Below, one piece after another: positions 1 through 32,000 of a stretch of DNA of 32,000 bases (positions within the stretch are counted from its first letter, which is position 1; the number at the start of each line of letters is the position of its first letter). Origin of the DNA: Delftia acidovorans NBRC 14950 (GTDB lineage Bacteria; Pseudomonadota; Gammaproteobacteria; Burkholderiales; Burkholderiaceae_C); NCBI RefSeq assembly GCF_001598795.1, contig NZ_BCZP01000007.1, positions 120,001 to 152,000 on the forward strand, given 5' to 3'. Made by a program: the position numbers and the translations under genes. The notes under the pieces are model-generated. The model searched no databases. It was not told the DNA's origin and was given only the letters and a program-made list of their open reading frames with translations.

Positions 1-429
1 GCGCGCCAGCTCGCGGGCCTGCTCGTAGAGCGCGGTCTCGGCCGCGCGCGAGCGCCAGAAGCTAAAGCTGCTGCCCGCATGCGCCTGCACGGCCAGCACC
101 AGGTTGTCCAGCACGCTGGACTGCTTGAAGATGTTGGTGATCTGGAAAGACCGCGACAGCCCCGCCGCCACGCGCTGGTGGGCGTTGAGCGCGCTCACAT
201 CGCGCCCGGCCAGTGCCAGGGTGCCGGCGTCGGCCGCCAGCGTGCCGGACAGCAGATGGATGAGCGTGGACTTGCCCGCGCCATTGGGGCCGATCAGCGC
301 ATGGATCTCGCCAGGCGCCAGCGACAACGAGACATGGTCGGTAGCCAGCAGCGCGCCAAAGCGGCGCACCAGGCCCTTGGCTTCCAGGGCCGGGGTGGGA
401 ATGGAGATAGGGTTGGCCGCGCCCCTCAT
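1..429 (-). CDS. ABC transporter ATP-binding protein, LivG-like (N-terminal part only; the rest lies beyond the left window edge)
   Basis: Minus-strand translation from ATG at 429 reads MRGAANPISIPTPALEAKGLVRRFGALLATDHVSLSLAPGEIHALIGPNGAGKSTLIHLL, with Walker A GPNGAGKST. Its start overlaps the stop of the upstream permease gene (ATGA). It runs off the window edge, so it is not reported as an ORF in the track. Confidence 0.85.
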   Translation of the reverse strand, partial: MRGAANPISIPTPALEAKGLVRRFGALLATDHVSLSLAPGEIHALIGPNGAGKSTLIHLLSGTLAADAGTLALAGRDVSALNAHQRVAAGLSRSFQITNIFKQSSVLDNLVLAVQAHAGSSFSFWRSRAAETALYEQARELAR

Positions 430-1388
430 GCCTGCCTCCCGCGTGCGGGCCACAGGCCCATCAGGCCGCGCGGCGCACCGAACACCACGCACAGCAGCAG
501 CAGGCCCAGCGGCAGGTGCCAGTACTCGGTCCACATGCGAAGCACTTCCTCCAGGGTCAGCATGACGACGGCGCCGGCCACGCCGCCCCAGCGCAGGCCC
601 ACGCCCCCTACCAGCACCATGATCAGCAGGTTGGCCGACTGGGTCCAGTGCATGAGGCTGGGGGAGATGAACAGGTTGTGGTTGGCCAGCAGCGCGCCCG
701 CCAGCCCGGCCACGGCGCCGCTGAGCACAAAGGCTGCCAGCTTGATGCGATAGACCGGGTAGCCCAGCGACTCCATGCGCGACTCGTTCTCGCGCACGCC
801 CTGCAGCGCCTTGCCGAAGCGCGAATCCACCAGCCGCCCGAACACGGCCATCAGCACCGCGAACAGCACCAGCACCACGTAGTAGAAAGAGACATCGTGG
901 CCCAGGTCCAGCCCGGGCAGCACGGAATGGCCGGGCAGGTTGAGCCCGTCCTCGCCGCCGTACTGGCGCAGCGAGATGAAGATGTAGAACAGCATCTGCG
1001 CAAAGGCCAGCGTGATCATGATGAAGTACACGCCGCGCGTGCGCAGCGACACGGCGCCCGTGGCGGCGGCCAGCAGCCCGGCCAGCAGCGCGGCGGCCGG
1101 CCAGGCCACCAGGGCCGAGGTCACGCCGTTCATCGCCAGGATGCCCACCGCATAGGCCCCCGCACCGAAGAAGGCCGCATGCCCCAGCGCCACCATGCCG
1201 CCATAGCCCAGGATGAGGTTCAAGCTGGTGGCGGCTAGCGCGTAGATCAGCACGCGGCGCACGAAGGAGATGTAGAAGTCCAGCCCCAGCGCCGGAGCCA
1301 CCAGCGGGAAAATCGCCAGCGCCAGCAGCGCCAGCACGGTCCAGAAGAACCGGGCCTGGAACCTGCCTTGTAATGTGCTGTGTTCCAT
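426..1388 (-). CDS. Branched-chain amino acid-type ABC transporter permease, LivM-like
   Basis: Track ORF 426..1622(-). The polytopic hydrophobic sequence starts at internal MEHSTLQGRFQARFFWTVLALLALAIFPLV (ATG at 1388). The 78 codons upstream are R/G/H-rich and overlap the livH-like gene. It sits between a LivH-like permease and an ABC ATPase. Confidence 0.85.
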   Translation of the reverse strand: MEHSTLQGRFQARFFWTVLALLALAIFPLVAPALGLDFYISFVRRVLIYALAATSLNLILGYGGMVALGHAAFFGAGAYAVGILAMNGVTSALVAWPAAALLAGLLAAATGAVSLRTRGVYFIMITLAFAQMLFYIFISLRQYGGEDGLNLPGHSVLPGLDLGHDVSFYYVVLVLFAVLMAVFGRLVDSRFGKALQGVRENESRMESLGYPVYRIKLAAFVLSGAVAGLAGALLANHNLFISPSLMHWTQSANLLIMVLVGGVGLRWGGVAGAVVMLTLEEVLRMWTEYWHLPLGLLLLCVVFGAPRGLMGLWPARGRQA

Positions 1389-1390
1389 GC

Positions 1391-2317
1391 TCAGCCTCGC
1401 GCGGGGAAAAGGCCGGAAGGCCGGTACACCAGCACCACCGCCATCAGCACATAGATGGAAATCGCCGCCAGCGTGGGCCCCACGCTGGATGCCACGGCCG
1501 GGGAGAACACCTGGCGCAGCAGCATGGGCAGAAAGGCCCGCCCCGCCGTGTCCACCATGCCCACCAGCAAGGCGCCAACCAGGGCGCCGCGTATGGAGCC
1601 TATGCCGCCGATGACGATGCACACCAGCACCAGGATGAGGATCTCTTCCCCCATGCCGACCTGCACCGAAGTGATGGGCCCCAGCAGCGCCCCCGCCACC
1701 GCCGCCAGCATGGCGCCCAGCGTGAACACGCCCAGGAACAGCAGCGGCACGCGCACGCCCATCAGCGTGGCCATCTGACGGTTGGAGGCGCCTGCCCGCA
1801 CCAGCACGCCGGCGCGCGTGCGCGTCACGAACCAGTACAGGCCCAGCGCGGCAGCCAGGCCGAAGACGATGATCATCAGCCGGTAGGCCGGGTACATGAG
1901 ATCGGGCAGCAACTGCACGGGCCCGGACAGCGCGGCCGGCATGTTGAGCATCACCGGCGCCGGGCCCCAGACCATCTTGACCAGGTCATTGGCAATGAGG
2001 ATGACGGCATAGCTGCCCAGCACCTGGGCCAGATGGTCACGCACGGCCAGACGGCGTATCAGCACCAGCTCCAGCACCACACCCGCCACGCCCGTGGCCA
2101 CGGCAGCCACCAGCACGGCCGCGGTGAACGAGCCCGTGCGCTGCATGGTCTCGGCCGCCACATAGGCGCCCGCCATGTACAGCGAGCCATGGGCCAGGTT
2201 CATGATGTCCATGATGCCGAACACCAGGGTCAGCCCGGCCGCGATCAGAAACAGCATCAGCCCGAACTGCAGGCCATTCAGCAATTGCTCCAAGAGCAGC
2301 GTCCACGTCATCCACAC
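1391..2317 (-). CDS. Branched-chain amino acid-type ABC transporter permease, LivH-like
   Basis: 308-aa hydrophobic ORF with the LLEQLLNGLQFGLMLFLIAAGLTLVFGIMDIMNLAHGSLYM N-terminus typical of LivH-family permeases. Position 2317 is a GTG; an ATG at 2311 is an equally plausible start. Confidence 0.85.
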   Translation of the reverse strand: MWMTWTLLLEQLLNGLQFGLMLFLIAAGLTLVFGIMDIMNLAHGSLYMAGAYVAAETMQRTGSFTAAVLVAAVATGVAGVVLELVLIRRLAVRDHLAQVLGSYAVILIANDLVKMVWGPAPVMLNMPAALSGPVQLLPDLMYPAYRLMIIVFGLAAALGLYWFVTRTRAGVLVRAGASNRQMATLMGVRVPLLFLGVFTLGAMLAAVAGALLGPITSVQVGMGEEILILVLVCIVIGGIGSIRGALVGALLVGMVDTAGRAFLPMLLRQVFSPAVASSVGPTLAAISIYVLMAVVLVYRPSGLFPARG

Positions 2318-2421
2318 GCCCCCTGCCGCAGGCGCAGTGGCCCGCGCGCGGTCAACAAATCATCCGGCTTTGAAAATCAAGATCAAGGCACGCCGCGCCC
2401 GACGGGGGCGCGGCGGCGGGG

Positions 2422-3597
2422 TCACATCTTGCAGTCGTTGACGTAGACGTCTTGATATTTATCGAACACCTTGCCCACCAGCTTGTTGGTGATGCGGCCG
2501 CTGCCGTCCTTCTCGATCACGCGCTGGTAGTAGGCCTGGATGGGATAGTGGTTCTTGCCGTACGTGAAGGGGCCGCGCACCGAGGCGTAGTCGGCCTTCT
2601 CCAGCGCCTTGACAATGGCCTGGCGGTCCGAGGCCTTGCCGCCGGCCTGCTTGACCGCCGCATCCATGGCCATGATCACGTCATACGCCTGGGCCGCGTA
2701 GACCGAGGGGTTGCGGCCCTTGTACTCCTTGCGGAAGGCCTCGACGAAGGCCTTGTTCTGCGGCACGTCCAGGTCATGCGCCCACTGCGCGGTGTTGACC
2801 ATGCCCAGCATGGGCTCGCCCACGGCCTGGATCACGTCCTCGTCGGCCGAGAAGCCCGGGCCGATCAGCTTGACGCTTTGCGACAGCCCGGTGGACACGA
2901 ACTGCTTGACGAAGTTGATGCCCATGCCGCCCGGCAGGAAGATGTAGACCGCATCGGGCTTGGCCGCGCGGATCTGGGCCAGTTCGGCCGCGTAGTCGAT
3001 CTGGCCCAGCTTGGTGTAGACCTCTTCGCCGGGCGCGGTCTTGTAGCCGCGCTTGAAGCCGACCAGCGCATCCTTGCCCGCCGGATAGTCGGGCGCCATG
3101 ATGAACATCTTCTTGAAGCCACGGTCGGCGGCCAGCTTGCCGGCTGCCTCGTGGAAGGCATCGTTCTGGTAGGAGGTGCCGAACCAGAACGCATTGCACT
3201 GCGCGCCCGCGAACTGGCTGGGGCCGGGGTTGTTGGACAGGTAGGGCACCTTGGCGCCGAACAGCGCCGGGCCCACGGCCAGGGCCACGTTGGAGCCGAT
3301 GGGACCGGTGAAGAAATCCACCTTGTCGCGCTGTATGTAGCGCGTGACCAGCTGGCGCGCCTGGTCGGGATTGCCGCCCATGTCGGTCTGCAGGAACTCG
3401 GCCGGCTGGCCGCCCAGCTTGCTGCCCAGTTGCTTGATGGCGAGGTTGAAGCCGTCACGCGCCTCGGCGCCCAGCGCGGCAAACGGCCCGGAAATATCGT
3501 TGGCGATACCGACCTTGATGGTGTCCGCCTGCGCGAGCGCGGGAACAAAGGCAGGGGCCAGGGCCGCTGCGGCCAGGAAGGGGGTGAGGAAACGCAT
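2422..3597 (-). CDS. ABC transporter periplasmic substrate-binding protein (LivK/Peripla_BP_6-like)
   Basis: Track ORF 2422..3660(-). An internal start gives MRFLTPFLAAAALAPAFVPALAQA, a clean Sec signal peptide, followed by DTIKVGIANDISGPFAALGAEARDGFNLAIKQ, typical of Leu/Ile/Val-type binding proteins. It is the first gene of the permease/ATPase operon. Confidence 0.85.
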   Translation of the reverse strand: MRFLTPFLAAAALAPAFVPALAQADTIKVGIANDISGPFAALGAEARDGFNLAIKQLGSKLGGQPAEFLQTDMGGNPDQARQLVTRYIQRDKVDFFTGPIGSNVALAVGPALFGAKVPYLSNNPGPSQFAGAQCNAFWFGTSYQNDAFHEAAGKLAADRGFKKMFIMAPDYPAGKDALVGFKRGYKTAPGEEVYTKLGQIDYAAELAQIRAAKPDAVYIFLPGGMGINFVKQFVSTGLSQSVKLIGPGFSADEDVIQAVGEPMLGMVNTAQWAHDLDVPQNKAFVEAFRKEYKGRNPSVYAAQAYDVIMAMDAAVKQAGGKASDRQAIVKALEKADYASVRGPFTYGKNHYPIQAYYQRVIEKDGSGRITNKLVGKVFDKYQDVYVNDCKM

Positions 3598-3733
3598 GCT
3601 GCTGTGCTCCTTGCGCGGGCCGCGCGGATGGCAATCGGTGGTGAGGCAGTCTTCCGTCACGCTGGACGGGAAACTCTGTAAGGGCTGGAACGGTTGGCGC
3701 AGGTCTTAGTTTAGGTTTAAAGTATTTTGCAGA

Positions 3734-3750
3734 ACAAGTCTGGGACTTGT
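3734..3750. promoter_or_regulatory. 17-bp perfect palindrome ACAAGTC-TGG-GACTTGT in the divergent intergenic region; candidate MarR operator
   Basis: Read directly from the sequence. It lies in an AT-rich stretch (ttagtttaggtttaaagtattttgc) just upstream of the hydrolase-MarR operon. MarR-family repressors typically bind short palindromes in their own promoters. The assignment is an inference. Confidence 0.3.
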
Positions 3751-3794
3751 ACCAATACCTGCCATACAAACCATTTCGCGCCATCTCCGTTCCA

Positions 3795-4700
3795 ATGCCC
3801 GCACTCTACCGTCACTACGACCGCGCCGGACTCGATGTCCAGTACAACGCCCGCGCGACGGTACCCGACATCACCCCCATCATCAAGGCCTATGCCGACG
3901 ACAGCCGGGCCGCGCGCCAAAGCCTGCCCTGCGCGCTGAACGTGGCCTACGGCGATCATGCCGATGAGCTGCTGGACATTTTCCCGGCAGCAACCGGGGC
4001 GGCAGGCGCCCCTGTTCTCTTCTTCATCCACGGCGGCTACTGGCGGCTGCTGTCCAAGGACGACTCCAGCAGCATGGCGCCCACCTTCACGCACGCCGGC
4101 GCCGTGGTGGTGGCACTGAACTACTCGCTGGCGCCCGCCGTCACGCTGGACCGCATCGTGGACCAGACACGCCGCGCCCTGGCCTGGGTGCATGCCCACA
4201 TCGCCCGCTACGGCGGCGACCCGGGCCGCATCCATGTCTGCGGCAGCTCGGCCGGGGGCCACTTGGCGGGCATGCTGCTGGCCGCCGGCTGGCATGCGGA
4301 CTACGGCGTGCCCGAAGACGTGGTGCGCGGCGCCGCACCGCTGTCGGGCCTGTTCGACCTGCGCCCGCTGGTGCACACCCACATCAACGAATGGATGCGC
4401 CTGAGCGAGCAGGACGCCATTCGCAACAGCCCCGCCCTCCTGCCGCACGGCGCGGCCTGCCCGCTCATCGTCAGCTACGGCGAGAGCGAAACCGATGAAT
4501 TCAAGCGTCAGAGCGACGACTACCTGGCCGCCTGGAACCTGCGCCGTGGCCCCGGTCCATCGTCAGGCCAGTACGTGGCCATGCCCGGCACCAACCATTT
4601 CGACATCGTGCTCACCCTGAACGACCCGGCCAGCCCGCTGACGCGCGCCATCCTCGCGCAGATGGGCTTGAGCGCCCCCACACCGCAGAACCAGCCATGA
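3795..4700 (+). CDS. Alpha/beta hydrolase (esterase / arylformamidase-like, HGG + GxSxG type)
   Basis: Oxyanion motif FFIHGGYW and nucleophile elbow GSSAGGH. ATG at 3795; the track ORF begins at a TTG at 3747. The stop overlaps the MarR start (ATGA at 4697). Confidence 0.8.
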   Translation: MPALYRHYDRAGLDVQYNARATVPDITPIIKAYADDSRAARQSLPCALNVAYGDHADELLDIFPAATGAAGAPVLFFIHGGYWRLLSKDDSSSMAPTFTHAGAVVVALNYSLAPAVTLDRIVDQTRRALAWVHAHIARYGGDPGRIHVCGSSAGGHLAGMLLAAGWHADYGVPEDVVRGAAPLSGLFDLRPLVHTHINEWMRLSEQDAIRNSPALLPHGAACPLIVSYGESETDEFKRQSDDYLAAWNLRRGPGPSSGQYVAMPGTNHFDIVLTLNDPASPLTRAILAQMGLSAPTPQNQP

Positions 4701-5185
4701 CCCACGCCCCCGACCTGGAGTCGCGCGCCGCGCCCGACGACCACCATGCGCTGCGCCTGTGGCTGCGCATGCTCACTTGCTGCAACCTCATCGAAGGCGA
4801 GATCCGCAACCGCCTGCGCAGCGAATTCGACACCACCCTGCCCCGCTTCGACCTCATGGCCCAGCTGCAGCGCGCGCCCGAGGGCATGAAGATGGGCGAG
4901 CTGTCGCGCCACATGATGGTGACCAACGGCAACATCACCGGCATCACCGACCAGTTGGAGAAAGAAGGCCTGGTGGTGCGCACCAAGGTGGAGTCCGACC
5001 GGCGCAGCTCCGTGCTGCACCTCACCCCGCTGGGCCGCAAGACCTTTGCGCGCATGGCCAAGGCGCATGAATCCTGGGTCATGGGCATGTTCGGCGACAT
5101 GCCGCAGGCCAGCCGCAACGACCTGTACCAGGCGCTGGGCGACCTCAAGCAGCAGGTGGTGGCCCACCGCTCGCCCATGGACTGA
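4697..5185 (+). CDS. MarR family transcriptional regulator
   Basis: 162 aa. The winged-helix segment LPRFDLMAQLQRAPEGMKMGELSRHMMVTNGNITGITDQLEKEGLVVRTKVESDRRSSVLHLTPLGRK is typical of MarR proteins. Translationally coupled to the hydrolase gene. Confidence 0.85.
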   Translation: MTHAPDLESRAAPDDHHALRLWLRMLTCCNLIEGEIRNRLRSEFDTTLPRFDLMAQLQRAPEGMKMGELSRHMMVTNGNITGITDQLEKEGLVVRTKVESDRRSSVLHLTPLGRKTFARMAKAHESWVMGMFGDMPQASRNDLYQALGDLKQQVVAHRSPMD

Positions 5186-5207
5186 GCGCGCGCAGACCCA
5201 ACCCCAT

Positions 5208-6821
5208 TCAGCCCTGCACGCAGTTGCGCCCTGCGGCCTTGGCGCGGTACAGCGCACGGTCGGCCGCCTCCACCAGCGACACGGCGGCACCTTGGGTGGA
5301 GCCCTGCGTGGTGCCTTGTGTAGCGCCTTGGGTCGCGCCAGCCTCATCGCCCTGCGCCGTGGCCACGCCAATGCTGGCCGTCACATGGCCAAAACGGCTG
5401 ATGCGGTGCTCCAGAGCCAGGCCCTCGATGCGCGCGCGCAGCCGCTCGGCCACCTGCTGCGCGCCGGCCTTGTCGGTATTGGGCAGCACCACGGCCAGCT
5501 CTTCCCCGCCATAACGCGCCGCCATGTCGCCGGGCCGTTGCACCGCCTGGGCCAGCGCGCTGCACACGGCCTGCAGGCAGGCATCGCCCGCCACATGGCC
5601 GTAGGCATCGTTGTAGCCCTTGAAGTAGTCCAGGTCGATCAGCAGCAGCGACAGCGGCGTGCCCTCGCGCGCAGCGCGACGGGCCTCGCGCTCCAGCACC
5701 TCGTCAAAGCGGCGGCGGTTGGCCAGGCCCGTCAACTGGTCCTGGGCGGCCAGCACTTCCAGCCGGCGATTGGCGTCCAGCAATTCCTCGCGCGCGCTGA
5801 CCAGGGAGCATTCGGCGCGCGAACGCAGCCGCATCGCGGCCGTCAAGCGCCAGCCGATCAACGCAATCGCCAGAAACAGCCCCAGCACCACGGCTAGCGT
5901 CAGCAGCGCCTGGCGCCGCCAGGAGCTCAACGCCTCATCGCGGCCCAGGGCCACCGTGGTCACCAGCGGATAGCGCTCGCTGCGCAGAAAGGCGTAGATT
6001 CTTTCCGTGCCATCCAGGGCCGAGCGGAACGACGCCGTGCCCGACATCGCCCCCACGTAGTGGCGCAGGAAATTGGGCGACTGCGAGAAGTCCCGCCCCA
6101 GGTCCTGCTCGCGGAACGGGTGGCGCACCAGCAACTGCCCGCCCGGCGTGCTCAGCGCAATGGCCCCCTTCTCGCCAATATCGATCTTGCCGAACAGCCG
6201 CAGGAAATTCTCCACACCCAGCGCCACCACCACCGCGCCTGCAAACTGGCCCTCGGCGTCCGTATAGCGCCGGCTGATGGTGATCACCCATTCGCCCGTG
6301 GAGCGGCTGCGGATCGGCGGCCCGATGTAGATGCCTGACGATGCGTCGTCACGGTGGTGCGTGAAGTAGTCCCGGCCGGAGCTTTCCGATCCTTCGGGGA
6401 ACGCCCCCTTGGACGACATCAGCCAATAGCCCTGCGCATCCACGATCAGCAGCTCGTTGAGCTGGTTCAGCAGCTGCTCCTGCCGGTTGACCAGATACAG
6501 CACCCGCTCCAGGAGCGCGGGGCTGGAGCCATCCACCTCCAGCCGCTCGGCAATGCCCAGCAGCAGCATGGAGCTTTGGGTGATCACGCCCTCGGCATAG
6601 GTGTTCAGTGTCTGGGCCAGGTTGCGGTTGCTGGTATCGACCTCGGCCAGCGTGCGCTGGCGCGCCGCCACCAATTGCCAGACCGTGGCCGCAGAAACCG
6701 ACACGAACACCACCGCCAGCAACCAGGCCACCAGGCGGGCATCACGCTTCACGGGCCGGCCTCTGCCCCCGCACCAGGCCTTTGTCCACCAATCCCTCTC
6801 CATCACATGCACCTGCGCCAT
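5208..6821 (-). CDS. Membrane-bound diguanylate cyclase (periplasmic Cache-like sensor + GGDEF domain)
   Basis: TM1 LVAWLLAVVFVSVSAATVW, a periplasmic domain of about 270 aa, then TM2 ALLTLAVVLGLFLAIALIGW. The GGDEF domain shows DQLTGLANRRRF, LIDLDYFKGYNDAYGH, the RPGD I-site five residues before active-site RYGGEEL (GGEEL variant), and ADRALYRAKAAGRN. The exact start is uncertain (6821 or a downstream codon). Confidence 0.85.
   Translation of the reverse strand: MAQVHVMERDWWTKAWCGGRGRPVKRDARLVAWLLAVVFVSVSAATVWQLVAARQRTLAEVDTSNRNLAQTLNTYAEGVITQSSMLLLGIAERLEVDGSSPALLERVLYLVNRQEQLLNQLNELLIVDAQGYWLMSSKGAFPEGSESSGRDYFTHHRDDASSGIYIGPPIRSRSTGEWVITISRRYTDAEGQFAGAVVVALGVENFLRLFGKIDIGEKGAIALSTPGGQLLVRHPFREQDLGRDFSQSPNFLRHYVGAMSGTASFRSALDGTERIYAFLRSERYPLVTTVALGRDEALSSWRRQALLTLAVVLGLFLAIALIGWRLTAAMRLRSRAECSLVSAREELLDANRRLEVLAAQDQLTGLANRRRFDEVLEREARRAAREGTPLSLLLIDLDYFKGYNDAYGHVAGDACLQAVCSALAQAVQRPGDMAARYGGEELAVVLPNTDKAGAQQVAERLRARIEGLALEHRISRFGHVTASIGVATAQGDEAGATQGATQGTTQGSTQGAAVSLVEAADRALYRAKAAGRNCVQG
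5290..5337. repeat. In-frame 12-nt tandem repeat x4 encoding (TQGx)4 inside the GGDEF domain
   Basis: Plus-strand units are ccttgggtggag / ccctgcgtggtg / ccttgtgtagcg / ccttgggtcgcg. The minus-strand translation is GATQGATQGTTQGSTQGAA. Confidence 0.8.
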
Positions 6822-7298
6822 CTCGGCAGTCCTGCTGCCGTCCGATCTTGGGTTTTCTGCGTCCGGCTCAGCACCTGGGCAGCGTCTTTGCGCGGGCGCT
6901 TCCGACCTTGACCCAAGTCAAGCCGGAAAAACCCGCGAACCCCGTATTGTCCCCGGCTTCGGAAAAATCGGCCCGACGGGTTGGGATTGGGGGGTGCTGC
7001 CGGCTGGGTAGGCAACGTATTTGCGATAACATTTCGCCGTCCCTCAGCGGACACGGGCTTGGCGGCCCGGACACAGGCGCAGCAGCCGCCACCCTCTTGA
7101 TGGTGTGCGGCTTTCAGTTTTCCCAGTGCTGCGCTGGACATGGCTTCATTTCAACGCAGCCATGCGAAACATCCATGCACAGGAGCCGCCATTGACCGAC
7201 ACCACCCTCCCCCGCACAGCGCATGCTGGCGCGCCAGTTCTCATTCCTGTCTCAAGGCACCAGCAGGCCGTGCTGGCTCATCGCTGAAAGGGACAGGC

Positions 7299-7514
7299 AT
7301 GTACTACCCGATTGCCGAGGAAGAGCTGCAAGTGGTTCAGGACTGCATGCAGCAGATATCGCTGCTTGTGGACTTGGGCTGCGGGATTTCTGCCGTGCAA
7401 ACCACGGTCGGGACTGAAGCGTTGTTGAGCTTCTTGATTGCACAGCGGGAGGCGCTGCAGGGGGCTGTTGAGGCGGTGCAGGCCCGGGAGGTCATGAGGG
7501 GGCCTGCGGGTTAG
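7299..7514 (+). CDS. Hypothetical small protein (71 aa)
   Basis: Internal ATG of track ORF 7140..7514, preceded by aaagggacaggc (RBS-like). MYYPIAEEELQVVQDCMQQISLLVDLGCGISAVQTTVGTEALLSFLIAQREALQGAVEAVQ has protein-like, helical composition. I recognise no family. Confidence 0.4.
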   Translation: MYYPIAEEELQVVQDCMQQISLLVDLGCGISAVQTTVGTEALLSFLIAQREALQGAVEAVQAREVMRGPAG

Positions 7515-7591
7515 GCAGGGCCGCTTGAAGGGGCGGAGCGCGTTCAGCCAAGTGCAGACATTCGCACACCGACTGATGCGCCTGAAACCCC

Positions 7592-8992
7592 TCAATCCTT
7601 GAGCAAGCGCGCCTTCACCGTTCGCCCCTTGATCTTCCCGCTATTGAGCCTGGCAACCACGTCATGCGCAATCTTGCGGTCCACGGCCACATAGGTTGCG
7701 AACTCGTTGATGTCGATCTTGCCCACTTGCTCGCGGGTGTAGCCCAGGTCTGCGGTGAGCGCACCCAGCACGTCGCCCGGGCGGATCTTGTCCTTGCGGC
7801 TGGCATTGATGTGGATGGTGGCCTTGGATGGCAGGAGCCGGCCGCCGGGAGCCGGTGTCAGCTCGTCCAGCGGGTACCAGACGGATGGGCTGCCCTGCAT
7901 CTGTTCGATGTTTCCGACCGCGCCCATTTCGTCCATCGTCGCAAGACTCAGGGCCAAACCTTTCTGGCCGGCGCGGCCTGTGCGGCCGATGCGGTGCACG
8001 TGCACTTCAGGGTCGGGCGTGATGTCCACGTTGATGACGGCGCCCAGATTGGTCACATCCAGCCCGCGAGCCGCCACATCGGTGGCGACCAGCACGGAGC
8101 AACTGCCGTTCACGAAGCGCACCAGCACCTGGTCACGATCACGCTGCTCCAGATCGCCGTGCAGCTCCAGCGCGCTGTAGCCCTGGGCCTGCAGCAGCTC
8201 GGCAAGGGCCCGGCAGCGCGCCTTGGTATTGCAGAAGGCCAGCGTGCTTTCGGGCCGGAAATGCTCCAGCAGGCGAGCCACCGAAGGCAAGCGTTCTTCC
8301 TTGTCCACCTCGTACCAGCGCTGCTCGATCTGCTCGCCGCTGTGCTGTGCGGCGACCTTGACCGTGACCGGGTCACGCATGAAGCGCGCGGCCAGCTTGG
8401 CGATGCCTTCAGGGTAGGTGGCGGAGAACAGCAAGGTCTGGCGCTGTGGGGGGCACTGCTTGGCGACTTTGGCGATGTCATCGACGAAACCCATGTCGAG
8501 CATGCGATCCGCTTCGTCAAGCACCAAGGTGTTCAGCGAATCAAGGTTCAGATTGCCCCGATCCAGGTGATCGATCACACGGCCGGGCGTGCCCACGATC
8601 ACGTGCGCGCCGTTCTCCAGGCTCGCGTTCTGGCCGCGCAGCGGAACGCCGCCGGACAGGGTCACCACCTTGACGTTGTCTTCCGCACGCGCCAGTCGAC
8701 GAATCTCGGTCGTCACCTGATCGGCCAGCTCGCGGGTGGGGCAGAGCACCAGGCCTTGCACCGAGAAATTGCGCGTATCCAGCTTGGCCAGCAGCGCCAG
8801 GGCAAAGGCTGCGGTCTTGCCGCTGCCGGTCTTGGCCTGAGCGATCACATCCTTGCCTTCAAGCGCAGGGGGCAGGCTGGCGAGCTGGATCGCCGTCATT
8901 TCAAGGTAGCCGAGCCGCTCAAGATTGGCGAGCGTTGCAGGCGAAAGCGCAAGTTTGTCGAAGGAATTGGGGGAAGCCGAGGGAGGAGTCAT
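7592..8992 (-). CDS. dbpA: ATP-dependent DEAD-box RNA helicase DbpA
   Basis: 466 aa with [13 protein letters not shown] (motif I), [19 protein letters not shown] (DEAD), LFSAT and [10 protein letters not shown]. The C-terminal extension [15 protein letters not shown]...[12 protein letters not shown] is characteristic of the DbpA RNA-binding domain. Confidence 0.92.
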
Positions 8993-9019
8993 GGAGGCAT
9001 TTTAAAGTTGGCGATTTCA

Positions 9020-9250
9020 AGACCGAAGCGCAACACATGCCAGCATGTGCAAGAAGACGGCCAGCGGGGGTGTTGAAGCCATGGATAGCACGAGATCTGC
9101 CATTGAGGCTGTCGACGATGGCGTCCAGGTCGTCCTGGCTGCACACGCTTAGATCAGTGCCCTTGGGCAGGTACTGGCGCAGCAGGCGTTGATGTTCTCA
9201 CAGGTGCCGCATTGCCAAGCGCTGTGCGGATAGCAGAAGGGCACCCTTAC
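9020..9250 (-). pseudogene. IS30-family transposase, 3' fragment (5'-truncated, frameshifted)
   Basis: The minus strand reads [20 protein letters not shown], then after a -1 shift [44 protein letters not shown]. This matches the conserved IS30 C-terminal block (HSPWQRG.NEN.NGLLRQYFPKGTDLS....L..IA..LN.RPRK.LG..TP.E). A stop lies immediately upstream and the catalytic N-terminal part is absent. Confidence 0.7.
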
Positions 9251-9527
9251 GCCTCACCCACGTGGCTTGCTCATCTCCTTGTTCTGGTCGTACGTGAAGC
9301 TCTTGCGCATCGGGTCCGCGACATAGGATGCGCTCTCAAGCTGGCACGTATCCGGCTCGCGATGGGTGGCGCCCAATGCTGACTGTCGGCTTCCCGGTGC
9401 AGTCAAGAATTCACCCTCCCGGCCACAGCCATCCATACGCCCGGGCCGGTAAAATCGGGCCTGTAGCGGACGCCTGCTCTTAGCCTCCAGCTAGCAAGTA
9501 GCTATCAAACAAGAAAACCGAGGAAAT

Positions 9528-10034
9528 ATGCGACGTAGCTTGTACACGCTAGCCTTTCTATGCCTTTTTATGGGGGCAACTAGCGTAAGTGCTGAAGTTG
9601 TCGAGCTTCAGAATGTGAAGATTGAAGTACCCACCGGCTGGACCACGATGCCTTCCGCCAGTACTCGCTCAATTCGGCTAAGAGGACCAGGTGGCAAGGT
9701 TGAGATTACCGTTGTCGTTCACAACCATGGCGCGTCGTCGGATGGTGATATCGAGCAACTTGCCAAGCGTTTTTTGGAAGCCGAAACACAAGCTTTCGCA
9801 AGGACTGCAAGGGAAAGCGGCCTGTCAGTTTCACATCAGACTGCGAACGTCGGCAAGGAAGCCAGCCGGTGGCAACTGAAAAGCTCGCGCGGCCTGAGTA
9901 ACGGCATGGAGCTTCGTGGGATTACTACCTTTGAAGCGGGTCGCGCCATCTCCATCGGTGCCGAATCGAAAAGCGCCGGACAATCCGAATTGGACATTGC
10001 AGTTCGGCTTGTAGCGAGCCAGATTGGCACTTGA
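9528..10034 (+). CDS. Hypothetical secreted protein (168 aa)
   Basis: RBS gaggaaat before the ATG. Signal peptide MRRSLYTLAFLCLFMGATSVSA/EV. About 47% G+C in a sampled 60-nt line, against much higher flanks. I recognise no family. Confidence 0.65.
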   Translation: MRRSLYTLAFLCLFMGATSVSAEVVELQNVKIEVPTGWTTMPSASTRSIRLRGPGGKVEITVVVHNHGASSDGDIEQLAKRFLEAETQAFARTARESGLSVSHQTANVGKEASRWQLKSSRGLSNGMELRGITTFEAGRAISIGAESKSAGQSELDIAVRLVASQIGT

Positions 10035-10170
10035 GCGATAGCTTGGCGACGCCGAAAAGCACCGCAAACCCCTCGGTTGAACGGCGGCTTCCGAGAGCAT
10101 CAGACAGTCGCTATGGGTCGAAACCACCAGTACAGATGGCGGGAAAGCGGTCGAGGGCGTAGCAAATGCC

Positions 10171-10302
10171 AGAGCGTGTTATGCACTTTCAAGTACCCGC
10201 ATTGGCTCTGCGCGCAGAGCCAGCCCGAAGGGAAAGCCGGGGGCACCTAGCCGGGCAAGGGGCCAGGCTTTCGCGGGCACCTAAAAGTTCACAACACGCT
10301 CT
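10171..10302. repeat. 132-bp MITE/REP-like element bounded by 19-bp imperfect inverted repeats, with a central perfect palindrome
   Basis: Left arm AGAGCGTGTTATGCACTTT (10171-10189) matches the reverse complement of 10284-10302 (AGAGCGTGTTGTGAACTTT) at 17/19 positions. Inside are a 20-bp perfect palindrome TGGCTCTGCGCGCAGAGCCA (10203-10222) and the direct repeat GGGCACCTA (10241-10249 and 10275-10283). Confidence 0.55.
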
Positions 10303-10709
10303 AAGTCACTGAAGCCCTGTGACCAACGTACACCGGACAGCCATCGTTGCAGCAAATCCGGCCCACGAGCTGAACAGCCGCTCCTGGCGAGCAGCCTGAA
10401 TGCACTTGGCCGCATCCATCGCCAGCAACCGCTGCAAAGCCGACGCCGGGAACCTCCCAATGAACGCCCGAAAAGGGTCGATACGAGCCAACTGGGACAC
10501 GCGGAATCGGTCCTTCAAGCTGATACGCGGCGAACCGAGCAATCGACTGGCTACTCCCAAGGATGAAGCGGTCGTTCAAGACCGTCGTATGCGCCTGGCG
10601 AACTCATCTGCACCATTCGAGACCGCTCGCATGTCTTGGAGAAGTGGGCCGCCACGGCGCCTTCGGCAGAATGGCGTCTTGCAACAGAAGCGAAGCTGCC
10701 CATACGAAG

Positions 10710-11051
10710 ATGACCAACTGCCTATACGAAGTTCCAGTACGTGTGCTCAATCACGAAGGCTGCGGGCTGCCAGAAGAGTTTGCGGGTGCTGTGATCACTT
10801 GCTATGTATCAGCATCTGACCCATTGTCGGCGGTCAAGCGCGCCAAGCTAGCAGTCGAGAAGCTCAGCTATGTATTCGATGACTTGGCATCTGACCAAAT
10901 TCGAGAGCTGGACATCGGCGGATGGGACAAGTACGTTCGTCAAGCTTGGCCTGAAGCCGTTGCCGATATGCCGCTGCAGAGCGAGCTTCCAGCCCTTGTC
11001 GAGCGTGGCGTTGTCCTCTTGGGTCCAGCAATAGGATTCTTGAATCGTTAG
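10710..11051 (+). CDS. Hypothetical cytoplasmic protein (113 aa)
   Basis: Internal ATG of track ORF 10563..11051. MTNCLYEVPVRVLNHEGCGLPEEFAGAVITCYVSASDPLSAVKRAKLAVEKLSYVFDDL... has balanced, protein-like composition, whereas the codons upstream of it are R/H/C-rich. No family recognised. Confidence 0.45.
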   Translation: MTNCLYEVPVRVLNHEGCGLPEEFAGAVITCYVSASDPLSAVKRAKLAVEKLSYVFDDLASDQIRELDIGGWDKYVRQAWPEAVADMPLQSELPALVERGVVLLGPAIGFLNR

Positions 11052-11150
11052 GGACGGTCTGCACAACACACGCATTAACGAACGGATGCGCTGAACTCAT
11101 TGCTCCGCAATACGGCCGAAGCCTGCTCCTTCTCATTTCACGTGCCTGCA

Positions 11151-11347
11151 TCACCGGATTGGCGACCCGCTTGACCTGACCGCGCCACTGGTGCCGCGCA
11201 CCGGATGAACCCAGCCAGATTCAACGTCCACTCTGATGTGGCACTTCATGCCGAAGTAACACCGCTGCCCTTTGTGGCGTTGCTTCATCTGCGGGTCGCT
11301 TTCGCCACTGCTGTTCTTGGTCGAACTGGGCGCGGCAAACCGGTCAA
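11151..11347 (-). pseudogene. IS5-family transposase, internal fragment
   Basis: The minus strand reads VDRFAAPSSTKNSSGESDPQMKQRHKGQRCYFGMKCHIRVDVESGWVHPVRGTSGAV. This parallels the conserved IS5 block VDATIIEAPSSTKNK...RDPEMHQTKKGNQW.FGMKAHIGVDA.SGL.H....TAAN. Both the N- and C-terminal parts of the transposase are missing. Confidence 0.65.
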
Positions 11348-11443
11348 CGCAACACACTCATCAAACATCTCAGCAGATGTTCTGAACCCCAGCGTCTTCC
11401 TGGGACGCTGGTTCAACTGCCTTGCAATCGCATCTGGTAACGG
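11345..11443 (-). pseudogene. Second IS30-family transposase fragment (extreme C-terminus), fused to the IS5 fragment
   Basis: The minus strand reads PLPDAIARQLNQRPRKTLGFRTSAEMFDECVAL, matching the IS30 C-terminal LN.RPRK.LG..TP.E.F block. It differs in sequence from the fragment at 9020-9250. It runs straight into the IS5 fragment in another frame. Confidence 0.55.
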
Positions 11444-11465
11444 TGCATGCGGGCCCTCAATGTGT

Positions 11466-11816
11466 TCAGGTCCCAGACGCACTTTCGGGCGCGTCAGCCT
11501 CGGCAAGAAGGAACACCTTTGTACCAATAGGAACGTCTTCCTTCCGAAAGTCCTTCGGAAGAAGAATGGGGGCCGTGATGACAGCGGGGCGTGGTCGAGG
11601 CCCAAAGTTCAGCATCTCCAGCCCGCAGATGTGCGTATCCTGCACAGTTCCATCTGCCAGTTCCAGACGAATCGGCGTTCCAACCTTCACGGATGGCCCA
11701 CCGGTTGCCGCAGCAGGGCCAGGTACCAGGATGCACCCACGTCCTGTGATCTGGAAGGCATCTTCAACGATGAATAGAAGGTTCACGGCCTTCGATGGTA
11801 CGCGTGAAACTCGCAC
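11466..11816 (-). CDS. Stand-alone EF-Tu domain-2-like beta-barrel protein (about 105-116 aa)
   Basis: AVNLLFIVEDAFQITGRGCILVPG...SVKVGTPIRLELADGTVQDTHICGLEMLNFG...ILLPKDFRKEDVPIGTKVFL aligns by eye with E. coli EF-Tu domain 2 ([56 protein letters not shown]...VLLRGIKREEIERGQVLA). There is no GTPase domain. The start is a GTG at 11816 (AGGAAG 10 nt upstream) or a downstream GTG. Confidence 0.55.
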   Translation of the reverse strand: MRVSRVPSKAVNLLFIVEDAFQITGRGCILVPGPAAATGGPSVKVGTPIRLELADGTVQDTHICGLEMLNFGPRPRPAVITAPILLPKDFRKEDVPIGTKVFLLAEADAPESASGT

Positions 11817-12056
11817 TAAGCGCTTGCTTCCTGTACGAAGCTGCTTGCAGAGGCTGGAAGCGGACCGCGAGCCAGCTTTACCGTGCGATGGGCGATGGGC
11901 TCAGGCCATCGCTCACATCACTCAGCGCCGGCCTTGAGCGTTCAGGTAGACAATCCATGAGTCTAAGTTCGGCGTCTAAAAGTCCATCACAGCAACGGAG
12001 CCACCAAACGGATAAGGTTCCACCTCACGATTACCAAGACGCCGGAAGACAAACCA

Positions 12057-12350
12057 ATGATTGCCAACATTTTTCTCATCAGCATCATCGTTGTTGCCTT
12101 GGTTTTATTTTCCAGAGATCGCTACAACCACCGACGCGCTCTCAAGGTTGAGACAAGTTGGACATGCTTTCGATGTGGTGTCGAGCTTGGCCCCATGCAA
12201 TCCGTTTTCATCAAAGTCGCCGGGGCAACCGCAGGAACCAAGGCCAGAGTCTGCGAGCGCTGCGCAAAGCGCGACGTTCACATTTGGTGGACTATCGCAG
12301 CAGCATTGGGAATGCTGTTCGTCATCACGGTTTTCTTTTTGCTTGCCTAA
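12057..12350 (+). CDS. Small membrane protein with a 4-Cys zinc-ribbon loop (97 aa)
   Basis: GGAAG lies 8 nt upstream of the ATG. TM1 is IANIFLISIIVVALVLFS. The loop carries CFRC ... CERC (two CxxC pairs about 34 residues apart). TM2 is IWWTIAAALGMLFVITVFFLLA. The region is low in G+C. Confidence 0.6.
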   Translation: MIANIFLISIIVVALVLFSRDRYNHRRALKVETSWTCFRCGVELGPMQSVFIKVAGATAGTKARVCERCAKRDVHIWWTIAAALGMLFVITVFFLLA

Positions 12351-12427
12351 AATTCGCTGAATTCCGAGGCTGCTGCACGGCAGGCTTTGGCGTGAGACAC
12401 GCGCAAGACTGCCCAGGGTCGGACACA

Positions 12428-12596
12428 GACTGCAATGCCCGAGCCTGCGGCAACTCGGAAATCTCTGCCGTGTAATGTGGAGAGCGCCGTTCCTGGCCCA
12501 TGCTCCAGGACTGTGTTGCCCAGCTTGCCCCGTGCGGGCCACACGCACGGCGCCCTTCCCAAAGCGGCTATTGATAGTGTCCATGGCACGCATCAC
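12428..12596 (-). pseudogene. Y-family DNA polymerase (UmuC-like) 3' fragment, frameshifted
   Basis: The minus strand reads VMRAMDTINSRFGKGAVRVARTGQAGQ and, in a shifted frame, MGQERRSPHYTAEISELPQARA. Compare the E. coli UmuC C-terminus LMTVMDTLNAKEGRGTLYFAGQGIQQQWQMQRAMLSPRYTTRSSDLLRVK. No upstream polymerase domains are present. Confidence 0.65.
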
Positions 12597-12919
12597 CCTG
12601 CTGCGGACCCAGACGAGACCCATGCGTCTTGGCCCAACGCTGTGTTTCTGCATGCCGCCCCTGCAACGCCTAACATCTTGACACGCTTTAGGACTGCAAA
12701 GTGTCCACTCACATCCGAAAACCTTGGAACACTCTGCGCCACGCGCCGAAGAGCGAGGCAGTTCGTTGCCACGCCCCGGCCGCCGCCTGAAAGCACGCAA
12801 TGCACCCCACACCACAGGCTGCAGCCTCCACGCTGCAGCCGCCCGACCGCGCGCCCGCGAACTCCTTGCCTGCCTGCGCAGAGCCCGGCCATCTCGGCCA
12901 CGAAGCCAGGAGTTCCTTG

Positions 12920-14704
12920 ATGCCCCCCGCCATGGCCGCCTCCCTGGCGGCCGCCCTGCTGGTGGCCTGCGGGGGCGGTGGGGGCGATACGGCACCCGGT
13001 ACCGGCAATGGAGGCAACGGCGGCACGGGCACCGGCCCTGGCGGCGGAACCGGTACCGGTACGGGCACCACGGCCACCCCCGCCAGCGACGAGGAAGCCG
13101 CGCGTTTCCTGCTGCAGGCGCAGTTCTCGGCCACCGACGAGGAGATCGCAGCGCTGCGCGCCAAGGGCTACGGTCCCTGGCTGGCCGAGCAGTTCGCGCT
13201 GCCCGTGGACACCACGGGCACGGCCTGGCTGACGCAGCGCGGCTACGGCGTGGCAGAGGCCGGCACGCGCTACGACAACGTCTCGTATCCCTCCGACTTC
13301 ATGCTCTGGAGCCAGCTTTTCACGGAGCGCGACGCCGTGCGCAAGCGTGTGGCATTGGCGCTGTCGGAGATCATGGTCGTGTCCACCACGGGGCTGGAGC
13401 AGCCCTGGAGCATCTTCCTGGCCTCCGGCTACTGGGATCTGCTGAACCAGCATGCCTTCGGCAACTTCCGCACACTGTTGGAGGCCGTTACGCTCAGCCC
13501 GGCCATGGGCATCTACCTGAGCACGCGCGGCAACCAGAAGGAAGACGCCCGCAGCGGCCGCCAGCCCGACGAGAACTACGCCCGCGAGGTGATGCAGCTG
13601 TTCACCATCGGCCTCTACCGCCTCAACCCCGACGGCACCGAGCAGCGCGACGGCAGCGGCAACCGCATCGACACCTATTCGGCAGCCGACGTGAGCAACC
13701 TGGCGCGCGTCTTCACCGGCTACGACTACGACACCAGCAAGAACCAGCCCACCAACCTGAGCGGCAGCACGGTGACGGGGCTGCAGCAGGCGCTGCTGCC
13801 CATGGCCTTCAACGCCGCGCGCCATTCCACGCTGGCCGCCACTTTCCTGGGCACCACCGTGGCTGCGGGCACGTCGGGGCCAGCGGCGCTGAAGGCGGCG
13901 CTGGACACGCTGTTCAACCACCCCAACGTCGGGCCCTTCATCGGGCGACAGCTGATCCAGCGCCTGGTCACCAGCAACCCCAGCCCCGCCTATGTGGGGC
14001 GCGTGGCCGCCGCCTTCGCCGACAACGGCAGCGGCACGCGGGGCGACCTGCGCGCCGTGATCGCCACCGTGCTGCTGGACCCGGAGGCGCGCGGCGCGGC
14101 AGGGCTTGCCAGCCCCCAGTACGGCCGCCTGCGCGAGCCCATGGTGCGCTTCGTGCAATGGGGCCGCACCTTCGGGCTGCGGTCGGCACGCGGCACCTGG
14201 AAGATCGACAACCTGAGCGACCCGGCCACCCGCCTGGGCCAGAGCCCGCTGCGCTCGGGCTCGGTGTTCAACTTCTTCCGCCCGGGCTACGTGCCGCCCT
14301 CCACGCCCCTGGCCACGACGGGGCAGGTGGCGCCGGAGTTCCAGATCGTCACCGAAACCAGCGTGAGCGGCTACCTGAACTTCATGCAGAACGTGATCCG
14401 CTTCGGCTACTACGTGAACGCGCCAGACCTGCCCCAGGGCGGCAGCAGCGCGGCCAACGGCTTCGACATCACCTGCAGCTACGCCAACCTGCTGCCCCTG
14501 GTGGCCGACGCCGCCGCGCTGGTGCGCAAGGTGGCGCTGCTGCTGTCGGCAGGGCAGGTATCGGCCGCCACACAGGCGCGCATCGTGGCAGCGCTCAATG
14601 CCACGCCGGTGACGGCCACCAGCAACGCCGCCACCCAGCTCAACCGCGTGGCAGCCGCCGTGCTGCTGGTGATGGCCAGCCCCGAATATCTGGTGCAGAA
14701 GTGA
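12920..14704 (+). CDS. DUF1800 family lipoprotein
   Basis: AGGAG RBS precedes the ATG at 12920. Lipobox MPPAMAASLAAALLVAC/GG, then a G/T-rich low-complexity linker (GTGNGGNGGTGTGPGGGTGTGTGTTATP). The body carries EEAARFLLQAQFSATDEEIAALRAKGYGPWLAEQF and HPNVGPFIGRQLIQRLVTSNPSPAYVGRVAAAF, typical of DUF1800 proteins. The 40 codons upstream in the track ORF are likely non-coding. Confidence 0.85.
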   Translation: MPPAMAASLAAALLVACGGGGGDTAPGTGNGGNGGTGTGPGGGTGTGTGTTATPASDEEAARFLLQAQFSATDEEIAALRAKGYGPWLAEQFALPVDTTGTAWLTQRGYGVAEAGTRYDNVSYPSDFMLWSQLFTERDAVRKRVALALSEIMVVSTTGLEQPWSIFLASGYWDLLNQHAFGNFRTLLEAVTLSPAMGIYLSTRGNQKEDARSGRQPDENYAREVMQLFTIGLYRLNPDGTEQRDGSGNRIDTYSAADVSNLARVFTGYDYDTSKNQPTNLSGSTVTGLQQALLPMAFNAARHSTLAATFLGTTVAAGTSGPAALKAALDTLFNHPNVGPFIGRQLIQRLVTSNPSPAYVGRVAAAFADNGSGTRGDLRAVIATVLLDPEARGAAGLASPQYGRLREPMVRFVQWGRTFGLRSARGTWKIDNLSDPATRLGQSPLRSGSVFNFFRPGYVPPSTPLATTGQVAPEFQIVTETSVSGYLNFMQNVIRFGYYVNAPDLPQGGSSAANGFDITCSYANLLPLVADAAALVRKVALLLSAGQVSAATQARIVAALNATPVTATSNAATQLNRVAAAVLLVMASPEYLVQK

Positions 14705-14755
14705 CCGAACAAGCGACCGAACAGGTGACCGTCTGCAAAGCAAAGCGATATCGCC

Positions 14756-16204
14756 ATGAATTTCATCGACCCCGCCCGCCACACGCGCCGCGCATTCCTG
14801 CGCCGCAGCACGCAACTGGCCGCCGCCGGTACCGCCCTGCCCTTCGCCCTGAATCTTGCCGCGCTGGGCGAGGCCGCCGCCTTCGAGGCGAACGACTACA
14901 AGGCGCTGGTCTGCGTCTTCCTCTACGGCGGCTGCGACTACGCCAACACCGTCGTGCCCTACGACAGCACCCGCTACGGGCAGTACTCCACCATCCGCGG
15001 CGGCAACAGCGACGGCACGGCCGGTGGCATTGCCCTGGCCCGCGCAGCGCTGGGCAATACGCTGCTGCAACCCCGCACGGCGCTGGCCGGTGGCATGCAG
15101 TACGCGCTGCACCCGTCCATGACGGGCCTGGCCGGCCTCTTCAACGCGGGCCGCGCGGCGGTGCAGCTGAACGTCGGCCCGCTGCTGGTGCCGCTCACGC
15201 GGGCCCAATATGCCACCGGCGACCGGCGCAGCTACCCGCTGCCGCCCAAGCTTTTCTCGCACAACGACCAGCAGTCGGTCTGGCAGTCGCAGGGCGCCGA
15301 AGGCTCCACCGTGGGCTGGGGCGGCAACCTGGGCGACCTGGCGCTGTCGTCCAACGCCACGTCGCTCTTCACCTGCATCTCGGCCACGGGCAACGCCGTG
15401 TTTCTCTCGGGCGACCAGGCGCTGCAGTACCAGATCAGCCCGGGCGGCGCCGTGCCCATCAACGCCGTCAAGGGCGCCAACGTCTATGGATCGACCGCCG
15501 TGCGCGGCCTGCTGAGCGAGCTGGTGCAGACGGCCGGCAGCCACGCAATGGAGGCCGAGTACGCCCGCGTCACGCAGCGCTCCATCAGTGCCGAGGGGCA
15601 GATCTCTTCGGCCCTCTCCAGCGGCAGCCTGTCCACCGCCTTCCCTGCCAGCAACCCGCTGGCCGACCAGCTCAAGGTGGTGGCCCGGCTCATCGCCGGA
15701 CGCAACGCGCTGGGCACGCGCCGGCAGGTGTTCTTCGTCTCACTGGGCGGGTTCGACCTGCACGACAACCTGATCGCCAACCAGCCGCAGCTGCTCGACA
15801 AGGTAAGCAGCGCCATGACGGCCTTCTACAACGCCACGGCCGAACTCGGCGTAGCCGACAAGGTCACGGCCTTCACCGCGTCGGACTTCGGCCGCACGCT
15901 GACTTCCAACGGCGACGGCTCGGACCATGGCTGGGGCAGCCACCACTTCGTCGTGGGCGGCGCGGTGCGTGGCGCGTCCTTCTATGGCGCGCCACCGCCC
16001 ATCAGCGTGGGCAACGGCAGCGGCAGCGAAGACCAGTGGCATGTCGGCCAGGGGCGCCTGTTGCCCAGCACCGCCGTGGACCAGTACGCCGCCACCCTGG
16101 CGCGCTGGTTCGGCGTGGCGAATACCGAGCTGGCGGGGGTGCTGCCGCACATCGGCAACTTCGGCGGCTCGGCGTATCCCATCGATCTGGGGTTCATGGG
16201 CTGA
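14756..16204 (+). CDS. DUF1501 family protein (sulfatase/alkaline-phosphatase-like fold), Tat-exported
   Basis: Twin-arginine signal HTRRAFLRRSTQLAAAGTALPFALNLAAL. Also LGGFDLHDN, FTASDFGRTLTSNGDGSDHGWGSHHFVVGGAVRGASFYG. This is the usual partner immediately downstream of a DUF1800 gene. Confidence 0.88.
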   Translation: MNFIDPARHTRRAFLRRSTQLAAAGTALPFALNLAALGEAAAFEANDYKALVCVFLYGGCDYANTVVPYDSTRYGQYSTIRGGNSDGTAGGIALARAALGNTLLQPRTALAGGMQYALHPSMTGLAGLFNAGRAAVQLNVGPLLVPLTRAQYATGDRRSYPLPPKLFSHNDQQSVWQSQGAEGSTVGWGGNLGDLALSSNATSLFTCISATGNAVFLSGDQALQYQISPGGAVPINAVKGANVYGSTAVRGLLSELVQTAGSHAMEAEYARVTQRSISAEGQISSALSSGSLSTAFPASNPLADQLKVVARLIAGRNALGTRRQVFFVSLGGFDLHDNLIANQPQLLDKVSSAMTAFYNATAELGVADKVTAFTASDFGRTLTSNGDGSDHGWGSHHFVVGGAVRGASFYGAPPPISVGNGSGSEDQWHVGQGRLLPSTAVDQYAATLARWFGVANTELAGVLPHIGNFGGSAYPIDLGFMG

Positions 16205-16250
16205 AGCCTTGCTTTTGCGATCGCGGGCTTTGTGGTCAAGGCACGAATGA

Positions 16251-17147
16251 TCAGCCGGGGCCGTCGCTCGCTGCGGCGAGAAGCGGCACCAGTACATCAC
16301 CAATCGGTGTCGGAACTCCGCGCGCCCGGCCGCGGCGCGCGATGACACCGTTGCGGATATCCCATTCGAGCGGCCGGCCTGCTTCACGATCCGCCAGTAT
16401 GGACGTACCCAGGTCGGCCGGGAATGCCTGGAACTTGTCGAGGATCGCCTGGGGGACCTCATCGCCCAGTTCAGCACCTTCGGCGCGTGCGACGGCCAGG
16501 CACTCCCTCAAATAGTCCAGAGTGAGTGTCGAAATGTCGTGCCGGCCGAACATGCCTGAGCGGCGATGCGTGAGTGCCATGAGCCCGGCCGCTGCGTTCT
16601 GCAGCAGCTTTTGCCACGCCAGGGATTTGAAATTCGAAACCAGGTCTACCGAGCATCGGGTGCCTTGCAGTGCCTGCGCGACCACGAGGGCAGCGGCCTC
16701 GTCAGGCAGGCTGATCCGGGCGTCGCTGCGCAGGAGCACCGACCCGTCGGGTTGCGCCTGTGCAGGGAACCACACGACTGCGGGAACGATTCGCCCCTGT
16801 GGGCACAGCGGAGTGACACTCTCCACCTGCTCAACCCCGTTTTGCAGGACACATACCACGGTTTGCGGACCGCTCAACGCCGCCAGCCAATGCGCAACCG
16901 CAGCAGTTTGAGTCGCCTTGACCGCGAGAAAAATGAGGTCCATCGGACCTTCGACCTGGGCCGGATCCGTTCTGACCGGGCCGGGAACCACGATGCGAAG
17001 ACCGCTGCCGTGCAGCGTCAGGCTGTCGCGCGGCATACGACCGCACAGCAACGGCGTGCGACCGACTTCATGCAGCGCAGCAGCAACCGTTGTCCCGATT
17101 GCCCCGGGCCCCAGCACCGCGATGCGTGGATGGGTTGGTTGATTCAC
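16251..17147 (-). CDS. 2-dehydropantoate 2-reductase family oxidoreductase (ApbA/PanE-like)
   Basis: Rossmann N-terminus RIAVLGPGAIGTTVAAALHEVG, with length and layout typical of ketopantoate reductases. The GTG at 17147 is preceded by AAGGAG 9 nt upstream; the ATG at 17195 is an alternative start. It follows the SDR gene on the same strand. Confidence 0.75.
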   Translation of the reverse strand: MNQPTHPRIAVLGPGAIGTTVAAALHEVGRTPLLCGRMPRDSLTLHGSGLRIVVPGPVRTDPAQVEGPMDLIFLAVKATQTAAVAHWLAALSGPQTVVCVLQNGVEQVESVTPLCPQGRIVPAVVWFPAQAQPDGSVLLRSDARISLPDEAAALVVAQALQGTRCSVDLVSNFKSLAWQKLLQNAAAGLMALTHRRSGMFGRHDISTLTLDYLRECLAVARAEGAELGDEVPQAILDKFQAFPADLGTSILADREAGRPLEWDIRNGVIARRGRARGVPTPIGDVLVPLLAAASDGPG

Positions 17148-17207
17148 TGAAACGAGCTCCTTGATTTTGGTGCGCAGCGGCAACTCGGGCACCATTGAAA
17201 GCGGTGA

Positions 17208-18317
17208 TTATGATGTTCCGCGCAGTGGAGGGGCAAGTCGGCGGGCCTTGCCTTTTGGAATGCAATATGAGTTGACATATATTGCAGTATTCCTCAACGA
17301 CTGGCGCATATCCGGCTTTGCGATTCCGTGCCTTTGGGCAAATTGCTCCACTTCCGTCGTGTCAAAACGGGTTGTCTGGATAAAATCCAGGGCCTCGGCG
17401 CTGGTATTCAAAAACCTCGCCATGGGACGAATACCCAAAAGCCATTTCAGCAATCTCAGCGGAATATGATGCCCGGGCGCCTTCAGCCCAAGAGATTGGG
17501 CCACCTGCTTCAGGAGTTCCTGCAAGCCGGGGCTCTGGGCATCGAGGGCCAGCAGTTCCTGGCCCACCATGGAAGGATCAAAGGCGCAAGCCGCCACCAA
17601 CTCGACCAGATAATCCACAGTGACCAGTGGCAACCAGTGCGCGGCAGTACCGGGTACTGCAGCCAGCTTTCCCTGCACCAGATTGCGTATCAGATCCACC
17701 AGTGGCTGGCCATCCGCTATATGCCCCGTGCGGCTATGACCGCAAACCGTGGCGGGGTGTACAACGATCATCTCTCCACCCTTGGCATTCATGAAGCTGA
17801 GGGTCGCGAAGTGCGCCTCCAGTTTGCTCGCCTCGTAAGCACCGACTTGGCGATAGATGGCAGGCCAATCCGTCAGCTCCGGATGGCCGGGATCAATCCC
17901 TATGCGTTGCAGATGTTCATTGTTTTTCAGCATGTAGCCACCAATCATCACCAACCGGCTCTCTTGCTCGGCCGCCAACTGCGCCACACGCCTTGCCCCT
18001 TCCACATTCACTGCACGTGCATGCTCCATCGAAAGGCCCCAGGCGAAGTGGGCTCCCAGATGGAATACGACCTTGGCCTGCCTCAGGACCTCTCTATCCG
18101 CATGGCTCAGACCGAGGTTTTCTTGCTCCAGATCGCCGGCTACGGCAAAGACGCGGGCTGCGACGCCACCCAAACCATCGACCTGCTGGCGCAGTTCAGC
18201 GAGGCGCTCCGGGCGACGCATCAGTACCCGAATGGTGTGACCTTTCGCGCTCAGGTACGACAGCAAATGCTGGCCGATGAAGCCCGTCCCTCCCGTAACA
18301 AAGCACTCCACGCTCAT
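17208..18317 (-). CDS. NAD(P)-dependent epimerase/dehydratase-type SDR oxidoreductase
   Basis: An internal ATG gives MSVECFVTGGTGFIGQHLLSYL (the TGxxGxxG motif). The catalytic YxxxK is present as YEASK. The 40 codons upstream in the track ORF overlap the MerR promoter. Confidence 0.82.
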   Translation of the reverse strand: MSVECFVTGGTGFIGQHLLSYLSAKGHTIRVLMRRPERLAELRQQVDGLGGVAARVFAVAGDLEQENLGLSHADREVLRQAKVVFHLGAHFAWGLSMEHARAVNVEGARRVAQLAAEQESRLVMIGGYMLKNNEHLQRIGIDPGHPELTDWPAIYRQVGAYEASKLEAHFATLSFMNAKGGEMIVVHPATVCGHSRTGHIADGQPLVDLIRNLVQGKLAAVPGTAAHWLPLVTVDYLVELVAACAFDPSMVGQELLALDAQSPGLQELLKQVAQSLGLKAPGHHIPLRLLKWLLGIRPMARFLNTSAEALDFIQTTRFDTTEVEQFAQRHGIAKPDMRQSLRNTAIYVNSYCIPKGKARRLAPPLRGTS

Positions 18318-18348
18318 TTTTCTGCTCCTTGGCACGATGAAAAAACCA

Positions 18349-18380
18349 AGTGTAGACTGTCGACTCAACTCTACAGTCAA
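18349..18380 (-). promoter_or_regulatory. MerR-type long-spacer promoter/operator for the SDR operon
   Basis: The minus strand reads TTGACT (18380-18375), then a 20-nt spacer, then TACACT (18354-18349). The spacer contains the dyads TGTAGA-N13-TCTACA and GACTGT/ACAGTC. It sits between the divergent MerR and SDR genes. Overlong 19-20 bp spacers are the hallmark of MerR-activated promoters. Confidence 0.5.
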
Positions 18381-18392
18381 GCGATTTTTTCC

Positions 18393-18782
18393 ATGAATAT
18401 CGGGGAACTTGAGGTCCGCAGCGGCGCCACGCGCCATACCTTGCGCTATTACGAGAAAATCGGCCTTATTTCACCCTTGCGGCGAACCAACAATTATCGC
18501 GTTTACACACCGCAAACCCTGCAAGACCTGGACTTTATCCAGCGGGCACAAAGCATGGGATTTTCTCTTGGGGAAATAGGCGAAATTCTGAATGCTCAGA
18601 GAAACAAGTCAATAGATTGCGCCGGGGGTGCAAGACTGATTGAAAAGAAGATGGCGGAAATCAAAAAGAAAATCACTGACCTCAAAAGCATTTATCGGTA
18701 TTTGGATGCGGAGCGCGCAAACCTTGAAGCCAGTGCGGCCAGGCAACTTGAGCTTCAGCGACTCAATGACTCCTCCAATTAA
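18393..18782 (+). CDS. MerR family transcriptional regulator
   Basis: This is the last 130 codons of track ORF 17328..18782. MNIGELEVRSGATRHTLRYYEKIGLISPLRRTNNYRVYTPQTLQDLDFIQRAQSMGFSLGEIGEIL is the canonical MerR HTH, followed by a coiled-coil. The rest of that long ORF is antisense to the SDR gene. Confidence 0.88.
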   Translation: MNIGELEVRSGATRHTLRYYEKIGLISPLRRTNNYRVYTPQTLQDLDFIQRAQSMGFSLGEIGEILNAQRNKSIDCAGGARLIEKKMAEIKKKITDLKSIYRYLDAERANLEASAARQLELQRLNDSSN

Positions 18783-19019
18783 TTGGACAGGAATCGGAGA
18801 ATGAATGTCACCACCTTGCTGGTGCCGCTGTGTGCGGTGAGCCAACTGACGCGCCGGCTAATTCCGGTCGGAATGGCCTTTGTGGACATCGGCTATCGGC
18901 ATGTCCTGGCACTGTCCACAACCTGCCAGTGCCGCCTCGTCCTGTAGGTCACCTTCTGGTCCAAATAGGCATCACCTACGTCGTGCGAATTCCACCGGTT
19001 GATGCGAAGGAAGAATCCC

Positions 19020-19574
19020 ATGATGAATACTCGAAATCTTGTCGGACGTAATGGGTTGCGGATGTGTGCTGTGGCCGCACTGTTCACAGTGTCGTCCATT
19101 CTTGCTGTGGTGGCGGCTGCCGAGGATGCTCGGACCCGGCGGTTGACACTTTGGGAGGCGGTTGATGCTCTTGCCGCGCAAGTGCCATTCAGCCAGCGAA
19201 ATATCGAGGCAACCCTTTCCCTTCCACTTCGTGAACGTGACGTGCCGGGCAACCCGCTGTCGAATTTTTTCGAGGGTGCAGGGCTTCGCCTTCGTGACAG
19301 CCAGCTGGTTTTGAACGTGGATTTGCGAGTGAGGAAAGACGATCCGCGGTTTGCCGTGTTGGTTCTGGACATCGCAGGCGGCTGCGTCAGGATTGCCGAC
19401 GTGCGTGCTCGTTACGGAACGTTGGAAATTACCGGCTCCCCTCGTGGGCATTCACTGGAGGAGTCGACTTGGTTTTCGTCGGCTCAGCGATGGGGCGAGC
19501 TTTCGTTTGGCTTCAAGGAACGCAATCCCGACTGCCTGGCGCAGATAGTGCTTAAAGCGACAAAGCCCGCCTGA
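19020..19574 (+). CDS. Hypothetical secreted protein (about 184 aa)
   Basis: GAAGGAAG lies 6 nt upstream of ATGATG at 19020. The signal-like segment is LRMCAVAALFTVSSILAVVAAAED. No family recognised. Confidence 0.5.
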   Translation: MMNTRNLVGRNGLRMCAVAALFTVSSILAVVAAAEDARTRRLTLWEAVDALAAQVPFSQRNIEATLSLPLRERDVPGNPLSNFFEGAGLRLRDSQLVLNVDLRVRKDDPRFAVLVLDIAGGCVRIADVRARYGTLEITGSPRGHSLEESTWFSSAQRWGELSFGFKERNPDCLAQIVLKATKPA

Positions 19575-19641
19575 GGACGCATGCCGAACGTAGCAAGGCA
19601 GCCAAGACCAGTCACTCTCCCGCACGGCAGAATCTAGCTCG

Positions 19642-19941
19642 ATGACAAGAGCCAGACCCCGAAAAATCCCGCTGGCCACCCTCGAAGAGGCAGCGCGGCT
19701 CGCAACCCGAACTGCGCTTGAGCCATTCATGCGCATTCCCGACGGTGTCGAGCTGACGTTGGGAACGTTCTGGGAGGAAGATGAGGTTGTTTTCGAGCTG
19801 TACATCGCGAAGGACCAACCCAGGGACGCGGTGGTGCTCACGCAGGCTCGTGTGAATCAGTATGACGGGCAGGTGCGGTCCGTCCGCGTTTTTGAGGAAG
19901 CAATGGCAATCATGGCGGCGAAGCGGAAGGCAAAGACTTAA
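19642..19941 (+). CDS. Hypothetical protein (99 aa)
   Basis: Protein-like composition (MTRARPRKIPLATLEEAARLATRTALEPFMRIPDGVELTLGTFWEEDEVVFELYIAKDQPRD...). The RBS is weak and no family is recognised. Confidence 0.4.
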   Translation: MTRARPRKIPLATLEEAARLATRTALEPFMRIPDGVELTLGTFWEEDEVVFELYIAKDQPRDAVVLTQARVNQYDGQVRSVRVFEEAMAIMAAKRKAKT

Positions 19942-20026
19942 GTCGTCCAGCAGCAGTCGCACCGTGCCATGCCCACAACGCACGTCATTGCAGATGACGC
20001 TGCAATCTGAAAAGGATTCGCGTAAC

Positions 20027-20461
20027 TCACCCTTCCCACTCGGATGCGCAGGCCACCTTGCCGGTCGGTGAATTTCGCAGACGGTTCAGGAAATCCAACT
20101 GGCCTCTGGCCGTTTGACTCCCCTTTGCGACGGCTTGCCGCAGCCAGTGAACTGCTTCGCAGCGATTCGCTTTCACCGCGGTACCGTACAAGGTTGGGCC
20201 TGCCATAAGAACCCATGCCAGCGTTTCCTGCGCTTGTGCCTCGCCATCACGGGCCGCCTGGCGCAGCAACGCGAGCATGGGGGCGTAATCACGTGCCGTC
20301 TGGGCTTCCAAGGCCAGTTGATATCGCTGTTCGGCGGTGGTTGCCATGTCGAAGGGCAATGGTGTCGCCTGCGCCAGCGCGCCAGCCAGAGCCGCCGCGA
20401 TGAACAAGCCATTCCCTGCATGTCGTGCCAGTGCGGCCATCAGACGGAATTTGAATCGCAT
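20027..20461 (-). CDS. Secreted Sel1-like (SLR/TPR) repeat protein (144 aa)
   Basis: GGAGAC RBS before the ATG at 20461. Signal peptide MRFKFRLMAALARHAGNGLFIAAALAGALAQA. LLRQAARDGEAQAQETLAWVL...EAVHWLRQAVAKGSQTARGQL fits the Sel1 repeat pattern (W..KAA.QG.A.AQ..LG). Confidence 0.6.
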   Translation of the reverse strand: MRFKFRLMAALARHAGNGLFIAAALAGALAQATPLPFDMATTAEQRYQLALEAQTARDYAPMLALLRQAARDGEAQAQETLAWVLMAGPTLYGTAVKANRCEAVHWLRQAVAKGSQTARGQLDFLNRLRNSPTGKVACASEWEG

Positions 20462-20767
20462 TTTTGTCTCCACTTGAACTGAGTGCAGCCATCGTCGTAG
20501 CAATCCCGATTACTGAAAATGCGGAATTTTCGAAGGCGCCCTCAGGACCACCCAGAGGCTGATTCAAGCTGACGTATCGACCTAGTAAAGAACCTGCACA
20601 GGATGGACCTCACCGGGTTTTGAGGAGGCTTTAACTCTCAAGAACAAGCGCCCCACACCAGACATCCCCTTGATCAATCTCCCCCCAGGTGGCGCATGAT
20701 CACCCTGGCGGCCGCGCTGCCCTGCACTCGCCGGTACGCAAGACACAACCACCCCACGGAGCCAAGC

Positions 20768-21181
20768 ATGACCAAGTCCCTCTTCATCAGTCTCCCCGTG
20801 ACCGACCTCGGCGCCTCCACCGCCTTCTACAAGGCGCTGGGCTTCAGCCAGAACCCGCAGTTCAGCAGTGAGGATGGTTCCGCCATGGTCTGGAGCGAGG
20901 CGATCCAGGTCATGCTGGTCACGCATGCCAAGTGGCGCACCTTCACGCAGCGCCCGCTGCCACCGGCCGGCTCCTGCGGATTGATGCTGTCACTGGCCCT
21001 TGAGAGCCGCGCCGCCGTGGATGCGATGAACGAGGCCGCTGCGGCCCATGGCGGGCAGGCCGACGTGAATCCGATGGAGGACCACGGCTTCATGTACACG
21101 CGCGATCTGGCCGATCCTGATGGACACATGTGGGCGGCGCTGTGGATGGACCCGGCGGCCATGCCTGCATCCGCTGGGTGA
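20768..21181 (+). CDS. VOC (glyoxalase/bleomycin-resistance fold) family protein
   Basis: GGAG RBS before the ATG at 20768. MTKSLFISLPVTDLGASTAFYKALGFSQNPQFS ... FMYTRDLADPDGHMWAALWMDP is typical of small VOC proteins. Confidence 0.75.
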   Translation: MTKSLFISLPVTDLGASTAFYKALGFSQNPQFSSEDGSAMVWSEAIQVMLVTHAKWRTFTQRPLPPAGSCGLMLSLALESRAAVDAMNEAAAAHGGQADVNPMEDHGFMYTRDLADPDGHMWAALWMDPAAMPASAG

Positions 21182-21307
21182 GCGAGGCTGAACGCGGCTG
21201 GACGCAACTTCAGGCTTGCCGCGCAGATAGCCCGGAATTCGGCGGTGCATTCTGCGGTGCGGCGGTGATGCGCGGATACTGTCCCGTCCCCCACTGCGGA
21301 GCAAAGC

Positions 21308-22534
21308 ATGCGATTGCCGAAGTCTGGACTCATCCCCTGGTTGCTCATGGTTGCAACCCCTGTGTTGGCGCAGATCAATGCGGGAACGCTGCCTGCCACT
21401 GCATCGCCTCCGTTCAAGGTCACCAAGGTCGCGCAATTCGATCTGCCCTGGCGCATCGCATTCCTGCCGGACGGGCGCATGCTGGTCACCGAGAAGGTTG
21501 GCAAGCTGTTTCTCGCGGCCCAGGACGGGCAAAAGCTCGAAGTCACCGGCGTGCCGCCCGTGCTGCATGAAAACCAGAACGGCCTGCTCGGTGTCTACCT
21601 GGCCCCTTCGTATGCGAGCGACGGGGCCATCTACCTGACCTATTCGGAGCCCGGAGAGATCCGCGGCACGTCGAGCCTGGCGCTTGCGCGCGCCACGCTC
21701 AGGATCGGTGCCGGCACCGATGCGCTGGAAGACCTCAAGGTCATCTGGCGCGACCCCGTCAAGGGCAAGGGCGGGCAGGTGGGTGCCGCCGTGGCTTTTT
21801 CGCCGGACCAGAAGTTTCTGTTCCTCACGGCAGGGGACCGGCAGCGCTTCACGCCTGCCCAGGACCCGAATCAGCCGGCCGGCAAGATCCTGCGGCTGAC
21901 CTTGGACGGCAAGCCCGCGCCCGGCAATCCGATGGAGGGGCAGACCGGCGCAACGTCGGTTCCTGTGATCGATCCGCCCAAGGACACAGAGGCCGCCAAG
22001 ACTGCGCCGGTGTTGCGCACGTTTGTCTTTGACGGTCCGAATCTGACGCCGTCCGAGACCTGGTCCACGGGGCATCGCACGCCCTACGGCCTGGCATTCG
22101 CGCCGGATGGGCGTCTTTGGGAGCTTGAGCATGGGCCTCGCGGCGGCGATGAGCTCAACCTGATCGAGCCGGGCAAGAACTATGGCTGGCCGCTGGTCTC
22201 CTATGCGGTGAACTACAACGGCGTGCCCATTGCCAGCCCGGATACGCGAACGGACCTCACCAAGCCCGCGATCTACTGGACGCCTGTCTTCGCGCCGGGC
22301 AGCCTGATGTTCTACAGCGGCGAGATGTTTCCGCAGTGGAAGGGCTCAGCGTTTGCGTCCGGCCTGCTGACCCGCGCCCTGCACCGGATCGAGGTGAACG
22401 GCGCGAGCGCCACGCCTGCCGAGCATTGGACGGTAGGCTTTCGCGTCCGCGACGTGGCGCAGGCGCCGGATGGTGCGCTGTGGCTGATCGAGGACGACCG
22501 CAAGGGCGGTCTGTATCGGCTCACACCGAAGTAG
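21308..22534 (+). CDS. PQQ-dependent sugar dehydrogenase (soluble aldose sugar dehydrogenase, YliI-like)
   Basis: Signal peptide MRLPKSGLIPWLLMVATPVLAQ. Family motifs seen: PWRIAFLPDGRMLVTEK, NGLLGV, GHRTPYGLAFAPDGRLWELEHGPRGGDELNLIEPGKNYGWP, DVAQAPDGALWLIED. Confidence 0.88.
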   Translation: MRLPKSGLIPWLLMVATPVLAQINAGTLPATASPPFKVTKVAQFDLPWRIAFLPDGRMLVTEKVGKLFLAAQDGQKLEVTGVPPVLHENQNGLLGVYLAPSYASDGAIYLTYSEPGEIRGTSSLALARATLRIGAGTDALEDLKVIWRDPVKGKGGQVGAAVAFSPDQKFLFLTAGDRQRFTPAQDPNQPAGKILRLTLDGKPAPGNPMEGQTGATSVPVIDPPKDTEAAKTAPVLRTFVFDGPNLTPSETWSTGHRTPYGLAFAPDGRLWELEHGPRGGDELNLIEPGKNYGWPLVSYAVNYNGVPIASPDTRTDLTKPAIYWTPVFAPGSLMFYSGEMFPQWKGSAFASGLLTRALHRIEVNGASATPAEHWTVGFRVRDVAQAPDGALWLIEDDRKGGLYRLTPK

Positions 22535-22603
22535 GCAGCTGGGGGATGGTTGCCGCGCTGGGCACGGCCTGCGGGCGCCCGGCGCTGGCAGCGCCACCTG
22601 CCA

Positions 22604-22837
22604 TCAAAGGCTCAGGTCCATGCCCAGCATGGTGGCCAGGCCGAAGGTGAAGAGCAGCACGCACAGCAGCAGCAGCGTGAAGACGGCAACGATCTTGCCA
22701 CTGGCAACGAGCAGCTCGCGCCTGCTCGCCCCCTTCTTCTTGCCCTGGTCGTAATGCCACTTGATGGCGAAGAACATGGCCGTGCCGAACACGAGCACCT
22801 TGAAGGTGACGAAGACTATGGGGACCCAATCGATCAT
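22604..22837 (-). CDS. Small two-TM membrane protein (77 aa)
   Basis: Internal ATG of track ORF 22604..23194. MIDWVPIVFVTFKVLVFGTAMFFAIKWHYDQGKKKGASRRELLVASGKIVAVFTLLLLCVLLFTFGLATMLG gives two clear hydrophobic helices joined by a basic loop. Confidence 0.5.
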   Translation of the reverse strand: MIDWVPIVFVTFKVLVFGTAMFFAIKWHYDQGKKKGASRRELLVASGKIVAVFTLLLLCVLLFTFGLATMLGMDLSL

Positions 22838-23012
22838 TTTGAGAGCTTCCAGCCAATGACTTGGCACTGTCCATGGTGAGGAGCCTCCCTCCCGGACATG
22901 GGAGGCGAGAGCGTCAGCGACGGCCATGCAAGCACGGTACTTCCACACCTTGTGGCGCATACTACCCAAAAGCAATTTCCATACATGAACCCATACGTTG
23001 CCGCTTAAATCC

Positions 23013-24395
23013 ATGCAAGATGAGCCTTTGCCCCTCTGGTTGCCGCAACTGGCCGTGCAGGGCGGCCCCCGATTCCTGCAGATCGCCGATGCCTTGCAGG
23101 CAGCCTTGGCAGACGGATCGCTGAAGCCCGGTGACCGCCTGCCCCCACAACGCCGGCTGGCGGCCCAGCTGGATGTGGACCTGACGACGGTCACGCGCGC
23201 CTACGATGAAGCCAGGCGCCGCCAGCTGCTGGAGGGACGCGGCGCCAGAGGCACCTATGTCGCGGCGCCCAAGGTGGAGCTCAACGCCGTGCTGGACCTG
23301 AGCATGAACACCCCGCCACCGCCGGCTGGCGTGGACCTGGACGACATGTTGAAGCAGGGCCTGTCGCAAGTGCTGATGGGTGCGGATGCCCAGTTGCTGA
23401 TGACCTACCACCTGGGTGGGGGAAGCGACTCCGACCGCAAGGCGGGCGCCAGGTGGCTGCAGCCCATGTTCGGAGATGTGGATGCACGGCAGTTGGTGGT
23501 CTGCCCGGGCGCGCAGGCGGCGATTGCCGCCCTGGTGCTTGCGCTGACGGAGCCTGGCGATGTGATCCTGACCGAGCCCACCAGCTATCCCGGCCTGCGT
23601 GCCGCAGCGGCCCAGTTCGGCCGGCGCATCATTGCGGTGCAAGCGGACAGCCAGGGGATCATGCCCGAGCGGCTTGAGCAGGCATGCCGACAGCACAGGC
23701 CCGGGCTGGTCTACCTGAACCCCACGCTGCAGAACCCGACCGCCATCACGCTTGCCGAGGACCGGCGCCAAGAGATCGCCAGCATCGCAAAGCGCTGCCA
23801 TGTGCGCATCGTCGAGGACGATCCCTACTGGCTGCTGGCCGATGCCCCGCCGCCGCCGATCGCCAGGTTTGCCCCGGAGCAGGTGTACTACATCTCCACC
23901 CTCTCCAAATGCCTGACGCCCGGTTTGCGGGTGGCCTTCGTGCTCCTGCCTGACCCGCACGAGCGCCAGCGTTTCCTGGTCGCGCTGAGATCGTTTGCGC
24001 TGATGGCCACGCCGCTGACGGCCGCCCTGGCCACGCAGTGGATCCTCGACGGCTCGGCCGGAAAATTGATGGAAGGTGTGCGCAAGGAGGCGCGCCTGCG
24101 CCACCGGATGGCCAGGGATGTGCTGGCCGGTCGGTACAGCGGCGCGGGAGACGGCCTGCATGTATGGCTGGAGCTGCCGAGTTACTGGAGCCCGTCGCAG
24201 CTTGCGCGTGCCGCCGACAGCGAGGGCATCGCCGTCACGCCGGCGCAGGCCTTCGCCACCGGCAGCGAATCAGTGAATGCCATCCGCATCTCCCTGGGCA
24301 GCATCAAGGACCGTGGGCGCCTGCAGGCGGGCCTTCAGCGGCTGTCGCATCTGCTTGCGCGCCTGCCCGAGTCGTTCAGCGCCGCCGTGGTTTAG
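23013..24395 (+). CDS. MocR/GabR-type regulator (GntR HTH fused to a PLP aminotransferase-like domain)
   Basis: N-terminal FLQIADALQAALADGSLKPGDRLPPQRRLAAQLDVDLTTVTRAYDEARRRQLLEGRGARGTYVA is a GntR wHTH. The C-terminal domain of about 350 aa has fold-type I aminotransferase features (YLNPTLQNPT, STLSKCLTPGLRVAF). ATG at 23013; TTG at 22998 is an alternative. Confidence 0.85.
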   Translation: MQDEPLPLWLPQLAVQGGPRFLQIADALQAALADGSLKPGDRLPPQRRLAAQLDVDLTTVTRAYDEARRRQLLEGRGARGTYVAAPKVELNAVLDLSMNTPPPPAGVDLDDMLKQGLSQVLMGADAQLLMTYHLGGGSDSDRKAGARWLQPMFGDVDARQLVVCPGAQAAIAALVLALTEPGDVILTEPTSYPGLRAAAAQFGRRIIAVQADSQGIMPERLEQACRQHRPGLVYLNPTLQNPTAITLAEDRRQEIASIAKRCHVRIVEDDPYWLLADAPPPPIARFAPEQVYYISTLSKCLTPGLRVAFVLLPDPHERQRFLVALRSFALMATPLTAALATQWILDGSAGKLMEGVRKEARLRHRMARDVLAGRYSGAGDGLHVWLELPSYWSPSQLARAADSEGIAVTPAQAFATGSESVNAIRISLGSIKDRGRLQAGLQRLSHLLARLPESFSAAVV

Positions 24396-24525
24396 CGGTT
24401 CAGCGCGTATCGAGGCGTGAGGCGTGAGGCGTTGCGCCGATGGGTTGCCACAACGGCTCAAGGCGCCCGGCAACCCGGGGGGTGCACGCCTTTGAAAGCA
24501 GGCCTTGGCATGGCTCGCTGGCCGT

Positions 24526-25242
24526 TCAAGGCTCCAGAGCAAAGTCCACCGCCGCCTGCGCATGCAGGGCGGTGGTATCCAGCACGGGCACAGGGCAATG
24601 CTCCTGCTGCACCAGCAGGCTGATTTCCGTGCAGCCCAGCACCATGGCCTGCGCACCCTGCCCGGCCAGCTGCGCCATGATGCGCTGATACGTGCGCCGC
24701 GACTCTTCAAGAATCCGGCCTGTGCACAGTTCCTCGTAGATGATGCGGTGCACCTCGGCGCGGTCTGCCTCCTGCGGCAACAGCACCTCCAGACCCTGCT
24801 GCTGCAGCCGCTCGCGCATGAAGGGCTGCTCCATGGTGAAGCGTGTGCCCAGCAGCCCCAGCTTCCGGTAGCCGCGTGTGCGGGCTGCGTTGGCTACCGG
24901 GTCGGCAATGTGAAGAAAAGGGATGCGCACCGCTGCCGCAATGCGGTCTGCCAGCTTGTGCATGGTGTTGGTGCACAGCAGCACGCCGTCCGCCCCGCCC
25001 TGCTGCAGCCGCCGCGCGGCATCCTCCAGCAAGGCGGCGGCGTCGTCCCATCGGCCTTCATGCTGGGCCTGCTCGATGGGGCCAAAATCCACGCTGTACA
25101 TGAGCAGTTTTGCGGAGCGCAGCGGACCCAGCCTGTCACGCACGCCTTGATTGATGAGCCGGTAGTACTCGGCGCTGGACTCCCAGCTCATGCCACCGAT
25201 GAGACCGATGACGCGGTGAATTTCCGTGGGGTTTGAGTTCAT
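24526..25242 (-). CDS. Aspartate/glutamate racemase family protein (aspartate racemase-like)
   Basis: 238 aa. VIGLIGGMSWESSAEYYRLIN and VLGCTEISLL are present (the two Cys-containing racemase motifs are GGMS.. / GCTE..). Confidence 0.82.
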   Translation of the reverse strand: MNSNPTEIHRVIGLIGGMSWESSAEYYRLINQGVRDRLGPLRSAKLLMYSVDFGPIEQAQHEGRWDDAAALLEDAARRLQQGGADGVLLCTNTMHKLADRIAAAVRIPFLHIADPVANAARTRGYRKLGLLGTRFTMEQPFMRERLQQQGLEVLLPQEADRAEVHRIIYEELCTGRILEESRRTYQRIMAQLAGQGAQAMVLGCTEISLLVQQEHCPVPVLDTTALHAQAAVDFALEP

Positions 25243-25337
25243 GCCCGCAGTGTGGGCAGCGGCCGATTTCGCGTCTATCAGGAAATTTCAGTTCAGGAAT
25301 GCAAGGCAAGGCAAGGGCCATACAAGGCAATACAGCG

Positions 25338-26132
25338 ATGACAGATCACGAACCACCGGGCTTCGAGGTGCAGCTGCTGGGCCGCACGCCCTACAGCAGC
25401 CATGACCCGACCCGCCTGCATTCGCTGGGCATCGCGCTGGAGCGCCAGCAGGGCGTGCATGCCATTGCCAGCGATCGCCGCGTCGACTTCGATACCTGGC
25501 CCGGGACGGTGGCATGCACGCCGCCGGGCGTCGACGTGTTTTCCGAATCGGCCACGGGCGGCGAGTACCTGGTGGTTCGCTGCACCCAGGCGCATTGGGA
25601 ACAATGGCTCAGCGAGGGAGCGTCTGCAACCCAGGCACGGCGCGTTGTGACGCCCGGGCAGCGCAGCGCCTTGCAGATTGCGCACCAACTGCGCCAGCTG
25701 CTGCTGAGCACCGAACCGGACACGCTGGCCATCGAGCAGGCCGCGCTGTGCTTCATGGCCCGGCAATGCCATGCGTCCACCGCCCGCGTCGAGGCCTTGC
25801 GCCCCGTGTACCGCCCTGTCCTGGAGCGCATGGCGGCCGAGTTTGCGCAGCCGTTGAGCATTGCCCAGCTGGCCCGGATGGTCCAGCGCACGCCGCTGCA
25901 GTTTCTGCGCGAGTTTTCCCAGCTGCTGGGAATGACGCCGCATGCCTTTCTTGTGGAAACCCGCGTACAGGCGGCCCGCTCCATGATGCGGGCAGACGCC
26001 CATTCCCTGGCGGGTATCGCCCACGATTGCGGCTTCAGCCATCAGTCGCACATGGGCGTCGCTTTCCGCAAGACTCTGGGACTGACTCCCCGCCAGTACC
26101 TGGCCCGCATGCGTCACACGGGCAAGCAATGA
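25338..26132 (+). CDS. AraC family transcriptional regulator
   Basis: The C-terminal double HTH reads LSIAQLARMVQRTPLQFLREFSQLLGMTPHAFLVETRVQAARSMM...LAGIAHDCGFSHQSHMGVAFRKTLGLTPRQY. The ATG at 25338 is the internal start of the track ORF. Divergent from the racemase gene. Confidence 0.85.
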   Translation: MTDHEPPGFEVQLLGRTPYSSHDPTRLHSLGIALERQQGVHAIASDRRVDFDTWPGTVACTPPGVDVFSESATGGEYLVVRCTQAHWEQWLSEGASATQARRVVTPGQRSALQIAHQLRQLLLSTEPDTLAIEQAALCFMARQCHASTARVEALRPVYRPVLERMAAEFAQPLSIAQLARMVQRTPLQFLREFSQLLGMTPHAFLVETRVQAARSMMRADAHSLAGIAHDCGFSHQSHMGVAFRKTLGLTPRQYLARMRHTGKQ

Positions 26133-26326
26133 CCGATGGAGCACCTGAGACAGCCACAGCCATAGCCACAGCCAGGACATAGGGCTTGACGGGCTTTCCA
26201 GGGAGTGCCGGGCCCTTTCAGCTGCCCGTGTTGGATTTTCATAACTATTGTCAATCCGAACAGACGGACTCGACCTGCGCACTTCAACCGCGCATACTTA
26301 AGTCTGTTCTTCTCACTACTGCTTTG

Positions 26327-26374
26327 GGTTGCAAACGGGGTTGCCACTGAGATTGCAACTGGAGATGCGATTGG
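26327..26374. repeat. Four degenerate 12-bp tandem units (consensus GgTTGCaActGG) in the low-G+C leader of the GAF-EAL gene
   Basis: Units are ggttgcaaacgg / ggttgccactga / gattgcaactgg / agatgcgattgg, read directly from the sequence. No credible ORF covers them. Confidence 0.6.
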
Positions 26375-26528
26375 GATTTTCTATCGCGCGGCAACCACGA
26401 TTTGCCGTGTATCGGTCAATGGAGCGGGTTAATGATAATTCATTCCTTTTATCAATTCATATCGCACCGCTTGGCCATCGCACTCGGAACCGAGGATAGC
26501 CAGCCCGCAGGCAGCGTGTGAATTCAAT

Positions 26529-27791
26529 GTGCGTACACATCTGATAGAGCAGATCAACGAAATGACCCTTCGTAAATCCACATTCGCACCTTTGAGCAGA
26601 ATTTTCGCTTTTGCCATTGAACTGGATGGAGTCGACCGTGTTCTGTCTGTCGTTCGTCGGCATCTCGGCATGGATGTCGCCTTTGTAGCCCGATTCCGGG
26701 AAGAAGATCGGGTGCTGGAGCATGTGGACGAGAGCACTGCCGGAGTGATTTTCCAGCATCAGAAGATTCCATTGAGCGAGGGCTATTGCCAGAAAGTGGT
26801 CAATGGCGAGTTGCCGGAGTTGATTCCCGACACCTCCCTGTTGGCCGCGGCCCAGGAGATACCGGAAACGCACACCATTCCTATCGGCTCGCACCTGAGC
26901 GTTCCCATCCGCCTGAATGACAACCAATTGTTCGGCACCTTGTGCTGCTTCAGCCACCAGCCCAATCCTGCGCTGAATGCGCACGATATGTCACTGCTGC
27001 GGGCATTCTCCGATTTATTGGGACTTCATTTCAGTGCGACTTCTGCCGTCCGGCATGCAAGAGACAAAGTGACGCACGAAATTCGACTTGCAATGCAAGG
27101 CAATGCGCTGCGCCCCGTATTTCAGCCCGTATACACCATCGCGACCGGCAAGCTGCATGGTTTCGAATGTCTGTCACGCTTTGACCTGGAGCCACGTCGC
27201 CCGCCCGACCAGTGGTTCAAGGCAGCGCACGAGGTGGGGCTGGGGCTGGAGCTGGAGCGCCATGCGATCGACACAGCGCTTGGCGCGCTTGGCAGCCTGC
27301 CCACCGACTGGCTGCTCGCCGTCAACTGCTCGCCGCAGCTGATCCAGTCGGGGCAGTTGCCCAGGCTTCTGGGTTCAGACCGGGATCTCTCGCGCGTGAC
27401 GCTGGAAATCACGGAGCATGCCGCCGTGGATGACTACAGGGCTTTGGCCGATGCACTGGCGCCGCTGCGGCGCCGGGGCGCGACCTTGGCAGTCGACGAT
27501 GCGGGGGCCGGCTACTCCAGCATGCGGCACATCCTGCATCTGCAACCAGACATGATCAAGCTGGACATGAGCATCACGCACGATGTCGATACCGACCGCA
27601 GCCGCCGTGCGCTGGCCAAGGGCCTCACGAGCTTCGCGCACGAGATAGGAAGCGTGGTGGTTGCCGAGGGTGTGGAGACAGCCGAGGAATTCAACACTCT
27701 GGCGAGCCTGGGCGTGGATTTGGCCCAGGGCTACTTTTTTGCCAAGCCGATAGGGCCGCAAGAGGCGCTGGCAATGGGCGCTGCAATATAG
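26529..27791 (+). CDS. c-di-GMP phosphodiesterase (GAF-like sensor + EAL domain)
   Basis: EAL-domain motifs: FQPVY, GFECLSRF (ECL variant of EAL), EITEHAAV, AVDDAGAGYSS, KLDMSI, VVAEGVET, QGYFFAKP. The N-terminal region of about 170 aa looks GAF-like (LSVVRRHLGMDVAFVARF...). The start is a GTG at 26529 or the ATG at 26562. Confidence 0.85.
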   Translation: MRTHLIEQINEMTLRKSTFAPLSRIFAFAIELDGVDRVLSVVRRHLGMDVAFVARFREEDRVLEHVDESTAGVIFQHQKIPLSEGYCQKVVNGELPELIPDTSLLAAAQEIPETHTIPIGSHLSVPIRLNDNQLFGTLCCFSHQPNPALNAHDMSLLRAFSDLLGLHFSATSAVRHARDKVTHEIRLAMQGNALRPVFQPVYTIATGKLHGFECLSRFDLEPRRPPDQWFKAAHEVGLGLELERHAIDTALGALGSLPTDWLLAVNCSPQLIQSGQLPRLLGSDRDLSRVTLEITEHAAVDDYRALADALAPLRRRGATLAVDDAGAGYSSMRHILHLQPDMIKLDMSITHDVDTDRSRRALAKGLTSFAHEIGSVVVAEGVETAEEFNTLASLGVDLAQGYFFAKPIGPQEALAMGAAI

Positions 27792-28084
27792 ACCACGATC
27801 TTCCAGCAGGCATCCTCGTCTGGCTGCCGGCCGCCTGTTGGCCGAAACCGCCGAAGGCAGTACCCAGCCACCAATTGACCGAAATCAAGCGCCACCGGCA
27901 ATTGCGCCCGGCCGCCACGCACCCGGCGCATAATCTTTCGCATTCTTTCCCCCAGCCCATCCGCCATTGCAGGTCTGCATGCGGCAGGCGCGCCCAGCGG
28001 CCATCGCGGCGCTCCAGCATTTCCCCAGACTTCCAGCAAGTGCCTCTTGGCAGGCGGCCATGGGCATGCCTACGGTGAACCCAG

Positions 28085-29194
28085 ATGGAAGTTTTGCAGC
28101 AACTCGAACCCCTCATGCGCGAGATCATCGCGCCCCAGGCCGCGCAGATTGACGAGCAGGCGCGCTACCCGCGCGCAGCGCTGGATGCGCTGGCCGCAGC
28201 CGGCCTGCTGGGCCTGATCAGCGCCAGCGAGGTGGGTGGGCGGGGCAAGGGCCTGGCCGAGGCGGTACAGGTGATCGAGCGCATTGCCCAGGACTGCCCC
28301 TGCACGGCCATGGTGCTGACCATGCACTACTGCGGCGTGGCACTGATCGAGCCCTTTGCCGATGACGCGGTGCGCCGCGACATTGCCGCCGGCCGCCACA
28401 TCACCACGCTGGCCGTGTCCGAGGCGGGATCGCGCAGCCATATCTGGGCGCCCACGGGCACGGCCACCGCCGCTGAAGATGTCATCCACCTGAATGCGCT
28501 CAAGAGCATGATCACCTCGGCCGGCGAGGCCGATTCCTATGTCTGGATCTCGCGCGCCACGCAGGGCGAGGGCAATACGCTATGGCTGGTGGACAGCCGC
28601 CTGCCGGGGCTGTCCATTCCCGGGCGCTTCAACGGCATGGGGCTGCGCGGCAATGCCTCCTCGCCCATCGAGGCGCGCGATGTGGGCGTGCCGCGCGCCC
28701 GCATGCTGGGCGCCGATGGCGAGGGCGAGGCCGTGAAGGGCCGCCACCTGATGCCGTTTTTCCCCACGCTGATCGCCACCACCTCCATCGGCCTGATGCA
28801 GGGCGCACTGCGCCGCGCCGTGGCCCATGTGGCGGGCACGCGCTTTGCGGAAAGCGGCAGCTCGCTGGCCGACCTGCCCACCATCCGCGCCTACCTGGCC
28901 CGCGCCCAGCTGCGCCTGGAGCAGGCGCGCCTGCTGCGCGAAGACACCGTGGCCGCCGTGCAGGCCGCCCGCCCCGACACGCGCACGCGCCTGCTGCAGA
29001 CCAAGGCCGCCGCCGCCGAAGCCGCGCTGGAGGTGACCGACATTGCCATGCGCGTGTGCGGCGGCGCCGCCTTCCGCAAGGAGCTGGGCATAGAGCGCCT
29101 GTTCCGCGATGCGCGTGCCGCCTCGGTCATGGCGCCCACCACCGACGTGATCTACGACATGCTCGGCAAGGCCATGTGCGAAGCCGCTGCCTGA
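28085..29194 (+). CDS. Acyl-CoA dehydrogenase-fold flavoprotein (non-canonical; lacks the C-terminal catalytic Glu)
   Basis: 369 aa with ACAD-like layout: IDEQARYPRAALDALAAAGLLGL, VSEAGSRSH, GMGLRGNASSPIEARDVGVP, ERLFRDARAASVMAPTTDV. The last segment aligns with MCAD RDAKIYQIYEGT, and Ala350 replaces the catalytic Glu. Confidence 0.8.
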   Translation: MEVLQQLEPLMREIIAPQAAQIDEQARYPRAALDALAAAGLLGLISASEVGGRGKGLAEAVQVIERIAQDCPCTAMVLTMHYCGVALIEPFADDAVRRDIAAGRHITTLAVSEAGSRSHIWAPTGTATAAEDVIHLNALKSMITSAGEADSYVWISRATQGEGNTLWLVDSRLPGLSIPGRFNGMGLRGNASSPIEARDVGVPRARMLGADGEGEAVKGRHLMPFFPTLIATTSIGLMQGALRRAVAHVAGTRFAESGSSLADLPTIRAYLARAQLRLEQARLLREDTVAAVQAARPDTRTRLLQTKAAAAEAALEVTDIAMRVCGGAAFRKELGIERLFRDARAASVMAPTTDVIYDMLGKAMCEAAA

Positions 29195-29257
29195 ACCTGC
29201 GCCGCAGATCCTGTCGATAGCCTCAATCCCCTTCCCCATCCAGCAAAGGACTTCCGA

Positions 29258-30124
29258 ATGACGACAACCGCCCCTGTGATCAAGCTCGGCGCCGTGGCCT
29301 ACGCCCCCAAGGTGATCACCATCTGGGAAGGCTTCAAGGCGTATTTCATCGAGCGCGGCTACTACTTCGACTACGTGCTCTATTCCAACTACGAGTCGCT
29401 GACCGAGGCGCTGATCGCAGGCGATGTGCACCTGGCCTGGAACTCGCCGCTGGCCTTTGTGCGCGCCGACCGCATGGCCCGCGCGCGCGGCCTGCGCGTG
29501 GAATCCATCGCCATGCGCGATACCGATCTGGACCTGCATTCGCTGCTGGTCGTGCCCGCCGACAGCCCCATCCAGAACGTGCAGGACCTGCGCGGCAAGA
29601 CCGTGGGCTTCGGTGCGGTGGACTCGCCCCAGGCCACGCTGATCCCGCTGGACCATCTGCGCCAGGAAGGGCTGGTGGCCGGGCGCGACTACACGGCACG
29701 CCGCTTTGACGTGCTGGGCGGCAAGCACGGCGACCACATTGGCGGCGAGCGCCTGGCCGCCGCCGCCATGGTGGCCGGCGAGATACAGGCTTCATGGATG
29801 GTGGGTAAGAACTACCTGGCCTTTGCGCGCGAAGGCACGCTGCCGGCAGGCGGCACGCGCGTGCTGGCCACCTCGGGCGCGTTCGACCACTGCAACATGA
29901 CGGCCGGCCCGCACATCGATGCGGAACGCGCCGCCGCCTTCCGCGACATCCTGCTGGCCATGTCCTGGGACGACGCGGCCGTGCGCCCGCTGCTGGAGCT
30001 GGAAGGCCTGAAGGTCTGGCACCCAGGCCGCGGCACGGGCTACAGCCTGCTGGAGCGCGCGGTGACGGACGAGGCCTTCTACGACGCCGAAGGCCGCATC
30101 ACCGTGCAGGACTACCGTTACTGA
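29258..30124 (+). CDS. PhnD/SsuA-like periplasmic-binding-fold protein without a signal peptide
   Basis: MTTTAPVIKLGAVAYAPK begins directly with the first beta-strand. YESLTEALIAGDVHLAWNSPLAFV and VVPADSPIQNVQDLRGKTVGFGAVDSPQATLIPL match the phosphonate-binding (PhnD-like) family pattern. There is no hydrophobic leader or lipobox. Confidence 0.75.
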   Translation: MTTTAPVIKLGAVAYAPKVITIWEGFKAYFIERGYYFDYVLYSNYESLTEALIAGDVHLAWNSPLAFVRADRMARARGLRVESIAMRDTDLDLHSLLVVPADSPIQNVQDLRGKTVGFGAVDSPQATLIPLDHLRQEGLVAGRDYTARRFDVLGGKHGDHIGGERLAAAAMVAGEIQASWMVGKNYLAFAREGTLPAGGTRVLATSGAFDHCNMTAGPHIDAERAAAFRDILLAMSWDDAAVRPLLELEGLKVWHPGRGTGYSLLERAVTDEAFYDAEGRITVQDYRY

Positions 30125-30132
30125 CACGCGCC

Positions 30133-31386
30133 ATGGCCATGCCTGATTCCGACAGCGGCACCCTGCCCGCCTCCACCCTGCCTGTCATCGACCTGCAGGG
30201 CCTGGGCTTCGATGCCGGTGCCCATCTTCTGGTCAAGCACGCGCTGGCCGCCCTGCCCGTGGGCGGGCAGCTGCGCGTGACCGGCAGCGCGCCGGGCTGG
30301 CAGGCCCAGCTGTCGGGCTGGTGCAGCGACCAAGGCCACGGCCTGCGCTGGGAGGACGGCGCGGGTGCAGCACAGGCCATGGCCATCGTGGCGCGCGGCA
30401 GCGCGCAGTCCGGGCGCTGGCGTGGCGCGGCGCAGACGGGCCGCAGCGATGCACGCGCGGGCGGCGATGCCGTGGCCGCGCAGGCCCAGCCTTTCTGGGG
30501 CCTGGCCGCGCGTGGCGCGCAGGTGGAAGCCGGGGCGCCGGCCTTCCATTTCCGGCTCAGCGACAAGCTGCAGGTCTGGACCGACAGCGCCGCCGACCTC
30601 TACGCCCAGGCCGTGGCCGCGCAGTGGAATGCCGATACCGACATCGACTGGTGCGATGCACCCGAGCTCCCCGCACCCGTGGAAGACGCCATCGTCCAGC
30701 TCATGACCTACATGGTGGAGAACGAGAACGCGGCCCTGCTGGTGCCTGCGCGCTTTCTGGGCCAGCTGCACCCGCACTACCGCGAGCTGCAGGCGGCGCT
30801 GGCCATCCAGGTGGCCGACGAGGCGCGGCACATCGATGTCTTCACGCGCCGCATCCGCCGCCACGGCCGCGAGCCCGCCCTGTCCACGGCGGGCGGCCAG
30901 GCCTCGCTCAAGAGCCTGCTGGACGAGACGGATTTTTCCGTGGCGGGCTTTTTGCTGTCGGTGCTGGGCGAAGGCACCTTCGTGCACCTGCTGCAGTTCC
31001 TGCAGACCGAGGCGCCCGACCCCCTCACACGCCAGATCTGCCGCCTGGCCGCGCGCGACGAGGCGCGCCATGTGGCCCTGGGCATGTCCCACCTGCTGTA
31101 CCGCCTGCAGCACGAGCCCGGCTTCCAGCACCAGCTGGCCCAGGCCGTGGAGCAGCGCTTCGACAACCTGGCCGGCACCTCGGGCCTGAACGAGGAAGTC
31201 TTCGACGCCCTGATCCTCATCGCCGCCGGCGCCCTCACCCCCGAAGCCCTGGCCCGCGGCGCCGCCCGCGTGCAGCAGCTCATGCGCGACATGGCCGACG
31301 GCCGGTTTTCCAAGCTGCTGCGGCTGGGGTTTGAGCGTGGGCATGCGGAGCGGCTGGCTTCGCTGCATACGCGCAATTTCATGTAG
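30133..31386 (+). CDS. Fusion protein: Cys-less TusA/SirA-like domain + ferritin-like diiron-carboxylate domain
   Basis: The N-terminus VIDLQGLGFDAGAHLLVKHALAALPVGGQLRVTGS parallels TusA LD.RGL.CP.P....K.AL, but Phe26 replaces the Cys. The C-terminal four-helix-bundle signature is E196/E198 (VENENA), E230xxH233 (ADEARH), E280 (LGEGT) and E310xxH313 (RDEARH). The start lies 8 nt after the PhnD-like stop. Confidence 0.75.
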   Translation: MAMPDSDSGTLPASTLPVIDLQGLGFDAGAHLLVKHALAALPVGGQLRVTGSAPGWQAQLSGWCSDQGHGLRWEDGAGAAQAMAIVARGSAQSGRWRGAAQTGRSDARAGGDAVAAQAQPFWGLAARGAQVEAGAPAFHFRLSDKLQVWTDSAADLYAQAVAAQWNADTDIDWCDAPELPAPVEDAIVQLMTYMVENENAALLVPARFLGQLHPHYRELQAALAIQVADEARHIDVFTRRIRRHGREPALSTAGGQASLKSLLDETDFSVAGFLLSVLGEGTFVHLLQFLQTEAPDPLTRQICRLAARDEARHVALGMSHLLYRLQHEPGFQHQLAQAVEQRFDNLAGTSGLNEEVFDALILIAAGALTPEALARGAARVQQLMRDMADGRFSKLLRLGFERGHAERLASLHTRNFM

Positions 31387-31440
31387 GCACGAGAAACGGA
31401 CCCGATGCCCGGTGCCCGATCGCCACAGGAACAGCGCCGG

Positions 31441-32000
31441 TCAATCCACGATCAATTTGCTGTTGTTCAGCAGCTGCGTGATGATCTGCTCGTCCGTGGT
31501 GGCGCCGGAGTACAGCGCCTGCAGATTCACGCCTTCCAGGATGATCTGCTGTGTCTCGGCCGATGCCGAGTAGCCTGCACCCACCGCATGGGAGTCTGCA
31601 CCGAAGCCGCCCGTGTGGCTGACATGGACCCATGTATCGCCTCCCGTGATCTCGAAGTGCAGGTAGTTGGCCAGGTTGCCTGCGGCATTGCTGGGGCCTG
31701 CGGATTCACCCTGCAGCAGGTCGCGCAGGTCCAGTACATCACCGCCTGCGCCGTTGGTTCCCGCTGCCGCCGTGGAGAAGTTCTGGATTCGGTCCAAGGC
31801 CGGCGTTCCCGCCGCCCCCTGATCTCCCAGCGACCAGACAAAGACATCCACAAAGCTCTCGCCCGCATCGCCGCCTATCAACAGGTCGTCGCCGGAGCCT
31901 CCGATCAGCCGGTCCGTGCCCGATCCCGCGTTGAGGGTGTCGTTGCCGCTGCCGCCGATCAGCACATCGGAGCCCGAGCCCGCCGACAGGTTGTCGTCGC
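31441..32000 (-). CDS. RTX-type calcium-binding protein, C-terminal end with type I secretion target domain (N-terminus beyond the right window edge)
   Basis: GGxGxD nonapeptide repeats are present (LIGGSGNDTLNAGSGTDRLIGGSGDDLLIGG). The tail FVWSLGDQG...DRIQNF...GDVLDLRDLLQGE...LANYLHFEITGGDTWVHVS...QQIILEGVNLQ...IITQLLNNSKLIVD matches the T1SS C-terminal target domain pattern. The reading frame stays open to position 32000. Confidence 0.85.
   Translation of the reverse strand, partial: DDNLSAGSGSDVLIGGSGNDTLNAGSGTDRLIGGSGDDLLIGGDAGESFVDVFVWSLGDQGAAGTPALDRIQNFSTAAAGTNGAGGDVLDLRDLLQGESAGPSNAAGNLANYLHFEITGGDTWVHVSHTGGFGADSHAVGAGYSASAETQQIILEGVNLQALYSGATTDEQIITQLLNNSKLIVD

What the first reader, a model, noticed from the sequence alone, without database searches (positions are those of the whole stretch)
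11466..11816. Stand-alone EF-Tu domain-2-like protein with no GTPase domain
The ORF aligns by eye along about 90 residues with the beta-barrel domain 2 of EF-Tu, including the signature VED.F.I.GRG. It lacks domains 1 and 3, and it sits in a mobile-element graveyard directly upstream of an IS30 fragment. Domain 2 of EF-Tu contacts the aminoacyl end of tRNA, and EF-Tu is exploited or attacked by several toxins and phage factors. Speculatively, an isolated copy could be a decoy, an immunity protein or an adaptor. It could also simply be a fragment captured from a larger translational GTPase gene, but no G-domain remnant is visible upstream (11817-12056).
Basis: partly seen in the sequence, partly recalled or inferred. 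Interest (0 to 1): 0.6.

Follow-up and report, generated by a model that had tools for sequence, protein, structure and literature searches.

The report
Mobile stand-alone EF-Tu domain-2 protein
This intact small gene encodes only the middle beta-barrel domain of the translation factor EF-Tu; it belongs to a widespread, unstudied family that often travels as a single-gene integron cassette, and its function is still unknown.

Summary
Window 11466-11816 (-) is an intact ORF. Its likely true start is the GTG at 11786, giving 106 aa. The product is a genuine homologue of EF-Tu domain 2:
- family profile against PDB: E 3.6e-8, and all 58 hits are EF-Tu;
- hhalign against EF-Tu domain 2: 98.3% probability, E 1.4e-14;
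- the top Foldseek hits for the AlphaFold model are nearly all EF-Tu.

It is not a tuf pseudogene. No G-domain or domain-3 relic flanks it. Orthologues give dN/dS of 0.10-0.39. There are 253 clusters of mostly 90-110-aa stand-alone relatives. No Pfam or PADLOC model covers the family.

New here: in five independent relatives the gene is a single-ORF integron cassette flanked by attC sites, once next to an IntI fragment. Other copies sit in IS- or integrase-rich islets, twice near WapI-like or Imm26-like immunity genes. One relative is fused to a 2H phosphoesterase.

The window copy has no attC. It lies in a low-GC island, and an IS30 remnant starts about 30 nt after its stop codon.

Function is inferred only. 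The most likely role is a mimic of the aminoacyl-tRNA-end face of EF-Tu, acting as a decoy or as an RNA 3'-end binder. This scan has noted similar stand-alone EF-Tu-domain cassettes on other DNA before.

The parts
11466..11786 (-). Coding sequence of the stand-alone EF-Tu domain-2-like protein. It is 106 aa from the GTG at 11786. The longest ORF starts at the GTG at 11816 and gives 116 aa.
   Evidence: ORF. The start position is supported by homologues. Homology to EF-Tu domain 2. Fold. Purifying selection.
11436..11808 (-). A 373-bp unit shared at 80% DNA identity with the closest independent relative (L053). It is the gene plus about 22 nt upstream and about 30 nt downstream. Similarity stops at both edges.
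   Evidence: blastn.
11348..11434 (-). C-terminal fragment of an IS30-family transposase. It starts about 30 nt after the stop codon and replaces whatever originally followed the gene.
   Evidence: tblastn, 93% identity over 29 aa to an annotated IS30 transposase.
11191..11338 (-). Internal fragment of an IS5-family transposase gene, abutting the IS30 fragment.
   Evidence: blastn to annotated IS5 family transposases, 72-77% identity.
11810..11889 (.). Imperfect palindrome directly upstream of the gene. It is the best hit to the attC model in the island but is not significant. It may be a decayed attC or may be chance.
   Evidence: cmsearch with filters off: 8.3 bits, E 0.6.
12057..12350 (+). 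Divergent 97-aa neighbour with two predicted membrane helices and a CxxC...CxxC loop. It accompanies the gene only in near-identical copies of this same locus. It is not a conserved partner.
   Evidence: There is no similarity to the membrane tail of the fused relative P0079.
8993..12700 (.). Lower-GC island (52-62% against 63-74% in the flanks) between dbpA and the DUF1800 gene. It holds the gene and the IS debris.
   Evidence: Composition profile. Flanking genes identified. Gene GC3 is 0.56.

Best explanation
This is an intact, horizontally acquired accessory gene. Its about 106-aa product is a free-standing descendant of domain 2 of bacterial EF-Tu.

It belongs to a large, uncharacterised family of single-domain proteins that move between genomes as one-gene units. 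Often the unit is an integron gene cassette; otherwise it lies in small IS- or integrase-associated islets. In this genome the cassette context has been lost, and an IS30 remnant has replaced the 3' flank.

The family keeps the acidic and aromatic residues that line the aminoacyl-A76 pocket of EF-Tu domain 2 (VED.F, GRG, G.EM). It has lost the basic residues that hold the tRNA backbone. It has gained its own invariant motifs (VPG, P(I/V)LLP, VP.GT).

My working mechanism is inferred, not shown. The protein acts alone as a mimic of that face of EF-Tu. It would bind something that normally docks there, such as a toxin, a phage factor or an EF-Tu-directed antibiotic (decoy role), or an RNA 3' end.

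Shown: identity, homology, selection, mobility.
Inferred: any binding partner and any protective effect.
For: Homology to EF-Tu domain 2:
- Profile against PDB: E 3.6e-8, only EF-Tu hits.
- hhalign: 98.3% probability, E 1.4e-14.
- In whole-genome searches the only weaker hits of the family profile are the tuf genes themselves.
- Fold.

A real protein family:
- 26 close homologues of 95-168 aa.
- 253 clusters at E<=1e-10, mostly 90-110 aa.
- dN/dS 0.10-0.39 with saturated dS.

Not a tuf fragment.

Mobility:
- The family is found in 5 of 400 genomes of its own bacterial family and in 0 of 399 other genomes of the phylum.
- GC3 is 0.56 in a high-GC genome.
- attC sites abut the gene in G337 (both sides, with an IntI fragment nearby), G339 (both sides, in an array of at least 13 attC), G028 (3' side), L065 (both sides) and L078 (both sides).
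- Weak attC hits lie just upstream in G292 and in a Verrucomicrobiota MAG.
- In each attC-flanked case the cassette holds this ORF only.

Pocket residues across 69 diverse members: F 64/69, R of GRG 57/69, E of G.EM 52/69, E of VED 47/69.

Hints to function:
- One cluster fuses the domain to a 2H phosphoesterase (PF13563, 29.2 bits) that has both H-x-T motifs.
- A WapI-like immunity gene lies about 760 nt away in L068. An Imm26-like gene (sub-threshold) lies immediately downstream in L060.
- Published background: a CDI toxin binds only domain 2 of EF-Tu, overlapping the aa-tRNA 3'-end site (PMC5737660).
Against: No partner, ligand or phenotype is known.

Against a decoy or immunity role:
- No sampled relative lies directly downstream of a toxin gene.
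- None of the 69 members hits a PADLOC defence model.
- The beta-hairpin that the NC101 toxin pairs with (PMC5737660) corresponds to the most divergent, proline-rich, low-confidence loop here.

Against RNA binding:
- The equivalents of EF-Tu R262, N273 and R288 (E. coli numbering, from my memory of the ternary-complex literature) are variable or hydrophobic.
- The conserved motifs may be kept for folding only.

About the window copy:
- It has no attC, no nearby integron integrase and no recognisable promoter, so its expression here is unproven.
- The attC model was built from only six Burkholderiales sites.
- The majority of loci, about 17 of 24, show no attC.
Confidence: 0.55

Rival explanations
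1. Orphan immunity gene or decoy in the strict sense. The protein neutralises an incoming interbacterial toxin (CDI, T6SS or Rhs type) or a phage factor that must dock on EF-Tu domain 2, by offering a surrogate docking site.
For: EF-Tu domain-2 homology. Single-gene mobile cassettes. Immunity-family neighbours in two loci. A known toxin binds only EF-Tu domain 2 (PMC5737660). Earlier notes of this scan report EF-Tu-domain-like orphan immunity genes elsewhere; these are unverified leads.
Against: None of about 24 loci places the gene after a toxin domain. The hairpin used by the NC101 toxin is not conserved. There are no PADLOC hits.
Confidence: 0.3
2. RNA 3'-end binding module. The barrel retains the A76/aminoacyl pocket and binds tRNA or other RNA 3' ends. 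It would shield them or recruit repair enzymes.
For: VED.F, GRG and G.EM are conserved. One cluster is fused to a 2H phosphoesterase with both H-x-T motifs, and this enzyme class acts on RNA 2',3'-cyclic phosphate ends. Distant members lie next to rpsL-rpsG in two related contigs.
Against: The basic tRNA-contact positions are not conserved. In EF-Tu, tRNA binding needs all three domains (established knowledge). Only one fusion cluster is known.
Confidence: 0.2
3. Antibiotic sponge. The free domain 2 sequesters EF-Tu-directed compounds that bind this domain, such as GE2270A-type thiopeptides, and so gives resistance by titration.
For: Integron cassettes often carry resistance genes. From my recollection of the GE2270A-EF-Tu structures, the R223/E259 pair and the 215-230 segment that contact GE2270A have conserved equivalents here. 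PDB entry 1d8t, an EF-Tu-GE2270A complex, is among the fold matches.
Against: There is no direct evidence. The hosts are Gram-negative bacteria, which are usually impermeable to thiopeptides. Positions equivalent to N273 and G275 are changed.
Confidence: 0.07
4. A silent relic in this genome. The family is functional elsewhere, but this copy was stranded without its cassette promoter or attC and cut off at its 3' flank by IS30, so it is not expressed.
For: No attC, IntI or promoter-like site was found. IS30 and IS5 debris abuts the gene. In L053 a tightly coupled downstream ORF starts 17 nt after the stop. Here only about 4 codons of that position survive.
Against: The ORF is intact. It is 98-99% conserved at this same locus in three metagenomic contigs. 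A plausible GAAGG ribosome-binding site precedes the GTG at 11786.
Confidence: 0.12
5. Pseudogene fragment of a tuf or other translational GTPase gene.
For: It covers only domain 2. The neighbourhood is full of gene fragments.
Against: No G-domain or domain-3 relic was found in 10501-12700. Homologues of the same length are under purifying selection. Identity to EF-Tu is only about 31-34%. No longer homologues were found.
Confidence: 0.02

Closest known systems
Domain 2 of bacterial elongation factor Tu (Pfam PF03144 GTP_EFTU_D2; E. coli residues about 205-295)
   Same: It has the same beta-barrel fold and is demonstrably homologous. It shares the VED.F, GRG, G.EM and LL..(I/V)....(V/I)..G motifs.
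   Different: It is free-standing, with no G domain or domain 3. It scores below the Pfam threshold. It has a proline-rich loop in place of the d2 hairpin, and family-specific VPG, P(I/V)LLP and VP.GT motifs. The basic tRNA-contact positions are lost. It is sporadic and mobile, not universal.
Other about 100-aa stand-alone domain-2 proteins that do hit PF03144. These are ESM Atlas clusters in Actinomycetota and Chloroflexota, automatically named 'EF-Tu/IF-2/RF-3 family GTPase family protein'.
   Same: Same size, same fold (TM 0.60-0.61) and a single domain. They are also uncharacterised.
   Different: Their sequences are closer to canonical domain 2. The present family does not reach the Pfam model. 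Their genomic contexts were not examined here.
Integron gene cassettes of unknown function (sedentary chromosomal integrons and attC clusters lacking an integrase)
   Same: Relatives are promoterless single ORFs bounded by GCCTAAC...GTTAGGC attC sites in same-strand arrays. One lies beside an IntI fragment.
   Different: The window copy has no attC and the genome has no matching attC array. Most relatives lie outside recognisable integrons.
EF-Tu-dependent CDI tRNase toxins and their immunity proteins (CdiA-CT/CdiI NC101, PMC5737660)
   Same: That system shows that domain 2 of EF-Tu is a docking surface for toxins. This is the premise of the decoy idea.
   Different: There is no sequence relation to CdiI. 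No toxin gene lies next to any relative. The contacted hairpin is not conserved.

Membership tests
EF-Tu domain 2 (PF03144 GTP_EFTU_D2) superfamily | Match to the Pfam model above its gathering score | tested here: not met
   No Pfam hit for the window protein at E<=10. None of 69 family members hits PF03144 at E<=0.01. The fused relative P0073 reaches E 0.06. The outlying three-repeat protein P0098 hits at 3e-20.
EF-Tu domain 2 (PF03144 GTP_EFTU_D2) superfamily | Profile-level homology to domain 2 of EF-Tu | tested here: met
   hmmsearch of the family profile against PDB gives E 3.6e-8 over residues 219-301, with EF-Tu only. hhalign gives 98.3% probability and E 1.4e-14. 16 of 69 members hit NCBIfam EF-Tu models weakly.
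EF-Tu domain 2 (PF03144 GTP_EFTU_D2) superfamily | Beta-barrel fold superimposable on domain 2 | tested here: met
   AF2 model with pLDDT 76.6. Top Foldseek PDB hits are nearly all EF-Tu, TMq 0.55-0.61. Atlas matches to PF03144-bearing clusters have TM 0.60.
Translational GTPase (EF-Tu proper) | G domain upstream and domain 3 downstream in the same polypeptide | tested here: not met
   tblastn with a full EF-Tu finds only residues 205-263. No longer homologues were found.
Translational GTPase (EF-Tu proper) | Residues that bind the aminoacyl-tRNA 3' end | tested here: inconclusive
   Equivalents of E215, D216, F218, R223 and E259 are mostly kept. Equivalents of T228, R262, N273 and R288 are not. 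The residue roles come from my recollection of the ternary-complex literature.
Integron gene cassette | attC recombination site directly following the ORF, with the preceding cassette's attC directly before it | tested here: not met
   Window: best attC-model score is 8.3 bits, E 0.6. No attC was found in the genome by model or strict pattern. The feature is met in relatives G337, G339, G028, L065 and L078.
Integron gene cassette | Integron integrase (IntI, TIGR02249) at the head of the array | tested here: not met
   The window's genome has only generic tyrosine-recombinase-level matches. G337 has an IntI fragment 650 bp from its copy. G339 has a full IntI elsewhere in the genome.
Polymorphic-toxin immunity protein | Gene immediately downstream of a toxin-domain gene in at least some relatives | tested here: not met
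   No toxin neighbour was seen in about 24 loci. Only nearby WapI-like and Imm26-like (sub-threshold) genes were found.
Polymorphic-toxin immunity protein | Binding and neutralisation of a cognate toxin | not testable with these tools
   This needs co-expression or binding assays.
Known anti-phage defence systems (PADLOC) | Match to a defence-system model | tested here: not met
   0 of 69 members match.

The most novel reading that the evidence does not exclude
Bacteria circulate, as single-gene integron cassettes, a free-standing copy of the EF-Tu surface that toxins, phage factors or antibiotics must dock on. The cassette protects its host by target mimicry. This would be a one-domain, one-gene protection module aimed at attacks on the translation machinery.
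Probability: 0.3. Interest if true: 0.75.

Novelty: new variant of a known kind. Interest (0 to 1): 0.45.

Why it matters
EF-Tu is one of the most frequently exploited proteins in bacterial conflicts. CDI tRNases, Lit/Gol exclusion, Doc, Qbeta replicase and several antibiotic classes all act on it or through it.

A mobile family that consists only of its domain 2, is under purifying selection and is carried in integron cassettes is a plausible target mimic. It could reveal new toxins or phage factors that act through EF-Tu.

It also gives a name and a testable idea to one of the many unknown integron cassette families. The family currently has no Pfam model, and some sources mislabel its members as 'EF-Tu-like GTPase'.

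If the protein turns out to be only a generic barrel, the finding stays a tidy annotation of an orphan family.

Tried and rejected
- Single-sequence Pfam, NCBIfam and PDB searches were too weak to decide.
- A conserved neighbour was sought and rejected. The downstream genes of three relatives are not alike. The divergent two-helix zinc-ribbon gene accompanies the gene only in copies of this same locus. It is unrelated to the membrane tail of the fused relative P0079.
- Plasmid and phage collections gave no match. IMG/VR gave none.
- No longer or fused close relatives were found.
- The diverse alignment A3 could not seed locus scans.
- A loose regular-expression search for attC was too noisy. 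It was replaced by a covariance model.
- The attC model found nothing significant in the window or in the genome. The tool warns that an empty genome answer proves little.
- The promoter and terminator scan found nothing relevant to the minus strand.
- Literature searches for stand-alone EF-Tu domain 2, or for it as an integron cassette, found nothing relevant.
- A homodimer prediction gave no verdict and is not used as evidence either way.
- The genome's own tuf genes are cut off at contig ends, so a relative's tuf was used for the relic search.

Full report
**What is there**

The minus strand of the window carries an intact ORF at 11466-11816 (116 aa from a GTG). All relatives begin about ten codons later, at the position of an in-frame GTG at 11786 that is preceded by GAAGG. 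The product is therefore probably 106 aa.

**Is the EF-Tu resemblance real?**

The single sequence gives only borderline signals:
- Pfam: no hit.
- NCBIfam EF-Tu models: E 0.014-0.2, always over EF-Tu positions 210-265.
- PDB phmmer: E 0.38 to EF-Tu.

Family profiles settle the question:
- A 26-member profile hits EF-Tu domain 2 at E 2.3e-5.
- A 69-member profile hits at E 3.6e-8 across residues 219-301. All 58 PDB hits are bacterial or mitochondrial EF-Tu.
- hhalign against an alignment of domain 2 from tuf genes gives 98.3% probability, E 1.4e-14 and 81 aligned columns.
- In a search of 400 genomes of the same bacterial family, the only weak matches of the profile were the tuf genes themselves.
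- An AlphaFold2 model (pLDDT 76.6) has EF-Tu chains as nearly all its best Foldseek matches in the PDB, with TM 0.55-0.61.
- The model also matches ESM Atlas clusters that carry PF03144.

The family is a divergent offshoot of bacterial EF-Tu domain 2. It lies below the reach of the Pfam model: 0 of 69 members hit it.

**Not a pseudogene**

- A tblastn of a complete EF-Tu from a relative against window 10501-12700 found only residues 205-263. Nothing matched the G domain or domain 3.
- No longer close homologues exist in the large protein collection.
- Twenty-six close homologues are 95-168 aa long.
- An exhaustive profile search found 253 clusters (50% identity) at E<=1e-10, nearly all 90-110 aa.
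- Pairwise dN/dS among eight orthologues is 0.10-0.39, with synonymous sites saturated.

**Distribution and mobility**

True members occur in only 5 of 400 sampled genomes of the same bacterial family. They occur in none of 399 other genomes of the phylum. They were not found on plasmids, phages or IMG/VR contigs. One member comes from a Verrucomicrobiota MAG.

The window gene has GC3 of 0.56. It sits in a lower-GC island between dbpA and a DUF1800/DUF1501 pair.

The decisive context came from relatives:
- **G337.** The gene is bounded on both sides by canonical attC sites (GCCTAAC...GTTAGGC). Its ATG lies 6 nt after the upstream core site. It is followed by a GNAT cassette. It lies 650 bp from a fragment of an integron integrase.
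- **G339.** The gene lies between two attC sites inside an array of at least 13.
- **G028.** An attC follows the stop codon.
- **L065 and L078.** In these two metagenomic loci, attC sites flank the gene on both sides.

A covariance model built from six of these sites also gave weak hits just upstream of the gene in G292 and in the Verrucomicrobiota contig. In every attC-flanked case the cassette holds this ORF alone.

Other relatives lie beside different mobile or variable features:
- IS66, IS3, IS5 or IS110 elements, a P4-type integrase, H-NS genes and a Qat defence cluster.
- Short low-GC3 patches among core genes.
- A WapI-like immunity gene about 760 nt away in L068, and a sub-threshold Imm26-like gene immediately downstream in L060.

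No neighbour is conserved across loci.

**The window copy**

The attC model finds nothing significant here. The best hit is 8.3 bits, E 0.6, and it happens to lie at 11810-11889 directly upstream of the gene. The genome shows no matching attC array and no integron integrase.

DNA similarity to the closest independent relative (L053, 80%) covers only 11436-11808. That is the gene plus about 22 nt and about 30 nt of flank.

An IS30 transposase C-terminal fragment begins about 30 nt after the stop. An IS5 fragment follows it. In L053 another ORF starts 17 nt after the stop. Here that position is cut off after a few codons.

The same locus, at 98-99% identity, occurs in three metagenomic contigs. 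One of them differs in the segment 9368-11186.

No promoter-like site was found for the minus strand, so expression is unproven.

**What it may do**

Across 69 diverse members, the residues equivalent to the acidic and aromatic lining of the aminoacyl-A76 pocket of EF-Tu are largely kept:
- F: 64/69
- R of GRG: 57/69
- E of G.EM: 52/69
- E and D of VED: 47/69 and 43/69

The equivalents of the basic tRNA-contact residues are variable or hydrophobic. New invariant motifs appear: VPG, P(I/V)LLP and VP.GT. The assignment of roles to EF-Tu residues is from my own knowledge of the ternary-complex and GE2270A structures. It was not tested here.

Rare fusions exist:
- tandem duplicates;
- C-terminal membrane or zinc-ribbon tails;
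- one cluster with a 2H phosphoesterase domain (PF13563, above threshold) that has both H-x-T motifs.

A published structure shows that a CDI tRNase toxin binds only domain 2 of EF-Tu, overlapping the aa-tRNA 3'-end site (PMC5737660). However, the hairpin it pairs with corresponds to the least conserved loop here.

I therefore rank the readings as follows:
1. A mimic of that face of EF-Tu acting alone: a decoy for a toxin, phage factor or antibiotic, or an RNA 3'-end binder.
2. An unrelated use of the barrel.
3. A silent relic in this strain.

None of these is shown.

**Relation to earlier notes of the scan**

I found the attC flanks first. A word search of earlier notes then showed that stand-alone EF-Tu domain-II-like and domain-III-like mini-proteins had been noted on other genomes. 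Some were integron cassettes and some were orphan immunity genes. Those notes are unverified leads and were not used as evidence.

**Verdict**

- The pseudogene alternative is refuted.
- The decoy idea remains open.
- The new fact is that the family is a mobile, often integron-borne, single-domain derivative of EF-Tu with no described function.

Noticed in passing
L044 5461-9736 (G339:C1 about 2.175-2.180 Mb): A large attC array of at least 13 sites with small low-GC3 ORFs. It lies about 1.5 Mb from the genome's only complete integron integrase (G339:C1:624214-625176), so it looks like an attC cluster without its own integrase.
   Followed up: partly
L041 4850-6950 (G337:C149): A degenerate integron. 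It has an IntI fragment (model positions 23-116 only), a likely attI core GTTAGGC, a first cassette with a CxxC zinc-ribbon ORF, then the domain-2-like cassette, then a GNAT acetyltransferase cassette.
   Followed up: partly
P0143 (L037 7001-7975): A 324-aa protein fuses the domain-2-like barrel to a 2H phosphoesterase ('2'-5' RNA ligase' superfamily) that has both H-x-T motifs. It is a possible clue that the barrel binds RNA 3' ends.
   Followed up: partly
L073 1220-2774 and L076 457-2141: Distant family members (35-37% identity) lie divergently next to rpsL-rpsG, the start of the operon that normally ends in tuf. The two contigs are related to each other, so this is a single observation.
   Followed up: no
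L068 2703-3098 and L060 1740-2225: A WapI-like immunity protein (PF24716, E 5.7e-16) and an Imm26-like ORF (E 1e-3, below threshold) lie close to family members. This suggests that some loci are arrays of orphan immunity genes.
   Followed up: partly
Window 9368-11186 against L056 6630-7884: A near-identical metagenomic contig (98% identity on both sides) carries a different 1.25-kb segment in place of this 1.8-kb part of the island. The island content therefore varies between close strains.
   Followed up: no
Genome contigs C15 and C41 (ends): Both tuf genes of this assembly are cut off about 45 codons in, at contig ends. The duplicated tuf gene probably breaks the assembly there.
   Followed up: no
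Window 12057-12350 (+): A 97-aa ORF with two hydrophobic helices and a CxxC...CxxC loop. No Pfam family matches it, and it was found only in copies of this same locus.
   Followed up: partly
P0098 (342 aa): A lipoprotein-like protein with three tandem domains that hit PF03144 strongly (3e-20). It bridges canonical domain 2 and this family in sequence space.
   Followed up: no

What the first reader, a model, noticed from the sequence alone, without database searches (positions are those of the whole stretch)
28085..31386. Uncharacterised three-gene putative oxygenase operon: ACAD-fold flavoprotein + leaderless PhnD-like protein + TusA-like/diiron fusion
Three same-strand genes are separated by only 63 and 8 nt, which suggests one operon. 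Each product departs from its canonical family: a dehydrogenase fold without its catalytic base, a 'periplasmic' binding fold with no export signal, and a sulfur-carrier fold without its cysteine fused to a diiron centre. I cannot place this combination in any characterised pathway. A flavin enzyme plus a diiron enzyme plus a small-molecule-binding scaffold is the kind of set used for oxidising or tailoring a small metabolite (N-, S- or C-P chemistry are all possible). No transporter, regulator or CoA-ligase gene is attached. A GAF-EAL gene lies upstream and a convergent RTX gene downstream.
Basis: partly seen in the sequence, partly recalled or inferred. Interest (0 to 1): 0.72.

Follow-up and report, generated by a model that had tools for sequence, protein, structure and literature searches.

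The report
Conserved flavin–diiron trio linked to selenium
Three tightly packed Delftia genes (an unusual flavoprotein, a signal-less binding-protein look-alike and a TusA-like/diiron oxygenase-like fusion) form a module conserved across many bacterial phyla that repeatedly sits inside or beside the genes for selenophosphate, selenocysteine and selenouridine, so it is a strong new candidate for an unknown step in bacterial selenium metabolism.

Summary
Three + strand ORFs lie at 28085-29194, 29258-30124 and 30133-31386, with gaps of 63 and 8 nt. g1 is an ACAD-fold protein whose catalytic Glu motif YEGT is replaced by an invariant MAPT. g2 is a PhnD/PtxB-fold protein with no signal peptide and a remodelled His/Asp/Cys pocket. 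g3 joins a weak TusA-like domain lacking the CPxP cysteine to a ferritin-like diiron domain (E..DExRH..E..DExRH).

The trio is a real, self-contained module. It is colinear in about 75 of 80 species genomes from many phyla and in 41 of 41 testable metagenome contigs.

New here: the only recurrent neighbours are selenium genes. selA, selB or selD occur within 7 kb in 16 of 81 loci (about 0.5 expected). tRNA-Sec accounts for 11 of the 14 tRNAs found. SelU, NifS-type desulfurases and a GrdB selenoprotein gene also appear. In Variovorax the trio sits between selA and selB with gaps of 35 and 13 nt. The linkage replicated in metagenomes (7 of 80).

Best reading: an O2-dependent flavin/diiron complex that processes or delivers selenium for SelD. 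The selenium link is likely (about 0.7). The chemistry is inferred only. No accessible paper or NCBIfam model describes it. Delftia itself shows the trio without sel neighbours.

The parts
28085..29194 (+). g1: ACAD-fold flavoprotein (369 aa) without the catalytic glutamate; sister of the Rv1679/FadE16 family
   Evidence: Pfam N/M/C ACAD domains pass. NF049984 scores 345 bits against a cutoff of 600. YEGT aligns to MAPT. M349/P351/T352 are invariant and A350 >=90% conserved, and the ACAD signature loop is altered to SEAGSRSH (S112/S116/R117 invariant, E113/G115/S118/H119 >=90%).
29195..29257 (+). 63-nt g1-g2 spacer with AAAGGA ribosome-binding site about 8 nt before the g2 ATG
   Evidence: Read directly from the sequence. 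No terminator-like site lies in this spacer.
29258..30124 (+). g2: cytoplasmic PhnD/PtxB-fold protein (288 aa) with a remodelled pocket (W61, R87/D88/D90, D122-S-P-Q-A, H157-G-D-H-I-G-G-E-R, D210-H-C212)
   Evidence: PF12974 scores 112.7 bits. NF049985 scores 207 bits against a cutoff of 400. Mean column identity is 65% across phyla with the listed invariant residues, and there is no leader. The profile alignment to PtxB 5o2j and 5jvb shows the oxyanion loop replaced and a 7-aa insertion.
30133..30408 (+). g3 N-terminal TusA-like domain (about residues 14-92) lacking the CPxP cysteine (F26, invariant G29); the WCxxGH motif is kept
   Evidence: Pfam TusA E 0.034. The profile hits TusA/YhhP 1dcj and 3lvj over their full length at E 0.07-0.09. 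The AF2 topology is b-a-b-a-b-b with high pLDDT. Two homologues carry a precomputed PF01206 hit and JGI names one 'TusA-related sulfurtransferase'.
30409..30624 (+). g3 linker (about residues 93-164), low model confidence but with the conserved motif WGLAARGAxVE (R127 and E132 invariant)
   Evidence: pLDDT is below 50 for residues 96-110 and 140-161.
30625..31386 (+). g3 ferritin-like diiron domain: E196/E198, D229-E230-x-R232-H233, E280, D309-E310-x-R312-H313; strictly conserved C-terminal tail HT(R/K)NFM
   Evidence: Ligand residues are invariant. Foldseek matches ADO 4rc6 (TM 0.82), ADO-like 6d9f (24% identity), R2lox, VlmB and PaaA. The tail is conserved in 152 of 155 loci.
31397..31411 (-). 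Short terminator-like hairpin in the 54-nt gap between the g3 stop and the stop of the convergent RTX gene
   Evidence: Consensus scan only; weak evidence.

Best explanation
The three genes encode one obligate cytoplasmic enzyme complex that belongs to selenium metabolism. Most likely it converts a selenium compound into the form that selenophosphate synthetase (SelD) uses, or hands it over, in oxygen-living bacteria.

Shown:
- The trio is inherited as a unit across phyla.
- It is the partner of selD, selA, selB, tRNA-Sec, selU, NifS-type desulfurases and selenoprotein genes far more often than chance allows.
- g3 has an intact carboxylate-bridged diiron site of the O2-activating type.
- g1 is a flavoprotein fold that cannot perform the classical acyl-CoA alpha,beta-dehydrogenation.
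- g2 is an intracellular binding-protein fold whose phosph(on)ate site has been rebuilt with invariant His, Asp and Cys residues.

Inferred working model:
- g2 captures the small selenium species in its cleft, with C212 and the His cluster as chalcogen or metal ligands.
- The g3 diiron centre and the g1 flavin carry out the redox step. This is either an O2-dependent cleavage or oxidation that frees Se from an oxidised or organic form, or a flavodiiron-like reduction.
- The cysteine-less TusA-like domain of g3 acts as a docking module toward an IscS/NifS-type desulfurase or SelD, not as a persulfide or perselenide carrier.
- The conserved C-terminal tails hold the three subunits together.
For: Module:
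- g1-g2-g3 is colinear on one strand in nearly all of 80 species genomes spanning Beta- and Gammaproteobacteria, Myxococcota, Acidobacteriota, Actinomycetota, Chloroflexota and Planctomycetota, and in 41 of 41 testable metagenome loci.
- No other neighbour occurs in more than 11 of 81 loci.
- Mean column identity is 65-72% for all three families, the termini are conserved, and g2-g3 read-through fusions P0161 and P0164 exist.

Selenium link:
- The recurrent neighbours are SelB, SelA, SelD and FDH/FdhE.
- Among 149 nearest genes SelB is the top Pfam family of 168.
- tRNA-Sec lies within 7 kb in 11 loci, and only 3 other tRNAs were found.
- 16 of 81 loci carry selA, selB or selD against 0.46 expected (P 1e-19; P 3e-8 if only 8 independent arrangements are counted).
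- The trio is embedded as selA-[trio]-selB-tRNASec in Variovorax and Rubrivivax, with gaps of 35 and 13 nt.
- selD-trio operons occur in Actinomycetota (L052, L054, L059), and selD abuts g3 in L006.
- SelU/MnmH lies beside selD in L006 and L021, and a homologous fragment lies in L018.
- NifS/IscS-type genes follow g3 in L065, L076 and L075, and a GrdB selenoprotein gene lies in L075.
- The linkage replicated in metagenomes: 7 of 80 loci.
- Strains that can be checked in a published survey are Se users: Delftia SPH-1 and Cs1-4, Ideonella B508-1, and Frankia BMG5.12 (one of only 3 of 11 Frankia).

Enzymology:
- The diiron ligands are invariant and the fold matches ADO, R2lox, VlmB and PaaA.
- The g1 catalytic base is missing family-wide, and g1 is replaced by another FAD monooxygenase-like gene in L055.
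- SirA/TusA-like proteins (YedF) are already known as SelD-associated (PMC5322559; bioRxiv 10.1101/2022.04.13.486033).
Against: - In Delftia itself, and in about 80% of loci, no sel gene lies within 7 kb.
- Genome-wide co-occurrence with selD could not be computed. Only four strain-level matches were checked.
- Delftia SelD did not appear among the top 120 relatives of the L006 SelD.
- No trio protein contains selenocysteine.
- No substrate, cofactor content or complex formation is demonstrated, and the direction of the redox chemistry is unknown.
- An O2-activating oxygenase is an odd way to produce reduced selenide.
- The related Rv1679/Rv1680 pair is named after M. tuberculosis genes; from memory, that organism is not a selenium user.
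- FDH genes are also enriched nearby (9 loci), so part of the signal could be FDH-related.
- The g2 structure could not be modelled (pLDDT 33), so the clustering of its invariant residues in the cleft rests on alignment to PtxB only.
Confidence: 0.45

Rival explanations
1. The trio is a formate- or C1-producing oxidative catabolic module. The diiron oxygenase cleaves a small bound substrate, in the way ADO releases formate or as in oxidative methylphosphonate cleavage. The real partner is then formate dehydrogenase, and the sel genes appear only because that FDH is a selenoprotein.
For: - FDH subunits or FdhE lie within 7 kb in 9 loci, three of which (L042, L065, L076) have no sel gene in range.
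- The g3 fold is closest to aldehyde-deformylating oxygenases.
- g2 has a phosphonate-binding fold.
- The surveyed Delftia and Ideonella strains carry a single selenoprotein each.
Against: - The direct, operon-like junctions are with selA, selB and selD, not with FDH genes.
- L006 has trio-selD with convergent selU and no selA, selB or FDH homologue within 7 kb.
- L052, L059, L067 and L075 have sel genes and no FDH within 7 kb. L075 carries a GrdB-type selenoprotein instead.
- NifS-type genes sit next to g3.
- The phosph(on)ate-binding loop of g2 is not conserved.
- ADO is the minimal ferritin-like fold, so the match is not specific.
Confidence: 0.15
2. It is a selenium homeostasis or detoxification device rather than a supply route. 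The O2-dependent diiron and flavin pair oxidises surplus reactive selenide or selenols held by g2, which protects aerobic cells that run the SelD pathway.
For: - The same selenium linkage applies.
- Oxygenase or oxidase chemistry fits oxidation better than reduction.
- The trio is found mostly in lineages I know as aerobic (lifestyle from own knowledge).
- The held literature stresses the toxicity of reactive selenium under oxic conditions (PMC13188914).
Against: - Being embedded between selA and selB, and directly after selD, is more typical of a biosynthetic helper than of a detoxifier.
- No efflux or methyltransferase genes accompany it.
- Organisms with a single selenoprotein need only trace selenium, so surplus selenide should be rare.
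Confidence: 0.15
3. One reading: a stand-alone tailoring pathway for an unrelated small metabolite, such as N-oxygenation or N-N bond chemistry like the valanimycin enzymes VlmH (ACAD fold, from own knowledge) and VlmB (diiron), or S- or C-P chemistry. The selenium neighbourhood would then be coincidental or regulatory.
For: - VlmB is among the structural matches.
- g3 barely passes the AurF Pfam model.
- g1 resembles ACAD-fold monooxygenases (SfnB, DszC, HsaA) at low scores.
- Most loci have no sel genes nearby.
Against: - No biosynthetic, carrier-protein, ligase or export genes recur nearby.
- The neighbourhood is otherwise random (168 Pfam families among 149 neighbours), while sel genes are enriched about 35-fold in at least 8 different arrangements and in an independent sample.
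- The extreme sequence conservation across phyla is unlike secondary-metabolite tailoring enzymes.
Confidence: 0.1
4. It is a maturation factor for molybdenum or selenium enzymes: a TusA-type sulfur-relay relative acting with IscS on the molybdenum cofactor or Fe-S centres of formate dehydrogenase.
For: - The TusA-like domain is present.
- IscS/NifS-type neighbours occur.
- FdhE and FDH genes are adjacent in Burkholderiales loci.
Against: - The persulfide-carrying cysteine is absent family-wide.
- A diiron oxygenase and an ACAD-fold flavoprotein have no known role in cofactor sulfuration.
- Linkage to selD and selU occurs without FDH.
Confidence: 0.07

Closest known systems
Rv1679 (FadE16) family ACAD + Rv1680 family SBP-like protein (NCBIfam NF049984 / NF049985), adjacent genes of M. 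tuberculosis, function unknown
   Same: They are the best-scoring families for g1 and g2 over their full length (E 4e-103 and 4e-61), and they show the same pairing of an ACAD-fold protein with a signal-less PhnD-like protein. The only functional comment I found in the held papers is a fold-based guess that Rv1680 is a phosphonate transporter component (PMC8562490).
   Different: All trio members tested, including actinobacterial ones, score below the curated cutoffs: 341-399 against 600, and 197-228 against 400. They are a sister pair, not members. g3 has no NCBIfam family. From memory, the third Mtb gene (Rv1681, moeX) is not a TusA/diiron protein; I could not check this here.
SelD-associated selenium trafficking candidates YedF (SirA/TusA-like + DsrE-like), YedE, DUF3343 and Sec lyase
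   Same: They are defined by recurrent placement next to selD, selA and selB, and they include a TusA/SirA-like domain (PMC5322559; 10.1101/2022.04.13.486033). The trio shows the same kind of linkage, plus NifS-type neighbours.
   Different: YedF keeps the CPxP cysteine and a CGxC DsrE domain. g3 lacks the cysteine and is fused to a diiron domain. No ACAD-fold or PhnD-fold partner is described in those papers. The trio lineages (Burkholderiales, Actinomycetota, Myxococcota) are mostly aerobic by my own knowledge, whereas the examples those papers give (Slackia, Coprococcus, Lachnospiraceae) are gut anaerobes.
Ferritin-like diiron oxygenases and oxidases: aldehyde-deformylating oxygenase, R2-like ligand-binding oxidase, AurF/CmlI N-oxygenases, VlmB azoxy synthase, PaaA
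   Same: It shares the four-helix-bundle core and the E / ExxH / E / ExxH ligand set, with a structural match at TM 0.5-0.8 and Foldseek E about 1e-4.
   Different: Sequence identity is only 14-24%. No PDB relative is detectable by sequence. It has a unique DExRH doublet, an HPH motif, an N-terminal TusA-like domain, a conserved linker and an invariant C-terminal HTxNFM tail. No reductase partner of the usual ferredoxin type is present.
PhnD / PtxB / HtxB periplasmic phosph(on)ate- and phosphite-binding proteins (PF12974)
   Same: It has the same fold family. The profile scores E 3e-14 to PtxB 5o2j and to the phosphonate-binding protein 5jvb, and the pocket histidine (H157) is retained.
   Different: There is no signal peptide and no ABC permease or ATPase partner. 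The oxyanion loop ASTSSH is replaced by VDSPQAT. There is a 7-residue insertion (GDHIGGE), and the YPQY segment is replaced by YDHC. By analogy only, and from my own knowledge, a PF12974 member (AioX) binds the metalloid arsenite through a cysteine.
ACAD-fold enzymes without dehydrogenase chemistry (3-sulfinopropanoyl-CoA desulfinase; group D flavin monooxygenases SfnB, DszC, HsaA)
   Same: It has the ACAD fold with the catalytic glutamate missing, and it gives weak full-length hits to these families (E 1e-32 to 1e-10).
   Different: Scores are far below every cutoff. No flavin reductase gene accompanies the trio.

Membership tests
Acyl-CoA dehydrogenase (classical, alpha,beta-dehydrogenating) | Three-domain ACAD fold (Pfam N, M and C domains) | tested here: met
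   PF02771 scores 51 bits, PF02770 42 bits and PF00441 72 bits, all above their gathering scores. There are 59 PDB ACAD matches.
Acyl-CoA dehydrogenase (classical, alpha,beta-dehydrogenating) | Catalytic glutamate base (YEGT motif, or the IVD/LCAD helix-G position) | tested here: not met
   YEGT aligns to MAPT. M349/P351/T352 are invariant and A350 >=90% conserved in 20 orthologues. I read the alternative position by eye from the alignment, using the IVD sequence from memory, and it shows no Glu.
Rv1679 family ACAD (NF049984) | Score at or above the curated cutoff of 600 bits | tested here: not met
   345 bits for Delftia and 341-399 bits for other trio members.
Rv1680 family SBP-like protein (NF049985) | Score at or above the curated cutoff of 400 bits | tested here: not met
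   207 bits for Delftia and 197-228 bits for others.
PhnD/PtxB phosphonate or phosphite ABC substrate-binding protein | PF12974 domain | tested here: met
   112.7 bits against a gathering score of 27.
PhnD/PtxB phosphonate or phosphite ABC substrate-binding protein | Export signal or lipobox and an adjacent ABC permease/ATPase | tested here: not met
   The N-terminus runs straight into strand 1 in all orthologues. There are no ABC genes next to the trio in Delftia and none recur elsewhere. TIGR03431 PhnD scores 52 bits against a cutoff of 261.
PhnD/PtxB phosphonate or phosphite ABC substrate-binding protein | Ser/Thr-rich oxyanion-binding loop (S-T-S-S) | tested here: not met
   It aligns to the invariant D-S-P-Q-A-T.
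TusA/SirA sulfur carrier (PF01206) | Pfam gathering score | tested here: not met
   14.4 bits against 28.6. The profile scores only E 0.07-0.09 to TusA structures. Two homologues do carry the precomputed hit.
TusA/SirA sulfur carrier (PF01206) | CPxP active-site cysteine | tested here: not met
   By my own alignment of the E. coli TusA sequence (from memory) to the family consensus, the position is F/L/M and the second Pro is an invariant Gly (G29).
TusA/SirA sulfur carrier (PF01206) | Two-layer beta-alpha-beta-alpha-beta-beta fold | tested here: inconclusive
Ferritin-like diiron-carboxylate oxygenase/oxidase superfamily | E...ExxH...E...ExxH ligand set on a four-helix bundle | tested here: met
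   E196/E198, E230-H233, E280 and E310-H313 are invariant. The fold matches ADO, R2lox, VlmB and PaaA. Metal content is not testable here.
AurF-type N-oxygenase (PF11583) | Pfam gathering score and full-length match | tested here: inconclusive
   30.6 bits against 29.6, covering only profile positions 98-215 of 282. Many homologues have no precomputed AurF hit.
Known SelD-linked selenium accessory genes (YedE, YedF, DUF3343, SclA, SenA/B) | Sequence membership in one of those families | tested here: not met
   NCBIfam returned no match to any of these families for g1-g3 at E <= 0.1, and Pfam returned none either.
Known SelD-linked selenium accessory genes (YedE, YedF, DUF3343, SclA, SenA/B) | Recurrent genomic linkage to selD, selA or selB in distant lineages | tested here: met
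   16 of 81 genome loci and 7 of 80 metagenome loci, in at least 8 arrangements.
Known SelD-linked selenium accessory genes (YedE, YedF, DUF3343, SclA, SenA/B) | Genome-wide co-occurrence with selD | tested here: inconclusive
   Four of four strains that could be looked up in the 2016 survey are Sec users. A full phyletic profile was not computable with the capped scans.

The most novel reading that the evidence does not exclude
The trio is a previously unrecognised, oxygen-dependent selenium-activation complex. It would be the missing physiological route that captures selenium, discriminates it from sulfur and hands it to selenophosphate synthetase in aerobic bacteria. It would use a binding-protein fold as an intracellular chalcogen-holding subunit, a diiron centre, and a base-less ACAD flavoprotein in chemistry with no described precedent.
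Probability: 0.3. Interest if true: 0.9.

Novelty: new variant of a known kind. Interest (0 to 1): 0.76.

Why it matters
How bacteria specifically deliver trace selenium to SelD, in the presence of a vast excess of sulfur and of oxygen, has been an open question since SelD was characterised. The candidates proposed so far (NifS-like lyases, rhodanese, YedE/YedF, DUF3343) come largely from anaerobes.

A three-protein module in at least 550 species, whose only consistent genomic partners are selD, selA, selB, selC and selU, gives a concrete candidate in genetically tractable organisms (Delftia, Variovorax, Streptomyces). It would also assign a first biological context to three sizeable 'domain-only' protein families, and by extension to the unexplained Rv1679/Rv1680 pair of mycobacteria. 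It could also reveal new diiron/flavin chemistry on a chalcogen substrate.

Tried and rejected
- **Selenoprotein hypothesis for the trio itself:** no in-frame TGA aligns to a conserved Cys. The few stops are frameshift-like noise in MAGs.
- **Known RNA elements or riboswitch upstream:** no Rfam match in the window. No convincing promoter or terminator was found.
- **Plasmid-borne copies with curated annotation:** none.
- **Sequence search of g3 against PDB:** only spurious hits. The N-domain profile hits to MBT-repeat proteins are a short WCxxGH motif coincidence.
- **First locus search with the 16-sequence alignment:** failed because there was no conserved stretch. It was repeated with 9 sequences.
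- **Literature:** searches for Rv1679/Rv1680, moeX, selenium comparative genomics, selD genome mining, and TusA-like/ferritin-like terms found no description of the trio. Haft & Tolstoy 2025 (mSystems) could not be opened, so prior art there is not excluded.
- **A conserved C-terminal Cys relay in g1:** rejected, because the position is C or T.
- **SelD of Delftia:** not seen in the top 120 relatives of the L006 SelD, which is uninformative. The published survey lists Delftia as a Sec user.

Full report
**1. The observation.**
The window is Delftia (acidovorans/tsuruhatensis group). g3 is 94-99% identical to more than 100 Delftia proteins annotated only as 'ferritin-like domain-containing protein'. 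ORFs lie at 28085-29194, 29258-30124 and 30133-31386 on the + strand, separated by 63 and 8 nt. They share a GC3 of 0.89-0.90, and g2 has an AAAGGA ribosome-binding site. Upstream is a GAF-EAL gene and downstream a convergent RTX-repeat gene. Every descriptive element of the finding is confirmed.

**2. The three proteins.**

g1 has all three ACAD Pfam domains and many solved ACAD relatives at E 1e-32. The catalytic motif IYEGTSEI of short-chain ACAD aligns to VMAPTTDV. M349/P351/T352 are invariant and A350 is at least 90% conserved in 20 orthologues from many phyla. The ACAD signature loop is also changed, to SEAGSRSH. So g1 is a flavoprotein fold that cannot do the classical dehydrogenation. 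Its best named family is NCBIfam 'Rv1679 family ACAD', but at 345 bits against a cutoff of 600.

g2 is a PF12974 protein (112.7 bits). Its best NCBIfam family is 'Rv1680 family SBP-like protein' (207 bits against a cutoff of 400). It has no leader, since all orthologues begin at strand 1. It is remarkably conserved, with 65% mean column identity from Proteobacteria to Chloroflexota, and carries the invariant motifs AWNSPLA, MRDxDxD, GAxDSPQA, HGDHIGGER and DHC. A family profile aligns to the phosphite- and phosphonate-binding proteins PtxB 5o2j and 5jvb (E 3e-14). That alignment shows the Ser/Thr oxyanion loop replaced, a 7-residue insertion after the pocket histidine, and YPQY replaced by YDHC. 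g2 therefore has the PhnD fold but not a PhnD site. The His/Asp/Cys set looks like a metal or chalcogen site or a catalytic site.

g3 has no sequence relative in the PDB. The family alignment shows invariant E196/E198, D229-E230-x-R232-H233, E280 and D309-E310-x-R312-H313. An AlphaFold model (pLDDT 77.6, pTM 0.81) has three parts: a beta-alpha-beta-alpha-beta-beta N-domain (residues 18-90), a low-confidence but sequence-conserved linker, and a helical bundle. The bundle matches aldehyde-deformylating oxygenases (TM up to 0.82), R2-like ligand-binding oxidase, the azoxy synthase VlmB and PaaA at 14-24% identity.

The N-domain is TusA-like only weakly. Pfam gives E 0.034. A family profile matches E. 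coli TusA/YhhP over its full length at E 0.07-0.09. Two homologues carry the precomputed TusA hit, and JGI calls one a TusA-related sulfurtransferase. By my own alignment of the E. coli TusA sequence (from memory), the CPxP cysteine is replaced by F/L/M and the second proline by an invariant glycine. The extreme C-terminus HT(R/K)NFM is conserved in 152 of 155 loci, and g1 also has a conserved tail.

**3. Is it a unit?**
A scan of one genome per species found at least 554 loci. In the 80 fetched, g1-g2-g3 are colinear on one strand in essentially all. The exceptions are:
- one order swap (Luteimonas, L014);
- four loci without the ACAD (L055, L066, L075, L080), one of which (L055) has an unrelated FAD monooxygenase-like gene in the g1 slot.

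In an independent metagenome sample, all 41 loci with enough upstream DNA have the colinear trio. No other gene accompanies it in more than 11 of 81 loci. Two family representatives are g2-g3 read-through fusions.

**4. What the neighbours say.**
Clustering the flanking ORFs showed that the most recurrent neighbours are SelB, SelA, SelD-type AIRS proteins, formate dehydrogenase subunits and FdhE. The quantified evidence is:
- selA is present in 12 loci, selB in 11 and selD in 10, and 16 of 81 loci have at least one.
- tRNA-Sec lies within 7 kb in 11 loci, while only three other tRNAs occur in all flanks.
- Among the 149 nearest genes, which hit 168 Pfam families, SelB is the most frequent family, and SelD, SelA and class-V aminotransferases also recur.
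- A conservative null (every genome Sec-positive, 5 Mb, two sel clusters) expects 0.46 loci. That gives P 1e-19, or 3e-8 if only eight independent arrangements are counted.

The arrangements differ between lineages:
- fdh-fdhE-selA-[trio]-selB-tRNASec in Variovorax and Rubrivivax, with gaps of 35 and 13 nt and a GGAG site before g1;
- selA-selB-tRNASec-[trio] in Ideonella and Thiothrix;
- [trio]-selD with convergent selU in a Comamonadaceae genome, where selD starts no more than 25 nt after g3;
- selD-[trio](-selA) in Microtetraspora, Streptomyces and Parafrankia;
- convergent selA-selB-tRNASec-(selU)-selD clusters in Luteimonas and Novimethylophilus.

An Actinomycetota MAG (L075) has a divergent GrdB-family selenoprotein gene, a NifS-type gene, and selD-selA-selB-tRNASec around g2-g3. 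NifS/IscS-type desulfurase genes follow g3 directly in two Streptomyces loci. The linkage replicated in metagenome contigs: 7 of 80 loci in only 339 kb of flank.

Strains that can be looked up in a published survey of selenium traits (PMC5029168 supplements) are all selenocysteine users. These are Delftia acidovorans SPH-1 and Delftia sp. Cs1-4 (one selenoprotein each), Ideonella sp. B508-1, and Frankia sp. BMG5.12, which is one of only 3 of 11 Frankia with SelD, SelA and SelB.

In Delftia itself the trio has no selenium neighbour. The rest of the window encodes unrelated functions.

**5. Mechanism.**
Shown: an obligately co-inherited set consisting of a flavoprotein, an intracellular binding-protein fold and a diiron protein, functionally coupled to the selenophosphate hub.

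Inferred:
- g2 holds a small selenium species in its rebuilt cleft.
- The g3 diiron site and the g1 flavin perform the redox conversion.
- The cysteine-less TusA-like domain docks the complex to an IscS/NifS-type enzyme or to SelD. For comparison, 3lvj, one of the TusA hits, is by my own knowledge the IscS-TusA complex.
- The conserved tails mediate assembly.

Linkage to selD and selU without FDH (L006), and to a GrdB-type selenoprotein (L075), argues that the partner is SelD and selenium in general rather than formate dehydrogenase. I rate the selenium link at about 0.7 and the specific supply-to-SelD model at about 0.3-0.45. The direction of the chemistry (oxidative release versus reduction versus protective oxidation) is open.

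**6. Comparison with what is known.**
The nearest named families are the uncharacterised Rv1679/Rv1680 pair. All trio members fall below their cutoffs, including a Mycobacteriales MAG, so the trio is a sister system.

SirA/TusA-like proteins (YedF), YedE, DUF3343 and Sec lyases are the known SelD-associated candidates. None of the following mentions an ACAD-, PhnD- or ferritin-like partner: the selenium comparative-genomics papers, the 2022 and 2026 reviews, the selD genome-mining preprint that found the sen cluster, or the Haft selenoprotein preprint. One possibly relevant paper (Haft & Tolstoy 2025) could not be read. NCBIfam (June 2026) has no model for g3.

**7. Verdict.**
The new element is a strong, replicated genomic link to selenium utilisation. 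It is best classed as a new variant among SelD-associated accessory systems, built from known folds in an undescribed combination.

The limits are:
- no genome-wide co-occurrence test;
- no model of g2 or of the complex;
- no experiment;
- the Delftia locus itself carries no selenium gene.

Noticed in passing
L006:2623-3630(-), L021:8205-9080(-), L022:3755-4855(+), L036:1764-2903(+): A transglutaminase-like (PF01841) gene of about 370 aa recurs inside or beside sel/trio clusters, for example between selA and the trio in L022 and between selA and selB in L036. It has no NCBIfam model. A 'transglutaminase-like enzyme' is also listed among YedF-associated genes in Lin et al. 2015. It may be another unrecognised selenium-linked gene.
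   Followed up: partly
window 9200-12800: A stretch of about 3.6 kb has lower GC (0.56-0.60, against 0.65-0.70 around it). It contains only small ORFs with no Pfam match, plus a DUF4113 (ImuB/UmuC C-terminal) fragment in ORF 12105-12992(-). It looks like degraded or foreign DNA or a non-coding region. There is no Rfam match.
   Followed up: partly
L055:4566-5981(+); L014:5036-8221; L066, L075, L080: Variants of the module exist. In a Streptomyces genome (L055) the ACAD slot is filled by an unrelated FAD-dependent monooxygenase-like gene. Luteimonas (L014) has the order g2-g1-g3. Three loci have g2-g3 without any ACAD, and in L066 an ArsR-family metalloregulator fused to an AHSA1 domain lies upstream.
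   Followed up: partly
L075:3505-5820(-): An Actinomycetota MAG carries a GrdB-family selenoprotein B fusion gene. Its ORF stops at profile position 345 of 431, which would fit an unrecognised in-frame Sec UGA (the expected position is from memory). It lies next to a NifS-type gene and selD-selA-selB-tRNASec.
   Followed up: partly
L006:9385-10785(-), L021:10497-11453(-), L018:14892-15197: tRNA 2-selenouridine synthase (MnmH/SelU) genes lie next to selD in L006 and L021 (NCBIfam, above cutoff), with a homologous fragment at the end of L018. These loci therefore form compact 'selenium islands' containing selA, selB, selC, selD, selU and the trio.
   Followed up: yes
window 12800-16204 (+): An adjacent DUF1800 / DUF1501 gene pair of unknown function has very high GC3 (0.91-0.92).
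   Followed up: no
window 17208-18782: Two long ORFs overlap on opposite strands. The minus-strand ORF (17208-18437) is a NAD_binding_4/epimerase-type reductase. The plus-strand ORF (17328-18782) has a MerR domain only at its C-terminal end, so the true MerR gene is probably much shorter.
   Followed up: no
window 22998-26132: A regulator-rich stretch just upstream of the GAF-EAL gene contains a MocR-type GntR/aminotransferase-fold regulator, an Asp/Glu racemase on the opposite strand, and an AraC-family regulator whose start overlaps the racemase start region.
   Followed up: no
L019, L028, L046: The record titles assign these MAG contigs to Bifidobacterium, Heliomicrobium and Spirochaetaceae, but they carry a trio 53-59% identical to the Delftia one. 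L028 also has selA. The taxonomic labels may be binning errors.
   Followed up: no
P0161, P0164 (metagenome proteins): Single predicted proteins join the C-terminal part of g2 to g3. They are either natural fusions or read-through calls at the very short g2-g3 junction.
   Followed up: partly
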